Source: a virus
Lineage: Duplodnaviria; Caudoviricetes
DNA: 54,032 nt
IMG/VR virus record: IMGVR_UViG_3300049914_000058
Coordinates: 1-54,032 of that record
Reading direction: 5' to 3' (one strand)
The notes under the pieces are model-generated. The model searched no databases. It was not told the origin of the DNA and worked only from the letters and a program-made list of their open reading frames with translations. Positions 1-54,032 of the stretch are shown here, one piece after another. A program made the position numbers and the translations under genes. Numbering within the stretch: the first letter of the stretch is position 1; every line of letters begins with the position of its first letter.

Positions 1-192
1 TTATGAGGTAATTGAAAAGGCCGGTTTTGTGGCAGAAACTAAAATCGGCGTAGGATTTGACCCCTCTGTGCAAAAAATAGTTGTTACCGATTTTTCTGGT
101 GAGTGCGATTGCGAAAAATTGGACAAAGATTGCGAGTGCGGCCATAAGCCAGAACTGCAAGCCTTTGCAGAACTTTGTGAGAAATATGGCAA
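1..192. repeat. Terminal direct repeat / circular assembly overlap, left copy
   Basis: 1-192 matches 53841-54032 except T65 vs G53905; the ORF starting at 53731 reads in frame across the junction to 283. Confidence 0.95.
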
Positions 193-283
193 TTTGATTG
201 CCGAAAGAGCCGTTGAAGCCGGTTCTGACGCCGCACAAGCCAAATCCGATGAATTTGTTAAGGAGGGAAATTTTTTGAGGTAA
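1..283 (+). CDS. 3' part of a 130-aa hypothetical IS passenger protein (starts at 53731, wraps the origin)
   Basis: In frame with ATG 53731; small Cys cluster (ECDCE..DCECGH); function unknown. Confidence 0.7.
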   Translation, partial: YEVIEKAGFVAETKIGVGFDPSVQKIVVTDFSGECDCEKLDKDCECGHKPELQAFAELCEKYGNLIAERAVEAGSDAAQAKSDEFVKEGNFLR

Positions 284-290
284 AATTATT

Positions 291-662
291 ATGGAAACTC
301 CAAACTTTGCCGACCTTGATATTTGCGAAAACTTTATGCGGGATATTAAATGGCACGGTGATGAGCCTGCCTGCCCGCATTGCGGCAGTAAACGAATTGG
401 CGAAGTAAAGACCCGCCGCTTGCTCCGCTGTAAAGACTGCCGCAAACAGTTTTCGTCTAAAGTCGGAACGATTTTTGAGGACAGCCCGCTTGGTTTGGAT
501 AAGTGGTTTGTGGCTGTTTGGGCTATCGCAAATTGCAAGAACGGAATCAGTAGCCACGAGCTTGGCCGTGCAATCGGCGTTACACAAAGGACGGCTTGGT
601 TTATGTTGCACAGAATCCGTGCTGCTATTGATAACGACGCAGGATTTATGGGAAAGGTTTAA
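291..662 (+). pseudogene. Truncated IS1595-family transposase: Zn-ribbon and HTH-like region present, DDE domain absent
   Basis: CPHCGS...CKDCRKQFS-x-KVGTIFEDSPL and GISSHELGRAIGVTQRTAWFMLHRIR are typical IS1595 N-terminal motifs; the ORF stops where the catalytic 'VE-x-DE' motif normally begins. Confidence 0.85.
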
Positions 663-666
663 AGTT

Positions 667-804
667 ATGGAAGAAAATCGCAGACCAAAAGGAATTGGCA
701 AATTTACAGAACTGCTAAGCAGATTGGTCGCTGTCCCAAAAGAAGCGGTCGAGCAGAGAATCGCCGCCAAAAAAGCAGCTCGCAAATTACGTCTTAAAAA
801 ATAA
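667..804 (+). CDS. Small basic protein (45 aa) of the type seen downstream of IS1595 transposases
   Basis: MEENRRPKGIGKFTELLSRLVAVPKEAVE..., located between the transposase remnant and the right TIR. Confidence 0.5.
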   Translation: MEENRRPKGIGKFTELLSRLVAVPKEAVEQRIAAKKAARKLRLKK

Positions 805-904
805 CTTATCCACATTTTAAATTTAGCCTTTTTTATTTTGGTGCGTCAGGTGATTTATTACCAAAAAATACTACTAATAGTATAAATTTTTAAAATCTTC
901 ACTT

Positions 905-949
905 TGTAACTATTTCGTTACACACATCTTTACCAGCCCAGACTATAAT
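905..949 (+). promoter_or_regulatory. Putative operator palindrome plus -10 box upstream of the late/packaging genes
   Basis: TGTAAC-N6-GTTACA at 905-922; TATAAT at 944-949; no good -35. Confidence 0.4.
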
Positions 950-965
950 ACAATCAAGGTCTGTT

Positions 966-1172
966 ATGACATTTGGACCGCAAACATCATCGTCACTGGA
1001 CGAGGCCAGAAGAAGCCAAGGAAAATATCGGACAAGAAACGACAATTTGCCGAAGGAAGACCCTGAAAGTGAAAAGGCAAGACGGTTTGAAATCGACTTT
1101 ATGAATCAGATGGAAGACGACCTTATACGTGAAGGTCGGCATAATTATCAACCTGAGCCAAAGGCGGACTAA
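966..1172 (+). CDS. Hypothetical protein
   Basis: 68-aa ORF abutting the next ORF. Confidence 0.55.
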   Translation: MTFGPQTSSSLDEARRSQGKYRTRNDNLPKEDPESEKARRFEIDFMNQMEDDLIREGRHNYQPEPKAD

Positions 1173-1364
1173 ATGGCTTATGACCAAATGCTGATTTTGC
1201 AGGACATCACAAAGGGAATTGAAAGCATTACCGCAAATTTATTCAGATTATCAATCAATCAAACACTGGAGCAAAAGAAAGTAATCCAGGCGGCACAAGT
1301 AACATTAGGCGAATTTGTTGATGATGTTGACGAAGTAAGAGAGGAATTTGATGGGACGACCTAA
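1173..1364 (+). CDS. Hypothetical protein
   Basis: 63-aa ORF coupled to its neighbours. Confidence 0.55.
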   Translation: MAYDQMLILQDITKGIESITANLFRLSINQTLEQKKVIQAAQVTLGEFVDDVDEVREEFDGTT

Positions 1365-4300
1365 AAAAACACTTGTTTTTGCAATTTTATTATTGACATA
1401 CTCCACCTGTTTTGGTGCTGCATACAGTGGTTCTGGTGCCGGTACAGAGGTTAGTCCTTATATAATAAACACTTATGCTCAACTGTTGGAATTTGGTCAG
1501 CCGGGTTACGGTTGTGATGCTAATTTAACGTCATACTGGAAGCTCGGTGCTGACGTGAACGCCCTTGCGTCTTCAACTCTCGACGGAGGAACTGGTTGGC
1601 GACCTGTCGGCACGTCAGCTACACCTTTTACCGGTGGATTTGACGGCGACTGCTGCACAATTGACCATATCACAATCGCAAGGGGAACTACCGATTATGT
1701 TGGTTTTTTCGGTAAAATAACAGGCGATGACATAAAAAATTTAGGTCTTTTGAATGTTGTAATACACGGCAAAGACTATACTGGTGGCTTAGTTGGTTAC
1801 GATGCGTTAGGTGCAAGTAATACTATCAGCAAATGCTGGACTACAGGCTCTGTTAGTGGTGAGGTTCGGACAGGGGGCCTTGTTGGTTATGAATATGTTG
1901 CTGCTATAATAACGAATTGTTATTCCCAATGTTCCGTTACGGGTACAAACAGGATAGGTGGTTTTGCAGGAATGCAATTCACAACAATAAATTGTTATTC
2001 AACAGGTGCAGTTACGGGCGATAGTAATTTGGGCGGATTTTCGGGTGTTAAGAGCGTTGGAAATATAAGCAACTGCTTTTGGGACACTCAAACATCAGGT
2101 CAAGCAACCTCTGCCGGCGGCACGGGCAAGACTACAGCGAACATGAAGAAACAAGCAACTTTTGTGAGTTGGGACTTTACGAATCTTTGGGGTATCGTAG
2201 AAAATTCGACTTATCCTTATTTCATAACGGCTGCTACGGTATGTACTGTGCCAAACATTGTAGATACAGTGCAGGCTGATGCTAACGCCGCTATTTTAGG
2301 TGCTGGTTTTGTGATAGGGACAATAACTACCGCATACCGGACAGTTGAGAATGATATTGTTGACGGCAATATCATGAGTCAAGACCCATCAACTGGCGTT
2401 AAAACCTGCGGTTCGGATGTTAATTATGTGGTGTCGCTGGGCGGGCCTGCCGTACCAGACATTGTCGGAGAAACTAAAACGGATGCTAATGCTATAATTG
2501 CCGCCGATGCTAACTTCTATTTGGGCGATATTACCACAGCATACAGCAACAGTGTTGCTTCTGGTGTGGTTATCAGTCAAGACCCAGCGGCTGGTACGAC
2601 CACTGGCTACTCAGGCGACCAGATAGATTATGTCGCTTCATTAGGCAAACCTGCCGTGCCGGATATTGTTAATCACAGCAAGACTGACGCAAACAGTCAT
2701 ATCACAGGGGTCGATAGTCTTGTTGTTGGTACGATAACCGTTGCGTGCTGTAATAACGTAACAAGCGGTCTGGTGATAAGTTCAAATCCTGTCGCTACGA
2801 CTCTGGTTGATATAGGTTCGGCTGTTGATTATGTCGTATCTACTGGCAGGCCGACAGTGCCTGATGTGGTCAATCAAACAGAAGCAAATGCAATAATACT
2901 CATAAATGCAGTTTCCTACATTAGTTATGGTACGCATACTCACGCTTACAGCGGCAGTATTGTTTCAGGTAATGTTATAAGTCAATCTTCAGTGGGTGTA
3001 CAAAACTGCGGGACTGTAGTTAATTTGGTTATATCGACTGGCACGACATACAGATATTTAACTGCTTCGTCAGGTGCAAATGGTACTGTTACTACACCAG
3101 GCATAGGCACTTACCCCTACAACGATGGCAGTTCTGCTTATATCGTTGCTACTCCAGGCGAAGCTCGGCATTTTACTATCTGGACTGGTACGGCCGCTAC
3201 TGCCGGTAAAATTACCAATGTTTATGACTATAACACTTATGTTCTGATGGACGCTGATTATACAGTTATTGCTAATTTTTATACTAATCCTGGCACTTTG
3301 ATTATAGCGGCTGGTACGACAGATTGTGCCTGTGTAGGCAGTTGTAATGGTGGTGTTGTAACAACGCCAGGTTTAGGTCTGTTTGGTTATATTACAGGTG
3401 CATCTGCCACTTTATTAGCTGTACCGAGTGCTCATTATCATTTCGTGAACTGGACTGACGCGGATGTAGGCCCTAATCTCGGCCTGCCGAGCCTGGATGT
3501 GAACGATGCCAATGCCGCTTCAACGAATATTACAATGGATGCTAACTATTCGTTATTAGCGAATTTTACAGTGGATACAAACTCACTGGTTATATCTGCG
3601 GCAGGTGGTGGGACGATAACAACACCTTCAGGAGGCGAAGGTACATACTCTTACAAATATAGTTGCGATGCGAACATCATAGCTTTAGCAGGTACTAACA
3701 GCACTTTCAGTAACTGGACAGGCACAGCGGTAACGGCTGGCAAAGTTGACGATGTCAATGCTATTCATACGCACGTCTTGATGGATAATAATTATACGGT
3801 AATAGCCAATTTCGATGTAAACGATCCAAACATTCCTATAGCTCATTGGCCGTTAGATGATAATGCTGATACTAACGTAGTTGTTGATATACAGGGTTAT
3901 GCCAACGGTATTTTGCACGGTACAAATGATTATACATCTGCACATCACGTTGCAGGCAAGGTTGGTACAGGTGCTTTTGATTTTAATGGTGTTACGGATT
4001 ATGTGGATGTAAGTAATACAATTACTGCATTGGCGAATTTAACTAAAGGTACGATTAGTCTTTGGGTAAATCCGATTATATTGGTAGCTGGACTCGACCA
4101 GTCCTATGTGGTCATAACCGATAATAATAATCTTACATTTCTTAGAATGTATTTTTATAGAGATGAGGAAACCCCGACGTATGTAATTCTTATGATGAAT
4201 TTTTATGTGGATAATGGTGAGAAATGGAACTTTATTGGTGATGCGTTACCAAGTTCATTTTTTAATGTTTGGAACCATTTTGTTTTAGTTCATAATGGTA

Positions 4301-4602
4301 CGAGACCATATTTGTATATAAACGGTCAAGAAGAATCACACGATTGGTTTTTTTCGGTAGATAGTACCAAATGGTTTAAAGCACTTTTTACTGATGCTAC
4401 GGCCAAAGCAAATATAGTATCTTTAGGGGGAACTCCATCATTAGCAAGTGTATTTTTTTCTGGTTCTCTCGACGATGTCATTATTTACGCTAAGGCATTG
4501 AGTGCTGCCGAAGTTTGGGATTTATATTGCGATGGTTGCCCTGAATGTGCAGGGTGCCTTAAAAAGAATCACGGTTGGTTAGGCGAATGGCTTGGCAAAT
4601 AA
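1351..4602 (+). CDS. Secreted multidomain protein: signal peptide, GLUG-type beta-solenoid, ~4 PASTA-like repeats, ~3 InlB-B-like repeats, C-terminal LamG/ConA-like domain
   Basis: MGRPKKTLVFAILLLTYSTCFG-A signal; repeated 'TGGLVG' motifs; 'VPDIV...DAN...G...VISQDP' repeats; 'HF-x-NWTG...MDA-x-YTV-x-ANF' repeats; 'AHWPLDD...WNHFVLVH...GSLDDVIIY-x-KALSA-x-EV'. Confidence 0.85.
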   Translation: MGRPKKTLVFAILLLTYSTCFGAAYSGSGAGTEVSPYIINTYAQLLEFGQPGYGCDANLTSYWKLGADVNALASSTLDGGTGWRPVGTSATPFTGGFDGDCCTIDHITIARGTTDYVGFFGKITGDDIKNLGLLNVVIHGKDYTGGLVGYDALGASNTISKCWTTGSVSGEVRTGGLVGYEYVAAIITNCYSQCSVTGTNRIGGFAGMQFTTINCYSTGAVTGDSNLGGFSGVKSVGNISNCFWDTQTSGQATSAGGTGKTTANMKKQATFVSWDFTNLWGIVENSTYPYFITAATVCTVPNIVDTVQADANAAILGAGFVIGTITTAYRTVENDIVDGNIMSQDPSTGVKTCGSDVNYVVSLGGPAVPDIVGETKTDANAIIAADANFYLGDITTAYSNSVASGVVISQDPAAGTTTGYSGDQIDYVASLGKPAVPDIVNHSKTDANSHITGVDSLVVGTITVACCNNVTSGLVISSNPVATTLVDIGSAVDYVVSTGRPTVPDVVNQTEANAIILINAVSYISYGTHTHAYSGSIVSGNVISQSSVGVQNCGTVVNLVISTGTTYRYLTASSGANGTVTTPGIGTYPYNDGSSAYIVATPGEARHFTIWTGTAATAGKITNVYDYNTYVLMDADYTVIANFYTNPGTLIIAAGTTDCACVGSCNGGVVTTPGLGLFGYITGASATLLAVPSAHYHFVNWTDADVGPNLGLPSLDVNDANAASTNITMDANYSLLANFTVDTNSLVISAAGGGTITTPSGGEGTYSYKYSCDANIIALAGTNSTFSNWTGTAVTAGKVDDVNAIHTHVLMDNNYTVIANFDVNDPNIPIAHWPLDDNADTNVVVDIQGYANGILHGTNDYTSAHHVAGKVGTGAFDFNGVTDYVDVSNTITALANLTKGTISLWVNPIILVAGLDQSYVVITDNNNLTFLRMYFYRDEETPTYVILMMNFYVDNGEKWNFIGDALPSSFFNVWNHFVLVHNGTRPYLYINGQEESHDWFFSVDSTKWFKALFTDATAKANIVSLGGTPSLASVFFSGSLDDVIIYAKALSAAEVWDLYCDGCPECAGCLKKNHGWLGEWLGK

Positions 4603-4628
4603 CAATTTTTCAATTACGGAGATTAAAC

Positions 4629-5090
4629 ATGAAGAATAATAACAGATTCCTGATAGTGCTTGGTATAGTATTTCTACTGATAAGTCTCGTATTGGCGAGT
4701 ACTACCATAACGGAGACGGTAGAAAATAGGGATATACACAAAGTAACTATTACTACTACGGACGCAAATTCAAGCGTGCCTGGAAGGTTGACGACTCTCG
4801 ACCTTTACGGTATATGGTTAAGATTAGGCGTGGAATTGTCAACATCTGGTACGGTAGCCAGCCCCAATAACATAGACCTGGTAATCCGCGATGAGTTTGA
4901 TACTACACTTATCAGCGATACCAACGTAACCGATGGATTGAGATATTCGCCCGTGAGTTACGGTGCAGATACAAACGATTCTGCTCTTGGTATTCCAGTA
5001 GCCGGACCGATAGATGTAAACTGGTCGCAACTCGAACCTAACCAAGTGGCTAAATTTATATTTTGGTATAAGAGTGGGCGTGGATGGTAG
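4629..5090 (+). CDS. Secreted hypothetical protein
   Basis: MKNNNRFLIVLGIVFLLISLVLA-S signal peptide; beta-rich mature part. Confidence 0.7.
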   Translation: MKNNNRFLIVLGIVFLLISLVLASTTITETVENRDIHKVTITTTDANSSVPGRLTTLDLYGIWLRLGVELSTSGTVASPNNIDLVIRDEFDTTLISDTNVTDGLRYSPVSYGADTNDSALGIPVAGPIDVNWSQLEPNQVAKFIFWYKSGRGW

Positions 5091-5695
5091 ATATGACTGA
5101 AAAAGCCAAAAAACAGGTCAGAGAGCAAAAATCAGCCTTGCAGGATAAGGCACGATTGAAGAAGTCTGAACAGGCCATATCAAGCATACCCTTAAAATTA
5201 ACTGCTAAACAAGAGATGTTTTGTAATGAATACCTGATAGACTTAAACGCTACGCAAGCGGCAATAAGGGCAAAATATCCTAAAAAAACCGCTCGGCAAA
5301 TGGGAACTGAAAACCTGTCAAAACCTGTCATTCAAGATAGAATAAGTCAACTTCAAAGACAACTTCAAAAAGATTGTGATGTTACTCCTGCCGATGTGAT
5401 TAACGAACTCAAAAAGATAGGCTTTGCGAATATACAAGATTGTATTTCAGATGATAATGAGATTGTTGATATATCTAAAATACCAAAGGACAAGGCCGCT
5501 GCGATAGAATCGGTTCAGTCCGACATACGCCACGATGGGGGAAAATCGAAAGGATACACCGAAAAAGTAAAAGTGAAGTTTCATAGTAAGGTACAGGCTC
5601 TTGAGAACATTGGTAAACACCTCGGAATATTTGAGAAGGATAATAAACAGAAAAGTATTGCTCTGCCTGCGATAATTATAACGAGAAGGGCATAA
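5084..5695 (+). CDS. terS: Terminase small subunit
   Basis: LTAKQEMFCNEYLIDLNATQAAIRA-x-Y HTH motif and C-terminal K-x-ALE-x-IGKHLGIF; directly upstream of TerL. Confidence 0.93.
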   Translation: MVDMTEKAKKQVREQKSALQDKARLKKSEQAISSIPLKLTAKQEMFCNEYLIDLNATQAAIRAKYPKKTARQMGTENLSKPVIQDRISQLQRQLQKDCDVTPADVINELKKIGFANIQDCISDDNEIVDISKIPKDKAAAIESVQSDIRHDGGKSKGYTEKVKVKFHSKVQALENIGKHLGIFEKDNKQKSIALPAIIITRRA

Positions 5696-8145
5696 TGGAA
5701 TTTGGCGATAAACAATACGAGGCAATAGACATTTTGAACGACCCTGCTGTTGATGAATTACTATTAGGTGGCGCAAAAGGTGGTTCAAAAGCAAGTCCGT
5801 TAACAGCAATAGTTTATACTCCATTCGGCCCCAAAAAAATGGGTGATATACAAATAGGAGACCGAGTAAGTAATCCAGATGGGTCGATAGCAAAAGTAGT
5901 AGGAGTGTGGCCGCAAGGAATTAAAAAGATTGCTTGTGTTGTAATGGATGACGGGGCGAGTGTTCGTGTAAGCTGGGAGCATCTTTGGTTGTATAAAATT
6001 AGGGGTAAAACGAGATTTAGAAAATTGGCCGTCTCCGACAGACCAACGCAATATAAAATTGGAACAACTAAGCAATTATTTGATTTGGTTAAAAAAGGCG
6101 TGAGGATACAGATACCAATTACGCAGCCCGTTCAATTTACAATAGCTTCAAATAATCCAGAAATTACTTGGCCGCTTGAACCTTATACATTAGGCATACT
6201 TTTAGGTGATGGGCATATAGGTAACGGTTCAGTTACGATTACATCTGCCGACCCTTCTATTGTTGAAGGAATGGCCGTAAGAAGTATCAGCAGGAAAAGC
6301 AATAACTTGGCGTGTTCTTATCGTATGCCACTTGATATTCGCGACAAATGCAAAAGTCTGGGTTTGTGTGGTAAACGCTCGTGGGAGAAGTTTATTCCAT
6401 CACAATATAAAATTTGCACTCTGTCTATGCGACAGTCGTTAATGCAAGGATTGATGGATACTGATGGTAGCGCAGACAAAAGAGGGCATTCTTCTTACAC
6501 GACCACCAGTGAACAATTATCAAAAGATGTTCAGTGGTTGGCTTGGAGTTTAGGATACAAGGCAAATATAATAAGTAGGATACCAAAATATACATACAAG
6601 GGCATTAAGAAAGAAGGTCGTCTTGCTTATACTGTATATATCAAAGGCAATAGCCACGAACAGCTTTTTAGGTTGGAGCGAAAACAGAAACGGGCAGAAC
6701 AGGCATATTTAGGTAATGGCATCAATGGGGGAAGTGATAGGGTTAGGCATATTATTTCCATTACTCCTGATGGCAAAGAAGAAGCCCAGTGTATAACTGT
6801 GGACAATCCCAATGGGTTGTACATAACGGATGACTTTATCGTAACGCATAACAGTGTAACGGGCTGTTGGTTGCTATTTACGATGTGTTATGCCATCGCC
6901 AGAGAGTTTTGGCCTGATAAACCACCTAAAGAGCCTGTGCAGATAGCGTGGATGGGGCGTAAGATAGCCGCAGATTTCAGTAAGACCACACTTGAAACGT
7001 GGCGAAGAATCATACCGCCTGAGTATTATGAGATTAAAGGCAGGCCGGAGGAAATCGTAATTGCTGATAGAGTTAAGATAATCACCGGCGGCCTTGACAG
7101 CAGGGATGAAGTAGAAAAATTCAATTCAATGGAATTGGCCGTAGCGTTCTTAGACCAAGCCGAAGAAACAAGCCGAGAGGATGTTGCCTGTTTACGAGCT
7201 ACATTCCGACTTCACATCAACGGCAAACTCATAAAAGGCAAACTGATAATGAGTTGCAATCCTCGACAATGCTGGCTTAAAGAGGAATTTATACTCAATC
7301 CTAAACCTAACCAGCGGTTTCTTCAAATGCTTTATACGGATAATCCTTTCATTGACCATGATGATTATGCCAGAAGACTTGATACGGCTTATTCTTTTAG
7401 ACCTGCACTATTAAGAGCCTACAAAGAAGGCGACTGGAACGCCGTTGAAGACCCAGAGCAGATAATCAAGTCCGAATGGCTTAATCAAGTCAAGATAAGG
7501 CCCTACTATGACCCATTTATTAAGGAATATCTGGTTATTGACTGTGCAAGGTTTGGGGACGACAACACAATCATTTTGCGGATGAAAAACGCTGAAATAG
7601 CAGAAAAAGTTGTGATGCCGTACTGTGATACTACGCAGATAGAGTCTAAAGCCGCCCAGATGAGTTTCGCCAATGGTAATCTGCCTATCGTGGTCGAAAG
7701 TATCGGTGCAGACCTCGGAGCAGGCGTGGTTGACCATTTAAGGGGAGCGGGTAAGACTATATATGAGTTCTGCCCTAATGCCGCCGCTCCGCTTATGGAG
7801 GAAGAAAACTATGGTAATTTAAGGTGTTGGGCATGGGCTAATGCGGCCAAGAAGTTGGAAAAGGGTATTCTTGACGAAGTGCATAATGTTCATTTATGCA
7901 CACACAACATAGACGAAAGGACCATAACTCAATTATGCGCGATAAGATACCAGTATAAGAACGGTAAGTTATATGTGGAAGATAAGGCGGAGATTAAGAA
8001 ACCAAAGCGATTAGGTTGTTCTCCTGATGATGCCGATACTTATGTTATAGCTTTATGGGCTTACGACCAGATACCAGTACCATTTCCGAAAAGTGAACGA
8101 GAACAAAGGCTTGAAACCAAGAGAAAAGACCCGATGTTGATGTAA
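5695..8145 (+). CDS. terL: Terminase large subunit with intein (462-aa extein)
   Basis: Walker A GGAKGGSK|S split by the intein; Walker B-like AFLDQAEE; motif III MSCNP; RNase H-like nuclease 'IDCARFGDD' and 'SPDDAD'. Confidence 0.93.
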   Translation: MEFGDKQYEAIDILNDPAVDELLLGGAKGGSKASPLTAIVYTPFGPKKMGDIQIGDRVSNPDGSIAKVVGVWPQGIKKIACVVMDDGASVRVSWEHLWLYKIRGKTRFRKLAVSDRPTQYKIGTTKQLFDLVKKGVRIQIPITQPVQFTIASNNPEITWPLEPYTLGILLGDGHIGNGSVTITSADPSIVEGMAVRSISRKSNNLACSYRMPLDIRDKCKSLGLCGKRSWEKFIPSQYKICTLSMRQSLMQGLMDTDGSADKRGHSSYTTTSEQLSKDVQWLAWSLGYKANIISRIPKYTYKGIKKEGRLAYTVYIKGNSHEQLFRLERKQKRAEQAYLGNGINGGSDRVRHIISITPDGKEEAQCITVDNPNGLYITDDFIVTHNSVTGCWLLFTMCYAIAREFWPDKPPKEPVQIAWMGRKIAADFSKTTLETWRRIIPPEYYEIKGRPEEIVIADRVKIITGGLDSRDEVEKFNSMELAVAFLDQAEETSREDVACLRATFRLHINGKLIKGKLIMSCNPRQCWLKEEFILNPKPNQRFLQMLYTDNPFIDHDDYARRLDTAYSFRPALLRAYKEGDWNAVEDPEQIIKSEWLNQVKIRPYYDPFIKEYLVIDCARFGDDNTIILRMKNAEIAEKVVMPYCDTTQIESKAAQMSFANGNLPIVVESIGADLGAGVVDHLRGAGKTIYEFCPNAAAPLMEEENYGNLRCWAWANAAKKLEKGILDEVHNVHLCTHNIDERTITQLCAIRYQYKNGKLYVEDKAEIKKPKRLGCSPDDADTYVIALWAYDQIPVPFPKSEREQRLETKRKDPMLM
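5791..6852 (+). mobile_element. Class 3 (Ala-start) intein with LAGLIDADG homing endonuclease, 354 aa
   Basis: Starts ASPLTAIVYTP-x-G; block B EHLW; LAGLIDADG helices YTLGILLGDG and LMQGLMDTDG; block F AQCITV; ends VTHN followed by Ser+1. Confidence 0.9.
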
Positions 8146-8189
8146 AAGGTATTAAAAAATGAAGAAAATTCAATTAACGCAAGGACAGG

Positions 8190-8432
8190 TTGCTTAATGA
8201 TGTGATGTTACGAGAAAAAAGAAAATATAGACCGTGGGAAAGGCGAAATCGCAGAATTGAATTGCTTAGGCTTAGGATTATGTCGCCTATACAGCGTAAG
8301 ATTGAAAGAATTACCCAGAAGCATTGGTCGGAACAGTTGTATAAATATGCAACAAGAAGTTTAGGGGCTTTTACGGAAACGTTTATTGGCGACAATAAAT
8401 ATATAACCGTTAAATTGAAGCCGTTGATGTGA
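8190..8432 (+). CDS. Hypothetical basic protein (start uncertain)
   Basis: ORF fills the gap between terL and the next gene. Confidence 0.4.
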   Translation: MLNDVMLREKRKYRPWERRNRRIELLRLRIMSPIQRKIERITQKHWSEQLYKYATRSLGAFTETFIGDNKYITVKLKPLM

Positions 8433-8436
8433 GAAT

Positions 8437-8664
8437 ATGCAAGTAGAAAAACAGATAAAAATAACCATAGACAAGCCAGAAGAAATACAGGCTTTAAGTG
8501 ATATATGCGAATTAGCAAGACAACGAATAGCCATAGTTAAAGATGAAAATGTTGATAGAGTGAAGGATAAATTGGGTGGGGAAAAATGGGCAAATTTTGT
8601 TTCGTTGCCTGTTGACCGAGCCAGAAACGTAGTAGAACTCCAAGAAAAGATTTTTGAATTGTGA
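8437..8664 (+). CDS. Hypothetical protein
   Basis: 75-aa ORF in an operon-like context. Confidence 0.55.
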   Translation: MQVEKQIKITIDKPEEIQALSDICELARQRIAIVKDENVDRVKDKLGGEKWANFVSLPVDRARNVVELQEKIFEL

Positions 8665-8671
8665 GGTAAAT

Positions 8672-8974
8672 ATGTCCAAGAAAATAGATTTAAAAGTTAA
8701 ACCGACTGATTGGAATAAAATCCAAAGTCCGCCCGAAACAAAACCGTATTATCCCTCACTGTATATCGACAAAGACCTGCCACTTGATGATAAGGTCGGC
8801 AAAACAGTAGAGGCGAGGGTTACATTCAAGGTTGCGAGTAGAACAGAAAACAAAAAAGGCAAAAACAAGTCTACGTGTTCATATCAGCTTGACGTTCTCG
8901 ATATTGATTTTGAGCCTGAAGGCAACAACCACGTTTCCGCCTCGCCGCAAATTGATAGGAAGATGAATTACTAA
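8672..8974 (+). CDS. Hypothetical protein
   Basis: GAGGT RBS before ATG 8672; YYPSLYI motif and beta-rich C-half. Confidence 0.65.
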   Translation: MSKKIDLKVKPTDWNKIQSPPETKPYYPSLYIDKDLPLDDKVGKTVEARVTFKVASRTENKKGKNKSTCSYQLDVLDIDFEPEGNNHVSASPQIDRKMNY

Positions 8975-8992
8975 TTAAAAAAAAGGTGCTTT

Positions 8993-9193
8993 ATTCCCTG
9001 GACTAAAAAAGACGCTAAACGCCATACGAAGAAGGCTGATACGCCGAAGAAGCAAAGGCTATGGGCTTCCGTAGCCAATCAGGCTTTAAAATCAACTGGC
9101 GATGATGTCAGGGCCATCCGTGAGGCTAACGCGGTTGTGGCCGGAACAGTAAGTGGTTTGCACCCGAACATAAAGAGGGTTATGAGGTATTGA
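8993..9193 (+). CDS. Small phage protein with ChaB-like signature and apparent ATT start (missing from the ORF track)
   Basis: AAGGTG RBS, then ATT-CCC-TGG...: (M)PWTKKDAKRHTKKADTPKKQRLWASVANQALKSTGDDVRAIREANAVV...; stop at 9191-9193 abuts ATG 9195. Confidence 0.65.
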   Translation: MPWTKKDAKRHTKKADTPKKQRLWASVANQALKSTGDDVRAIREANAVVAGTVSGLHPNIKRVMRY

Positions 9194-9194
9194 T

Positions 9195-9488
9195 ATGACA
9201 GATGCAGAAAAAAGGCAATCGGAAATCAGAGAAATGGTTTTTGAGTTAATCAAAATAAATATGAACTTGATTAAACAAATGACAATCTCAACGGTAATTA
9301 TTCCAGCAGATATAGACGAGCCGGGCTTGGTTACGATTAAAAATAACGTTTTAGATGTTCTTGTGAACTCAATAATGTCAGAATGTATTTGCAATGTCGT
9401 TGTTGAATGTAATTCCAAGATGGCACCTGAGAGGCTTAACGAAAAAGTCAATACCTATGCGAGCAAGATTATGGAGTTGTTACGATGA
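9195..9488 (+). CDS. Hypothetical protein
   Basis: GAGGT RBS; 97 aa. Confidence 0.55.
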   Translation: MTDAEKRQSEIREMVFELIKINMNLIKQMTISTVIIPADIDEPGLVTIKNNVLDVLVNSIMSECICNVVVECNSKMAPERLNEKVNTYASKIMELLR

Positions 9489-9608
9489 CGAGAAAATATG
9501 ACAACGAAACTGTAATGTTCGCACAGAAACAAGGCCAATTTGGAAGAGGTATTTGGAGAATTTGCGGTGCTTAATTTTAGAAAACAAGTTGCATAAAAGG
9601 GTAATAAA

Positions 9609-11801
9609 TTGAATACCAAAGAGCAGCAGGACACAATCGATATAGTCAAAGAGTTTAGAGACACTGGCACTGCCTCGACTGACCTGTTCGACCGTATGCG
9701 TAAAGCCGAGGATAACAAAGTCGGCAAACAATGGGACGAGGCTGTTAAGGCCGCCAACAAAGCTAAAGGCAAGTTCTGTCTGACTATCCCGTTGATTAGG
9801 GCGATTATTAAGCAGATAAGTGGTGTAGAGATAGAGAATCCCCGTGATATTACCATAAGGAACGCTCGCGGTGGTACAGCGACGTTAGCCAAAATTCTCA
9901 CTTCATTGACAAAGCAGGTAACTTCTTCGGAAATGACCCGTTTTGAACTATCGCAGGAATTTGAGGCTGGCGTAACTACGGGTCAAGGTGTTATTGGTAT
10001 ATTTGTTGATAAGATGAAAGACCCTAAGCACGCGAATCTCGACATACGCAAACTCAACGAGCATAACGTATTATTCGACCCGACTTGTCTATCGTATAAT
10101 ATCAACGACCCTAAAAATGGTTGCAAATATGTTATATATGAAGAACCAGTTGATAAAGAATACCTCGAACTCGAATATCCCGATAAGAAAGGCGACCTTT
10201 CGGCCAATAGTGCAGCATCTTCTTCGTTTTGGGGTAATCTTATTGGCAATGTGAAAGGTTTTATAAAAGCGGAAACAGGAATAAGTGTAGGTAAGACAGA
10301 ATCCTCTTTTGGTTCGTTAGATGTAGATGAAATCAAAAAGAATAGGTATATCGTCAATCATACTTGGTGGAGAAAACCGAAGAAATGCGTAATGTGGTAT
10401 GATTCTCGTAAATCTGAAATGGATGCAAAACTTCTAATTAAAGATGAGGATATCAAGGCGGCGAAGAAAGGCACAAAAGACGAAGAAGAAGCGGCTAAAC
10501 TTCGCAAAGAAGGTGTTATCAGTGAACTGACAGTGGCCAATGCTAACTTGACAGACCCGAAGGTTAAGGAATTTGTCAATAAGGCAGGAACTCCAGTATT
10601 TGAGATATTTGATGTTATAATCAATGTAATGCACCATACAATCAGGGTGGATAATATATTTCTCGAAGACAGGATTGACGAACTTAACGGCGTTGACGCA
10701 TTCCCGATAGTTCCATTTTGGGCTTATTTTGATAATGGTTATAAGGCAGGTGTAGCCGAAGATTTAATCGGTACGCAGCAAGAACTTAATTACGCTCATA
10801 GTCAAAAACTTAACATCATAAAGAACATAGCCAATTCAGGGTTAATAATAGCGGGAGGGGCAAATACAGACCTTTACAAACAATGGCTCGAATCGCACGC
10901 CGGAGAAGACGGTATAATTCTCGATAAGAGTAAAGCTGGTGGCAGCATCGAAATTATCCAACCCCGCCAAGTTGCTATGGCTCACGCCGAAATGGAACAA
11001 AGTTGCATAATGAATATGCGACTTATAAGCAACCAAAGGACAGAGATACCTACGCAGGATACCGAACAGTTATCGGGTAAGGCTATTTATCTCAAACAGA
11101 AAGCCTCTCTGCAAGGTGCTGGTTCTATATTCCTAAACTGGAATTATTCGTTTACAATGTTTGCCAATTTACTTGTAAGTATCATAAGGCATAATGATAT
11201 ATTCTCTAAGGATGAGATTCTTGAGATTGTCGAGAAAGAGGAACTTATCGACCCGCAATTCTTTGCAGAGGCGAGGCAGTTAGTTATATCAACTATGCAG
11301 CAACAGGGTATTGAAATGCCCGCTGCACCAGAGTCGCCAAATATGCTTGCTCTTAAAATGGTTGCCCCTGAACTGCAAATGTCGATGATGTCTAATCTTA
11401 AGAAGGAAATGGACAATTACCAGGCAGGACAGGAATGGTTGGATGCAATGGCGTCTGAAATGGCAGAGAAAATGCTCCTTGATGAGATTCACAACATTCG
11501 TAAAGGTGAATATAATTGTGTCGTAACTTTATCTCCGGCCAGTGAGACTATGCGGGCTATAAAGATGGCCGAACTGTTTGAATTAAATAAAGTTTTGAGA
11601 GAATCGGGTGATATACCTATTGATGGCGAAATGCTTATCGAGGCAACGGATATCGACAAGAAAGAACAAATAATCGAAAAGAGAAAAGAGAAACTCAAAC
11701 AGATGTCCCTTGCCGCATCTCAAGTACAGTTGAATGTAGCCAAAGCGAAACAGATAGAAGGCAATACTAAAACCGAACCCCAACGAATAGGTATGGTGTA
11801 A
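9609..11801 (+). CDS. Portal protein, P22-like
   Basis: 730 aa after TerL; 'G-x-QWD', 'FPIVPF', 'G-x-AEDL-x-G-x-Q-x-ELN-x-x-HSQ' and 'SGKAI...Q' segments typical of P22-type portals. Confidence 0.85.
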   Translation: MNTKEQQDTIDIVKEFRDTGTASTDLFDRMRKAEDNKVGKQWDEAVKAANKAKGKFCLTIPLIRAIIKQISGVEIENPRDITIRNARGGTATLAKILTSLTKQVTSSEMTRFELSQEFEAGVTTGQGVIGIFVDKMKDPKHANLDIRKLNEHNVLFDPTCLSYNINDPKNGCKYVIYEEPVDKEYLELEYPDKKGDLSANSAASSSFWGNLIGNVKGFIKAETGISVGKTESSFGSLDVDEIKKNRYIVNHTWWRKPKKCVMWYDSRKSEMDAKLLIKDEDIKAAKKGTKDEEEAAKLRKEGVISELTVANANLTDPKVKEFVNKAGTPVFEIFDVIINVMHHTIRVDNIFLEDRIDELNGVDAFPIVPFWAYFDNGYKAGVAEDLIGTQQELNYAHSQKLNIIKNIANSGLIIAGGANTDLYKQWLESHAGEDGIILDKSKAGGSIEIIQPRQVAMAHAEMEQSCIMNMRLISNQRTEIPTQDTEQLSGKAIYLKQKASLQGAGSIFLNWNYSFTMFANLLVSIIRHNDIFSKDEILEIVEKEELIDPQFFAEARQLVISTMQQQGIEMPAAPESPNMLALKMVAPELQMSMMSNLKKEMDNYQAGQEWLDAMASEMAEKMLLDEIHNIRKGEYNCVVTLSPASETMRAIKMAELFELNKVLRESGDIPIDGEMLIEATDIDKKEQIIEKRKEKLKQMSLAASQVQLNVAKAKQIEGNTKTEPQRIGMV

Positions 11802-12058
11802 TGATTGAAAGTATAATAGTGATAGGTTGTTTTATTTGTGGATTGTCGATAGGAGTCTATCTTCGAGGCAATTTAACAACGATATTGATATGGTATCGCA
11901 TAAGAAAACTATTCTGCCTTATTCTTCCTTGTAAATGGCCTAACGGTTCTGAACAATATGGAAATTATCCCACCAATATAAAAAGGTGTCTTAGGTTTTG
12001 TGGCAGAATAAAGAATGTTCCTAATCCTCATTATAGAAAACCAATGGCGGCGGTATAA
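11801..12058 (+). CDS. Small membrane protein
   Basis: Hydrophobic N-terminus; TAATG-coupled. Confidence 0.55.
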   Translation: MIESIIVIGCFICGLSIGVYLRGNLTTILIWYRIRKLFCLILPCKWPNGSEQYGNYPTNIKRCLRFCGRIKNVPNPHYRKPMAAV

Positions 12059-12303
12059 TGGCAAAGAAAAAAGACGAAATGTACGATTTTGCGGCAAACA
12101 ATGCTATAGGGATAAGATGTGTTCCCCAAAGAAAGTTTGTTTGGAAAGTCCCAAATGGTGAAAAGATAGTCTCTATGTTGGAGTTTAAAGGTGACGTGAT
12201 TATCGCTACAGACAAATGCATTTATATTGTTGTAGGTGATACAGTTAAACCTATGAAGATGACCGATATAAAACTTAAATATCCTATTGGGTCGTCCTTA
12301 TGA
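12058..12303 (+). CDS. Hypothetical protein
   Basis: Translationally coupled ORF. Confidence 0.55.
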   Translation: MAKKKDEMYDFAANNAIGIRCVPQRKFVWKVPNGEKIVSMLEFKGDVIIATDKCIYIVVGDTVKPMKMTDIKLKYPIGSSL

Positions 12304-12566
12304 GTATTGGTATTCGTATAAAAAACGCTATCGTTCCGAGTCGCATCCGTCAACAATGCGAAAAGAACTGGCACGATGGCGGCGGATTTGGTTTGAATCC
12401 AAAGATATGCAAGAAATTTGAAGGTATGGGTGAAGGTTCGCAGGATAAGATAAGATATGAAAAAGGTTATTCTCGAATGATGGGAACTTGCAATAAATGT
12501 GAATTCTACAAAGGCGATAATGCTCAACAAGGTCTCCACTGTAAGAAAAAAAAATGCGTAAAATGA
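12300..12566 (+). CDS. Hypothetical protein with Cys-rich C-terminus
   Basis: ATGA overlap; CNKCEF...HC..C. Confidence 0.55.
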   Translation: MSIGIRIKNAIVPSRIRQQCEKNWHDGGGFGLNPKICKKFEGMGEGSQDKIRYEKGYSRMMGTCNKCEFYKGDNAQQGLHCKKKKCVK

Positions 12567-12850
12567 TGCCATTTAATAAAAGATTGATGAAATGTTATCC
12601 TGAAATTGTTTCCAATATTAGAAAAAATATACCTAATAGTGGACAGATAACAATTACTTTTTGTGATAGAAAAAAAGTTTTAGACGGGAAAAAATTTTTA
12701 GGACTTTGTGATATATTTAGTGATGGTTCCATTGAAGAAGATATTATGACATACTTTTACAGAATTGTCGGTAAATTCCAACGGGAATTATATATGTTTT
12801 ATCCCAATGGATTTTGCGAAATGCGAGAAATTGATTTTATAGGGACTTAA
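12554..12850 (+). CDS. Hypothetical protein
   Basis: 98-aa ORF. Confidence 0.5.
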   Translation: MRKMMPFNKRLMKCYPEIVSNIRKNIPNSGQITITFCDRKKVLDGKKFLGLCDIFSDGSIEEDIMTYFYRIVGKFQRELYMFYPNGFCEMREIDFIGT

Positions 12851-12866
12851 ATAAAAGGTGTGTAAA

Positions 12867-13526
12867 ATGAAAAAGTGGTTATTGGTGTTTGTTTTATTGT
12901 TTTCTTTGGCAGGGTGTAAGTCTAAGTCAGAATACGATGTTAATATAGCAGATTTTACAAAAGTAGGTCCTCAAACAAGTGGTACTGTAATTATAAGTCC
13001 TAATGACGGTAATTATATTGGAAAGGCAAATTTTGATAGTAATTTTTGGGACGATAAAGAACAAATACCTTGTCCTGATAGGATACCAGGTTGTTGTGTT
13101 TTGCATTGGAGGTTAAAGGAAAAAGTAAAATATGAAACTGGCAAATTAGATGTCAATTTTGTTACTATTGATTCTAATGGTGAAACCATAACCCAAGAGA
13201 TAAATGCCAATGAACCTGTTTGTGATTCTTTATCTTTTGATTGTTCTTGCGGCAATCGAATTCAAGTGGCTGGAATAGTCGGAGAAGAATTGTATGATAA
13301 ATATGATAAAATAGAAGTTGTATGTGTTAACTGTTTAAAGACGATTGTACTGGAAAAGGGTAAGTCTCCAGTTGTAAAGGTAAGTGAACCGACGAATAAT
13401 GCAGGAAACACAGATACCTACGGTGGCACAGATACTACTTCTCCTGATATAGAAATTAAAAATGAGCTGGACAAGCCAGAAATTATCGGACAGAAAGTTC
13501 CAGTAGAAAATATGCCGTCTAATTAA
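12867..13526 (+). CDS. Lipoprotein
   Basis: MKKWLLVFVLLFSLAG-C lipobox; internal CPD..PGCCVLH and C-x-C/C-x-x-C motifs. Confidence 0.75.
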   Translation: MKKWLLVFVLLFSLAGCKSKSEYDVNIADFTKVGPQTSGTVIISPNDGNYIGKANFDSNFWDDKEQIPCPDRIPGCCVLHWRLKEKVKYETGKLDVNFVTIDSNGETITQEINANEPVCDSLSFDCSCGNRIQVAGIVGEELYDKYDKIEVVCVNCLKTIVLEKGKSPVVKVSEPTNNAGNTDTYGGTDTTSPDIEIKNELDKPEIIGQKVPVENMPSN

Positions 13527-13554
13527 AAAACCTTAAAAACCAGAAAGGAATTGT

Positions 13555-13851
13555 ATGAGAAAACTGATTTTTGTATTGGCACTGTCTCTGTTGTTATTGC
13601 CTATTATAGGTTGTAATGAGACTGTCAAAAAGAACGTATTAACTGTTAAACCTATCGAAAGTTTAATAGCTACTGAACCTAACGACTGGAAGACTACTTA
13701 TGGTGAAGTTGACAAAACACAGGTTTACTACAATATCGCTTTGATTGAATTTCGGTTAAGAGAATACAACGCAGTTATAAACAATCAGGGTGAAGTTATT
13801 AAGAAACTTATGGCCGATGTAAACGACTTAAAGACAGATGCAAATAAATGA
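13555..13851 (+). CDS. Lipoprotein with C-terminal coiled coil
   Basis: MRKLIFVLALSLLLLPIIG-C lipobox; AAAGGA RBS. Confidence 0.75.
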   Translation: MRKLIFVLALSLLLLPIIGCNETVKKNVLTVKPIESLIATEPNDWKTTYGEVDKTQVYYNIALIEFRLREYNAVINNQGEVIKKLMADVNDLKTDANK

Positions 13852-13909
13852 TTGATATCGGAATGTCATATTTTGGTAGTGGGTCAGTTTCATTTTGAAA
13901 GGTAAAAAA

Positions 13910-14050
13910 ATGAAAAACAAGCAGTTTATTACGGAAATTCATAAAAAGGAAGATGTAGCGTATGAAGGGCCGAAAATTAGCGCCTCATCTTGGGAAGCTG
14001 CAAAGAAGAAAGCTACAAAACAAGGCGCTATTTTAGTGGGGACACTTTGA
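13910..14050 (+). CDS. Small hypothetical protein (46 aa, missing from the ORF track)
   Basis: AAAGGT RBS; MKNKQFITEIHKKEDVAYEGPKISASSWEAA...LVGTL. Confidence 0.55.
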   Translation: MKNKQFITEIHKKEDVAYEGPKISASSWEAAKKKATKQGAILVGTL

Positions 14051-14163
14051 TTAGCCACGATAGCCGTTTACGCGGGCATTTGCTCAGAGTTAGATGGTGT
14101 AGGAACGATATACACTTTATTATGTTATTTAATAACCGAACTCAGAGATAAAAAGGTGATAGA

Positions 14164-14436
14164 ATGATTGATATAAACGATAAAGTTGAACCTAAACTGC
14201 CGGACCCTGAGTTTACACCTGAATATCTCGAAGCGTTTCTATGCCTGTGTCTTTCAAAATTAGGTGGATACCAGGTTATTCCTCTGGAGTTACTCAAAAA
14301 ATATCCGGCAGGCGGAGTGAATCTGCCAAAGTGGATTGAAGAAAAACAGTCTTTCGTGATGTCAGTAGCGGAATACGCTACACCGTTTATAAAAATCGCA
14401 AGGATAGTACCGAAGATTAAACTGAGTAAAAATTGA
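14164..14436 (+). CDS. Hypothetical protein
   Basis: AAGGTG RBS; 90 aa. Confidence 0.6.
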   Translation: MIDINDKVEPKLPDPEFTPEYLEAFLCLCLSKLGGYQVIPLELLKKYPAGGVNLPKWIEEKQSFVMSVAEYATPFIKIARIVPKIKLSKN

Positions 14437-14437
14437 T

Positions 14438-14653
14438 ATGGTATCTACTGAAACAGAGAAACCCAAAAATCCAATGCGAGATATACACGGATTTTGTTTA
14501 AATTTTAAACCGGATAATCCTAAAGATTTGAACGGTGTGCCAAGATGCCAGTTAGGAAACAATGTTAATCAATGTGGCACTGATATTTGTAAAAAGTGGG
14601 CAAATAAAACTTGGAATGATATAACTTCATATCAAGAGATTGTGATGTTTTGA
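14438..14653 (+). CDS. Small Cys-containing hypothetical protein
   Basis: 71 aa with four Cys. Confidence 0.5.
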   Translation: MVSTETEKPKNPMRDIHGFCLNFKPDNPKDLNGVPRCQLGNNVNQCGTDICKKWANKTWNDITSYQEIVMF

Positions 14654-14657
14654 TATT

Positions 14658-14789
14658 ATGATACAGAAGGTAATTGAATATCTTGAAAAACTACTTAAAG
14701 AAAAACCTTGTTTTACGGGTTCTGTGGAGTTAAACTGGAAAGATGGAGTGTTAATGGATATAGTGGAACGTAAAAGGACAAAACTTTAA
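14658..14789 (+). CDS. Small protein resembling DUF2292/YezD-like (43 aa, missing from the ORF track)
   Basis: MIQKVIEYLEKLLKEKPCFTGSVELNWKDGVLMDIVERKRTKL; F-x-GSVE..DG pattern; TAATG-coupled to the next ORF. Confidence 0.55.
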   Translation: MIQKVIEYLEKLLKEKPCFTGSVELNWKDGVLMDIVERKRTKL

Positions 14790-14974
14790 TGGAATGTAAA
14801 GATTGTAAATTTTGCGAAATGTCTATCGGTAACAAAGTGGGGTGGTGCAAACGATTTCCGCCCGTGTTTAACACTAATAACTTTACTGGCAAAGCCGAAG
14901 ACTGTTTGTATGCGTGGCAAAGTCCAAGAATTGGTGCAAAAGATTGGTGTGGTGAATTTGAAGCAAAAATTTAG
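14789..14974 (+). CDS. Small Cys-rich phage protein
   Basis: C-x-x-C-x-F...G-x-C-x-RFPP...DWCGEF. Confidence 0.7.
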   Translation: MECKDCKFCEMSIGNKVGWCKRFPPVFNTNNFTGKAEDCLYAWQSPRIGAKDWCGEFEAKI

Positions 14975-15029
14975 TGCTTAAAAGTTAATAGAAAAAGCTG
15001 AAAGAAGTTCTATTACGAAAGGAAATAGT

Positions 15030-15437
15030 ATGTTATTTATCGGCAAAAATAAGAAGTTGCAGGAAATTATTGATAGTTTTTTGGTTCAAAATACCAAAAA
15101 GCTGGAAGAGGTTATCAGGAATGTTTTGTCAGATGATACCAAAGTGCTTACATTGAACGCAGCAATTCGGAAACTCAAAGACGAACTTGCTGACTTGCAA
15201 ACCACTAAAAAGCAGGAACAAAAAGAAGAAAAACTTAACATTGAACACCAAAAATCCGAATTAACCTTGAAAGATGAATACAAAAACAAAGAAATGGTAT
15301 TACAACAGGAGTATTTCAATAAGGCTATCAACCAATTAAAAGAACATGGTAATAAATTACAGGAAATCTACGGTCAGATACTTACACGATTACCTAACCT
15401 TAATGCTTCTTTGGAAATCAAGAAAAGAGTTAAATAA
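15030..15437 (+). CDS. Coiled-coil hypothetical protein
   Basis: AAAGGA RBS; K/E/Q-rich helix. Confidence 0.65.
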   Translation: MLFIGKNKKLQEIIDSFLVQNTKKLEEVIRNVLSDDTKVLTLNAAIRKLKDELADLQTTKKQEQKEEKLNIEHQKSELTLKDEYKNKEMVLQQEYFNKAINQLKEHGNKLQEIYGQILTRLPNLNASLEIKKRVK

Positions 15438-15721
15438 TGTTATTACCTTTGAATGAATCAGAATTGACTCAAATGGCTAACATTGCCAGACGGGCTAATG
15501 ATGGTTGTAATCCACCGGACGTTTACCAAATGCTTATGCTTAGCAAATTAAGGACAAGGGCGGCTGGAGTAATTAGTGCAATGAAGGAAGAACAAAGGGT
15601 AGGATTTATTGCAAGAATACAACAACAAATGATAGAACAATTTATGCCGCACAAAGATATTGATGATAATTTTTACTTGAGATTAAAAACGGAAATTGAC
15701 GACTGGCTTGAATTAGAATAG
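15437..15721 (+). CDS. Hypothetical protein, paralog of 15833..16066
   Basis: Shares the LLPL...A-x-R-x-NDG-x-x-P...Y-x-ML-x-L-x-x-LR-x-RA domain. Confidence 0.65.
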   Translation: MLLPLNESELTQMANIARRANDGCNPPDVYQMLMLSKLRTRAAGVISAMKEEQRVGFIARIQQQMIEQFMPHKDIDDNFYLRLKTEIDDWLELE

Positions 15722-15770
15722 TTTTAGCTCTTTGTAATTAAATAACGTAGTAACGGAAAAAAGTTGGAAG

Positions 15771-15815
15771 AAACTCCCGTATTGGACTTTTTGAGTCTAT
15801 GCGGGAGTTTTTTTA
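15771..15815 (+). terminator. Rho-independent terminator
   Basis: AAACTCCCGTAT...ATGCGGGAGTTT stem followed by a T-run. Confidence 0.7.
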
Positions 15816-15832
15816 TTGAAAGGACAAAAGCA

Positions 15833-16066
15833 ATGCCAAAAAAGGGAAAAACGAATGAAGTAGTAGCAACGGAAGTAACAACCGAAGTTACTGAAGCAGT
15901 AACCGAGGCTCCAAAATTGTTACCTTTGAGTGATTTGGAGTTGGTCGAAATAGTTCACCTCGCAAAACGCAGCAATGACGGCACTCATCCGCCATCTCCT
16001 TATGAAATGCTGTGTTTGGGAAGATTGCGAGTACGAGCAAAGGAAAACAATCAAAAAGTAGTGTAG
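15833..16066 (+). CDS. Hypothetical protein, paralog of 15437..15721
   Basis: AAAGGA RBS; T/E/V-rich N-terminus plus the shared domain. Confidence 0.65.
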   Translation: MPKKGKTNEVVATEVTTEVTEAVTEAPKLLPLSDLELVEIVHLAKRSNDGTHPPSPYEMLCLGRLRVRAKENNQKVV

Positions 16067-16075
16067 TTTTTTACA

Positions 16076-16215
16076 TACGTTTTGATAGCAACGGAAAAAA
16101 ACTATCTCTTAACGGTAAGAATTACCGGCGTTACGCTTTGATGGAAGCTGAAAAAATCCATCCCTTTACGATAAGGTTTATCGGTTTACGGCTGCTCAGC
16201 CGGTTAAAAAGGAGT
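16076..16215 (+). promoter_or_regulatory. Tandem array of five H-type RNA pseudoknots in the scaffold-gene leader
   Basis: Crossing stems listed under findings; two duplicated ~56-nt units differ by compensatory pairs; the last pseudoknot pairs with the RBS. Confidence 0.7.
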
Positions 16216-16226
16216 TGTGTATTGTT

Positions 16227-16982
16227 ATGGAAAATTTAGAAACAGAAAACAAAGGATTGAACGGATTGGAACAACCAACAACAGAACAACAGGGAAACGA
16301 GACTTCTGAACTGGATACCCCGGTAGTGGAAGTATCGGCAGTAGAGACTCCCGAAAAATCGGCTGAGATTCCGGTTATTAAAGAACCCGAATTTGCTCCT
16401 ATGCACGTTGTTAAGGAACTGCGTACAGACAGAGCAGAATTAAGGGAACAACTTGCTAAAAAGGATGGCATTATTGAAACTTTGCAACGAGAAAAAACAA
16501 CTCAAGTTGCCGTACAGCAGAAATCTCCTATGCAAATTGCGGCTGAAGACCAAGGTGTGGATGTAACACAACCTGATTGGCGAAAGCAAGTTGTTGTGGA
16601 TGGCGAACTTGAAGAACAACAGTATTTTTGGCGTGAAAACCAAAAAGTTCTGCAATCAAGAGTCGAATCCACAGCAGATGCCGCACAACAACATAGTGAT
16701 TTCAAGGAAATCTGCCGGCAGGGTGAACAACATTTGACTCTATTAGAAGTCAATGAACTTAGAAAATGCACTTCTAATTTTGGTCAGAAGGCATACGAAC
16801 TATGTACCAAAGCTCTGTTACGGGCAGGCATTAAAACTGTTCCTGAAGTTCCGAAGGTTATACCAACAGCTCAATCCGCAACTAACAAGGGAAGTGAGCT
16901 GCCTAAAAAGCCAATAATCCCTACACAGGACGAGATACTTTCGGGTATCAGTCCTGCTATTCAGAAGATTATGACTTTTTAG
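16227..16982 (+). CDS. Probable capsid scaffolding protein
   Basis: Acidic low-complexity N-terminus, 'P....KELR..R..L' coiled coil, immediately upstream of the major capsid gene. Confidence 0.7.
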   Translation: MENLETENKGLNGLEQPTTEQQGNETSELDTPVVEVSAVETPEKSAEIPVIKEPEFAPMHVVKELRTDRAELREQLAKKDGIIETLQREKTTQVAVQQKSPMQIAAEDQGVDVTQPDWRKQVVVDGELEEQQYFWRENQKVLQSRVESTADAAQQHSDFKEICRQGEQHLTLLEVNELRKCTSNFGQKAYELCTKALLRAGIKTVPEVPKVIPTAQSATNKGSELPKKPIIPTQDEILSGISPAIQKIMTF

Positions 16983-16987
16983 GATAA

Positions 16988-17025
16988 TAGACAGGCTCGC
17001 TCCTTTAAAAGAAAGGAGCGGTCTA
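16988..17025 (+). promoter_or_regulatory. RBS-sequestering hairpin upstream of the major capsid gene
   Basis: CGCTCCTTT (16998-17006) pairs with AAAGGAGCG (17012-17020); TAGAC/GTCTA extends the stem to the ATG. Confidence 0.65.
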
Positions 17026-18276
17026 ATGACTGCTACAAGTTTTGCATTTGGCGACCCAAGAGCGCAATCGGTATGGTCGCCGCAAGTATATGCTTATGCG
17101 CTACAAAACATCTTCTTTACGAAGATGATGGGTAATGATGGTAATGCCGCTGTATTTGTGAATACCGACCTTACCGTAAAAAAAGGCGGAACTGTTGTTG
17201 TTGAGGAAGATGACCCGTTGACAAACAACGGTGTTGGTGATGATGGTAATACGACCACCACTGGCGAAGGACAACTTACAGTAAGGAATATGTCTGTAAC
17301 TGTTCACGAAAGAGCTAATGCCGTTGTATCAAACGGTAAATTGTCTGAGCAACTGACAGCTACCAATATCCGAGAGAAGGCCAGAAAACAACTTGGCCTA
17401 TGGCTCGGAGAAGTGTTGGAGAAAGACATTCTTACCGCCGCTTATGGCGGATATAACGAGAACTCCGGTGGTTCCACTATTGATACTGTTAATGACGCTG
17501 CCCCTGCGGGTTATCCGTCAACTAACCGTATATTTTACGGTGGTCAGAACGCTGCCGGTACTATTGGCAACAGTGGTGCGAGTTATGGCACAGATGCGCT
17601 TTTGACGGCTGGTGGTGTAACGACAGCTAATGTACTTTGCGGTACGTTGATGTTAGAAGCGATTAAGCGGCGTTGTATGGCCGCAACACCGAGGTTTAGA
17701 CCTGTAACGGTTTATAACCTTAACGGTATTAACGATGACGATGTAAGGTCAGGTAAGAATCTTGGCGAAGCAATCGCAAAGGTTCTTATTGTTCTGTTAC
17801 ATCCTCTCCAGATTAAAGCCATAAAAGCTGAAACTGGAGCTACTGGCTGGGCTGCTATGACTGCCGCTGCACAGGTAAGAGGAAACCAAAACCCGATATT
17901 CCAAGGCGCATCGTTCTATTGGGATGGAATGCTCTGTTTTGAGTATGACCGAGTTCCTACAAGAACGGGAGCTGGTGCAACTGCAATAACGGAAGGTTTC
18001 CATCTTAATACCGCAACGCCAAAGATATGTGATGATGTCTGCGCTAACGGCAAGACCGTCGCAAGGGCGATGTTCCTCGGCGGACAGGCTCTATCATTCT
18101 GCTGGGCGCAAAAGCCGGAATGGTCTGAGGATATGGTTGATAACAACAAACCGAAGGTCAAGTGCGATATGCTCTACGGAGTAAAGAGGACTATTTTCAA
18201 CGCACACGGTGGAACTACCCCTGATGAGACTGAGGCTATTTACTGCCTTGATACCCAAGTTGTTGTTGACGCTTAA
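17026..18276 (+). CDS. Major capsid protein, N4-gp56/DUF4043-like
   Basis: 'DL-x-x-KKG-x-TV...L...GV..D....GE-x-L', 'R..AR..L..W', 'RG-x-x-NPIF-x-G....WDG', 'RA-x-FLG-x-QA...W'; position after the scaffold. Confidence 0.85.
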   Translation: MTATSFAFGDPRAQSVWSPQVYAYALQNIFFTKMMGNDGNAAVFVNTDLTVKKGGTVVVEEDDPLTNNGVGDDGNTTTTGEGQLTVRNMSVTVHERANAVVSNGKLSEQLTATNIREKARKQLGLWLGEVLEKDILTAAYGGYNENSGGSTIDTVNDAAPAGYPSTNRIFYGGQNAAGTIGNSGASYGTDALLTAGGVTTANVLCGTLMLEAIKRRCMAATPRFRPVTVYNLNGINDDDVRSGKNLGEAIAKVLIVLLHPLQIKAIKAETGATGWAAMTAAAQVRGNQNPIFQGASFYWDGMLCFEYDRVPTRTGAGATAITEGFHLNTATPKICDDVCANGKTVARAMFLGGQALSFCWAQKPEWSEDMVDNNKPKVKCDMLYGVKRTIFNAHGGTTPDETEAIYCLDTQVVVDA

Positions 18277-18307
18277 AGAACCGTCAGAAATTAGAACGTA
18301 AACCGAT

Positions 18308-18342
18308 GGGGGAGCGGCAATATGAAGTCGCTCCTCTATCTT
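18308..18342 (+). terminator. Hairpin (weak terminator/attenuator) after the major capsid gene
   Basis: GGGGGAGCGGC / GTCGCTCCTC stem with a poor U-tract, followed by TTGAAAAGTAAA. Confidence 0.5.
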
Positions 18343-18361
18343 GAAAAGTAAAGGACAGCAA

Positions 18362-21300
18362 ATGAGAAAAATTATAGTCTTTATAGCCTTGCTGGTAATG
18401 ATTTCTCCGGCATTGGCTCTTGATATGGGGTATTTACACCATAATTTACAGATTGTAGATGAACTTGACCGACCGAGAACTGATATAAACTCAGTTACAA
18501 TTCGTACAGCAGGTTCTACTGTTACCCAGACTATCTACAAAGGCAGGACTTCGGATACGAATATGGTTCAGCCAATGACCAAGTACACCACGAACACAAC
18601 ACTTGATAGAACAAATGGTACGGCAAAATGGTATGGTGCAGACCTATGGGATTTTTTAATCACACTCGATAGTGGGATAAATTACACCAATAACGGGCAC
18701 ATGTCAATGAACGCATCGTCTGGTCGTGTGATATTCCCATCATACATAGGTGCATCAGCCTCACTTTCTCTTACAGACGCAAATACCTTAACGTTTGGTA
18801 CTGGTGCGGACTGGGTTATGAGAAGTGCTACGGCTAAACTCTTGGAGTTCCGGCCCGCTCTTGATGATTCATCAATAAGAGTAGGTTTATCTGATGGCAC
18901 AAAGTCATCAGACCTTGATTGGTACACTGGTTCTGGTACAGGGATATTCCTCGATGAGAGTGCAAATACCCTTGCGATAACAGGCGTTGCAACAACATTT
19001 AGTTCATTAGTTACAGGAACAGCAGGACTTACTATTACTGGCGCTGCGGTAAATCTGAATGCAAGTTCAAATTTCGCCACAAACATCGGAACAGGTACTA
19101 CGACTACAGCAGTAACTATCGGCGGGACTACTACACAAACAGTAAATGTTGGTGCGAGTGGTACTACGACTGGTGTAAAAACCGTTACACTTGGTTCTAA
19201 CAGTGATGCTTCTATAACTAATCTTGTAGGAGGCACTGCCGGTATAAACATCGGCGTTGGAACTGTTACCACGCCTGTTACCGTAGGCGGTTCAAGTGGC
19301 GCACAGACTATCGCCGTTGGCGATGGTGCTGGTGTAAAAACGGTGTCTTTGGGAAGTTCTACAGGTGCATCTTCTACTGCTATTAAAGCTGGTACTGGCA
19401 AGATGACAATAATATCTTCAAGTACGGCAACCGATGGTTTGATTATTCAGGCGAATGGTGCGGCTGGTGGTATTGACATAATCTCCCTTGAAGACATTGA
19501 TATTTCAACTACAGGTGCGGCAGGTGAAGATATTAGTCTTACGAATACAGGCGGTTCAATAAACCTGTCCGCTACTGAAAATGCTACCGGTGCGATTACC
19601 TTGCTTTCTAATGGCGGTGTTTTAGAAACTATTACAGTTACCAATACGCAGGGTACAAGTGCGGATGCTATTACTTTGGCGGCTACGGCAGGTGGTGTCA
19701 ATATAGATGCTGCCGCTGCTTTGGATGTTACTATTGATGGCGGGCAGGTACTTCTTACGTCTAAACAAGATGTCGCATCTGCGATTTCTCTTTATACAGG
19801 TATTGGTTCTTCCGAAACAATAGCAATTAAGAACAATGCAGGTACTGGTACTGATTCGATTAACATAGATTCTACCGTAGGCGGTTTTGACCTCGACACT
19901 GTTAAAGATATAGCTCTTACCTGTGCTTCAGGAGCAGTCGCTGGCGAGGATATTCTTATTACCCAAACTGGTGCTGTCGATGCGTCTATTATACTTACCG
20001 CAGCAGGGACCGGTTTGGATGCAATACAGTTATCAGCTACAGCCGGAACTATTGATATTCAGGGTGATAAATTAGCAGTTGATTCTACGGACGATACGAT
20101 ATTGACTGTAACTTCATCTACAGATGGTGAGGATTTACTTCTCGTTCAATCCGGCGTTAATAATTCGAGTATCACTTTAACTGCCGCAGGTAATGGTACA
20201 GACGCTATTGGTCTTCAGGCTGGCGCAGGTGGTATTGATATTGACGGTGGGGCTGGCGGTGATATTGCAATTACCTCAACTGCGAAATCTGTTGTAGTAA
20301 CTGCTACTGAAGCTGTTGCTGATGCTATCGCTCTTGTTGCGACTACAGGTGCAGGTGGAATTACAGAAACATCTGGAAGTGGTGGTATCAACTTAAATGC
20401 AAGTGTTAGTCAACCAGTTAATATCGCTTCAGGCACATCGACTGGAACACTAACTATTGGCGATGGTGCAGTTACGCAGGCCGTAACTATCAATGCCGGT
20501 GCAGGTGCCAAAACAACTACACTTGGCAGTACGAATACTACTTCTGCCACTACTATCAATTTTGGTTCAGGCAACCTCGCATTAACTGGCGCTGGTGTAA
20601 GTGCCGACTTTACGGCAGATTGCGACTTATTCAGTATTGACGGTACTGGTTTGTCGAATATCACTGTTACAAGTAATGCTGGTTCAGAGAATTTTACAGT
20701 AGCTCTTGCCGGTGCAACGGCTTCAAGTTTAATTTTAAGTTCGACAGGAACAGGCGCGGACGCATTACAGATAACGACATCTGCTGGCGGTATCGACATT
20801 ACAAACGGCGGTGCTGCAAGTGGCGAGGATATTGATATAGCGGGACAACTTGCTTCTGTTAATCTCACTTCCGCAGAGGCGGTAACTGATGCGATAACTT
20901 TAAATGCTTCTGCTGGTGGTATTACACTAATAGCCGGTAGTGGTGTACTCGTTAATGACCCGATTACTCTCGGCAACGCTATTGGCGATACCGTAACTGT
21001 TACGGGTAAAATTGCAGGTGCGAGTCCGTTAAGTTTTGACGGTTCAACGGCCAATACAGCATATACGACATTAGCGGTTGCCGATGTAGGTAGTACCATT
21101 ACGGTAACAATGCCGAATAGTACAAGTGCTTTAATTGGTTCGACCTTAACTACGAATAACGCTGATGCTGCCAATTCTATTTGGGGCGGAACGAATAGTC
21201 TTATATTTGAAGGCTCAACCGCAAACGATTTTGAGACTAATTTTAAGTCTGTAGATGCGGCGATAGACTCCAACATTATTCTGCCTGCTCCAGCTACTGC

Positions 21301-21961
21301 TACTGATTTTTATGTTGTTTTATCAACATTAGTCAATAACAAACCTGATTTGGCAAATGGCGTATGGCTCGCATCTAACGGAATAGTGTACGAAGGTTCG
21401 GGTGCGGATGAATACGAAACCACTATATCTGCCACTAATCCTACTGCTGATAGGGCGATTGCTTATCCTGATGCAGCGGGAACTGTTTTACTTACAGGTA
21501 GAACAGGTCAGCAATTTACCCAAAGTATTGTTGGTGCGAAATTGGGTTCTACTGGTTCAGGTTGGGTATTGGCGGCTGCCGATGATGTTTTGTTGGCAAC
21601 TTTACCAGCCTCGCAAACTACTGAAAAATTGATAATTCCGGTAACCGTGCCGTTAAAAGTAGGTTCTATAATTACTGGGTTTTCAATAAATGGTCAGATA
21701 GAAAGTGGAGGTAATGCTGTTGATGTTAGTGCAACTATGAACAAAATGACTGCTGCTGCCACTGATTTTACTACCGTTGCGATAGGCACAATAACTGTTG
21801 CACAAAAAACAGCAGATTACAAAATTGCCGATGCCAATTCAACTATTACGGCTGATACGGTTGCGGCAGACGAAACATTCTTTGTTATTGTTACAGGAAA
21901 TACTACTGCTAATACAGATGTAGCGATTGGTGGTATTACGGTAACTGTAACAGAACCATAA
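18362..21961 (+). CDS. Large T/G/A/S-rich fibre/adhesin-like protein with N-terminal signal peptide
   Basis: MRKIIVFIALLVMISPALA-L signal; repeated 'DAI-x-L-x-A-x-AGGI-x-I' and 'KTVTLGS' beta-repeats; 'FEG-x-T-x-ND-x-ET...PTADR-x-I-x-x-PDA-x-GTV' fibre-like motifs. Confidence 0.75.
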   Translation: MRKIIVFIALLVMISPALALDMGYLHHNLQIVDELDRPRTDINSVTIRTAGSTVTQTIYKGRTSDTNMVQPMTKYTTNTTLDRTNGTAKWYGADLWDFLITLDSGINYTNNGHMSMNASSGRVIFPSYIGASASLSLTDANTLTFGTGADWVMRSATAKLLEFRPALDDSSIRVGLSDGTKSSDLDWYTGSGTGIFLDESANTLAITGVATTFSSLVTGTAGLTITGAAVNLNASSNFATNIGTGTTTTAVTIGGTTTQTVNVGASGTTTGVKTVTLGSNSDASITNLVGGTAGINIGVGTVTTPVTVGGSSGAQTIAVGDGAGVKTVSLGSSTGASSTAIKAGTGKMTIISSSTATDGLIIQANGAAGGIDIISLEDIDISTTGAAGEDISLTNTGGSINLSATENATGAITLLSNGGVLETITVTNTQGTSADAITLAATAGGVNIDAAAALDVTIDGGQVLLTSKQDVASAISLYTGIGSSETIAIKNNAGTGTDSINIDSTVGGFDLDTVKDIALTCASGAVAGEDILITQTGAVDASIILTAAGTGLDAIQLSATAGTIDIQGDKLAVDSTDDTILTVTSSTDGEDLLLVQSGVNNSSITLTAAGNGTDAIGLQAGAGGIDIDGGAGGDIAITSTAKSVVVTATEAVADAIALVATTGAGGITETSGSGGINLNASVSQPVNIASGTSTGTLTIGDGAVTQAVTINAGAGAKTTTLGSTNTTSATTINFGSGNLALTGAGVSADFTADCDLFSIDGTGLSNITVTSNAGSENFTVALAGATASSLILSSTGTGADALQITTSAGGIDITNGGAASGEDIDIAGQLASVNLTSAEAVTDAITLNASAGGITLIAGSGVLVNDPITLGNAIGDTVTVTGKIAGASPLSFDGSTANTAYTTLAVADVGSTITVTMPNSTSALIGSTLTTNNADAANSIWGGTNSLIFEGSTANDFETNFKSVDAAIDSNIILPAPATATDFYVVLSTLVNNKPDLANGVWLASNGIVYEGSGADEYETTISATNPTADRAIAYPDAAGTVLLTGRTGQQFTQSIVGAKLGSTGSGWVLAAADDVLLATLPASQTTEKLIIPVTVPLKVGSIITGFSINGQIESGGNAVDVSATMNKMTAAATDFTTVAIGTITVAQKTADYKIADANSTITADTVAADETFFVIVTGNTTANTDVAIGGITVTVTEP

Positions 21962-21963
21962 TT

Positions 21964-22012
21964 TAACGGGGCAGGAATAGGGTTTTTCTATACCCTGCCC
22001 TGTTAGTTTTTT
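21964..22012 (+). terminator. Rho-independent terminator
   Basis: TAACGGGGCAGG / CCTGCCCTGTTA stem plus GTTTTTT. Confidence 0.65.
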
Positions 22013-22027
22013 GAAAAGGTGGTGTAT

Positions 22028-22633
22028 ATGGCTGTAACCAAAGCCGCGGTCATCTTGTTCGTCAACGAGGTCCTGCGCGAAAGTTATTCTGGCACTCAAT
22101 TAGACGAGGCGGTTAAAGCCTGTCTTGCAGATTTGTCAAAGGCAAATCTCCTGACGGCTCAAGATGTTGAAGTATTAAGTATTGGAAGTAAGTCTTTTGC
22201 CTTGCCTGCCGATTTCAAGCAGGAGGTATCAATAGTACCGAGTCTCAGTGGCATTGATTATACGCCGTTAATTCCATTTCCAGGCGGTTATAAAGCATAT
22301 AAAAGTGCAATGGCAACTTATGAAGAAGCATCATCGACTCCGGCAGGACTACCTTCTCATTACGTTATCTACAAAAAGTATATGTTCATTTGGCCAGGGG
22401 CAGGTTCGGCTTATACGATTACTACTGAGTATTACAAACATCACGCAAAAACAGCAGATTCCATCGAATTTAGTGATGATTTTACTAATGCTATCAACTT
22501 TGGTTCTGCTTATTTTGCAGCGTTATTTAGAAAGAAAACGAGTTACGTTCAAATCTGGCGGTCTATCTATATGGAAGAAAAAGCGGCAATGGTAGCCCTT
22601 ACGCCGGAAGAACCGCATATTGTGAGAGGGTAA
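22028..22633 (+). CDS. Head-tail adaptor-like protein
   Basis: 'Y/F-x-LP-x-DF', 'G-x-P-x-x-Y', 'IWP....Y-x-I-x-x-x-YY' pattern of podovirus adaptors; position. Confidence 0.7.
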   Translation: MAVTKAAVILFVNEVLRESYSGTQLDEAVKACLADLSKANLLTAQDVEVLSIGSKSFALPADFKQEVSIVPSLSGIDYTPLIPFPGGYKAYKSAMATYEEASSTPAGLPSHYVIYKKYMFIWPGAGSAYTITTEYYKHHAKTADSIEFSDDFTNAINFGSAYFAALFRKKTSYVQIWRSIYMEEKAAMVALTPEEPHIVRG

Positions 22634-22638
22634 TAAAA

Positions 22639-22905
22639 ATGGATAAACACGTTTTAAAATCGAAAACAATCAACGCCTTGCTGATACTGGCAATACTCTT
22701 GATGTTCAATGTATTTGACATCTTGCCGGTAAAACTTGGAAGCACTTACGACACAATAAATATTCCCAGCCACGATATACTCGTAAGGGCAAAAGAGGTT
22801 GCTACTTTTGTCGTTATTATTATCGCAATCTACGGACGATGGACGGCAAAAACGGGACTTAGGATTAGAAAAGGAAAGGACAAATCAAATGAAATCCAGA
22901 ATTGA
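22639..22905 (+). CDS. Holin-like two-TM protein
   Basis: 'K-x-x-LKSKT' start, two hydrophobic segments, 'AIYGR-x-x-AK' and a basic tail. Confidence 0.55.
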   Translation: MDKHVLKSKTINALLILAILLMFNVFDILPVKLGSTYDTINIPSHDILVRAKEVATFVVIIIAIYGRWTAKTGLRIRKGKDKSNEIQN

Positions 22906-23842
22906 TAAAACTTTTGATAGGATTTCGAGTGTAACATTATTTTCGATATATTGTTTCCTGATTGTTTCTCTACTTTCTGGATGGAGTTCAGTTTTTAATG
23001 TAAGCACACCTGCCTCCCAAGACAACCCTGCAGAAGCTGATGACCGCATGAGAGAAATTAAGGCTGCCGTTCAGGAACGAGAAGACGTTGACCATTACTG
23101 GCCTTTGACTTTAACATTAAGCAGCGACCCTTGCACCGGAGAACACAGAAAACTTACCTTGAATGATGTGAACTCTACTGAAATAGCCGCACTTACATCA
23201 AGCAAGGCATATCTCTATCGTTACGTTACGGAACTTTACTATAAAGATTCCAATGGTACGGACACCACGCAGATTACAAGATTAGGATATTTGAATCTCG
23301 ATGATTCAAGGTTAGGTAACAATACATACTTACTCGGCAGAAATGCCGCAAGCAACGCAAATATAAATATAATTAAAGTCAATGCAAGTAACACCTTGAC
23401 TTTAGGTGCAATAACTACCTTGCCCGATGGTTCTTCTCTTACTACAAGTGCCGCACCTGTCGATGCTTGCGATATTGCCCCTAAGAAATATGTCGATGAC
23501 CAAGATGCGGCAACATTAGCTTCTGTTCCGAGTTTTGGAACGTGGACAAATAAAAATTCAGCTAATGGAACTTTGGTACAAGATGCCGTTTATAAAGTCG
23601 GCTCTGACGGATTTGTTCTGTCTGTGAATAGTGCTACTAATGGTGGAACGGGAGAAATACTTTCTGACGGTTCAAACCCACCTACAACCGTTAGATTTAT
23701 TATGTCTGGTGGCAATGCAAATTATAAACATTCGGGTATGATTCCTGTCAAAAAAGACGATTATTGGAAAATAACAACAGAAGTAGGCACTGAAGTTATT
23801 TACTGGTTACCTCTTGGTAGTGGAACTTGTGTACTTCAATAA
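22889..23842 (+). CDS. Tail fibre-like protein with N-terminal hydrophobic/signal segment
   Basis: GGAAAGGA RBS; hydrophobic segment then 'P...D....ADD-x-MR-x-IK-x-A-x-x-ER'; 'D-x-A-x-KKYVD'; C-terminal 'DGFV...PVKK-x-DYWK' tip module. Confidence 0.65.
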   Translation: MKSRIDKTFDRISSVTLFSIYCFLIVSLLSGWSSVFNVSTPASQDNPAEADDRMREIKAAVQEREDVDHYWPLTLTLSSDPCTGEHRKLTLNDVNSTEIAALTSSKAYLYRYVTELYYKDSNGTDTTQITRLGYLNLDDSRLGNNTYLLGRNAASNANINIIKVNASNTLTLGAITTLPDGSSLTTSAAPVDACDIAPKKYVDDQDAATLASVPSFGTWTNKNSANGTLVQDAVYKVGSDGFVLSVNSATNGGTGEILSDGSNPPTTVRFIMSGGNANYKHSGMIPVKKDDYWKITTEVGTEVIYWLPLGSGTCVLQ

Positions 23843-23878
23843 AGGATATTAAATAATGGATTTAGTAGGAATAACAAT

Positions 23879-24091
23879 ATGATAAAATTTGGAATAACAA
23901 ATACGAACATTGTGGCAATTCTTACTCCAACTGAATTTACAATGCTAACCGGAGAAGTCCCCGACAAAATACCAGATAACACGACTTTTGACTTAACTGG
24001 AATACAGGCGGCAATAGACCTTAGAGATAAGAATATGCCAGTAATACGAGAATTAGTAACGGCAGCCAATAAACTTCAAAACAAAGGCTAA
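23879..24091 (+). CDS. Hypothetical protein
   Basis: AGGA RBS; 70 aa. Confidence 0.55.
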   Translation: MIKFGITNTNIVAILTPTEFTMLTGEVPDKIPDNTTFDLTGIQAAIDLRDKNMPVIRELVTAANKLQNKG

Positions 24092-24096
24092 AAAGA

Positions 24097-25938
24097 ATGG
24101 CAGATTTCGCAATAGTCAGCCCAAAATTAGGACAGTTTGAAAAGGTATCCAAGATACTTCTCAACTCTGCTTTTCTTGCCGACGAGTCAACTAACGTGCA
24201 GGAATGGAAGGGGGAATACCATAAACTAAAAGGCAGGTTGCCTGAAATTTATGATGCCGATTATGCAACTATTATAGTGCCGAAATATACTTATCCGATA
24301 ACAGGAGTAAATACAGGCACTAAAACTTTCACTATACTCGGCGATTATGCTGCGATAATAGCTTCCAATGTTTATACCGGCAGTAAAATCAGGATTAACA
24401 GTTCTACCGGAAATGACAAACTCTATACGCTTGTTAGTGCAACGTATAGTGCGCCGAATACCAATGTAATAGTAACCGAGACGATTGCAAGTGCTGCTGT
24501 TGATGGTAATTTATTCGTAGGTTATGAACCTGTTCTAAAAATTCATCTTCACGTCAAGCAATTAACCTCTGCGGAATATATTCTATTTGCAACAGCTTAT
24601 CATATATGGTTATGGACTTCAACCGACAAAACTCTTGCAGTTAAATTCACCTGCGGAACTCCGGCAAGTGTAACCCGATGGGAGATAGTAACTCATAACG
24701 ATAATGTCTATGCTACCAATAATGTGGACAAGGTTTTAAAATGGGACGTACACGAAAGTACCGGAAATGATTTTGTTGCGTCTGGCGACCTTGTAAGTGG
24801 CATAAAAGTCGATGGCACGAATTATATCACTAAAGCAAAACATATTTTTTCACATGAAGGTTATCTGTTTTTGGGTTATGTTACCTATGCTACAAATGAT
24901 ATTTTTCCGCAAAGCATTTTCTGGTCTGATTATGGTACGGATACTTTTGACCAGACTGGAGCGGGTGATACAGGCCAAAAGGATTTTAATAGTACACCTG
25001 ATTTCCTTATGGGATTTGGCAAGTGGAATAATTACATAGTGGTTTTCAAAGAAGAATATCATCACGTCGGCCAACTTGTAACCGAAGACGATGTTTTTGC
25101 ATGGGAGGAGCAACCTATTAAAGTCGGTACAATTTCTGCCGATTCTATCGTGAATAATAAAGAAGGGCAGTTGTTCTGGATAGCGTCAGACCTTACCATA
25201 AGAGAAATAAGAAGTACGGTAGAAATTTCAAAGCCTGTATTCGATACTTTACGAATAATAAATCCCGAATATGCAGAGTACATTCAGTCTATCTATATTG
25301 ACGAATACAACAAAATCTATTGGGCTATTCCCACAGGAGCAAGTGAAACCAACAATAAGATAATATCTCACGATGTAGAGACTGGTAATGAATTTATCTA
25401 CGATATTCCGGTAAGGGCTTTTGCCAAATTCAAGAGGCAGGAACGATATACTTATGAATCGCTTAGGGTTTATGGTAATTACGCCAATTGGGGCGCTGCC
25501 TGGTTAATATACGATGCCGGAAAGAACAAGATAGGTTATCCAGTAGAACTTGCTTCCGATTATGCGGGGAATGTTTACACACTTCATTCGGCTACAAATG
25601 ATGCCGGAGCTGCTTTTACAGGCGATATTGTTCTTCATACCACCCTTACGGATTCAATGTCTCTTAACTTATATAAAAGAGTTAATAACGGCGCTACTTT
25701 TATTTTCAATCGAAAGAGTACAGGTACAGTAACGGTATCAATTAAAAGAGATACATCTACCACTTGGGAAGAACTCGGTACTATTACTCTTATAAGTGCC
25801 GATGGTGAGGATGTACTTTTTCAGTTTTTGCCTTTTGATAAGAGATTTAAGACGGCGAAGTTTAAAATCAGCAGTCCTGACGAAATGGAGCTTATAGGTA
25901 TTTTATTTAACGATTTTGAAATGGACGATGAGCGATGA
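24097..25938 (+). CDS. Tail hub/stabilisation protein (P22 gp10-like, propeller-type)
   Basis: 613 aa beta-rich; 'IFWS', 'IVVFKE', 'IS-x-P' motifs; located between the adaptor and ejection genes. Confidence 0.6.
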   Translation: MADFAIVSPKLGQFEKVSKILLNSAFLADESTNVQEWKGEYHKLKGRLPEIYDADYATIIVPKYTYPITGVNTGTKTFTILGDYAAIIASNVYTGSKIRINSSTGNDKLYTLVSATYSAPNTNVIVTETIASAAVDGNLFVGYEPVLKIHLHVKQLTSAEYILFATAYHIWLWTSTDKTLAVKFTCGTPASVTRWEIVTHNDNVYATNNVDKVLKWDVHESTGNDFVASGDLVSGIKVDGTNYITKAKHIFSHEGYLFLGYVTYATNDIFPQSIFWSDYGTDTFDQTGAGDTGQKDFNSTPDFLMGFGKWNNYIVVFKEEYHHVGQLVTEDDVFAWEEQPIKVGTISADSIVNNKEGQLFWIASDLTIREIRSTVEISKPVFDTLRIINPEYAEYIQSIYIDEYNKIYWAIPTGASETNNKIISHDVETGNEFIYDIPVRAFAKFKRQERYTYESLRVYGNYANWGAAWLIYDAGKNKIGYPVELASDYAGNVYTLHSATNDAGAAFTGDIVLHTTLTDSMSLNLYKRVNNGATFIFNRKSTGTVTVSIKRDTSTTWEELGTITLISADGEDVLFQFLPFDKRFKTAKFKISSPDEMELIGILFNDFEMDDER

Positions 25939-26189
25939 GTTTACTGCCGAAACAACTGCCGTTTGATAAAATCGGACTTGCAAGGGCGAAGAGCCCTGAA
26001 GAAATAAAAAAATGGTTAGACCAGTTTATAAATGATTTTCAGATGTTTTATTCAAGGTTATACGACCAGATTGAGAATAACGGATTTGAAACCCAAAACT
26101 GGAAAGTAAAAGAAAGCGATGACGGCAGCAAACTTGGTTTTTTCCATAGTTCAGCCCCAGATACTTCAAAGGGAAGTTTTAAAGTATGA
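25935..26189 (+). CDS. Hypothetical tail-associated protein
   Basis: ATGA-coupled on both sides. Confidence 0.55.
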   Translation: MSLLPKQLPFDKIGLARAKSPEEIKKWLDQFINDFQMFYSRLYDQIENNGFETQNWKVKESDDGSKLGFFHSSAPDTSKGSFKV

Positions 26190-27733
26190 GATATTTATTG
26201 GTTATTTTGTTTTGTTATTCTCTGACTTTTGCAAGTATAGATGCTGAAGGCGGCAAGATTACAAATGTCGGTTATCCGAGTGATAATAACGATGCCGCAA
26301 ATTATAAATACGTCAATGATATTTTTGCTACATTACTGTATGTTAATGACCCGAATTACTATGTTTTCAATGTAAATAACAAGAGCGGTAATGTGATTCT
26401 CACGACTTCGGATGTCAACGAAGGCACTAATTTATATTATACTGATGCAAGGGCGAGAGCCAGTATTTCAGAAACCGTTACAGGTCTTAGTTATTCTTCA
26501 GGCGTTTTTAGTCTGACAACTGGTTATGTAATCCCGACAACGGTACAAGAGGCGAATTGGTCTGATTTTATTACTTGGTTTGGTACTTTTGATAATAACG
26601 ATAATGACCCTTGTTTTTATGCATCTATTGCTGCCGATATAAACCAAAACGATGTTAATAATTGGAATGGCAAAATATCCGATTTTGACGAAACAGACCC
26701 CTGTTTTGCGGAATGGTATTTGACCTTTGACAATAACGAAACAGACCCATGTTTCGTTGACTGGTATGATTCCAATAATTATCTCGTTAATAATGCCAAT
26801 GACGTTACGACAGGCGCATTACAGGCGTCCAATTTCACAGTAGATTCTTTTACTGATACTATCAGCTCAAAGTTCTCATATAAAGTAAATACAATAACTC
26901 CGACTTTTACGGGTATTTATGAGATGGTTTCAGACACATCATACCCTCTACCTGATACAATACATACAGGTTTTAATTCAATAGCCTGTTTTAATCCTGA
27001 TGTTAGTATTGCAGGTAGTTTTCAATTTGCAGGCTACTTTTCAAATCAGAGTTCTCATACCCTTGCCGGTACTATGAATAATCAACGAGGATTGTATGGT
27101 TCCTGCCTGACTACTATCGCTAATAATGGCAGGAGTATGGGTAGTGATTCTGGCATTGCTATTGCCGGTTTGGATTTTCAAGCCGGCAATCAGGAAGATT
27201 TTGTCGGGCAGAATGGAAAAGGAGGCTACTATCTAACAACGGCAGGTATTAGCGTTTTCAGCACACTCGGTTGGACTGGTAAGACAATATCAAACTATAC
27301 TAAAACCAGAAATTACGGTGGTTATTTCACAGCTACGATGGATGGTACTTATAATAATGCTTTAACCACCGGAGTTAATTATGGAGTCTATACCAAGACT
27401 ACGAACTCTATCGTATCAGGCACAGGCAGTTTAAATTCTTATGCCTTGTATCTTGACGCTTGTAGTGGTTCGACATTTGCTACAGGCGGCGGAGTATTGA
27501 CCTCTTGGAATCTCTACGCTCCGACATCAGTTAATAGTGCGATAAACGGGATGGTTCGGATAGGTTCTACGACAGTCCCGACAGTCCCTCTTGATGTAAC
27601 AGGAGATGTAAACGCAACAGGAACGGTAAAATCAACGGGTTTAATAGTTGACGGGAACACAGGCGTTGATAGTAACTTCCTCGATAGAAACGGCGTAAAC
27701 CACATTATAAAAGGCGGAATTATTGTAAATTAA
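26186..27733 (+). CDS. Tail fibre/spike-like protein with signal peptide
   Basis: MRYLLVILFCYSLTFA-S signal; 'KITNVG-x-P...DAA-x-x-x-YV', 'VNNKSG-x-V-x-L-x-T-x-D-x-x-EGTNLYYTDARAR' and 'V-x-IG-x-T-x-P...LDV-x-G' fibre motifs; three 'DPCF' repeats. Confidence 0.7.
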   Translation: MRYLLVILFCYSLTFASIDAEGGKITNVGYPSDNNDAANYKYVNDIFATLLYVNDPNYYVFNVNNKSGNVILTTSDVNEGTNLYYTDARARASISETVTGLSYSSGVFSLTTGYVIPTTVQEANWSDFITWFGTFDNNDNDPCFYASIAADINQNDVNNWNGKISDFDETDPCFAEWYLTFDNNETDPCFVDWYDSNNYLVNNANDVTTGALQASNFTVDSFTDTISSKFSYKVNTITPTFTGIYEMVSDTSYPLPDTIHTGFNSIACFNPDVSIAGSFQFAGYFSNQSSHTLAGTMNNQRGLYGSCLTTIANNGRSMGSDSGIAIAGLDFQAGNQEDFVGQNGKGGYYLTTAGISVFSTLGWTGKTISNYTKTRNYGGYFTATMDGTYNNALTTGVNYGVYTKTTNSIVSGTGSLNSYALYLDACSGSTFATGGGVLTSWNLYAPTSVNSAINGMVRIGSTTVPTVPLDVTGDVNATGTVKSTGLIVDGNTGVDSNFLDRNGVNHIIKGGIIVN

Positions 27734-27744
27734 GGAATATAGCG

Positions 27745-28635
27745 ATGGGACTTTTTGATTTTTTTAGCAGTAGTCCGAAGACGAGTGAAGTTAGTATTTA
27801 CGAACCGGATACGAGTGTTGCGTCAAGGGCAGAATTGCTCAAGAGAGGCACTGAAGCAACACCTAACTTTCCCTTGCAACAAACAGCGGGAATGACATCA
27901 CTTGAAGAATACATTCAAGGATTACTTGGTAACTATGTAAAATCTCCGGCTTCCGCAACCAGACAAAATGCTATTGACCTTGCTACGAAAACTGCTAATG
28001 AACCTTACGATGTAACGCAGTTTCCTGAAGTGCAGGGACTTATGAAGAGGATTACAGAAGCCGGACAGACAGAAGGAAACCGACTTATGCGAGGTATGCA
28101 ACTTCGAGGTTCTTCTTCGTCCTCAAGGGGCAGGGATATACTCGGAAGAAACGTAACTGATATGCAACAAAAAATAGCTTCTGGTTTATCTCCATATCTT
28201 GAAAGTGAAAGGCAACGACAATTTGGCGCGATAGGTCTAATGAGCGACCTTGAAAATGCACAGACAGCCGATTTACTTCAAAAACTATCAACAGGAAGTC
28301 AATTTGGTGCGTTACCTCGCCAGATACTGCAAGATATATACGATAAACAATACGCTCAGCAAAATGCACCGATAAACTTCCGATATAGTACACAACCAGG
28401 TATTCTTCAGTCTATGCTTCAGCCTTATCAAGTGCTTCAAGGTGGTTCTGGGCAAAGTGAAAGCGGGTTTAGCCAGATTGCACCGCTTATCGGCCCTGCT
28501 CTTAGTATTTTAGGGCCTATATTAAGTGGCGGTTTAATGGGCAGCGGTGCTACAACTGCTGCCGATGTTGATATGTCGAATATGTTCTCACCTTCATCAT
28601 TTTATAATACTGGTAGATTAGCATATCCAGGATAA
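27745..28635 (+). CDS. Putative DNA-ejection (pilot) protein
   Basis: MGLFDFF start, Q/A/G-rich helices, 'RG-x-x-x-SS' motif; position. Confidence 0.55.
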   Translation: MGLFDFFSSSPKTSEVSIYEPDTSVASRAELLKRGTEATPNFPLQQTAGMTSLEEYIQGLLGNYVKSPASATRQNAIDLATKTANEPYDVTQFPEVQGLMKRITEAGQTEGNRLMRGMQLRGSSSSSRGRDILGRNVTDMQQKIASGLSPYLESERQRQFGAIGLMSDLENAQTADLLQKLSTGSQFGALPRQILQDIYDKQYAQQNAPINFRYSTQPGILQSMLQPYQVLQGGSGQSESGFSQIAPLIGPALSILGPILSGGLMGSGATTAADVDMSNMFSPSSFYNTGRLAYPG

Positions 28636-28641
28636 AAATAT

Positions 28642-29088
28642 ATGATAACAAACCTTCCAGTTAGCGGTGGCGGACAATCAGGCGGATTTTTACAATCCCT
28701 GTTAAGTCCACTTGAAAGTTTAGCACCTGTTCTACCTACGTCAATGTTGTCGGAAATACTTGGTTCCATTGATACTCTTAATCCATTAGGCGGTTTATCC
28801 GGTGGACCTGGAATGATACAAGGTTTATTTGATGAAAGTGTACCTAATACAGGATTAACTGGAATACTTGATATGCTTAACTTGAAAGGCAGATTGCCAA
28901 AGGGTTGGCTTGCTACTGGCAGAGATGCCGCCCCTATAGTCGGTTCTGCTTTTGGTAATGTATTTATGCCTGGATTTGGCGGCCCGTTAGGTTCTGCCGC
29001 AGGTAGTATCGGTTCGTCAATAGCATTTGGAAATGCAGGTGATTCGTGGAAACATCCCATTACTCCTACTATTAACTATATCCATTAA
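28642..29088 (+). CDS. Gly-rich hydrophobic protein, putative ejection protein
   Basis: Glycine-zipper-like GGPLGSAAGSIGS. Confidence 0.5.
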   Translation: MITNLPVSGGGQSGGFLQSLLSPLESLAPVLPTSMLSEILGSIDTLNPLGGLSGGPGMIQGLFDESVPNTGLTGILDMLNLKGRLPKGWLATGRDAAPIVGSAFGNVFMPGFGGPLGSAAGSIGSSIAFGNAGDSWKHPITPTINYIH

Positions 29089-29102
29089 GAAAGGTTTAAA
29101 AG

Positions 29103-29723
29103 ATGATTACTAATACGGGTGTTAAAAGCGTTGATTATGGTTCGGCTGGTAAATACGGCGGTTCTGCTATGGCTGGAGCGGAGATTCTGGATTATCTCAA
29201 AAAGTCCCAGGAATTGAAGAAACAGAATAGCACTCTGAATCGTTTTATAGAACTGTCTGCACAGGGATATAGACCAGACCAAGCATATTCTGTACTCCAA
29301 AACGAAAATGCAACTCAACAAAGACAAGGATTGTTACAAATAGTACTTCAAATGATTCAAGGATTATCTGGTCAGGCAAATACTGGTGGTCAAGGTGCGC
29401 CAAATCAACAAATGCAAGCTCCTATAAATCCTGATTGGGCAAAAGCTACTGGCGGTGCTATAGGTGGTTCACAATTTACTATAAATCCATCAACATCTCC
29501 TGTTCGTCGAACTGCTCCTACATATCTTCCGCAACTATCGAGGAAGATTGCAGAAGGTGGATATAAACCTACTGGTGCAAAAAGTACAACCGGAACATCA
29601 ACTCAAATGGGAAACAATTCATTAGAAGGAATAAGTGATTTGCCACAGGAAATTCAAGATAAATTAAGTAGAGGAATACCACCTACATCAGCCGACTGGA
29701 AAGTTATATTTAACAAAGGATAA
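29103..29723 (+). CDS. Putative ejection/internal virion protein
   Basis: Q/G-rich; position. Confidence 0.45.
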   Translation: MITNTGVKSVDYGSAGKYGGSAMAGAEILDYLKKSQELKKQNSTLNRFIELSAQGYRPDQAYSVLQNENATQQRQGLLQIVLQMIQGLSGQANTGGQGAPNQQMQAPINPDWAKATGGAIGGSQFTINPSTSPVRRTAPTYLPQLSRKIAEGGYKPTGAKSTTGTSTQMGNNSLEGISDLPQEIQDKLSRGIPPTSADWKVIFNKG

Positions 29724-29727
29724 GAAT

Positions 29728-31071
29728 ATGAGTGAAAACAGCATATTAGACTTTATGAGATATAAAAACGAAGCATTGCAAAACCAGATACTTTCTCCGA
29801 TTGAAATGGAGAATATGGCAATATCAAGAGAGAACAGGTCTGTATCGAGAGAGGAGTTATCTGTTAAAAGACAGGAAAGATTGGACGAGACAGAAGATGC
29901 TCGGAAATTCTCTGGTTTGCTCAATGACTTGCAAAATAAAGACCCAAGCATGATAGATTATCCTGAATTTAAGACACGAAATTATAATGCACTGGCCGCA
30001 CAGTTGGCTATAAACCGAAATAAAGCAAAAAAGACGAAAATTGAAACTATACAAGACCCGCAAACCGGAGAAAATGTAGACCAACTTGTAGATATGAATT
30101 CTGGTGAAGTTATAAGGTTTTTAGGTAGGTCAAAGAAGCCCCCAGAAAAACCATTAACTCCAAGTGCGCAAATAACTCAATTGGAATTAGACCAATTGGG
30201 CAAAATGGGTCCAGAAAAACAAAAGGCTTTCTGGGACAGGAAAATGCTGGGAGTAACTCCTACAAAACTTAATGCTACGCAAAATGATATTAAGAATACT
30301 ATTGCTGAGGAACAAAAGATTAGCCCTGACGATGTAACTTGGCCCCAAATTCACGAAAGAGAAATGTTGGATTTTGAGAAGAAGGCTAAAATTACTGGTG
30401 AGGCAAGAGGTGAAGCGTATGGTGTATCCAGAAAAGTAAATGTCTATGATACCAAAACCAGCGGAATGAAAACTATGAATATGAACGATTTTAATAAACT
30501 TAACAAGGCCGAACCCGACAGGTATCTTGATGAAGCAACAGCAGCACCGATACTTGAAAAAACTGCAAACTTTAATGAAATGTTAGGTTCAAGTGGAAAT
30601 GTTCGTAAGGCATTAGATAAAATGCCGGAATTTACTACTATGCAAAGAATACAACTTTCTATGATATTAAGGTCAAGAGATTCTTCATCTGCCGTATCTT
30701 CGTTTCTTGCAGGTTCCATCGGCCAAACCTTATCTCCCGAACAACAGGATTATGTAATAAATCTTCAAAACTTAATTGAAAGTGCAGTGAGAATAGCAAG
30801 GACAGGTCAAGGTTCTGATACATTGAGAGGGGTTATTTGGGATATGATACCAAGTGCGGCAACGTGGAGTAAAGAAGCGGCATATAAATATCTTGACGCT
30901 TTTGATGCAGAAGTGGCAAGACTTAAAAAGGGTCTTCCGAAAATTAAGTTACCGGAAGAAGTTGAAGGTTTAATCGGTAATGAACCAAATATACCAACAG
31001 TTTCTACAACTCGTACTCCAGAACAGGAACAAAGGTATCAGGAATTACTTAAAAAGGCAGGAGGTAAATAA
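29728..31071 (+). CDS. Putative ejection/internal virion protein
   Basis: 447-aa helical protein ending 'LLKKAGGK'; position. Confidence 0.5.
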   Translation: MSENSILDFMRYKNEALQNQILSPIEMENMAISRENRSVSREELSVKRQERLDETEDARKFSGLLNDLQNKDPSMIDYPEFKTRNYNALAAQLAINRNKAKKTKIETIQDPQTGENVDQLVDMNSGEVIRFLGRSKKPPEKPLTPSAQITQLELDQLGKMGPEKQKAFWDRKMLGVTPTKLNATQNDIKNTIAEEQKISPDDVTWPQIHEREMLDFEKKAKITGEARGEAYGVSRKVNVYDTKTSGMKTMNMNDFNKLNKAEPDRYLDEATAAPILEKTANFNEMLGSSGNVRKALDKMPEFTTMQRIQLSMILRSRDSSSAVSSFLAGSIGQTLSPEQQDYVINLQNLIESAVRIARTGQGSDTLRGVIWDMIPSAATWSKEAAYKYLDAFDAEVARLKKGLPKIKLPEEVEGLIGNEPNIPTVSTTRTPEQEQRYQELLKKAGGK

Positions 31072-34000
31072 TGCTGACTCCGGCTGAACAAAAAGAATTA
31101 GAACAATTACAAGGTATGAGTTCTCCAGATGTAAACCAAGAACAATGGCAACCAAACCAGAATGATTTACGAGTAGACGGAACACAAAAAGGTAAGGGCT
31201 TTTTAGGTGTTTTACGAAGACCTGATGGTAGGGTATCTTCTGAGTTATCTATAGGTGTAAAATTGGGCGGTAAGGAAACAGAGATACCTTCCCTTGTACC
31301 GACTCTTGATGATAAAGAGAAACAATATCTTTTGAATACGCCAGAGGACAAAATCTTTACTGCCAACCCTGCATTATACAAATCTATAGAACAAAAAGCG
31401 ACTAACCACGCAAAAAAACGAATTGCAGAGGGCAAAAGTCCTTTTGCTCAAGAGGGTGAACAATTACATCCTAATCTTACTACTGCCGAACAACAGGAAT
31501 TAACAAGTTTACAACAAATGAGTCCTGTAACTACTCCATCCCGTGTTCGTCCTAAGCCGATAACAACCGAAGAATATCAAATGGAACTGGCAGGAAAAGA
31601 TTCCGGCAATCCTTATGCAAGAAAATTGGCCGTTGAGGAACTATCAAAAACTTTACCTACAACTGCGATATCTACGGTAAGTGTAGGTGCGATTAAATCG
31701 GTTGGTGGACTGGCAAGAAGTGTAAATACTATCGGTAGCGCCGTTGCGGATTATATGCACATACCAGATTCTTACAGACCTGAATTTATGAATATGGTAG
31801 CTAATAGATTGGCAGGCAGAGGTGAGTTCTGGAGTCAAGTTTCAGATGAAATGGGTGCAAGTAAGATTCAAAAGATTGCAGGTGAGGTTGTAGGTAGTCT
31901 TCCGGTGGCAAGTAAAATTTGGAGTCCTTATGGTACAGGAGGATTAGGTACTGTAACTGGAGTTGGTCTGGCTGCAACATTAGGGGCGGCAGAACAGAAA
32001 AAGAAAAGTGGTACTATTGGATTTGGTGGTATTAAAGAAGAAGCTAAAGTATTGGGAATGGGTACAGTTAAAGGTATAGAACGTTTTGTATTAGGAAAAG
32101 TTCTTGATAAATTATCTGGTATTAAGAGTCCTATTGCCCGCAGGACTCTTGGTGCAGCAACATTGGCAACATCGGCGGCTATGAGAGGTGGTAAGTTAGA
32201 AGAAGTATTAACTCAAGCGGCATTAGGCGGTATCTTAACTGGTTATAATTCCAGATACAATAAACCTTTATCTGAAGTTAAACAAATGGCTGCAAACCAA
32301 AAAGCAGAAGCTTTAAAATCCGGCGATACTGTAAGGGCAGAAAGGTTAGGCCAGATAGAACAGCAGATTGGAGAAGAAATAACTTTACAGAAGGCAGGAG
32401 GACGTTCCGATAGAGGACAATTGACTGGTAAACCTACAACAATAAAGACGGTAAAGGATATTTCTGGTTTGATAGGTGGTACTAAACTTAATACTTTAGA
32501 GACTGTAACTAATCCTATGGCCTTGCAGAAAATAGGGAAAAACATTGTCGAACAACCGTTGGCAGGTGCAAAGGCACAAGAACTTGCAAATGTCGCAAAA
32601 TCTGCGACTGGTACGATAAAACAAAAGTTAGCACAAGGTCAACAGAATATAACTAATCTGTCAGAAAGAGCAACCGGAATAACAGAGAAGACTTCACAAG
32701 TAGTAAATGAAAAGATTAAACAAACATCTGCTAATGTTGCCAATACGATAGACAGTATCAGGGCTGACGCTTCTGTAAAATTAGGAACTGAAATACCTGC
32801 CGACCCTTATGAGCGGTCGATAATGTTCGAGGGTAAATATCAACCATTATTTGAGGCTATAAATGCTACCGGACAGAAGGTAGATGTAAAACCTGTCAGG
32901 GTGGCGGCGGGAATTGTAAAAGGTGCAGTTGAAGAAAATCCGATAAATTATAAATACATTAAAGATTCTTCTGTGCCAGGAGGCATTAGAGTAGAAAGAA
33001 CAAATATAACTGATATGGAAACTATTATACAAACGGGAATTAAAGACGGTTTTACTACCAATCAGGCAAAACAAATAGTTTCTATGATACCGGAAAATCC
33101 GACTATTGATATTGCGCACGCCGCTAAATCTGCTTTAGGCAGGGCAGCGGTAAATGCTAAAAATGCAGATGCGTCAAGAATACTTAACAAGGCCAAATTT
33201 GCATTAGAAAACCAGATGAACAGAACTGCGGCAGCGGCAGGTAAATCTGGTGAATTACAGAAAATAGACAGTGCAAACAATCAGGCAAAACTATTTGATG
33301 AATTGACCACAAAATATAATCAATATACTAATCTTGACCCAACTACTGGAGAACGTATATTAAGAGGTGAGGATTTTGCAAAATTCCTAAAGGACAACTA
33401 CAGAGACTTAGTAAATATAAGTAAACTTCACCCAAACAAATCACAGGAAATGGTCAAGATGGGATTACAGACTGAAACTCTAAAGGGTTTATCTGGTGCT
33501 AAAACTATTGAAAAATTAACACAACTCGGCAAAGACAATCCTAAATTACTTAAAGAATTATATCCTGATAGTCCTCAAATAATAGACACATTAACAAAAA
33601 TTCAAACAAGAATAGATAGAATTGATAAGTCGCCACTCCGAAAGCAAATGGGCGATTTTGCAGAAGGTTTGAAAACTAATTCATCAAAGGCCGCTTCTGA
33701 TTTACTGGAGAATCCTGATATTACTCAACCTGCTAAAATAAGAGCCGTATACAAAACAATAGGTGCAGAAGATTCTGCACAATTACAGGCAAGAATGATT
33801 GAAAATTTTCTTACCGAATCGGGAAAACCTAATCAAAGAATAGGTGGCAGGGTGGCTAAAGGATTTACTCTTGCTGAAAGAATTGACTCAATACCAGAAA
33901 CTAACTGGAGAACGGCATTTCCTAATAATCCAAACATTAAAGAAAATTTACAAGAATTAAGTCGTATCGCTGCAAGGCAACAAAAACCTTCTGATGTCGG

Positions 34001-34322
34001 TGGTTTACCCAGAATAACATATCTTTTGGAACGCTCACCCTTAATTATAGGAACATATAGTATTTTAAGAGGCAAGGGTGTCGGGGTATTGTCAAGAGCA
34101 GGAGCAGAAATAGCTACAATACTGGGCATAGAAAGACTTGCAGCAAATTATCTGGCTAATCCTGATGCTGCCAAATTATTCTTAAAGAATATAGAAGCAA
34201 CTAATCCGAATACAGGTGTAATTAGAAAATTGGTTTCTTTTGTAAATATCCCTCGACAAACCCAAATGGCCAATGAAGATAAGTTAAACAACTACCCTGA
34301 TATTATTTATAGAAAGAAATGA
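31071..34322 (+). CDS. Large putative DNA-transfer/ejection protein
   Basis: 1083 aa; N-terminal 'R-x-DGT-x-KG-x-GFLG-x-L...SE-x-SIG...EIPSLVPTL' module flanked by 'LT-x-AEQ-x-EL-x-x-LQ' repeats; glycine-zipper middle; last large gene of the virion module. Confidence 0.6.
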   Translation: MLTPAEQKELEQLQGMSSPDVNQEQWQPNQNDLRVDGTQKGKGFLGVLRRPDGRVSSELSIGVKLGGKETEIPSLVPTLDDKEKQYLLNTPEDKIFTANPALYKSIEQKATNHAKKRIAEGKSPFAQEGEQLHPNLTTAEQQELTSLQQMSPVTTPSRVRPKPITTEEYQMELAGKDSGNPYARKLAVEELSKTLPTTAISTVSVGAIKSVGGLARSVNTIGSAVADYMHIPDSYRPEFMNMVANRLAGRGEFWSQVSDEMGASKIQKIAGEVVGSLPVASKIWSPYGTGGLGTVTGVGLAATLGAAEQKKKSGTIGFGGIKEEAKVLGMGTVKGIERFVLGKVLDKLSGIKSPIARRTLGAATLATSAAMRGGKLEEVLTQAALGGILTGYNSRYNKPLSEVKQMAANQKAEALKSGDTVRAERLGQIEQQIGEEITLQKAGGRSDRGQLTGKPTTIKTVKDISGLIGGTKLNTLETVTNPMALQKIGKNIVEQPLAGAKAQELANVAKSATGTIKQKLAQGQQNITNLSERATGITEKTSQVVNEKIKQTSANVANTIDSIRADASVKLGTEIPADPYERSIMFEGKYQPLFEAINATGQKVDVKPVRVAAGIVKGAVEENPINYKYIKDSSVPGGIRVERTNITDMETIIQTGIKDGFTTNQAKQIVSMIPENPTIDIAHAAKSALGRAAVNAKNADASRILNKAKFALENQMNRTAAAAGKSGELQKIDSANNQAKLFDELTTKYNQYTNLDPTTGERILRGEDFAKFLKDNYRDLVNISKLHPNKSQEMVKMGLQTETLKGLSGAKTIEKLTQLGKDNPKLLKELYPDSPQIIDTLTKIQTRIDRIDKSPLRKQMGDFAEGLKTNSSKAASDLLENPDITQPAKIRAVYKTIGAEDSAQLQARMIENFLTESGKPNQRIGGRVAKGFTLAERIDSIPETNWRTAFPNNPNIKENLQELSRIAARQQKPSDVGGLPRITYLLERSPLIIGTYSILRGKGVGVLSRAGAEIATILGIERLAANYLANPDAAKLFLKNIEATNPNTGVIRKLVSFVNIPRQTQMANEDKLNNYPDIIYRKK

Positions 34323-34362
34323 CCGGACTCACAGCCGATAACTCAAATATAAGGAAAGTTTT

Positions 34363-34677
34363 ATGACAACAACGTTTCAAATGAATGGTACATTTAAGTT
34401 CATCATCAGTCATATTGTAATTATCGGCGGTGTAGTCGGCGCACTTATCACCGTAGGTCGATGGCTTGAATCGACGAGAGGGGATATAACTTATCTGAAA
34501 GAATGTGCTATTAAAGTTGAGAGCAGGATAGAACCACAGGTAATTAAACACGATTTGGATATAGCCGTTATGAAAGAAAGTTTTGTAAATTTAAGGCAGG
34601 GTCAACAGGAAATCAACGATACGCTCAAGGAACTGAACCGCAATATCCAAAGGCATATAAACAAAAATGGCCCGTAA
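34363..34677 (+). CDS. Membrane-anchored coiled-coil protein (holin/haemolysin-XhlA-like)
   Basis: One N-terminal TM plus coiled coil at the end of the late operon. Confidence 0.5.
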   Translation: MTTTFQMNGTFKFIISHIVIIGGVVGALITVGRWLESTRGDITYLKECAIKVESRIEPQVIKHDLDIAVMKESFVNLRQGQQEINDTLKELNRNIQRHINKNGP

Positions 34678-34697
34678 TCTTCTTCTCCTCTCCTCCT

Positions 34698-34734
34698 GCG
34701 GCGGATAACCTAAAAAATTATCCGCCGTTTTTTT
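34698..34734 (+). terminator. Rho-independent terminator ending the late operon
   Basis: GCGGCGGATAA / TTATCCGCCGT plus TTTTTT. Confidence 0.8.
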
Positions 34735-34735
34735 A

Positions 34736-34863
34736 TTGACTTATTATTGGAACAGACTAATATATAAATATGCGTCAAGATATAAAACAATTAAAGCTGG
34801 ATAGGCTCAATTCTTGGCAGGTACTCTGCCGGTCTTGGCGCAGGCCTATCCGGCTTTTTTATT
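34736..34863 (+). promoter_or_regulatory. Promoter and structured leader (leaderless 31-codon uORF, terminator) for HNH-AP2 gene 1
   Basis: TTGACT-16-TAATAT; ATG 34770 at the expected +1; stem AAAGCTGGATAGGC / GCCTATCCGGCTTT plus T-run. Confidence 0.65.
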
Positions 34864-34873
34864 GAGATGATTT

Positions 34874-35377
34874 ATGAGAGAAATTCCATTAACACAAGGT
34901 AAAGTAGCGTTAGTTGATGATGAGGATTTTGAGAGAATAAATCAGCATAAATGGTATTTGCGTAAATTTAAAGGTCGTTTATATGCGGAAAGAGATACTC
35001 GTCCAAAAAGACAAAAAATAAAAATGCACCGTGAAGTTTTAAGGCTTAAATATGGTGAAGATAAAATAATTGACCATCGCAATCATAATGGCCTCGATAA
35101 CCGGCGATGCAATCTACGCATTTGCACAAATGCCGAAAATACTCACAACCAAAGAGCGCAAACAAGGCAAAAAACCTCAAAATACAAAGGTGTTCATTGG
35201 AACAAAAAAGACCATAGATGGCACGCACAAATTAAATATAATAACAAAATATATCATTTGGGAACTTTTATTTACGAAGTTGATGCCGCCAAAATATATG
35301 ATAGAAGGGCCATAGAGTTATTTGGTGATTATGCCTGTCCAAATTTCCCCATTGAGAATTATCGGCAAATTGCGTAA
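34874..35377 (+). CDS. HNH-AP2 homing endonuclease 1
   Basis: IPLTQGKVALVDDED; DHRNHNGLDNRRCNLR; SKYKGV...A...YD AP2-like domain. Confidence 0.92.
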   Translation: MREIPLTQGKVALVDDEDFERINQHKWYLRKFKGRLYAERDTRPKRQKIKMHREVLRLKYGEDKIIDHRNHNGLDNRRCNLRICTNAENTHNQRAQTRQKTSKYKGVHWNKKDHRWHAQIKYNNKIYHLGTFIYEVDAAKIYDRRAIELFGDYACPNFPIENYRQIA

Positions 35378-35867
35378 ATAGTGTTTCTTACCGCTGGACG
35401 GTATCAGGTATAATTGGCGAAGCCTTAAAGTGCTATGCAACCAAAATTGGCGTTAAATAGTATCTCATAGAATATACACAAATCCATAGTTGCTATCGAA
35501 ATGGCCTTTTGTGATAGGCAGATTCTCCCAAGAGGCCGCGTTGCCAACACGACCTACACGGTCGCTACGAAGCCTGCCAAGCCCTTTGTTTGCCTTTTAA
35601 ATCGATGAACGTTCTGCCGTTGGGGTAATTTCACCCAGACGCGCCATATTGCAAAAACACACCCAGTTTTTAAACAAATAACAAGGAAATGTTCGTTTTT
35701 AAGTTAAAAACATTAACGCTGTATAACCCCGCGCAAAATGAAACATATTAAATGGAATAATTCACTTTTCGCAAAGAGGCGAAATGCGCAAATAGGCCAA
35801 AGGGAAAAGAGCGATAATACAAGACTTTATGGAAAAATAAATCTTGTTTAAAATAGCAATTTTTCTA

Positions 35868-35895
35868 TTGACAGCTAAAGTTTACTTGCTATACT
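35868..35895 (+). promoter_or_regulatory. Strong sigma70-type promoter for the early arm
   Basis: TTGACA-16-TATACT with an upstream AT-rich tract. Confidence 0.7.
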
Positions 35896-35935
35896 TGCCG
35901 ATGTATTGATTAACCAATTTTTAGGAAATAGACCA

Positions 35936-36070
35936 ATGGCTAACATATATGTTGATAATGACACAAAAGTAAATCTTGACAAACTCATCGAACGAGAATG
36001 TAGGTCAATAAGCGATGAAATAAAATTTCTTATTGATAATAGGTTGGCAGAATTGGAGAAGGTAAAATGA
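35936..36070 (+). CDS. Ribbon-helix-helix (Arc/CopG-like) regulator, 44 aa (missing from the ORF track)
   Basis: MANIYVDNDTKVNLDKLIERECRSISDEIKFLIDNRLAELEKVK: alternating beta strand, helix A, 'RS-x-S-x-x-I-x-x-LI' helix B; AGGA RBS; first substantial ORF after the promoter. Confidence 0.7.
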   Translation: MANIYVDNDTKVNLDKLIERECRSISDEIKFLIDNRLAELEKVK

Positions 36071-36222
36071 TAACATTAGCTTTTGGTGTAACTGTTTATT
36101 TGATTCTTAAAAAAGGTGCAACGTATTTCGATATACCAGTGGCCTTATGGGTTATTTCCTTTATTTGCGATACTATTGTATTTTTTGGAACGGCTTATTT
36201 TATTTGGGGACAAGGAAAATGA
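36067..36222 (+). CDS. Small two-TM membrane protein, 51 aa (missing from the ORF track)
   Basis: ATGA-coupled; MITLAFGVTVYLILKKGATYFDIPVALWVISFICDTIVFFGTAYFIWGQGK. Confidence 0.55.
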   Translation: MITLAFGVTVYLILKKGATYFDIPVALWVISFICDTIVFFGTAYFIWGQGK

Positions 36223-36355
36223 ATATCGAACTGATAAATAATATATTTGCAAAAAAATTTTCTTCCTCCTCCGCGAGCAGGTGCGTTTCTTCACCGGGCG
36301 CAACTGCTCGTTTGAAATCAGAAAGTTAAAACTTTTAAAAATAAAGGAGTGTTCA

Positions 36356-37426
36356 ATGTGTCAACCAGCCGCCTTCGTAGTAGATTTTAAGGAGAAAGTT
36401 ATGAGCGAGCCTGCAAGTTTTGCCGTTACCAAAGCAAACGGAGATTATATTGCGTATTGGTCTGAAAATTCCGACAGCCACGAAGTTATCAAAAAAGAAA
36501 ACGGCCTCGATAAAATAGACATCCCGAATGTTCGGGGTGAGGCAAGACTTATTCCTTGCGAAATTACTCCGCCGAAAAACGACTTTAGACTGCCACTCGA
36601 CCAATGGATTTTTACATCGGATATATCGCCGGAATGGGCGGACATGACAGAGGTAGAAAAAGTATGCAGAAAGGTTCTACCGGACTGGCTGGCGGCAAAT
36701 GTGATATTGCCGAAACAAAAATACGACACTACGAATAAGTATTATGCTGCAATTTGCGGCACGATTAACTATGTCTCTGGCGGCACGATTAACTATGTCT
36801 CTGGCGGCACGATTAACGAAGTCTCTGGCGGCACGATTAACAAAGTCTATGGCGGCACGATTGACTATGTCTCTGGCGGCACGATTGACTATGTCTCTGG
36901 CGGCACGATTAACGAAGTCTCTGGCGGCACGATTAACAAAGTCTCTGGCGGCACGATTAACGAAGTCTATAGCGGCACGATTAACTATGTCTATGGCGGC
37001 ACGATTAACTATGTCTATAGCGGCACGATTGACAAAGTCTCTGGCGGCACGATTAACTATGTCTCTGGCGGCACGATTAACGAAGTCTCTGGCGGCACGA
37101 TTAACTATGTCTATGGCGGCACGATTAACTATGTCTATAGCGGCACGATTGACGAAGTCTATAGCGGCACGATTAACTATGTCTATGGCGGCACGATTAA
37201 CTATGTCTATAGCGGCACGATTGACGAAGTCTCTGGCGGCACGATTAACAAAGTCTATGGCGGCACGATTGACTATGTCTCTGGCGATTTCCCTAAAAAA
37301 ATTACCGGTCATACGACGATTGTGAATTACGGTAGTTTAACTCCTGATATTCTCAAATCTTCAAAAGCCGTAATGATAGACCGTTCAAAAGATACGGTCG
37401 TCTGTTATGTGGGGAAAGACGAATAG
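36356..37426 (+). CDS. Beta-solenoid repeat protein with 22 octapeptide repeats
   Basis: AAGGAG RBS before ATG 36356; N-terminal MC..A-x-F...SDSHE..I...E-x-TPP domain; (G/S)GTI(N/D)(Y/E/K)V(S/Y) x22. Confidence 0.8.
   Translation: MCQPAAFVVDFKEKVMSEPASFAVTKANGDYIAYWSENSDSHEVIKKENGLDKIDIPNVRGEARLIPCEITPPKNDFRLPLDQWIFTSDISPEWADMTEVEKVCRKVLPDWLAANVILPKQKYDTTNKYYAAICGTINYVSGGTINYVSGGTINEVSGGTINKVYGGTIDYVSGGTIDYVSGGTINEVSGGTINKVSGGTINEVYSGTINYVYGGTINYVYSGTIDKVSGGTINYVSGGTINEVSGGTINYVYGGTINYVYSGTIDEVYSGTINYVYGGTINYVYSGTIDEVSGGTINKVYGGTIDYVSGDFPKKITGHTTIVNYGSLTPDILKSSKAVMIDRSKDTVVCYVGKDE
36755..37282 (+). repeat. 24-bp coding tandem repeat, 22 units
   Basis: Consensus RGCGGCACGATTRAC(TAT/GAA/AAA)GTCTMT. 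Confidence 0.95.
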
Positions 37427-37444
37427 TTGTAAATAACAGAGCAA

Positions 37445-37910
37445 GTTCTTTAAAATATAAATATGCCCCCAAAGCAGTTCAATCACGAATTGCTTAAACT
37501 GGCCTGTGCATCACCGGCAGTACCGTTTCTCTCCTCGGCGGTATTGCTAAAACTTCTTCAAACTCCAAAAAAGACGTTTACCCATTTTGTTGAAAATCCA
37601 AAAAACAGGCCAGTATTTTTTAAAATTACTTTGTGGCTTTCATGGTGAGACTGGCCGGAGAAATTTACAAGGAAAGATAATGGCTCCGGCAGTCTTTTTG
37701 AAAAGTAAATACTGGCAACTGGCGTTTAACATACACGAACACTCCAGATTTTAAAAAATAAGCTGATGTTCGGTGCTTATTTATTTGCCAGTATTTTTAA
37801 AAAATTAAAGTCCCGCGAAGGCTCGCCAGAATCGGAAGACACGCAAGCGGATTAGTTACACGACCTTAAGACCTTTGGCTGGTGGGACGGTAAACCGGCT
37901 ATTTTGAGAA
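37445..37910 (+). ncRNA. Array of putative structured ncRNA cassettes
   Basis: Four consecutive stem-closed elements separated by similar T-run/AAAA junctions; no convincing ORF. Confidence 0.45.
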
Positions 37911-37927
37911 GAAAGGAAAGATTAAAA

Positions 37928-38128
37928 ATGCCAGGTGATTTTATTTATTGTTGTTCAAAGTGTTTGCAGAGGAAAATCCATCAGGACTGTTGTTTTCACG
38001 GAAAGGATAGTGAAATTTGTCCTGCCTATACTGAACAATGTAAAAATTTAACATCGAATATTCTACCGCCAGAGGAATACAGTATAGCAAAAGAATCACT
38101 GAAAAGAGCGGAAAGCAAAAAAATATGA
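37928..38128 (+). CDS. Small Cys-rich hypothetical protein
   Basis: AAAGGAAAG RBS; CCSKC...CC..CP..C. Confidence 0.5.
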   Translation: MPGDFIYCCSKCLQRKIHQDCCFHGKDSEICPAYTEQCKNLTSNILPPEEYSIAKESLKRAESKKI

Positions 38129-38257
38129 AAAAGTTTTTTTCGACTATTATAAATTTTATGTTAGGCACGATTATCTTTCTGTTTTTCGTGGGACTTATTT
38201 TGTTCGTTGCATATTACAAATATAGAAAATTTATGTTTTTTTTGAATTATTAAACCT

Positions 38258-38707
38258 ATGAAAATCCTAAAAGCCATCCTGTTGTCGCTTGCCGTTTTAA
38301 TCGGCTATCAACCGGACTGCGAAGCTGTTGAAGTGCAGCCAGATAGTAATTCTCTGTTGAAACTAATTGATGCTATCGCACAAAAGGAATCGGGCGGAAA
38401 TCCTGATGCGGTAAATTGGCAGGAGAATGCTGTCGGCCTGTTACAGATACGACCCATAATGGTTTTAGAAGTCAACCGAATCTGCTCTTTGCTAAAAATC
38501 GATTATGACTTTGAACTTGCTGACCGCAAAAATCCGGCAATGTCAAGACGTATGGCACTTATTTATTTTTCTTTCTGCCAGCAATATTTCAATCTGGACT
38601 TTGAACAACTGGCAAGAAACTGGCAGGGGGGAATTTACGGTTATCGGAAAGTCTGCACTCGGCAATACGCAAAAGACGTTATGAAGATTTACGAGGCGAC
38701 AAAATGA
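38258..38707 (+). CDS. Lysozyme-fold (SLT/transglycosylase-like) protein with signal peptide
   Basis: IDAIAQKESGG-x-P-x-A...AVGLLQI catalytic Glu motif, 'LARNWQGG'; hydrophobic N-terminus. Confidence 0.8.
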   Translation: MKILKAILLSLAVLIGYQPDCEAVEVQPDSNSLLKLIDAIAQKESGGNPDAVNWQENAVGLLQIRPIMVLEVNRICSLLKIDYDFELADRKNPAMSRRMALIYFSFCQQYFNLDFEQLARNWQGGIYGYRKVCTRQYAKDVMKIYEATK

Positions 38708-39021
38708 ACAAGCGATTAAAGATTGAGAAACCTAAATTTACTTGGGCTGAATTAGGACTACTTGAAATCGAAATTGGCAAAATAATAGATTTTTATCACA
38801 AGGAATCTAATCCGATATCAAGTCAAGGAATTGAGGCGTTAGTAGATATTCATTTTAGAATCAGGCAATCAACATATTTTCACACCTTCCCTTCGATTCC
38901 TTTTATGACTAAAGAAAAATATCTAAAATCATTTCCAGAACACACCAAACTTATAGCGATGGCAGACCAGAGGAATGCGGCAATAAGGGATATAGAGAAA
39001 GGTGCTAAAAATGGGTTATAG
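38704..39021 (+). CDS. Hypothetical protein
   Basis: ATGA-coupled ORF. Confidence 0.55.
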   Translation: MNKRLKIEKPKFTWAELGLLEIEIGKIIDFYHKESNPISSQGIEALVDIHFRIRQSTYFHTFPSIPFMTKEKYLKSFPEHTKLIAMADQRNAAIRDIEKGAKNGL

Positions 39022-39370
39022 AGAAAGAATCGAAAAAGTAGTAATCGCAATGTTTAACGCCGACAGATTATTAACTTCTATTTTAGATGAGGATGCCCTG
39101 ACTTTGGCTGATGGCAGTATGAGGTTTAGTAGTGAATGGAATGGTCTATGTGATATAGCTATGGATTTACTTGGAATGCCAAAAGACAATACCACTGACT
39201 ATGATTATTCACTTAGCGTAAATTGGCCTAAGGGGTGTTTCTGTAGAGATTTTTATATAGAGGGTTGGATAGATGGATTCAAAAATGGTCAAGAATTTAT
39301 AGATTCTTGTTATTCCGCATTAAAAGAAGTTGCCGATAACAACGAAACTTTTACAGAACCAAAAATTTGA
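39011..39370 (+). CDS. Hypothetical protein
   Basis: AAAGGTG RBS; 'G-x-P-x-DNT...FCRD' motif. Confidence 0.6.
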   Translation: MGYRERIEKVVIAMFNADRLLTSILDEDALTLADGSMRFSSEWNGLCDIAMDLLGMPKDNTTDYDYSLSVNWPKGCFCRDFYIEGWIDGFKNGQEFIDSCYSALKEVADNNETFTEPKI

Positions 39371-39492
39371 GAGGGCAAAATGAAATCACAAAAGACCCTT
39401 AAAAGAATAGCACAGCGAGACCAAGAATTAGCACGGAGGAAATACGGCAAATCGGTAGACAAAATTGAAAAGATTTATAAGGCGAAAATGTA

Positions 39493-39801
39493 ATGCCGGA
39501 TAAGCAAGGCCAGTTAGTAATGGACTTTACGCAGAACTGGCGAAGGTCTGACCCGAAAACTTCCGAGGATGCCGGTAAGAAAATTGAGGCAATTGGCAAA
39601 GCGGAAAGAGACAGACGAATAATCTTGGCTTGTCTGCGACAACACAATGGCTCGACCGACAAGGAACTGGCAGTATATCTTAAAGGTATTTTAACCTATG
39701 ATGAAATTCACAAACGTATGAGGGAATTGGAATACAAAAGTCTTATTAAAAAAAATGTCAATATCAGACGTGAGCATTGTTGCACAAGGTGGATACTTTA
39801 A
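39493..39801 (+). CDS. Winged-HTH DNA-binding protein
   Basis: 'R-x-SDP-x-TS-x-x-A' followed by 'T-x-x-ELA...I-x-KR-x-x-EL' HTH. Confidence 0.65.
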   Translation: MPDKQGQLVMDFTQNWRRSDPKTSEDAGKKIEAIGKAERDRRIILACLRQHNGSTDKELAVYLKGILTYDEIHKRMRELEYKSLIKKNVNIRREHCCTRWIL

Positions 39802-40295
39802 TGAAGCTAATCCCATTAACGCAAGGATTATTTGCTAAAGTCGATGATGCCGATTTTGAATGGCTAAATGAAATGAAATGGCGAGCAATGGGCAAAAAAT
39901 CAAATCATAATTGCTATTATGCGATTACAGGCGATTGCAATCCCAAAAGAGGGCAAAAAACAATTTTAATGCACAGACTTATTATGAAAGCTACTGATGG
40001 CGTAGAGGTTGACCACAGAGACAATAACGGACTGAACAATCAGCGTTATAACTTAAGAGTTAGCACTCACGCGGAAAATTTGCGAAATCAAAAAATTCAA
40101 GCAAATAATAAATCTTCAAAATTTAAGGGCGTAAGCTTTTTCGGTGCAAACAAAAGCAATCCTTGGACGGCACAAATTCATTTTCACAAAAAGAAAATTC
40201 ACTTGGGTTATTTCAAATTTGAATCTGACGCCGCGAAAGCTTATGACGAGAAAGCAAAAGAGTTGTTTGGGGAATTTGCTCATACCAATTTTTAA
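39801..40295 (+). CDS. HNH-AP2 homing endonuclease 2
   Basis: IPLTQG-x-FA-x-VDD; VDHRDNNGLNNQRYNLR; SSKFKGV; TAATG-coupled to the upstream gene. Confidence 0.92.
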   Translation: MKLIPLTQGLFAKVDDADFEWLNEMKWRAMGKKSNHNCYYAITGDCNPKRGQKTILMHRLIMKATDGVEVDHRDNNGLNNQRYNLRVSTHAENLRNQKIQANNKSSKFKGVSFFGANKSNPWTAQIHFHKKKIHLGYFKFESDAAKAYDEKAKELFGEFAHTNF

Positions 40296-40306
40296 GGAAA
40301 CCTAAA

Positions 40307-42310
40307 ATGGAAATTAAAATTATTAGTTTGAAAGGTGAAGATTTCAAAGGTTTAAAATATTTTGAAATGAATCTTGACGGTGGAAGTGCAGTTATCAAAG
40401 CTCAAAACGGAGCCGGAAAAACAACTGTTTACGATATGTTTCTCTGGTTGTTATTCAACAAAGACTCTACCGGCTCGACAGATTTTAACCTGCGGCCTCT
40501 GGACGAAAGCAATCAGCCGATTAAAGGGCTTGTATTGTCGGTTACGGCAGAGCTTGAACTTGATGGTGTATCTCATATTTTCAAGAAGGAACATCACGAA
40601 AGAATAGTCAAAGACCAAATCAAGGGTTACGAGACTTTATGCTCCATAGATGAAGTGCCTAAACTCGCCAAAGAATACGCAGATTACATCAAAGAGATTG
40701 TTCCAGAAACTACCTTTAAAGTGCTGACAAACCTGCGACATTTCAACGAGGGTATAACGTGGAAAGAACGCAGAATGGTTCTTCTTGATATTGCCGGTGA
40801 AATAGGAAATCCGGACGGCTTTGACGATTTACTTGCCGCTCTTAACGGCAGGTCAATGGATGATTACAAAAAAGTTTTAGCCACGCAGAAAACAAAACTC
40901 AAAGATGAACAGGCCGAAATCAACCCGCGTATCGATGAACTCCAAAAAAGCTTAACGGCTTATGCCGGGACCGACAAGAAGAAACTCGAAAAGAAACGGC
41001 TTGACGTTCAGGCGGATATTACACGACTCAATGAGCAGCAACGAATATTATTGACACACGAAAAAGACAGGCAGGAGCAAATCGAGAACATCAACGCGGT
41101 AAAACTCCAACGGCAACAGCGGGAACTGGAACTCAAAAACGATACGTCCGGCTCGGCAAAACTGCTCGAGGAAAAAGGAAGTCTTGAAAGTGCCGTTTCG
41201 GAACGCAAAAATGCAGTTATGGCGGCACAGTCCGTTATCTCGAGCGCGAAAGCCGAACTCATTAGCAAGCAAAATGAACTCAGCAGGCTTACGGCAAACA
41301 TAAACGAAATCCGTGATAGATACAACAAAGCGTCTGATGCTCCTACAGATAATACCTGTTATGCCTGTAAACAAAAATTACCAGCCGACAAGATAGAACA
41401 ACTTGAGAAAAAGCGAAAAGCGGACCTTGCTAAAATTATCACCGAAGGCAATAAGATTAAAGAAGAAGTTGATACTTGCACATCTACTATTGCAGACCTT
41501 GAGACTGAACTTGCAAACCAACAGAAAGAACTCGAAAAAGCTCAAATCACCTTAAAGGAAGCAGAAACAACTAAGACAGAACGCTTTGCAGAGATTGATA
41601 AGCTTATCAAAAATAAACAACCGAAAAATCCTAAAGCCGACCCGGCATGGCAGGACCTCGGCGTTGAAATATCAAGGCTTGAAAAAGAACTCGGTGAATC
41701 TGTTGCAGTTCAACTACAGAAAATTGAAGCCGACCGCAAAACGAAACAGGATGAGTTGGCCGTCCTCAATAAATCTCTGGCTCAGGCAGATCAGGCTAAA
41801 CAGGCAGGAGAGAGAATAGCCGAACTTGAGCAGCAGGAAAAAGACCTGGCACAAAAAATAGCAGACATTGAAAAGCAGCTTGCAGATATAGCTAATTACA
41901 ATATGGCCGAAAGCAAACTGATTGAATCATCGGTAAACGGCAAATTCAAACATGTCAAGTTTAAGCTCTTTAATTTTCTGCTTAATGGTGAAATAGAGCC
42001 TTGTTGTGAAGCAATACTGAACGGCGTGCCTTACCCTGATATGAGTTATGGACAGAGGATATTTGTCGGCATTGATATTATCAACATATTGTCGGCTCAT
42101 TACGGCATGAGCGTTCCTTTGTTCATCGACAACAGCGAAGGTATGACATTGCCTATCGAAGCTGAAAGCCAAACCATAGAACTGTTCGCACAAAAAGGCA
42201 TATCAACTTTGACGGTAGAGAAAATTGAAGCACCCGTCAAGTCGGTAAAAACAGCAAAATCAAATTCTAAATCCAGCAAGAAGGGAGAATTATTTAATGT
42301 CAACGCTTAA
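40307..42310 (+). CDS. SbcC/Rad50-like (SMC-type) ATPase
   Basis: FKG, Walker A NGAGKTT, long coiled coil with CYAC zinc hook, signature MSYGQ, Walker B LFIDNSE. Confidence 0.88.
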   Translation: MEIKIISLKGEDFKGLKYFEMNLDGGSAVIKAQNGAGKTTVYDMFLWLLFNKDSTGSTDFNLRPLDESNQPIKGLVLSVTAELELDGVSHIFKKEHHERIVKDQIKGYETLCSIDEVPKLAKEYADYIKEIVPETTFKVLTNLRHFNEGITWKERRMVLLDIAGEIGNPDGFDDLLAALNGRSMDDYKKVLATQKTKLKDEQAEINPRIDELQKSLTAYAGTDKKKLEKKRLDVQADITRLNEQQRILLTHEKDRQEQIENINAVKLQRQQRELELKNDTSGSAKLLEEKGSLESAVSERKNAVMAAQSVISSAKAELISKQNELSRLTANINEIRDRYNKASDAPTDNTCYACKQKLPADKIEQLEKKRKADLAKIITEGNKIKEEVDTCTSTIADLETELANQQKELEKAQITLKEAETTKTERFAEIDKLIKNKQPKNPKADPAWQDLGVEISRLEKELGESVAVQLQKIEADRKTKQDELAVLNKSLAQADQAKQAGERIAELEQQEKDLAQKIADIEKQLADIANYNMAESKLIESSVNGKFKHVKFKLFNFLLNGEIEPCCEAILNGVPYPDMSYGQRIFVGIDIINILSAHYGMSVPLFIDNSEGMTLPIEAESQTIELFAQKGISTLTVEKIEAPVKSVKTAKSNSKSSKKGELFNVNA

Positions 42311-43220
42311 TCAAAATCAGTTAGCCCCAAAAACTAAACTTGAAACAATCAAAGACGGTCTTATGTCGCAAGGTGCGATCGCCTTGTTCAAGGACAATCT
42401 GCCCAATGCGACGGGCAAGCAAGCAGAGGAAATGGCAAGGCGATTTGCGAAAATGACCTATACCGCTATTTGTCAGAATCCGTCTTTGCAGGATTGCAGC
42501 ATTAGCAGTATCGTTAGAGCCGCAAGCATATCTGCCAGCCTCGACCTTGACATCGACCCACGCGGCCTTGCTTATCTTGTGCCTTACAAAAACAACAAAA
42601 CCAATAGCATAGAGGCTCAATTCCAAATTGGCTATCTCGGCCTTATGGAATTAGCCTACCGTTCCGGCAAAATTAAAGCTATCTCTGCTCATTGTGTTTA
42701 TGAGTCCGAAAAAGGCAAAATCGAAATAATGAGAATTGATGGTAGATACACCGTTAAGCATCCATTCAGTTATGAACCGCCAACTGGCAAGATTATCGCC
42801 GTCTATGCTTCTGCTGAAATTGAAGGGCTTGGACCGCAAACAATAGTTCTGCGAACTGATGAGGTAGAAAAATTCAGGAAATCTTCAAAAGCTCCGAACT
42901 CTCCTGCATGGACGAACTTTCCAGAGGCTATGTATAAAAAAACTGCTATCCGGCAACTGGCAAAATTCCTGCCAAAATCCATCCTTGAGGATTTCTCAAA
43001 GGGTGCTGCCATTGATGAACAGGAAACCTTTGTTGAAGCAGCGACGGCAACCCAAAGCGTAATTGAGGGTCAGGCGGGTAGCCAAGTAATAAACGCAGAC
43101 TTTGAGAAAAAAATAGAGAAACCCAAAAAGGGCGGTAAAAAGCAAGTAGCATCGGAAGATAAGACGATTGCTGCACCGTCCAGTAATCAAAAAGAACAGC
43201 CAAAGCCGAACTTTCTATAG
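42297..43220 (+). CDS. recT: RecT-family ssDNA-annealing recombinase
   Basis: NP-x-L-x-x-C...AYLVPY...AQFQIGY-x-GL-x-ELA-x-RSG...W....M-x-KKT-x-IR-x-L-x-K-x-LP-x-S. Confidence 0.93.
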   Translation: MSTLNQNQLAPKTKLETIKDGLMSQGAIALFKDNLPNATGKQAEEMARRFAKMTYTAICQNPSLQDCSISSIVRAASISASLDLDIDPRGLAYLVPYKNNKTNSIEAQFQIGYLGLMELAYRSGKIKAISAHCVYESEKGKIEIMRIDGRYTVKHPFSYEPPTGKIIAVYASAEIEGLGPQTIVLRTDEVEKFRKSSKAPNSPAWTNFPEAMYKKTAIRQLAKFLPKSILEDFSKGAAIDEQETFVEAATATQSVIEGQAGSQVINADFEKKIEKPKKGGKKQVASEDKTIAAPSSNQKEQPKPNFL

Positions 43221-43226
43221 GATGTT

Positions 43227-43943
43227 ATGAAATTTGAACAACTATATTCCAGCTCAAGCGGCAATTTGTATATTGTCGAATCGTCCAATAACAAACGTCT
43301 CTTATTAGAGGCGGGCATTACTTGGAAGAAGCTCCAAAAGGCCTTGAAATACGACCTGTCAAATATAGAAGCGTGCTTCGTTACGCACAGCCACGCAGAC
43401 CACAGCAAGGCTATATATGATGTGGTCGGTGCGGGTATTGAGGTATATGCCAGTGAGGAAACTTTATCCTTTATGGGTCTGAATATGCACCGCAGGACGA
43501 AGATAATTAAAGATAAAGACTTAATCCGGCTCAAGGATTTTCAAGTATTTGCTTTTTCGCTCAACCATGATGCAGATGGTACTTTAGGTTTTATAGTCCG
43601 GGCAGTTGAAGAAAACGAATATCTGCTTTTTGCACCGGATACCAGCTTTATTACTCAAAGATTTAGCCAGAAGTTCAATATCATTGCCTTGGAGTGCTCC
43701 TTTGATAAAACCATTCTGCAGAACAGAGTAGATACAAACGACATAAACGAAACTCTTGCTAAAAGACTTCTAACATCACACTTAGAAAAATCTGAAACAA
43801 TGCGATACATCGAGAAATTCTGCGACATAAGCAAGTTAACCCAGATCAACCTTCTTCATTTAAGCAAAAATAATATTGATGCCAAAAAGGTACAAAAAGA
43901 GTTTCAAGATAAATTTTTAATTGAAACGATTATTTGTTCTTGA
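43227..43943 (+). CDS. Metallo-beta-lactamase-fold hydrolase (probable exonuclease partner of RecT)
   Basis: SSSSGN-x-Y, THSHADH, HDA, LLHLS. Confidence 0.88.
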   Translation: MKFEQLYSSSSGNLYIVESSNNKRLLLEAGITWKKLQKALKYDLSNIEACFVTHSHADHSKAIYDVVGAGIEVYASEETLSFMGLNMHRRTKIIKDKDLIRLKDFQVFAFSLNHDADGTLGFIVRAVEENEYLLFAPDTSFITQRFSQKFNIIALECSFDKTILQNRVDTNDINETLAKRLLTSHLEKSETMRYIEKFCDISKLTQINLLHLSKNNIDAKKVQKEFQDKFLIETIICS

Positions 43944-44090
43944 CAACCTTATTTTTTCATAGGATAATAAGGGCGTGAATAGTAACAGTAACAATTCGAC
44001 TCCTAATAATTATGGCGGGTTTGGTCTGTCTGTAAGGACGACCGCACTTCCTGTTACTGGAACTGTTCACAAAACCCGCCAATTTTTTGG
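43940..44090 (+). promoter_or_regulatory. Promoter and structured leader (GTG at +1, terminator) for HNH-AP2 gene 3
   Basis: TTGACA-17-GATAAT; GTG 43975 at the expected +1; TGGCGGGTTT / AAACCCGCCA stem plus ATTTTTT. Confidence 0.7.
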
Positions 44091-44100
44091 AGACAATCCT

Positions 44101-44601
44101 ATGAAGAAAATCCCACTCTCACAAGAACAGTTTGCTTTGGTTGACGATGAGGATTTCGCAGAATTGTCAAAGCATAAATGGTACGCCTTCCGGCGAAATA
44201 AAGAATATTCCTATTATGCTATTAGAAATATTGGCATAAAACCTAATCGTGGCAGTGAGAGGATGCACAATGTAATTATGAAGCCCCCAAAAGGGTTTGA
44301 GGTCGACCACAAAGACGGCAATGGGTTAAATAATCAAAGATACAATTTAAGAGTTTGTTCGCGTTCGCAAAATATGGGTAACACAAGAGGACAACGCAGA
44401 AATTCATCAAGATATAAAGGTGTTCACTGGGATTCTCGAAACAATAATTGGAGACCTATGATTTGTAAAAATTATAAAATATTAAATTTGGGTTCATTCA
44501 AAAGCGAAGTTGAAGCCGCCAAAGCCTACGATGCAAAAGCCAAAGAATTATATGGTGAATTTGCTTGTTTAAATTTCCCCATTAAGGTGGTGATTAAATG
44601 A
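44101..44601 (+). CDS. HNH-AP2 homing endonuclease 3 (in-frame upstream GTG at 43975 possible)
   Basis: IPLSQ-x-x-FALVDDED; VDHKDGNGLNNQRYNLR; SSRYKGV; GGAGA RBS. Confidence 0.92.
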   Translation: MKKIPLSQEQFALVDDEDFAELSKHKWYAFRRNKEYSYYAIRNIGIKPNRGSERMHNVIMKPPKGFEVDHKDGNGLNNQRYNLRVCSRSQNMGNTRGQRRNSSRYKGVHWDSRNNNWRPMICKNYKILNLGSFKSEVEAAKAYDAKAKELYGEFACLNFPIKVVIK

Positions 44602-44656
44602 CCTGCCCCTTTTGCCAAAAATCCGAACCTGCTTTACCAGACAAGGTGATAGTGAA

Positions 44657-44842
44657 ATGAGTATCTTTGAAAAACTTGCAAAACGATATAATGATATAGT
44701 TGGACAATCTCCGGATGAATCTTTCTTATCTTGGTTGGCAGGTTTTGGAATACCAGATACCGATGAGGCTTTGCATGAACTCTGGGATAATAAGGAACTA
44801 TGGAACGATTTAAAAGAAGAATACAACAATGAAACCTTGTGA
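44657..44842 (+). CDS. Hypothetical protein
   Basis: AAGGTG RBS before MSIFEKL. Confidence 0.5.
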   Translation: MSIFEKLAKRYNDIVGQSPDESFLSWLAGFGIPDTDEALHELWDNKELWNDLKEEYNNETL

Positions 44843-44936
44843 TACTTGCGCAAAGAAAAAATACGGCTGTTGGTGTAAAGCCTATTCTGAATGGCTTTAT
44901 GATGATAGTTTGCCAGAACCGATTTTAGAAAAGAAA

Positions 44937-44960
44937 GGCAATGAATCATTTGACGCACCA
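44937..44960 (+). repeat. Orphan copy of the IS1595 terminal inverted repeat
   Basis: GGCAATGAATCATTTGACGCACCA: 17 nt identical to 53505-53521 and 20/24 identical to the right TIR. Confidence 0.75.
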
Positions 44961-44971
44961 AAGGGAAATTG

Positions 44972-45721
44972 ATGGCTGGAATAGATAAATATATAAATAC
45001 GACAATACGGGCCGACTGCAATATCTTAAATTTGTATGCCGGAATAGGCGGTAATCGCAAATTATGGGGAGACAACCATAAGATAACCGCAATAGAAATA
45101 GACAGCAATATTGCTAAAGCGTATCAGCGATTATACCCCAATGACACGGTTGTAATTGGGGACGCGCACGAATATCTATTGAACCATTACGCAGAATTTG
45201 ATTTTATTTGGAGTAGCCCGCCCTGTCCGAGCCATAGTAGGGCGAGATTTGGCTTTGGCGTTTGTGGACATGGATATAAGTATATTTATCCTGATATGAC
45301 ATTGTATCAAGAAGTTATTTTATTAAAACATATATTCAAAGGCTTGTTTTGTGTTGAAAATGTAATCCCGTACTATAATTATCTTATCAATCCCAGTGTG
45401 GTTATAGGTCGCCACGCCTATTGGAGTAATTTTTTTATACCATTCAAGAAAATTAGCACTAATAATATGATTGCTGGAAATACAAAGCCACCACACAAAT
45501 TATCTTCATTTTATGTAACGGGGGAGAGGCCTTATTTGGAAGAATTGTATGGACTTAATTTGGGAGAATGTGCCGGATTTGACAAAAGAAAAGTTTTAAG
45601 AAATGCGGTTGACCCAGAAATAGGAAAATATATTTTAGACGCAGCAATGAATGTTCCCGTTAAAGAAGCAAGAAAAGGACAAAAGGCGTTATTTGAATTA
45701 ACGGAAAAAGGAAAGACTTAA
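44972..45721 (+). CDS. C5-cytosine DNA methyltransferase (compact, orphan)
   Basis: Motif I LNLYAGIGG, IV SPPC-x-SHS, VI ENV, X LRNAV. Confidence 0.88.
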   Translation: MAGIDKYINTTIRADCNILNLYAGIGGNRKLWGDNHKITAIEIDSNIAKAYQRLYPNDTVVIGDAHEYLLNHYAEFDFIWSSPPCPSHSRARFGFGVCGHGYKYIYPDMTLYQEVILLKHIFKGLFCVENVIPYYNYLINPSVVIGRHAYWSNFFIPFKKISTNNMIAGNTKPPHKLSSFYVTGERPYLEELYGLNLGECAGFDKRKVLRNAVDPEIGKYILDAAMNVPVKEARKGQKALFELTEKGKT

Positions 45722-45737
45722 AAGGATTTATTCACGG

Positions 45738-46226
45738 ATGAACAAAATAACTTATTATATTCAAAAACTTGACGGGCAACCGCCAGTAAAAGAGTGGGGG
45801 TCAAATAAGCCGATTGATGATTTTTGGAATACCGCACCGGCAGGGCGGTACACAGTCGAAATCAAACGCATCCCTAAAAAGAAAACGTGGAAACAATGTA
45901 AGGCTATTTTTGGTGTTGCCTTTCAAAATATAATCGCACAGGCAAATGATTTGGGGATTGATGTGTCATACTTACTGAAATATCTATTGCAGGATAATAT
46001 CCCGAAAGGGCAGGGATTAACAACAGATTTCCTTATCGAATTGGCATATATAATCTGCCCGACAAATGACGAAGAAGGCCACAGAATAACTTTAAGCAAA
46101 ATGAGTACGGTTCAGGCGATGAAACTTTATGAGGGTTTGCAAAATATTTTTGCGCCGATAGGAATAAACATACCAGACCCCGACCCTGAATGGTTCAAGA
46201 AACAAAGCAAGGAAACTGTAAAATGA
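45738..46226 (+). CDS. NinB/Orf-like hypothetical protein
   Basis: 'Y-x-VEIK...K-x-T-x-x-Q...FG' and 'S-x-M-x-T......E.....GI-x-IP-x-P' pattern. Confidence 0.5.
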   Translation: MNKITYYIQKLDGQPPVKEWGSNKPIDDFWNTAPAGRYTVEIKRIPKKKTWKQCKAIFGVAFQNIIAQANDLGIDVSYLLKYLLQDNIPKGQGLTTDFLIELAYIICPTNDEEGHRITLSKMSTVQAMKLYEGLQNIFAPIGINIPDPDPEWFKKQSKETVK

Positions 46227-46903
46227 GTAAAGAGCCTATGCACTTTGATTTGGTTCCGGCAGATTTTACCGGCGATATTGACTTCCAGATGATGACTGCC
46301 GAGCAACGGGGAATATACTGCACTGTCATTTTTTATATGTATCAGAACCGAGGCTATTGCAACCTTGATAGGGTAGCTATAGCCACCCTATGTAGGTGCA
46401 ATGGAAGTGCCGAAAACTTTGAAAACATTTGGCCTTGTGTTGAAAAAAAGTTTTTAAAAACTCAAAAAGGTTTGACGCACTCAAGAGTTCAAAAAGAATA
46501 TACACAAGCAAAACGGCGTATGCAAGTGGCTGTAAATGCTGGAATTAAAGGGGCAAAAGAAAGATGGGGTAGCCATAGCGACCCTAATGGGGAGCCTGTA
46601 GCTAAACAAAGTAAAGTAAAGGTAAGTAAAGTAAAGGTAAGTAAAGTATTCATTGCGCCTACTATTGAACAAATAAAAAACTATATCAAACAGAACAACT
46701 ACGACGTGGATGCAGAGAAGTTTTTAAAGTATTTCACCGAAAGCAACTGGGTAGATTCTAAAGGTAATAAGGTTAAAAACTGGAAACAAAAAATTATTAC
46801 TTGGAGTGGTAATCATGCAGGCAATAGAAAAAATGCAAACACCAGTGAATCTCGGCGAAGTTCTTTTGCCGAGCAAGAGTCAAGTGTCGGCAAGACAATC
46901 TAA
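46223..46903 (+). CDS. Replication initiator (YdaU/DUF1376-like N-terminus)
   Basis: 'DF..D...MTAEQRG-x-Y', and C-terminal 'F-x-x-PT-x-EQ...D-x-EKF-x-x-YF...W......VKNWK....TW'; upstream of a DnaC-like gene. Confidence 0.8.
   Translation: MSKEPMHFDLVPADFTGDIDFQMMTAEQRGIYCTVIFYMYQNRGYCNLDRVAIATLCRCNGSAENFENIWPCVEKKFLKTQKGLTHSRVQKEYTQAKRRMQVAVNAGIKGAKERWGSHSDPNGEPVAKQSKVKVSKVKVSKVFIAPTIEQIKNYIKQNNYDVDAEKFLKYFTESNWVDSKGNKVKNWKQKIITWSGNHAGNRKNANTSESRRSSFAEQESSVGKTI
46368..46650. promoter_or_regulatory. Putative replication origin (iterons plus A-rich repeats) inside the initiator gene
   Basis: Near-palindrome ATAGGGTAGCTATAGCCACCCTAT (46368-46391), related copy at 46564-46588, half copy to 46602, then AAGTAAAGTAAAGGT repeats. 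Confidence 0.55.
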
Positions 46904-47543
46904 TTTTATTTGTGAGATATGTAAAATCAGATTTGCCGATGGTCTGCTTGGTAAAATTTGTTTAGTTTGCCAGCATAAAATCTCTTTTGAAAAACTACCA
47001 CCAGAAGAACAAAAAAAACAACTTTTGGTGATTGTGCCGGAAAGATATATCAATGCTGAGATTAAAGATTTAAAACCTGACCTGCAAAAAGCATTTGCGG
47101 CAGAAAACGACACAGGCATTTTACTTTGGGGTGAGCCAGGCAGAGGCAAAACTTATGCGATGTGTGCTTTGGTTAAAAAGTATATGGCCGATGGATTCCT
47201 TGTCCGGCGTGTTCATTACGAAGAACTTTGTTTCCGATTACGGGACACTTTTAATCCTAAAGCGACACAAACTGAATGGGGTATTATCGAACCGCTTTTA
47301 AACTGCGACAAGTTATTTATCGAAGATGTCGGCACAAGCAAGAGTCTTGGCAGTCAAGAATCAGATTTTAGTCTTCGGACATTTATTGTTTTGCTGGATA
47401 TGCGACTTGAAAGATTAAGACCGACGTTTATTACGACCAACAAAAGCGTGGAAAACTTAGGTAAGAGCTTTGACGATAGGGTCGGCGACAGGTTGAGAAT
47501 GTTTCAGGTGTTTAAGATGAGCGGAGATAGTTTGAGAAAATAA
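46815..47543 (+). CDS. DnaC/IstB-like AAA+ helicase loader
   Basis: Zn-finger CEIC...CLVC, VPERY, Walker A GEPGRGKT, Walker B LFIEDVG, PTFITTN, DRL. Confidence 0.88.
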   Translation: MQAIEKMQTPVNLGEVLLPSKSQVSARQSNFICEICKIRFADGLLGKICLVCQHKISFEKLPPEEQKKQLLVIVPERYINAEIKDLKPDLQKAFAAENDTGILLWGEPGRGKTYAMCALVKKYMADGFLVRRVHYEELCFRLRDTFNPKATQTEWGIIEPLLNCDKLFIEDVGTSKSLGSQESDFSLRTFIVLLDMRLERLRPTFITTNKSVENLGKSFDDRVGDRLRMFQVFKMSGDSLRK

Positions 47544-47938
47544 TGGAAACGGTTGAATTTTTAAAAAATCTGACTTATGCCCAATACTTAGAAACAAAAT
47601 GGTGGCAGTTTACAAGGCAACGGCGATTGGAGTTTGATAAATATAAATGTTGCAAATGTCAAACTTCGCACGAATTAGAAGCCCATCATTTAACCTATGA
47701 AAGATTGGGCGATGAAAATGTCAAGACAGATTTGATTACATTGTGCGATAGATGTCATAATGACACGCATTATTTTGAAGAACTTAAAAAATCTACCGCA
47801 ACGGAAATTATGATAAAGCGTCAATTGCCGATAACACGGCAAGATTATGAATATGTCAAAACAATAGTCAAAGGCGGACTTTCGATAATAAAATTTAACG
47901 GTGAAGATATGCGATTAAAGCAGAAAGCCACAAGATGA
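47543..47938 (+). CDS. HNH endonuclease (McrA-type)
   Basis: Y-x-x-YL-x-T-x-x-W...D-x-YKC-x-x-C...L-x-x-HH-x-TY...DLITLC-x-x-CH. Confidence 0.85.
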   Translation: METVEFLKNLTYAQYLETKWWQFTRQRRLEFDKYKCCKCQTSHELEAHHLTYERLGDENVKTDLITLCDRCHNDTHYFEELKKSTATEIMIKRQLPITRQDYEYVKTIVKGGLSIIKFNGEDMRLKQKATR

Positions 47939-47954
47939 AAATAAGGAATAGGGA

Positions 47955-48206
47955 ATGAGAAAAGACAAAACGGTAAAATTTCTTAATAATTACGAGAAAT
48001 ACAGAAACGCAATCCGCGACCTTATTCTTGGAAATGTGAATATATCAGTTCGAGAGGGCGAGCGTGAACTCTGGAATTGCAATACCGGCGAATGGAAGGA
48101 TAAAAAATTTCAACATTTTAAGGTCGTGCAAGAATTTAATGTAGAAACATTTTTGGCCGACTTATTACCATTACTTAACAAAATCTCGGAGATACTTGAA
48201 AAATGA
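47955..48206 (+). CDS. Hypothetical protein
   Basis: RBS plus 83-aa ORF. Confidence 0.55.
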   Translation: MRKDKTVKFLNNYEKYRNAIRDLILGNVNISVREGERELWNCNTGEWKDKKFQHFKVVQEFNVETFLADLLPLLNKISEILEK

Positions 48207-48615
48207 AAGCGATATTAGAAAAAGTGGACTTCAACAAAGTACTGCAAAACCTCATTTGCGATAACTGTGAGAGAGGCAAAAAATGAGTAAGATAAAATTA
48301 AGAATTTATTGGGCAGGATTTTCTGATGGAAAATTTCACCGATGGCCTGATGGCGAATTAAACATTTATAGTTCAAGAAAAAAAGCCCGAAGATGCTATC
48401 AAGATGTTCGGCCCGTAAAGATTATTGAGGTGAAAAAATGAAAAAGATTTTAAAATCTGAAATTAAATTATTAGCAAAGTGGTCTGCCGAAGCGAGGTAT
48501 TGTCTTAAAACGGCCCTGGATACGGAGAAACCAGAACGAAAGCGAATGGTTGCCTCTTTGATGTGTGATAAATTTTTACGCTCAATTCAGATGTTTGCAG
48601 AGGAGAACAGTTAAA

Positions 48616-49065
48616 ATGAAACTGCCTGACCACGCTAAAATGCCGGATATGCGAATACGAAAAAAGTATGGCAATCAATTAACGCACGCCACTGTTGGTG
48701 GCAAGGAATATGACTTTAGAAGCAAAGCCGAATTGAAACTTGCGAAATTTTTACAGCTTTTAAAAGAGATGAAATATCACAAGGACTGGTCTTATGAGAG
48801 TATGAATTTTAAGTTTCCTGATAGTTCTTGGCTCATAGATTTTACCGTCCGAAACAATGATGATACTTTTGAACATTATGAATATAAAGGTTACGTTGAA
48901 CAGAATACCAGAAAAAAATTACAGTTATTAAATAAGTATTTTCCGCAAGCCCAGGTAACAATGGTCTTTGCAAGTAAAAAGCAACTAAAACGGCTCGGCG
49001 CAAGAGCGATAAGTTTTTGTAAAAGAGTATGTTTATTATCAGAACTTACTCACGGTATAATTTAA
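48616..49065 (+). CDS. PD-(D/E)XK endonuclease (DUF1064-like, possible resolvase)
   Basis: KYGN...FRSK-x-E...W-x-YE...DF-x-V...E-x-KG. Confidence 0.75.
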   Translation: MKLPDHAKMPDMRIRKKYGNQLTHATVGGKEYDFRSKAELKLAKFLQLLKEMKYHKDWSYESMNFKFPDSSWLIDFTVRNNDDTFEHYEYKGYVEQNTRKKLQLLNKYFPQAQVTMVFASKKQLKRLGARAISFCKRVCLLSELTHGII

Positions 49066-49092
49066 AACTCTAATTTAGAAAGGTGATTTATT

Positions 49093-49359
49093 ATGAAAAA
49101 GTTAATTATAATTTTGTTTGTATTGTTTCTGATTGGTTGCGAAGACGAGCAACAACAGGCTAATTTTATCAACAACAACGAGGTGAATAACACAGATAAT
49201 GAAATGAGTTATTTAGTAACCCCTATTTGGACGCAGACTCCTGAGATAATAGCCAAAAAAGCGGAATTAAAAAAGCAAGGGGTGAAGCGCTACAGAATAT
49301 ACAAAGATGGAACAGTCGTAACCGCAGATGTAAATACTCGCCGAGGATTAAACAAGTGA
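49093..49359 (+). CDS. Lipoprotein
   Basis: MKKLIIILFVLFLIG-C. Confidence 0.7.
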   Translation: MKKLIIILFVLFLIGCEDEQQQANFINNNEVNNTDNEMSYLVTPIWTQTPEIIAKKAELKKQGVKRYRIYKDGTVVTADVNTRRGLNK

Positions 49360-49892
49360 GTTGGGCCAAAAGACTTGGTGTAATAAAAGTACGGAGTAAC
49401 TATTGGTCTGATGGCCATAGGCACATATTGTACTACTGCGCAAAGAGTATCATTCGACAGTTTCCCTTTGTTATGGAAATAAATGAACTGGTTAATGAGG
49501 CTTGGTTGCATTATATGAGATACAGAGAAGAAACGCAACCAATAGACATTAAACGATGCAAAAGTATTATGTTCAGGTATGTAAAGTCGCATCTTGAACA
49601 CGGAGAAGCATCTTTAGACTCTTTAATAGCAGAAATGAAAGTAGCAAGGTTTAATGAAGATTGTAGTGGGGAAACACCAGAGTTGGCCGTCGAGGAATTT
49701 GACAACTTTCAGGAATTATACGATTACTGTTTTAATTTCGCACCAGCGGTCAAACATTACAGGGAAATCTTTGAACTGAAATTTAAAGACCTGAAAAGTG
49801 ACCGTCGAATAAGTAAAGAAGTCGGCATGGCAAGAGAAACCGTAGCGGCTGAACTTCAAGGTCTGATGACAGAAATAGGAAAAGCGGGATAA
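49356..49892 (+). CDS. Sigma70/ECF-like transcription factor
   Basis: Region-2-like 'E-x-NELVNEAWL' and C-terminal HTH 'IFELKF...S-x-RRISKEVGMARETV'. Confidence 0.6.
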   Translation: MSWAKRLGVIKVRSNYWSDGHRHILYYCAKSIIRQFPFVMEINELVNEAWLHYMRYREETQPIDIKRCKSIMFRYVKSHLEHGEASLDSLIAEMKVARFNEDCSGETPELAVEEFDNFQELYDYCFNFAPAVKHYREIFELKFKDLKSDRRISKEVGMARETVAAELQGLMTEIGKAG

Positions 49893-49913
49893 CTAAATTT
49901 GAAAGGTGATTTT

Positions 49914-50090
49914 ATGGAGATAAAAAGTACAATGCCGTTAGGTGATTGGAAGATATTGAAAGGACAGTTGGACGACAACAAATGGCCGGAATGTGATTTG
50001 CGCAGAAAAATATGCGATATAATTTATGTGTTAGCTAAAACTTTCACACCAGATCTGTATTATTCAGGGGAAGAAAGGACTAATTTATGA
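49914..50090 (+). CDS. Hypothetical protein
   Basis: AAAGGTG RBS before MEIKST. Confidence 0.5.
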   Translation: MEIKSTMPLGDWKILKGQLDDNKWPECDLRRKICDIIYVLAKTFTPDLYYSGEERTNL

Positions 50091-50521
50091 AAAGTGCAGC
50101 GATTTTAACGATTGAAGATGCAGGTAAAATGACAACAGCAGAGAAAAAGAGAATAGCATATTGGCTTCGTCAACAGGCAAAAGGGTTGATTAAGGACGGA
50201 CACCTTTACGCAAAGAAAACAACGATAAGATATTTATATTGTCTTGTAATGTTGGTTATGTTGTTTGTGGCTGGGTGTGTAAGTGCCTATTACGGCCACA
50301 AGATGAAATATGTAATAGTTAATAACAAACCTGTTTTATTGAGCGATGAAAAAGTTATCAAGTATTCTTCCTGCAACGTAAACATTCAAGGCACTGGACT
50401 GGACATATCTTCTCCGAATGATGTAAAAATTACAATGAAAAGCAGAGATATGGTTGCGGACCCGAATTCGGGTTATGCTGAAGCAGAGATGATAAAAGGA
50501 TTCTTCTGGCCTATGCCGTAA
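50087..50521 (+). CDS. Hypothetical protein with an internal lipobox-like segment
   Basis: ~50-aa basic N-domain followed by CLVMLVMLFVAG-C. Confidence 0.6.
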   Translation: MKSAAILTIEDAGKMTTAEKKRIAYWLRQQAKGLIKDGHLYAKKTTIRYLYCLVMLVMLFVAGCVSAYYGHKMKYVIVNNKPVLLSDEKVIKYSSCNVNIQGTGLDISSPNDVKITMKSRDMVADPNSGYAEAEMIKGFFWPMP

Positions 50522-50528
50522 GGAAAAA

Positions 50529-51023
50529 ATGACTGAATACGATTTGCAATATGTGATTATACAAAATTGGCATACTACCAATAATTTGCTTGTACCCAAT
50601 ATCGAAGGCGGCTATGGCGAAATGGATGTATTACGACTAACGAAATCTGGCTATGCTTATGAGTATGAAGTGAAAATATCTAATGCCGATTTTAATGCAG
50701 ACAAGAAAAAAGAAGTAAAACATAGGTCATACCAAACGGTTTTTGAAAATAAACCACTCCTTAATTATTTTGGTCAGCCGAAAAGTAAAAAAGGAATACC
50801 GAATTATTTTATATATGTTGCACCGAAAGGGGTCTTGTTGGCTGATAAAATACCAAAATATGCAGGGTTTTACGAGGTGGGTGATGGTCATATTCGTTGT
50901 ACCATCGACGCACCAAAAATCCATAGTGAAAAATTTCAAGATTACTGGAAGGCAAAAGTGCTTTATTCGCTACATACCAAATATCTTTATCATTATTGGT
51001 TTAAACTTAAACCTGTGCCGTAA
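50529..51023 (+). CDS. PD-(D/E)XK nuclease-fold protein (MmcB-like)
   Basis: E-x-DVL-x-LTKSGY-x-YEYEVKIS-x-ADF-x-AD-x-KK; PNYF-x-YV-x-P; P-x-YAG. Confidence 0.75.
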   Translation: MTEYDLQYVIIQNWHTTNNLLVPNIEGGYGEMDVLRLTKSGYAYEYEVKISNADFNADKKKEVKHRSYQTVFENKPLLNYFGQPKSKKGIPNYFIYVAPKGVLLADKIPKYAGFYEVGDGHIRCTIDAPKIHSEKFQDYWKAKVLYSLHTKYLYHYWFKLKPVP

Positions 51024-51034
51024 GGAGTAGAAAA

Positions 51035-51613
51035 ATGGAAATATGGACACAAAAGGATGTAGACGCTGTAAAGCCAGATAGTGTTGGCGTTAGACATTAT
51101 CCAGCAGATAGCAGCTTTGCGAAGTGGTGCAGCTTTGCGAAGGGGTGTAGCTTTGCGGAGTGGTGCAGCTTTGCGGAGTGGTGCAGCTTTGCGGAGGGGT
51201 GCAGCTTTGCGGAGGGGTGCAGCTTTGCGGAGTGGTGCAGCTTTGCGGAGGGGTGCAGCTTTGCGGAGTGGTGCAGCTTTGCGAAGGGGTGCAGCTTTGC
51301 GGAGTGGTGCAGCTTTGCGAAGGGGTGCAGCTTTGCGGAGTGGTGCAACTTTAAGGAGAGGTGTGAAGCCATTTCTCCATTTTGGAGTTTTGTTTATGAA
51401 CCATCTTTCAAAACGAAAGGTATGATATTACCTCCGCGTGCCTGTCGTGAATTCTGGCAGGAAAAACTTGCGAAATTTAACCTTGATATCATAACGGATA
51501 ATCCTTGTTATGAAGAAATAGCTTCAATAATAAAACCGAAGTTGGCAGAAATTCTTAAAGATAAAAACTGGACAAAATGTGAAAGAAGAATCCTCGAAAG
51601 CTGGAGTAAATAA
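51035..51613 (+). CDS. Hexapeptide-repeat (left-handed beta-helix-like) protein
   Basis: AAGGAG RBS; CSFA(E/K)(W/G) x13 plus one degenerate unit. Confidence 0.8.
   Translation: MEIWTQKDVDAVKPDSVGVRHYPADSSFAKWCSFAKGCSFAEWCSFAEWCSFAEGCSFAEGCSFAEWCSFAEGCSFAEWCSFAKGCSFAEWCSFAKGCSFAEWCNFKERCEAISPFWSFVYEPSFKTKGMILPPRACREFWQEKLAKFNLDIITDNPCYEEIASIIKPKLAEILKDKNWTKCERRILESWSK
51110..51361 (+). repeat. 18-bp coding tandem repeat, ~14 units
   Basis: Consensus TGCAGCTTTGCGRAGKGG. Confidence 0.95.
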
Positions 51614-51614
51614 A

Positions 51615-51788
51615 ATGAAAGCTAAAAAGAAAGCTAAATTTGTAATCTGCCCCGTGGCTCGGTTTTGCAAAGTCTGCGACAGCGGCCACAAAAAGCCTCA
51701 CAAGAAAGAGTGGGGTTGTATTATGACTAATTGCGGTAAAAATTTGCAACATATAAGATGTATTCCATATAAAGGGAGGAATAAATGA
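51615..51788 (+). CDS. Small Cys/His-rich basic protein
   Basis: ICP...C..C..H.KPH...C...C...CIPY. Confidence 0.55.
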   Translation: MKAKKKAKFVICPVARFCKVCDSGHKKPHKKEWGCIMTNCGKNLQHIRCIPYKGRNK

Positions 51789-52294
51789 GTAATTGTATTT
51801 TGTGGAGTTACGATGCCAGGCAGGCGGCAAAGTACGGTAAACCTTTAACGCCCGAAGAATGGATTATCTTGAGAGTATCAGACCCGTTAATACACGATGA
51901 ATTTCAGTTTTCGGAAAGATATAATAAGATTAGTTTTTCTTCTACTTTGAGGGATGGGGCAAAAGGCTGCCGATTCAAACTGATTGACTATACTATCCAC
52001 CCCGAAAGATGGTTGCCTTTGATTTTGCCAATGACAGACGATGAAGAAGACAGAGCATATATAGAGGCAGAGAGGATTGAAGGCAGACCTTACGATTTTA
52101 TTGGGCTTGGTTCATTGTCTGATTTGCCTATTACATTGCCGCCAGCCAAAAATGGTTATTGGTGTTCAGAAAGTTTAGGCACAGTTATTAAGGCGGCGTA
52201 TCAATGGGGTTATAGTTTCAGACCTGACCATTATCATCCCGTTAGTTTATACTTTGCAACGGTTCGTTATCAATTGGGAATAAATAATTTTTAG
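51785..52294 (+). CDS. Permuted papain-like (NlpC/P60, YiiX/YaeF-like) amidase
   Basis: His in 'LIHDEFQF' precedes 'G-x-PYDF' and catalytic 'YWCSE', with late 'HP-x-x-L'. Confidence 0.7.
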   Translation: MSNCILWSYDARQAAKYGKPLTPEEWIILRVSDPLIHDEFQFSERYNKISFSSTLRDGAKGCRFKLIDYTIHPERWLPLILPMTDDEEDRAYIEAERIEGRPYDFIGLGSLSDLPITLPPAKNGYWCSESLGTVIKAAYQWGYSFRPDHYHPVSLYFATVRYQLGINNF

Positions 52295-52551
52295 AAAGGA
52301 AAATGATTATGGCAATAAAATTACCGAAGCAAGTTTTTATAATTTGGGAAGAAAATGCAGATAAACCTTTTCTTTCACCTGCGACAAATATCAATGACTT
52401 GAAATGCCCCGATTCAGAAGTTGGTATCTATGAATTGAAGAAGATTCGCCGGTTTAAACTAATTGAAGTTAAATAAGTTTTGGTTTGGTTGGCGGACGGC
52501 AGATTTTAAATGGTATGGCCATCCCATAGGGACTGAAAGGTGGTGATGTGT

Positions 52552-52647
52552 ATGCAAGACCGTTGCAACTGTAAGGATGGAACCTTCACCGGATGTAAAC
52601 CGCCGTGTCCAGTTCACGGAGTTTGGCAACCTATGCCGGTGGGATAG
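52552..52647 (+). CDS. 31-aa Cys-rich peptide (missing from the ORF track)
   Basis: GAAAGGTGGTG RBS; MQDRCNCKDGTFTGCKPPCPVHGVWQPMPVG with C-x-C...CPVHG. Confidence 0.55.
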   Translation: MQDRCNCKDGTFTGCKPPCPVHGVWQPMPVG

Positions 52648-52687
52648 CGCATACCGGCTTGAATCAATAACGCTGAAAGGGTGAAAA

Positions 52688-52870
52688 ATGAGTAGAACCT
52701 GCAATCAGTGTTCAAAAGAAATGACTTATCTATTTATCACAAGAGAAAAACCAATAGCCCAAACATTTTGTTTTTGCGTCAACCCTGTTTGCCCCAATTA
52801 TGCTCTTGTGCAAATTCCGTTAGAAGAAATGCTGAAGAAAAACCGGAGGTTAAAAAATGACAGCGATTGA
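52688..52870 (+). CDS. Small Zn-finger protein
   Basis: CNQC...C-x-NP-x-CPNY. Confidence 0.6.
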   Translation: MSRTCNQCSKEMTYLFITREKPIAQTFCFCVNPVCPNYALVQIPLEEMLKKNRRLKNDSD

Positions 52871-53324
52871 AAAAATAAAAGAGATACTTACATGCCCTCG
52901 ATTCAAAAATCGTCCTGAATTCATAAGTTCGGATTTTACACAAGAACTTAGAGCTACAATGTCCATGGACGATTGGGATTGGCTCGTTGGTTCTTTATAC
53001 GAAGTCCTTGCTTCTCTTGAGGCCGAGCAAAAGCCTGTCTGCAAAAAGTGCGGAGGAAATGGACGATTAGATTTGTCCTGCACTTCAGAAGGTGTTGGTC
53101 GAACCGTTCCTTGTCCAGACTGCCAGAAACCAGAGTTTGAAGGTGAACACATCGCCAATGCGATGTTTGGTACTACTATTAACTCGCAGGAGGAGCAATT
53201 AAATGCTCTTGCTGATAGGCGGAAAAGAGATATTGCAACTATGAAATTACAGGCCGAGCAGATTGCCAAGTTGCAAGCAGAAATAAAAATCCTGTTATAC
53301 AATGAAAATGCAGGTGAAAAATGA
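52857..53324 (+). CDS. Hypothetical protein with DnaJ-like Zn finger and coiled coil
   Basis: CKKCGGNG...PCPDC; GGAGG RBS. Confidence 0.65.
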   Translation: MTAIEKIKEILTCPRFKNRPEFISSDFTQELRATMSMDDWDWLVGSLYEVLASLEAEQKPVCKKCGGNGRLDLSCTSEGVGRTVPCPDCQKPEFEGEHIANAMFGTTINSQEEQLNALADRRKRDIATMKLQAEQIAKLQAEIKILLYNENAGEK

Positions 53325-53491
53325 ACCCATCGCCTGAGAATCCGGAAGGGATTAAGTGTCCGAAGTGTAAGGGGGATAAGTCTGCTGTATATTGCACTGT
53401 CAAAAGTATGGATAAAATAGTGCGGCATCGCAAATGCTTAAATTGCAGAAAGATGTTTTCAACAATAGAAAAATTAGCGGGTCAAACCTAA
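53321..53491 (+). CDS. NrdR-N-like zinc-ribbon protein, 56 aa (missing from the ORF track)
   Basis: KCPKC...S-x-V-x-x-T......RHRKCLNC-x-x-x-FSTIE; ATGA-coupled; its stop overlaps the IS target duplication. Confidence 0.7.
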   Translation: MNPSPENPEGIKCPKCKGDKSAVYCTVKSMDKIVRHRKCLNCRKMFSTIEKLAGQT

Positions 53492-53730
53492 AAAATATGT
53501 AACAAATCATTTGACGCACCATAATTTTGTTTATTTTCTTGATTTTGGACTAAAATACCCATATATTTAACTCCTGAAATAATAACGAGTTATAACAATT
53601 ATTAAAAACGAATATAAAATTGCGAACTTTGCACTTGACACACCGTATATAATAATAGATAAGGAGTAATTAACAAGTTAATAACAAATTTTGAAACGCC
53701 CGAAAGGGCAAAAATTGAAAGGGTAAAAAA

Positions 53731-54032
53731 ATGGAAGCAACAATTCAAATTAAGACGAATCGTATTTATTTTGAGCAATTTGAAGCTCCGTGCGGTGAGC
53801 CGGAAGTAACTGAAATCAAGCAGGCTTGGGCGGCTGCAATTTATGAGGTAATTGAAAAGGCCGGTTTTGTGGCAGAAACTAAAATCGGCGTAGGATTTGA
53901 CCCCGCTGTGCAAAAAATAGTTGTTACCGATTTTTCTGGTGAGTGCGATTGCGAAAAATTGGACAAAGATTGCGAGTGCGGCCATAAGCCAGAACTGCAA
54001 GCCTTTGCAGAACTTTGTGAGAAATATGGCAA
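53731..54032 (+). CDS. 5' part of the IS passenger protein (continues to position 283)
   Basis: GAAAGGGT RBS; MEATIQIKTNRIYFEQFEAPCGEPEVTEIKQAWAAAIYEVIEKAGFVAE... Confidence 0.7.
   Translation, partial: MEATIQIKTNRIYFEQFEAPCGEPEVTEIKQAWAAAIYEVIEKAGFVAETKIGVGFDPAVQKIVVTDFSGECDCEKLDKDCECGHKPELQAFAELCEKYG
53841..54032. repeat. Terminal direct repeat / circular overlap, right copy
   Basis: 191/192 identical to 1-192. Confidence 0.95.

Follow-up and report, generated by a model that had tools for sequence, protein, structure and literature searches.

In the 54,032-nt genome of a tailed virus (the window, analysed over its whole length), the 160-nt gap upstream of a putative scaffold gene is, as judged by comparison of sequences, a structured mRNA leader on the + strand that is absent from RNA catalogues. 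It carries five tiled H-type pseudoknots (PK1–PK5, Table 1), the last of which is tied to the scaffold Shine–Dalgarno sequence. The order PK3–PK4–PK5, directly upstream of the scaffold start and found once per genome, marks this leader as the representative of a new family. Control of translation initiation in cis at the scaffold ribosome-binding site is its most likely role, to which we assign a probability of roughly 0.45, and the leader probably sets the amount of head protein made.

Table 1. Positions of the leader, its pseudoknots and the neighbouring features in the window
Feature	Position	Strand	Details
77-aa open reading frame	15833..16066	+	Stop TAG 16064–16066; conserved small-protein family, basic C-terminus
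Gap upstream of the putative scaffold gene	16067–16226	+	160 nt; five tiled H-type pseudoknots
U-rich single-stranded spacer, UUUUUUACAUA	16067..16077	+	5′ of PK1; T-run in 5/5 close-clade leaders
PK1, H-type	16078..16106	+	S1 16078–81/16090–93 (CGTT/AACG); S2 16084–88/16102–06 (GATAG/CTATC); L1 UU; L2 C; L3 GAAAAAAA (16094–16101)
PK2, compact H-type, abuts PK1	16107..16127	+	S1 16107–10/16117–20 (TCTT/AAGA); S2 16113–16/16124–27 (CGGT/ACCG); L1 AA; L3 AUU
PK3, PK1 paralogue	16135..16162	+	S1 16135–38/16145–48 (GCTT/AAGC); S2 16140–44/16158–62 (GATGG/CCATC); L3 UGAAAAAAU
PK4, PK2 paralogue, abuts PK3	16163..16183	+	S1 16163–66/16173–76 (CCTT/AAGG); S2 16169–72/16180–83 (CGAT/ATCG); L3 UUU
PK5	16189..16215	+	S1 16189–93/16198–16202 (CGGCT/AGCCG); S2 16194–97/16212–15 (GCTC/GAGT)
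PK5 L3	16203–16211	+	A-rich stretch
Shine–Dalgarno AAGGAG of the putative scaffold gene	16209..16214	+	12 nt 5′ of ATG 16227
Putative scaffolding protein, 251 aa	16227..16982	+	Acidic disordered N-terminus, then all-helical part
Hairpin burying the capsid Shine–Dalgarno in its 3′ arm	16993..17024	+	Per-sequence folds
Major capsid protein, 416 aa	17026..18276	+	phrog_334 E 1.4e-50; PF13252 E 2.9e-30

All ten stems claimed in a preliminary description of this DNA lie where it had placed them, and an independent enumeration of stems lists the same set. Successive knots of the window leader are separated by linkers of 0, 7, 0 and 5 nt. Under classical steric rules, an L1 of 1–2 nt and an L3 of 3–9 nt are compatible with simultaneous stems, and we expect the two stems of each knot to form together. 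With a detector requiring stems of at least 4 bp, at least four tiled pseudoknots made of Watson–Crick pairs only were found in 0 of 1,000 dinucleotide shuffles of the 160-nt gap, and five tiled pseudoknots in 7 of 1,000 when G–U pairs were allowed. When the 54-kb genome was scanned as 2,694 segments of 160 nt per strand, only two segments on the + strand reached four tiled knots, both of them in the leader; one AT-rich place on the − strand (853–1012) also reaches four. Other pseudoknot-dense segments (35721–35960, 853–1012 and 14941–15100) were set aside as AT-rich chance pairings, such as AAAA/UUUU. Nested minimum-free-energy folding, a method uninformative for pseudoknots, gave the same result for the leader as for shuffles (z = −0.03).

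The array contains a direct repeat (16076–16128 and 16132–16184; spacing 56 nt, identity 75%), each unit of which combines a knot with a large A-rich loop and a 21-nt mini knot (PK1+PK2 and PK3+PK4). Of their 53 positions, 13 differ between the units; eight of these differences make up four compensatory pairs, and one pair is disrupted. If 13 substitutions are placed at random, at least four compensatory pairs arise with P = 1.35e-4. Three such swaps had been counted originally, and the fourth is a U–A to C–G change in S1 of PK1/PK3. The 56-nt duplication itself is present in the window as described, but among relatives it is confined to a close clade of five members, the remaining 23 full-length leaders carrying a different pseudoknot (PK_A) and two hairpins in place of the duplicated unit. 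That the sister clade has different folded modules in place of the 5′ half suggests a generic physical role, for instance as a stabiliser, at least as readily as a specific operator.

Relatives were gathered through the capsid protein and gave 31 distinct leaders, in which the crossing stems are kept; a scan of IMG/VR with the scaffold protein returned no relative, and a search of GenBank phage DNA with 15700–17100 returned no match. In the close clade (five leaders, plain MAFFT alignment), 96.4% of cells are paired, compared with 34–58% for slid partners, and 14 of 34 pairs are altered on both sides. Across 30 distinct leaders, PK3–PK5 are 92.3% paired, compared with 31–55% for slid partners, 15 of 23 pairs are altered on both sides and there are 86 double-changed cells, a number reached by none of 500 shuffles (22.8 ± 4.4). 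Three of the five helices in this count were ones to which the alignment (A4) had been fitted.

Individual stems differ in how much they vary. Both crossing stems of PK4 covary across the 30 leaders: S2 is 100% paired with 4/4 pairs covarying, and S1, a helix outside the model used for the alignment, is 88% paired with three of four pairs covarying. Stem 2 of PK3 is 92.3% paired with 6/8 pairs covarying (30 distinct leaders), and the 2-bp core of PK3 S1 takes the pair states CG (11), UA (11) and AU (1). Among the five close-clade leaders, PK1 S2 is 96% paired with four of five pairs altered on both sides, PK2 S1 is 100% paired with one covarying pair, and PK2 S2 is 85% paired with one covarying pair, its fourth pair being unpaired in three of the five. 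Pairing rests on fewer swaps in PK1 S1, which is invariant in 5/5 close-clade leaders, and in PK5 S1, which is 94.6% paired and mostly invariant across the 30 leaders, with a single G–C to A–U swap. Along the tree of the capsid protein, a pair can change state up to nine times, pointing to many independent events, and the excess of G–U cells (26) over A–C cells (9) favours RNA of the + strand. This covariation, together with the compensatory swaps between the repeat units, backs the proposal that pairing is under selection. The A-rich L3 loops are conserved across leaders, and conserved nucleotides sit in stems and in A/U runs, not in junctions.

A model of PK3–PK4–PK5 (R1) scores the window at 71.8 bits (E = 1.2e-17) with no second match there, finds one match in each of the 31 region-holding sources among the 39 searched and none in the remaining 8, and gives 95.4 bits for a leader that was not used to build it (L059). 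A pattern scan of IMG/VR returned eight contigs, each of which the capsid protein had retrieved before. Under the strict detector (Watson–Crick only, 4+4 bp), leaders L003, L004 and L037 show one knot each, not above chance; their stems use G–U pairs or a 3-bp S1. The nearest cultured phages (Ochrobactrum POI1126, Klebsiella SopranoGao and others; capsid approximately 23% identical) have a different gene order and no gap comparable to the leader. Contigs from four DNA runs over 15950–16330 were identical in sequence or left the region uncovered, adding no new variants, and among RNA runs none carries 15700–17400. A conserved open reading frame across the leader was rejected, as the frame phase relative to PK5 splits 6/6/7 and the alignment contains single-base indels; some stop-free + frame is present in 18 of 28 leaders.

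The Shine–Dalgarno sequence of the scaffold gene is kept as (A)AGGAG or GGAG in 31/31 leaders, and in every one of them the PK5 loop pairs downstream, on or beside this element, with a pairing score of 312 that none of 500 shuffles (262 ± 9.6) equals. Three leaders (L002, L008 and L003) use a different 7-bp partner sequence, indicating that it is the pairing that is kept and not the sequence. The last knot had been described as reaching into the ribosome-binding site; its S2 3′ strand does lie on the core GGAG in 27/31 leaders, but in L002, L008, L003 and L056 it lies just upstream of the Shine–Dalgarno or only partly on it, so that closing of the ribosome-binding site is not universal. In the window, S2 (loop GCUC with GAGU in the Shine–Dalgarno) comprises 4 bp, one of them G–U. 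As drawn, PK5 has a zero-length L1 and L2 and is strained unless the closing U–A pair of S1 opens; relatives have a 5–9-nt loop at this place. Because S2 is short, contains a G–U pair and needs an opened S1 pair, it would on its own hardly compete with the 30S subunit for the strong AAGGAG.

Upstream of the array, the 77-aa open reading frame has tblastn relatives in L006, L002, L008 and L003 (E 6e-11 to 9e-9), and a similar C-terminal motif recurs in the frame ending before the leader in approximately 17 of 31 loci; protein-family searches with the 77-aa product gave no match. In the relatives compared, the leader follows directly on a stop codon or on a terminator hairpin with a T-run. The leader opens a long structural module whose genes share its strand. 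A terminator-like hairpin and T-run lie directly 5′ of the leader in five loci (L003, L006, L022, L030 and L036), where polymerase must read through, and no promoter-like site was found in 16067–16226.

Downstream, the earlier assignment of the gene behind the leader as a scaffold is plausible: its AlphaFold2 model (pLDDT 76.4) consists of helices only, and its best Foldseek matches in BFVD, weak as they are (E from 3e-3), mostly carry the name scaffolding protein. A structure search of the PDB returned nothing. The putative scaffold has no sequence-family or PDB sequence match and no recognisable RNA-binding domain, which, with its acidic N-terminus, was counted against an operator. Beyond it, the hairpin that buries the capsid Shine–Dalgarno begins 10 nt past the scaffold stop codon and ends 1 nt short of the capsid ATG. 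This hairpin is present in 31/31 loci, with 16 distinct and covarying arm pairs (for example, GCUCCU/AGGAGC, GCCCCU/AGGGGC and GUCCCU/AGGGAC); RNAalifold found no consensus for the scaffold–capsid gap, in which MAFFT misaligned the loops. As the capsid Shine–Dalgarno is held in a hairpin just past the scaffold stop, the leader probably governs both head proteins.

The suggested novelty of the leader held up against Rfam 15: at gathering score, neither the window nor any of 20 relatives matched a family, and 16067–16226 had no match even at E up to 10. In the full text of the articles searched, we found no description of a phage head-gene leader with tandem pseudoknots. Membership of preQ1-I (RF00522) or another Rfam pseudoknot riboswitch was rejected for want of a covariance-model match, and a tmRNA or tRNA-like element was rejected as an ARAGORN scan of the window detected neither tRNA nor tmRNA. 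Type III antitoxins of the ToxI kind consist of near-identical tandem pseudoknot repeats next to a toxin endoribonuclease gene; an array of that kind was rejected here, as the two units share only 75% identity and the sister clade lacks them. The neighbours of the leader are an open reading frame of no known family and the putative scaffold gene.

Runs of at least three successive small H-type knots, probably forming a quasi-continuous stack, occur in the upstream pseudoknot domain of the tobamovirus 3′ UTR and in PK2–PK4 of tmRNA. Those arrays lie in a 3′ UTR by a tRNA-like end or within tmRNA, whereas the window array would lie in the 5′ leader of a DNA-phage mRNA. PK5 also resembles the preQ1-I riboswitch (RF00522), with a 5-bp P1, an L1 of 0–1 nt, a 4-bp P2 and an A-rich L3 of 8–9 nt, and the preQ1-I arrangement of a P2 3′ strand in the Shine–Dalgarno and an A-rich L3 along P1 is found at PK5 in 27/31 leaders, as a likeness of geometry only. 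As with preQ1-I and the rpsO/S15 operator, initiation would fall if P2 were stabilised by a ligand or protein. Unlike preQ1-I, the window leader has no Rfam match, loops too short for a ligand pocket and four knots ahead of the last.

T4 gp32 is described as repressing its own translation via a leader pseudoknot, with the rpsO/S15 operator named alongside it as a pseudoknot operator (PMC3014915). In the same account, gene 32 of T4, T2 and RB69 likewise has a phage 5′ leader, in which two short, coaxial stems make up an H-type pseudoknot 5′ of the ribosome-binding site, and a product needed in stoichiometric amounts (PMC3014915). The gene 32 knot is, however, single, lies approximately 67 nt upstream and gives way to an unstructured A+U-rich tract containing UUAA(A) repeats, along which gp32 spreads cooperatively (PMC3014915), whereas the window leader lacks such a tract and is tiled by knots with linkers of 0–7 nt; moreover, its last knot touches the Shine–Dalgarno, and the two leaders show no sequence relation. 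The gene 32 product binds single-stranded DNA, whereas the window gene encodes a putative scaffold with no nucleic-acid-binding family match. The tisB +42 transcript, too, is described as having a 5′-leader pseudoknot and a single-stranded tract, with initiation through S1/30S (PMC7708055). It has one knot, 100 nt from a sequestered ribosome-binding site, in a toxin mRNA (PMC7708055), whereas here an array of knots adjoins a strong, mostly open Shine–Dalgarno.

If the leader controls initiation in cis, the 160-nt gap would be transcribed as the 5′ leader of the scaffold–capsid messenger and would fold into five small H-type pseudoknots with hardly a gap between them. With the fifth knot predicted to end on or directly beside the scaffold Shine–Dalgarno, the rigid array could present or half-mask that element, and its knots could offer repeated, similar surfaces to a trans-acting protein, the binding of which would strengthen the last, weak stem and reduce initiation. 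On reaching the end of the scaffold gene, a terminating ribosome should melt the hairpin that holds the capsid Shine–Dalgarno, such that the leader would set the output of both head proteins. Such a partner might be a host factor, the small conserved protein encoded upstream or the scaffold; autoregulation by the scaffold through the leader is a conjecture. It is possible, if doubtful, that the array is a multivalent sensor of assembly state, on which unassembled head protein would load, locking PK5 onto the Shine–Dalgarno and throttling scaffold and capsid together. The loading protein may be the scaffold or the small basic upstream protein, with throttling through the coupling hairpin. The stack may also dock the 30S subunit directly, in an IRES-like manner.

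The knots could instead form a 5′ stabiliser or processing barrier, a tentative reading in which the messenger is cut or started in the U/A-rich stretch before PK1 and, having no single-stranded 5′ end, lives longer as 5′-end-dependent RNase E entry or scanning, or a 5′–3′ exonuclease, is blocked. Against this, we know of no simple H-type knots that halt exonucleases as ring-like xrRNAs do, and neither the tie of the last knot to the Shine–Dalgarno in 31/31 leaders nor the near-invariant sequence of PK5 S1 and its loop would be explained. A barrier would suit the start of the leader right after a stop or terminator, without room for a promoter, the linkers of just 0–7 nt and the 23 leaders in which PK_A and two hairpins replace the 5′ half, foldedness being kept there and not sequence; in the account cited above, T4 gene 32 mRNA joins a 5′ pseudoknot leader with RNase E-dependent control of decay (PMC3014915). 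A translational enhancer or standby platform, in which knots, U-rich tract and A-rich loops recruit S1 or 30S, pass it on to the adjoining Shine–Dalgarno and raise initiation, seems unlikely. The strong, weakly masked Shine–Dalgarno appears not to need a standby site, and its partial pairing in most leaders points to damping and not to boosting, even though standby translation of tisB via S1/30S is described as needing a 5′ pseudoknot and a single-stranded region (PMC7708055), a U-run of 6–8 lies directly 5′ of PK1 in 5/5 close-clade leaders, the A-rich L3 loops are conserved and the scaffold–capsid pair would need very high output.

We regard as very improbable an element acting on DNA or transcription, whether protein-binding inverted repeats or a put-like RNA conferring terminator resistance. 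The terminator-like hairpin and T-run ahead of the leader in five loci, and its place as the first element of a long structural module on one strand, would fit; but the preponderance of G–U over A–C cells agrees with pairing in + strand RNA rather than with protein half-sites, and crossing stems that both covary are not expected of DNA sites. A put-like element should, furthermore, act on downstream terminators, whereas the conserved link is to the Shine–Dalgarno, and no Rfam antitermination family matches. Still less credible is an array of small-molecule or ion riboswitches built from preQ1-I-like mini pseudoknots: although PK1, PK3 and PK5 resemble the preQ1-I layout of P1, short L1, P2 and A-rich L3, no Rfam riboswitch matched, either in the leader at E up to 10 or, at gathering score, in 20 relatives, L1 and L2 of 0–2 nt leave no pocket, conservation falls on stems and A/U runs rather than on junctions, and a head-assembly gene would be an odd target.

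Head assembly requires scaffold and capsid protein in large, balanced amounts. In P22, genetics done decades ago reportedly showed that the scaffold limits its own synthesis post-transcriptionally, and to our knowledge no RNA target of scaffold autoregulation has been defined. The leader described here places a well-supported RNA structure exactly where such autoregulation would need its target. The combination of five tiled pseudoknots with a coupling hairpin is an unusual architecture, and the new RNA family that the leader represents was missed by standard nested folding and by Rfam. If the array does sense the state of head assembly, scaffold autoregulation would have its first defined RNA operator, and a continuous stack of five pseudoknots would be seen for the first time in a prokaryotic 5′ leader.

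Five H-type pseudoknots, PK1–PK5, had been described in the leader, the 160-nt gap in front of the putative scaffold gene, and every one of their crossing stems (S1 and S2) is present at its claimed coordinate. When knots with stems of at least 4 bp and loops L1, L2 and L3 of 0–3, 0–2 and 2–10 nt, respectively, are enumerated, the leader holds 4 non-overlapping knots with Watson–Crick pairs only and 5 when G–U pairs are allowed. This tiling held up against 1000 dinucleotide shuffles, which gave, with Watson–Crick pairs only, 0 knots in 720, 1 in 251, 2 in 26, 3 in 3 and 4 in none; 5 knots with G–U pairs arose in 7/1000. Across the genome (2694 160-nt windows per strand), only two windows on the + strand, both over the leader, reach 4 knots; other knot-dense places were set aside as AT-rich chance matches. 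The PK1+PK2 and PK3+PK4 units are direct repeats with 75% identity at a spacing of 56 nt. They differ at 13/53 positions, 8 of which fall in four pairs that stay complementary, and 1 pair is lost; 13 random substitutions in a unit leave at least four complementary-preserving pairs with P = 1.35e-4. The preliminary description was thus right that compensatory swaps separate the units but counted three of them rather than four.

Leader DNA had no match in GenBank phages, and a search of IMG/VR with the scaffold protein returned no relative. A search with the capsid protein gave 4 IMG/VR loci, and a capsid alignment brought up 32 metagenome loci, 21 loci in IMG/VR and 1 contig binned in a Planctomycetota MAG. 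We examined 44 sources including the window, 3 of which lack the upstream region, as the contig ends there; with exact duplicates dropped, 31 distinct leaders remain, including 3 that are 5′-truncated. In the capsid tree, the window clusters with loci L002, L008, L003 and L006 (support 99; the close clade), and of the other 24 rows, 23 fall together with weak support (84) and the long-branched L056 stands apart. The single match among 185,579 species genomes, L059, is a 6.4-kb contig in a Planctomycetota MAG and carries the leader; this binning gives a weak hint of a Planctomycetota host.

The crossing stems are kept and covary in homologous leaders, both in the close clade and across the family. 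Within the close clade, its five leaders alone were aligned with plain MAFFT and scored on the window's own PK1–PK4 structure, with PK3 S1 moved one column to the register used by relatives: 96.4% of 169 cells are paired, compared with 34–58% when 3′ partners are slid by 1–3 columns, and both sides have changed in 14/34 pairs. PK1 S2 takes the forms GAUAG/CUAUC, GCUGA/UCAGC, GAGAAG/CUUCUC and AUGGA/UCCAU. Because PK1 S1 (CGUU/AACG) is invariant in all five leaders, its support comes only through its paralogue.

For the family, 29 leaders went into a covariance model, R1, that contains three nested helices only (PK3 S2, PK4 S2 and PK5 S1). R1 gives one match per source in the 31 sources that include the region, matches to its own building sequences being by construction, and none in the 8 without it (39 searched); there is no second match in the window, and L059, outside the building set, scores 95.4 bits. 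In the family alignment made with R1 (30 distinct rows), where three of the five helices counted had guided the fit, 92.3% of cells at 23 crossing-structure pairs are paired, compared with 31–55% for slid partners. Fifteen pairs are changed on both sides, and doubly changed cells number 86, compared with 22.8 ± 4.4 in shuffles (0/500 as high). PK4 S2 is 100% paired, and 4/4 of its pairs covary; PK4 S1, which crosses it and lies outside R1, is 88% paired, and 3/4 of its pairs covary. Likewise outside R1, the 2-bp core of PK3 S1 reads CG in 11 rows, UA in another 11 and AU in 1. Pair states change up to 9 times per pair on the capsid tree (7 for PK3 S1 and 7 for the last PK4 S2 pair), counts that are subject to recombination and tree uncertainty, so the swaps arose many times rather than through a single inherited split. 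When each sequence is scanned alone with a strict detector, 25/28 full leaders show 2–4 tiled knots (shuffle means ~0.45), and L003, L004 and L037 show just 1.

Outside the close clade, the 23 distinct full-length leaders keep PK3–PK5 and differ in the 5′ part. The first 60–80 nt of these sister-clade leaders (L004, L011–L056) begin with a different covarying H-type knot, not PK1–PK2, for example GCUGU-A-CGGC-ACAGU-GGCAAG-GCCG. An automatic search chose this knot in ~20/23, with a summed score of 468; 60 shuffles gave 322 ± 30 and at most 388. It is followed by two hairpins identified by eye, and PK3 has a longer S2, including UUU/AAA, and a U-rich L1. L3 of some 5′ knots accommodates an additional hairpin, and a short motif, A-A/C-A-W-Y-U-U-A/U-G-C, lies 5′ of the knot, coding or not. 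In the window's clade, a duplicate of the PK3–PK4 unit took the place of this sister-type 5′ half.

At the 3′ end, 31/31 leaders have a hairpin, usually CGGCU-loop-AGCCG, 20–35 nt upstream of the start codon. The loop of this hairpin is able to pair with bases in the stretch leading from the hairpin to the start codon; the scores add up to 312, compared with 262 ± 9.6 for shuffled downstream segments (0/500 as high), in a parse that mis-sets S1 in L018, L024, L037 and L053 (U–G closing pair). In most leaders, GAGU within AAGGAGU is the partner of the loop sequence ACUC or GCUC. L002 and L008 (UGCUCUG/CAGAGUG) and L003 (GGCUUGA/UCAAGUC) use other 7-bp partners just 5′ of the Shine–Dalgarno, and L056 uses CUUG/CAAG. 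The proposed tie between the last knot and the ribosome-binding site therefore stands as a conserved loop pairing, but not every leader has its GGAG core covered. The window's PK5 loop is just 4 nt, so stem 2 needs the closing U–A pair to open. The PK4–PK5 junction tolerates spacers, as L024 carries an additional hairpin there, GGGGAAACC...GGUUUCUC (~590–620), and L006 a U-run (~1605–1625).

Features around the leader in the window
Feature	Coordinates	Remarks
Large terminase	5695–8145	
Portal	9609–11801	
Run of small ORFs		between portal and 77-aa ORF
Hairpin then UUUUUU	15768–15813	in front of 77-aa ORF
77-aa ORF	15833–16066	directly before leader gap
Leader gap, 160 nt	16067–16226	
Direct repeat	16076–16128 / 16132–16184	
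Putative scaffold, 251 aa	16227–16982	
Capsid Shine–Dalgarno hairpin	16993–17024	homologous places in L002–L056
Major capsid protein	17026–18276	phrog_334 E 1.4e-50; PF13252 E 2.9e-30
1206-aa ORF	18341–21961	immediately 3′ of capsid gene; no Pfam or PHROG match
AT-rich gap	35378–35905	
Promoter-like TTGACA-16 nt-TATACT	35868–35895	inside AT-rich gap

The window is a complete virus record of 54,032 bp with nearly all long ORFs on the + strand. Neither the single sequence nor a 31-member alignment of the 251-aa protein matches any Pfam, PHROG or PDB sequence entry. Its AlphaFold2 model (pLDDT 76.4) predicts an acidic disordered N-terminus followed by helices only; the model has no PDB match, and its weak best matches in BFVD (E from 3e-3) are mostly named scaffolding protein. 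Position and predicted fold make scaffold a reasonable, putative assignment. The 77-aa ORF, without Pfam or PHROG match, belongs to a conserved small-protein family with a basic tail and a C-terminal motif like ...PSP.E..R...L..R..., a member of which ends right before the leader in ~17/31 loci. The strong hairpin in front of it looks like an intrinsic terminator and came up in the Rfam search only as a chance mir-186 alignment; several relatives have a terminator-like hairpin with a T-run immediately before the leader. The leader gap has no sigma-70-like promoter; a near-consensus one is found after the structural module, ahead of the next gene block.

Between the scaffold stop and the next start codon, 31/31 loci have a hairpin with a Shine–Dalgarno as its 3′ arm, typically starting 6 nt past the stop codon and ending 4–6 nt before the start codon. 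Its arms covary (16 distinct pairs, such as GCUCCU/AGGAGC, GCCCCU/AGGGGC, GUCCCU/AGGGAC and GCUCCC/GGGAGC). The buried Shine–Dalgarno is the capsid gene's except in six loci, where it belongs to an inserted small ORF; L018, L026, L033, L044, L051 and L056 carry an extra small ORF and strongly folded sequence between hairpin and capsid gene. The layout is classical for translational coupling, which is its likely function; if so, the scaffold ribosome-binding site would be the single ribosome entry for both head proteins.

Judged by comparative sequence evidence, the leader is a conserved + strand fold of tiled pseudoknots, present once per genome, always before the scaffold gene and ending at the Shine–Dalgarno. 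Our preferred reading, with a probability of about 0.45, is that it controls initiation at the scaffold gene, with a trans-acting binder stabilising PK5 stem 2. Because this stem is weak, such a binder would be likelier than constitutive masking, and an array of similar knots would accord with multivalent or cooperative binding. The binder might be the scaffold, for which P22 is the precedent, its scaffolding protein reportedly restricting its own synthesis post-transcriptionally; the small basic protein encoded just upstream, a candidate RNA-binding partner of the leader; or a host factor.

A 5′ stabiliser or processing barrier would fit a 5′ half that is swappable and a leader that sits right after stop codons or terminators, yet we consider it rather unlikely. 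An S1/standby enhancer, for which tisB offers a precedent (PMC7708055), seems improbable. G–U cells outnumber A–C cells by 26 to 9 in the family (4 to 4 in the five-sequence set), as expected for + strand RNA; a DNA-level or antitermination element is very improbable, and a riboswitch more so still. All these roles are not mutually exclusive, and T4 gene 32 mRNA unites operator and stability functions (PMC3014915).

The novelty claimed for the leader is borne out in Rfam 15: at gathering score nothing in the window matches, the leader gap stays empty even at E up to 10, and 20 relatives yield no match; two matches listed at that looser cutoff fall outside the leader and appear fortuitous. The leader would work most like the pseudoknot translational operators (T4 gene 32, rpsO, preQ1-I geometry) but departs from the defining features of each. 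To our knowledge, the only parallels to five H-type knots in unbroken succession are those of tobamovirus 3′ UTRs and tmRNA, with none in a prokaryotic or phage 5′ leader; full-text literature searches turned up no published description of such a leader. Because ordinary nested folding shows nothing special (z = −0.03 for the leader), such elements escape routine scans. The leader is a new RNA family of unusual architecture, with a putative mechanism.

Follow-up and report, generated by a model that had tools for sequence, protein, structure and literature searches.

A candidate transcription attenuator in the leaders of phage HNH endonuclease genes

Homing endonuclease genes of the free-standing kind abound in phage genomes, and how their carriers are protected is known in detail for only a few T-even cases. 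The window analysed here, all 54,032 nucleotides of the Caudoviricetes record IMGVR_UViG_3300049914_000058, holds three copies of an HNH_3 gene. The product of the last, HNH gene 3, is a putative HNH_3 homing endonuclease by domain match: in Pfam its HNH_3 domain scores 36.2 bits, above the cut-off of 24.8, and its AP2 domain 26.9 bits, under the cut-off of 33.3. What, then, is the 160-base region that lies directly ahead of this gene? Its parts are the following.

43940-43945, + strand: -35 box TTGACA, read in the sequence and located by script
43963-43968, + strand: -10 box GATAAT, after a 17-nt spacer
43975-43977, + strand: GTG start codon, 6 nt past the -10 box, at the predicted first transcribed base (predicted leaderless start)
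43975-43983 and 43986-43993, + strand: 5' strand (segment a) of helix P1, the predicted antiterminator, from the fold and relatives
43994-44012, + strand: spacer J1, A-rich and G-poor; in the minimum-energy fold part of it joins the 5' arm of T in a weak hairpin
44013-44022, + strand: 5' arm (b) of stem T, the predicted terminator, TGGCGGGTTT
44023-44043, + strand: inner hairpin P3 with a GUAA tetraloop cap, from the computed fold
44052-44070, + strand: 3' strand of P1 (a'), within the T loop, ending 1 nt short of the T 3' arm
44072-44081, + strand: 3' arm (b') of stem T, AAACCCGCCA, followed by one A and then T6
44083-44088, + strand: U-tract T6
44089-44092, + strand: Shine-Dalgarno (SD) sequence GGAG, 8 nt upstream of the HNH ATG at 44101
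43975-44100, + strand: stop-free frame that continues in phase into the HNH gene and adds 42 codons (whole ORF 43975-44601)
44101-44601, + strand: HNH gene 3, 166 aa, HNH_3 plus AP2-like domain

The promoter named in the original prediction is present in every part: TTGACA, 17 nt, GATAAT, 6 nt and an in-frame GTG at 43975, with the -35 box overlapping the TGA stop (43941-43943) of a metallo-beta-lactamase-fold gene (43227-43943). This predicted promoter (43940-43968) has a sigma70-type match of 11/12 and ranks first among 62 promoter-like sites in 36000-54032. The first segment of P1 pairs GTGAATAGT (43975-43983) with ACTGTTCAC (44062-44070), including one G.U, and the second pairs CAGTAACA (43986-43993) with TGTTACTG (44052-44059). 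The pairing of 43975-43982 with 44063-44070 beside the terminator 3' arm, as originally proposed, is thus found here as 43975-43983/44062-44070, next to T arms at 44013-44022/44072-44081, and the GTAA-tetraloop hairpin placed inside the terminator lies at 44023-44043. Only a second inner hairpin, TTCC/GGAA with a TGUUACU loop, had to be given up, since the minimum-energy fold favours reading this stretch as the 3' strand in the long helix of the 5' end.

Stem T has 10 bp, 6 of them G-C, and with its U-tract shows the G+C-rich stem plus U-run of an intrinsic terminator; a G+C-rich stem directly before a U-tract likewise occurs in the other leaders compared. Its loop of 49 nt, holding a hairpin and a', exceeds the short loop (3-8 nt) of canonical terminators, and stem T is absent from our terminator scan because the scan allows loops of 3-8 nt only. 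When counted from 43984, the end of the 9-bp P1 segment, and thus taking in 43984-43993, the J1 spacer of gene 3 has 2 G in 29 nt. Across 18 leaders the G content of J1 is 8% versus 23% in whole leaders.

Could such an arrangement have arisen by chance? The gene-3 leader folds at -42.6 kcal/mol (z = -3.93), and 1 of 200 shuffles folds equally well. A strict descriptor requires a 5' segment that pairs within the loop of a U-tailed stem; of 84 unique HNH upstream regions it passes 14, compared with 2 of 2520 shuffled regions and 2 of 647 windows taken elsewhere in the same loci. Among the 718 T-run sites on the + strand of the window, it passes the gene-1 and gene-3 leaders only. The claim that the design is not due to chance is therefore upheld, both by the descriptor counts and by a gene-3 fold that beats the other 199 shuffles. 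The region ahead of gene 3 is confirmed as a real, conserved RNA switch design. The same design recurs ahead of HNH genes in many unrelated uncultured phages.

The two other HNH genes of the window and the leader of the first are arranged as follows.

34736-34873, + strand: gene-1 leader
34736-34741 and 34758-34763, + strand: -35 and -10 boxes
34770, + strand: ATG opening an upstream ORF (uORF, 34770-34865)
34771-34781/34832-34842, + strand: P1
34793-34807/34843-34857, + strand: T
34816-34830, + strand: P3
34874-35377, + strand: HNH gene 1
39801-40295, + strand: HNH gene 2; its ATG (39801) and the preceding ORF's stop codon overlap as TAATG

The leaders of genes 1 and 3 had been taken for two instances of one design, and they do share the same promoter, start and helix architecture, besides being the sole + strand regions of the window to pass the descriptor. 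Gene 2 has, as described, no such leader, its start overlapping the upstream stop and the descriptor giving no match there. Against R1, a covariance model built without it, the gene-1 leader scores 27.7 bits (E 5e-6). The gene-3 leader is not recognised by the covariance models (R2, 5.2 bits over 251 bases; R1, no match). We nevertheless place it provisionally in the family by its architecture (promoter, start at the predicted +1, the order a-b-a'-b', U-tract, SD and gene), its position and a partial likeness of its 5' strand to that of a distant relative, L017, amounting to roughly 11/16 identical bases by eye.

Do relatives preserve the two helices? In a covariance-model-built alignment of 13 leaders, in which T lay outside the model that made the alignment, compensatory changes occur in 24 of 29 pairs (P1 9/11, P3 3/4, T 12/14). 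The covariation check foreseen in the original prediction thus found support for both mutually exclusive helices. Paired cells make up 92.9% of the total versus 69.2% in shuffles and 32-44% with slid partners. G.U cells outnumber A.C cells by 27 to 6; the structure is therefore one of the + strand RNA.

The 5' start codon and its frame are shared as well. In 10 of 13 sigma70-type leaders the start codon lies 6-7 nt past the -10 box of a promoter matching at 9-11 of 12 positions, and 12 of 13 aligned leaders have ATG at the place equivalent to GTG 43975. In E. coli, GTG works poorly as a leaderless start codon. In six other leaders a TAnnTTTG-type box replaces the sigma70-type box (judged by eye). 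In 15 of 17 sigma70-type leaders the frame from the predicted +1 start stays open up to 12 nt or less from the gene ATG, whereas 8 of 34 other frames extend that far. Eight of the open frames (the gene-3 leader and 7 others) are fused in frame to the gene, and 7 stop between -11 and +20. The 5' frames of the six TAnnTTTG-type leaders are short, with 4-16 codons, and a long uORF is therefore not universal. By eye, the leader-frame peptides show neither similarity among relatives nor a shared codon run, and the 5' start at the predicted +1 has no SD, unlike the SD-led leader ORF of an attenuator.

Computed folding suggests an order of events. P1 is part of the minimum-energy fold of an RNA ending at a' in 18/18 leaders. 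For the full-length leader, T is the state of lowest energy in 15/18, with the gene-3 leader among the exceptions, and blocking the first 18 nt makes T form in 18/18. Since the P1 state of the gene-3 leader (-36.9 kcal/mol) is stabler than its T state (-33.2 kcal/mol), termination may be inefficient there. P1 is 9-20 bp long across leaders, and the crossing helices are separated by an a'-b' gap of 0-3 nt in 10 of 19.

We consider it slightly better than an even bet that 43940-44100 is a cis-acting transcription attenuator, with the ribosome as its likely effector, within a mobile cassette of promoter, leader and gene, the gene being mostly an HNH-AP2 homing endonuclease. A host-type promoter would start the RNA at, or at most one base from, the start codon GTG 43975, and the first ~20 bases (a) could pair with a' (44052-70) in the loop of the G+C-rich stem b/b'. 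Because a' adjoins b', P1 (a:a') and T (b:b') are mutually exclusive, and because a' is transcribed before b', P1 would form first on naked RNA and block the terminator. RNA polymerase would then continue into the HNH gene. If the 5' end were occupied instead, T would form and transcription would end at 44083-88. A ribosome that has bound the 5'-terminal start codon is the likely occupant, and the frame that it opened would run stop-free through the leader, either fused to the gene or ending beside its start. The start of transcription, termination at the U-tract, and the ribosome as effector together with its direction of action are steps that we infer; as a translating ribosome would also melt T, the direction of its effect is ambiguous. 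Such a switch of ~100 nt would, it appears, work with ordinary host RNA polymerase.

A bolder version, possible but doubtful, is a portable, host-independent gate, in which ribosome loading at the 5'-terminal start would choose between antiterminator and terminator and the ribosome would then reach the endonuclease start. Only transcripts from the cassette's own promoter would bear a 5'-terminal start codon. If true, this would define a new class of ribosome-sensing attenuators, independent of an SD and of any particular leader peptide and spread over phages of hosts with different promoter types.

Other ways in which the two helices might act were set aside. Translational control by sequestration of the SD was not supported, as 11 leaders showed no consistent difference in SD accessibility between the two states; for the SD-to-AUG stretch of gene 3 the mean unpaired probability is 0.58 versus 0.59. 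Promoter-specific antitermination, through upstream RNA present only in read-through transcripts and pairing with a, is not supported, as P1 forms at all upstream extensions tried (40, 80 and 150 nt) in 14/18 leaders; it is lost at one or more of them in WG1, L068, L088 and L040. Processing of P1 by RNase III was dismissed as a general function, 19-20 bp being reached only by the long-P1 subgroup. An H-type pseudoknot containing P1 and T together was rejected for most copies, for a link of 0-3 nt, as in 10/19, would by known pseudoknot geometry be too short to cross a helix of 9-20 bp; such a fold is conceivable where the a'-b' link measures 5-14 nt.

How closely is the leader tied to HNH genes? 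Four phage records contain 9 full-length HNH-AP2 genes; 7 of these follow directly on a leader detected by the models, and of the 10 strong leader matches there 7 stand immediately before such a gene. The loci were gathered via HNH homology, which makes this linkage look stronger than it is. Leaders of the family, of which each phage record has several copies, also precede genes for an HTH_36 protein, for a zinc-ribbon-like protein of 51 aa and for two proteins that match no Pfam family. A ParB-like identity considered for the L063 protein was dropped, since it has no Pfam match. The proposal that HNH cassettes carry their own RNA module therefore stands in so far as the design is conserved before HNH-AP2 genes, and has to be widened in that the design precedes non-HNH genes too.

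Whether leader and gene move together received a similarly divided answer. In L017, promoter, leader and HNH gene occupy the same site after the same upstream gene, and the remaining 9 of 10 examined relatives of the upstream gene have neither leader nor HNH (by eye), in agreement with joint movement. A variant contig of the same phage (run X2), on the other hand, keeps the leader to 44093 and then differs from the window, which is a weak form of the outcome that the original prediction had named as speaking against it. In runs X2-X5, parts of 33500-47000 had no contig cover; we draw no conclusion from this. A sharp rise in identity between the window and L017 at the left end of the cassette was also sought, and the local peak of 30/40 identical positions at 43907-43946, against 28-32/40 in other bins, is suggestive only.

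Four rival explanations deserve to be weighed against the attenuator. The leader might be a constitutive insulator resembling morons or the promoter-bearing stem-loop cassettes (PeSLs) of T4-type phages, in which the stem stops upstream transcription, the promoter restarts it and P1 shields the mRNA 5' end, all without sensing. As published, T4-type PeSLs unite a strong sigma70-like promoter with a stem-loop that terminates transcription, with an SD and with a start codon, and move with ORFans (PMC2839356); the leader module, too, precedes several kinds of gene and is present in several copies in each phage record. The terminator, however, lies downstream of the promoter and so acts on the cassette's own transcripts, compensatory change keeps both exclusive helices, which a plain terminator would not need, and the conserved 5' start codon and open frame are left unexplained. 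We therefore judge a plain insulator unlikely. A small RNA gene, whose transcript of ~110 nt from promoter to terminator acts in trans while the HNH gene is read by leak-through only, has a slimmer chance. It would suit the predicted strong promoter with a U-tailed stem within about 110 nt and the stable computed fold, and small RNAs derived from attenuators are known; yet in all leaders compared a start with its own SD, in the same orientation, follows the element at 16-19 nt, the open frame is linked to that start, and no Rfam small-RNA family is matched. Moreover, a and a' differ in sequence in every copy, so that there is no common seed.

That the HNH protein truly begins at GTG 43975 with 42 extra residues, the RNA structure being incidental, is very unlikely, even though the frame is open and fused in the gene-3 leader and 7 others and HNH relatives from Planctomycetota MAGs bear real N-terminal extensions. 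The extension peptides lack similarity, 7 leaders have a frame, out of frame or closed, that ends shortly before the gene start or overlapping it, and the helices covary at the RNA level; furthermore, Met stands at profile position 1 in all short-form relatives, and an SD is retained in the aligned sigma70-type leaders. Least credible, to the point of being nearly negligible, is an element acting as DNA, either as a site of recombination or homing or as a hairpin formed by single-stranded DNA. The cassette does lie at a boundary of presence and absence, and PeSL stem-loops have been proposed as recombination sites (PMC2839356), but pairing here is strand-specific (G.U 27 versus A.C 6), and U-tract, SD and promoter are all oriented with the gene.

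An attenuator of this kind seems to have no catalogued counterpart among the collections searched. Rfam 15 gave no match in the whole window, and with E up to 10 it gave for 43900-44150 only 5 matches, at 11-19 bits versus cut-offs of 41-80; ARAGORN found no tRNA or tmRNA gene in the whole window. No DNA match turned up in 50,697 phage records, nor did exact scans return the leader core from viral contigs or the stem pattern from metagenome contigs, and our literature search found no description of an HNH promoter-attenuator leader. As a recurrent, covarying switch tied to one widespread HNH-AP2 lineage, the leader offers a testable general answer on carrier protection. It would also add a small natural case of an attenuator with a 5'-terminal start codon inside its antiterminator strand, and it marks cassette boundaries, which is useful for annotating metagenomic phages.

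Among known systems, the leader resembles the trp, his and pyrBI attenuators in its short leader frame, its exclusive antiterminator and terminator helices and its U-tailed stem just before the gene. Of the hallmarks of leader-peptide attenuators it thus has the alternative exclusive helices and a leader ORF (15/17 open to the gene start), and it lacks regulatory codons or a conserved peptide as well as an SD-led leader ORF. Unlike in those systems, the start lies at the predicted +1 without an SD, the start codon falls within the antiterminator strand, the frame is fused or coupled to the gene with no conserved regulatory codons or peptide, and the gene regulated is a mobile endonuclease instead of a biosynthetic operon. 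The pyrBI leader frame, too, passes through the terminator, and leaderless-uORF attenuators have been reported in mycobacteria. The int-alpA RNA (RF02996), like the HNH leader, is a structured RNA that lies between a promoter, which it follows directly, and mobile-element genes; it was the sole Rfam match in 20 related loci, occurring at the equivalent place in the HNH relative L024 (41.1 bits versus a cut-off of 35.8), where, unlike the HNH leader, it has no U-tailed stem by eye.

Other parallels come from E. coli and from phages. On 5'-uAUG mRNAs of E. coli, 70S ribosomes bind the 5'-terminal AUG, and some of these AUGs alter downstream expression (PMC4965119). The HNH leader likewise has a 5'-terminal start, given its predicted terminus, and a main gene with its own SD, whereas the abstract of that report describes no conserved switch structure or terminator (PMC4965119). 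The PeSL cassettes of RB49 and phi1 are intergenic, number many per genome and accompany accessory genes (PMC2839356). With these, and with lambdoid morons, the HNH cassette has in common a promoter of sigma70-like type and a stem-loop that terminates transcription, together with an SD and a start codon. Compared by description, most PeSL stem-loops lie upstream of the promoter or within it, and the portions of the report considered describe no alternative helix or uORF (PMC2839356). Finally, the T-even endonuclease genes, free-standing or intron-borne (I-TevI, segB and mobE; T4, Aeh1), have their own promoters, terminators and expression-restricting RNA hairpins, and which structure forms depends on the transcript start site: a hairpin masks the site of ribosome binding (RBS), a late promoter inside the hairpin frees it, and terminators lie within the coding region (PMC2988022). 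Like them, the HNH leader brings its own promoter, terminator and RNA structure; unlike in the T-even RBS hairpins, the competing helix is a predicted terminator, and SD accessibility shows no consistent difference between the two states.

The 54,032-base record of this uncultured virus is apparently complete (CheckV 100%), with nearly all long ORFs on the + strand. It holds three HNH_3 endonuclease genes with an AP2-like tail (HNH-AP2 genes), the third of which stands in the order RecT, metallo-beta-lactamase-fold gene, HNH gene 3, cytosine methylase gene. No similar DNA was found among 50,697 phage records, and the IMG/VR relatives are only distant (36-37% identity for the flanking gene, 38-50% for the HNH). 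Neither tRNAs in the window nor Rfam matches to the window or the gene-3 leader (43940-44100) were found. At 40307-42310, 3' of HNH gene 2 and adjoining RecT, lies an ATPase of 667 aa that contains a long coiled-coil (AAA_15/AAA_23 matches weak).

HNH genes of the window and associated features (P1, predicted antiterminator helix; T, predicted terminator stem)
34736-41 and 34758-63, + strand: -35 and -10 of the gene-1 promoter; ATG 34770 lies 6 nt after the -10
34771-81 with 34832-42, + strand: gene-1 P1
34793-807 with 34843-57, + strand: gene-1 stem T, U-tract behind it
34874-35377, + strand: HNH gene 1, HNH_3 with AP2-like tail
39801-40295, + strand: HNH gene 2, HNH_3 with AP2-like tail
43227-43943, + strand: metallo-beta-lactamase-fold gene, directly 5' of the gene-3 cassette
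43940-45, + strand: -35 TTGACA, overlapping the TGA stop of the upstream gene
43963-68, + strand: -10 GATAAT, 17 nt after the -35
43975, + strand: GTG start codon, 6 nt after the -10, in frame with the HNH ORF
43975-83 and 43986-93 with 44052-59 and 44062-70, + strand: complementary strands of gene-3 P1
44013-22 with 44072-81, + strand: gene-3 stem T, 10 bp, with T6 at 44083-88 behind it
44023-43, + strand: GUAA-capped hairpin inside the loop of stem T
44089-92, + strand: GGAG before ATG 44101
44101-44601, + strand: HNH gene 3, HNH_3 with AP2-like tail

The original prediction had described a gene-3 promoter overlapping the preceding stop codon, a 6-nt spacing and an in-frame GTG at 43975, all of which are present on reading the sequence, as is the complement of the 5' segment beside the 3' arm of T (43975-83/44062-70). 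The promoter matches at 11/12 positions and ranks first among 62 promoter-like sites across 18 kb. The leader folds at -42.6 kcal/mol (z = -3.93; equalled by 1/200 shuffles), and in this minimum-energy fold the 5' end is paired with 44052-70 while the U-tailed stem T is unformed. Of the two inner hairpins proposed, the GUAA-capped one is present, but the TTCC/GGAA hairpin is better taken, in this fold, as a piece of the 3' strand of the long helix made by the 5' end.

The gene-1 leader (34736-34873) is assembled from these parts too, in an unchanged order. When the window was scanned for a U-tailed stem (score >=8) whose loop holds, beside the 3' arm, the complement (>=8.5) of an upstream segment, only the gene-1 and gene-3 leaders passed on the + strand (718 T-run sites); the three passes on the - strand (1569 sites) were A+T-rich and of low complexity. 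Gene 2 indeed lacks a leader, its start overlapping the stop of the upstream ORF. Ahead of the gene-1 promoter, the preceding gene is closed at 34700-34735 by a plain canonical terminator (GGCGGATAAC...TTATCCGCC, then a T run), which therefore insulates the gene-1 cassette on its upstream side.

We gathered HNH-AP2 relatives from 80 viral and 80 genome loci, placed the gene starts by profile and, wherever a start codon fell on profile position 1, took the 200 nt upstream (84 unique regions). A strict descriptor passed 14/84 of these regions, against 2/2520 dinucleotide shuffles and 2/647 other windows from the same loci, which bears out the view that the design seen twice in the window exceeds chance. 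With looser cases included, the parts of 19 leaders were delineated by hand and three more leaders were read (L030, L103, L034). All of them share a constant order: promoter, segment a, G-poor spacer (8% G vs 23% in whole leaders), segment b, small capped hairpin, a', b', U-tract and gene start, the last 16-19 nt from the stem in sigma70-type leaders and 9-19 nt across all 19. The sequences of a/a' (P1) and b/b' (T) are wholly different between copies, with complementarity kept. In 10/13 sigma70-type copies the promoter matches at 9-11 of 12 positions and a start codon lies 6-7 nt after the -10. Six other leaders (L067, L088, L040, L047, L095, L054), with the same helix layout and no -35/-10, show by eye a TAnnTTTG box shortly before a, which we take to be the Bacteroidota promoter type; the design seems to have been adapted to this type. 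Many HNH-AP2 relatives in genome contigs (L105-L183, mostly Planctomycetota MAGs) lack Met at the usual first position, and their frames extend upstream in two recurring kinds (...C.NF... and ...YRRLRYGY.FRRIPLT...), which suggests that these are genuine N-terminal domains.

The 5' start codon is itself conserved: ATG occupies the first three columns in 12/13 aligned rows, and most other P1 columns vary. In 15/17 sigma70-type leaders (exceptions L017:2306 and L186) the frame that it opens meets no stop until the gene ATG is at most 12 nt away, the other two frames being open equally far in 8/34 cases. This 5' frame is fused in frame to the gene in eight leaders, gene 3 included, and stops between -11 and +20 in seven, two of them ATGA overlaps; in gene 1 the stop is at 34863-65. 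Since the leader peptides are mutually unlike, translation is conserved and not its product. The six TAnnTTTG leaders have short 5' frames of 4-16 codons.

A covariance model, R1, restricted to P1 and the inner hairpin, was built on four leaders and run against 390,794 bases of loci plus the window. Twelve sense matches at E <=0.0014 included the gene-1 leader; three others listed were weak or antisense. On the window alone with filters off, the sole match below E 0.01 was the gene-1 leader (27.7 bits, E 5e-6). In 13 sequences fitted to R1, with pairs counted for P1, the hairpin and T as a pseudoknot, 92.9% of 326 cells were paired, compared with 69.2% in column shuffles (reached by 0/500), a control whose significance is overstated because the sequences are related; partners slid by 1-3 columns, a control free of that problem, gave 32-44%. 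Both sides changed in 24/29 pairs (P1 9/11, T 12/14, hairpin 3/4), and as T was absent from R1, the support for its pairing is independent of the fitting. G.U cells outnumber A.C cells 27 to 6, which assigns the pairing to RNA with the same sense as the gene.

The gene-3 leader was recognised neither by R1 nor by the broader model R2 (best score 5.2 bits on 251 bases), so its membership in the modelled family is not demonstrable by sequence. It nevertheless has the full family architecture, and it occupies the same site as the L017 leader, which R1 finds (22.4 bits, E 0.0014). An unusually long P1 (17-20 bp) is common to gene 3, L017, L196 and L197, whose 5' strands can be aligned, with about 11/16 bases identical between gene 3 and L017 (by eye). 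"Same design, different sequence", as originally put, is therefore accurate, and common descent is likely.

An R2 search of four whole phage records gave 10 sense matches with E <=3.2e-8, 7/10 of them directly before ORFs matching the HNH-AP2 profile (E <=9e-55). Conversely, 7/9 full-length HNH-AP2 matches carried a leader, a linkage inflated because the loci were gathered through HNH homology but still strong within whole records. These seven genes favour the proposal that HNH cassettes carry their own RNA module, but leaders also stand before non-HNH genes. Three of the ten R2 matches are of other kinds. In L196 (G003:7221-8035) the leader is followed by an ORF opening with 12 HNH N-terminal residues (by eye), which then diverges for ~220 residues before an AP2-end HNH profile fragment; it looks like an HNH gene broken by insertion or replacement. 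Behind the L197 leader stands a gene for an HTH_36 protein and, farther downstream, an HNH cut at its N-terminus, whereas no clear ORF follows the L193 leader. Outside these matches, the leaders L063 and L080:2686-2790 precede proteins of 300 and 145 aa without Pfam matches, and L186 a 51-aa zinc-ribbon-like protein. The exceptions look partly like sites of HNH loss or replacement where the leader was kept. The 31-kb record G002 (that of L064) has an unusual cassette density, with four leaders and five HNH-AP2 matches (three full, two partial) in ~8 kb. Before another HNH-AP2 gene, L024:1411-1479 matches Rfam int-alpA RNA (41.1 bits, cut-off 35.8), a different structured RNA at the equivalent position, directly after a TTGACA/TACAAT promoter; by eye, L060 is similar.

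Ten related loci were read 3' of the metallo-beta-lactamase-fold gene. In L017 (54% protein identity) TTGACA overlaps the stop of a gene likewise ending ...IICS; behind it lie, in order, a -10, 6 nt, ATG, a structured leader that includes a U-tailed stem, GGAGA and an HNH gene sharing 51% identity with HNH gene 3. In the remaining nine (L015 equals L021 in sequence there) another gene follows directly, and neither leader nor HNH was seen. A contig of a phage variant from sequencing run X2 (674 letters, depth 48.7) matches window 43545-44093 with 19 differences, the 17 listed all within 43682-43814. Past 44093 its remaining 125 letters do not resemble the window, which means that this HNH sequence need not directly follow the leader. 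At 44586-44601 the final codons of HNH gene 3 (...VVIK; the stop overlaps the next ATG) reproduce the end of the metallo-beta-lactamase-fold gene in the HNH-less L015:2355-2372 (15 identical bases, by eye), and a small ORF, 44598-44660, ends in a similar string (44644-44660). The repeated gene end at 44586-44601 looks like the right-hand junction of an HNH insertion.

In 10/19 copies a' and b' are separated by 0-3 nt, so P1 and T cannot coexist there. RNA ending at a' has P1 in its minimum-energy fold in 18/18 leaders; T is the ground state of 15/18 full-length leaders (exceptions gene 3, L017 and L066) and, by computation, forms in 18/18 once the first 18 nt are blocked. As modelled, the layout is that of a kinetically controlled attenuator, in which P1 would form first and block T unless the 5' end is held. 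The holder would probably be a ribosome, as three features indicate: a start codon conserved where +1 is predicted, a G-poor spacer behind it that is unstructured, and the conserved open frame. That this frame's end is tied to the gene start suggests that a ribosome from the leader frame may itself proceed to translate the endonuclease. Its effect could run either way: an initiating ribosome should favour T, and an elongating one would melt it. Accessibility of the Shine-Dalgarno sequence showed no consistent difference between the P1 and T states, and in most copies no upstream RNA competes for segment a.

The gene-3 leader is a real and conserved feature. We found no description of it in the literature, including RNA-catalogue papers searched for HNH/endonuclease, whose supplementary tables may list the motif. 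T-even endonuclease genes are restrained by promoters of their own, by terminators within the genes, by RNase E sites and by hairpins sequestering the ribosome-binding site (PMC2988022); in the PeSL cassettes of RB49/phi1, which are mobile with ORFans, a sigma70-like promoter is combined with a terminating stem-loop and a Shine-Dalgarno sequence (PMC2839356); and some E. coli mRNAs with a Shine-Dalgarno-led gene also have a ribosome-binding AUG at the 5' terminus (PMC4965119). The general logic is that of leader-peptide attenuators. As far as these sources go, the combination of features is absent from all four systems, and the leader is best classed as a transcription attenuator of a new variety, borne on a mobile cassette of promoter and gene.
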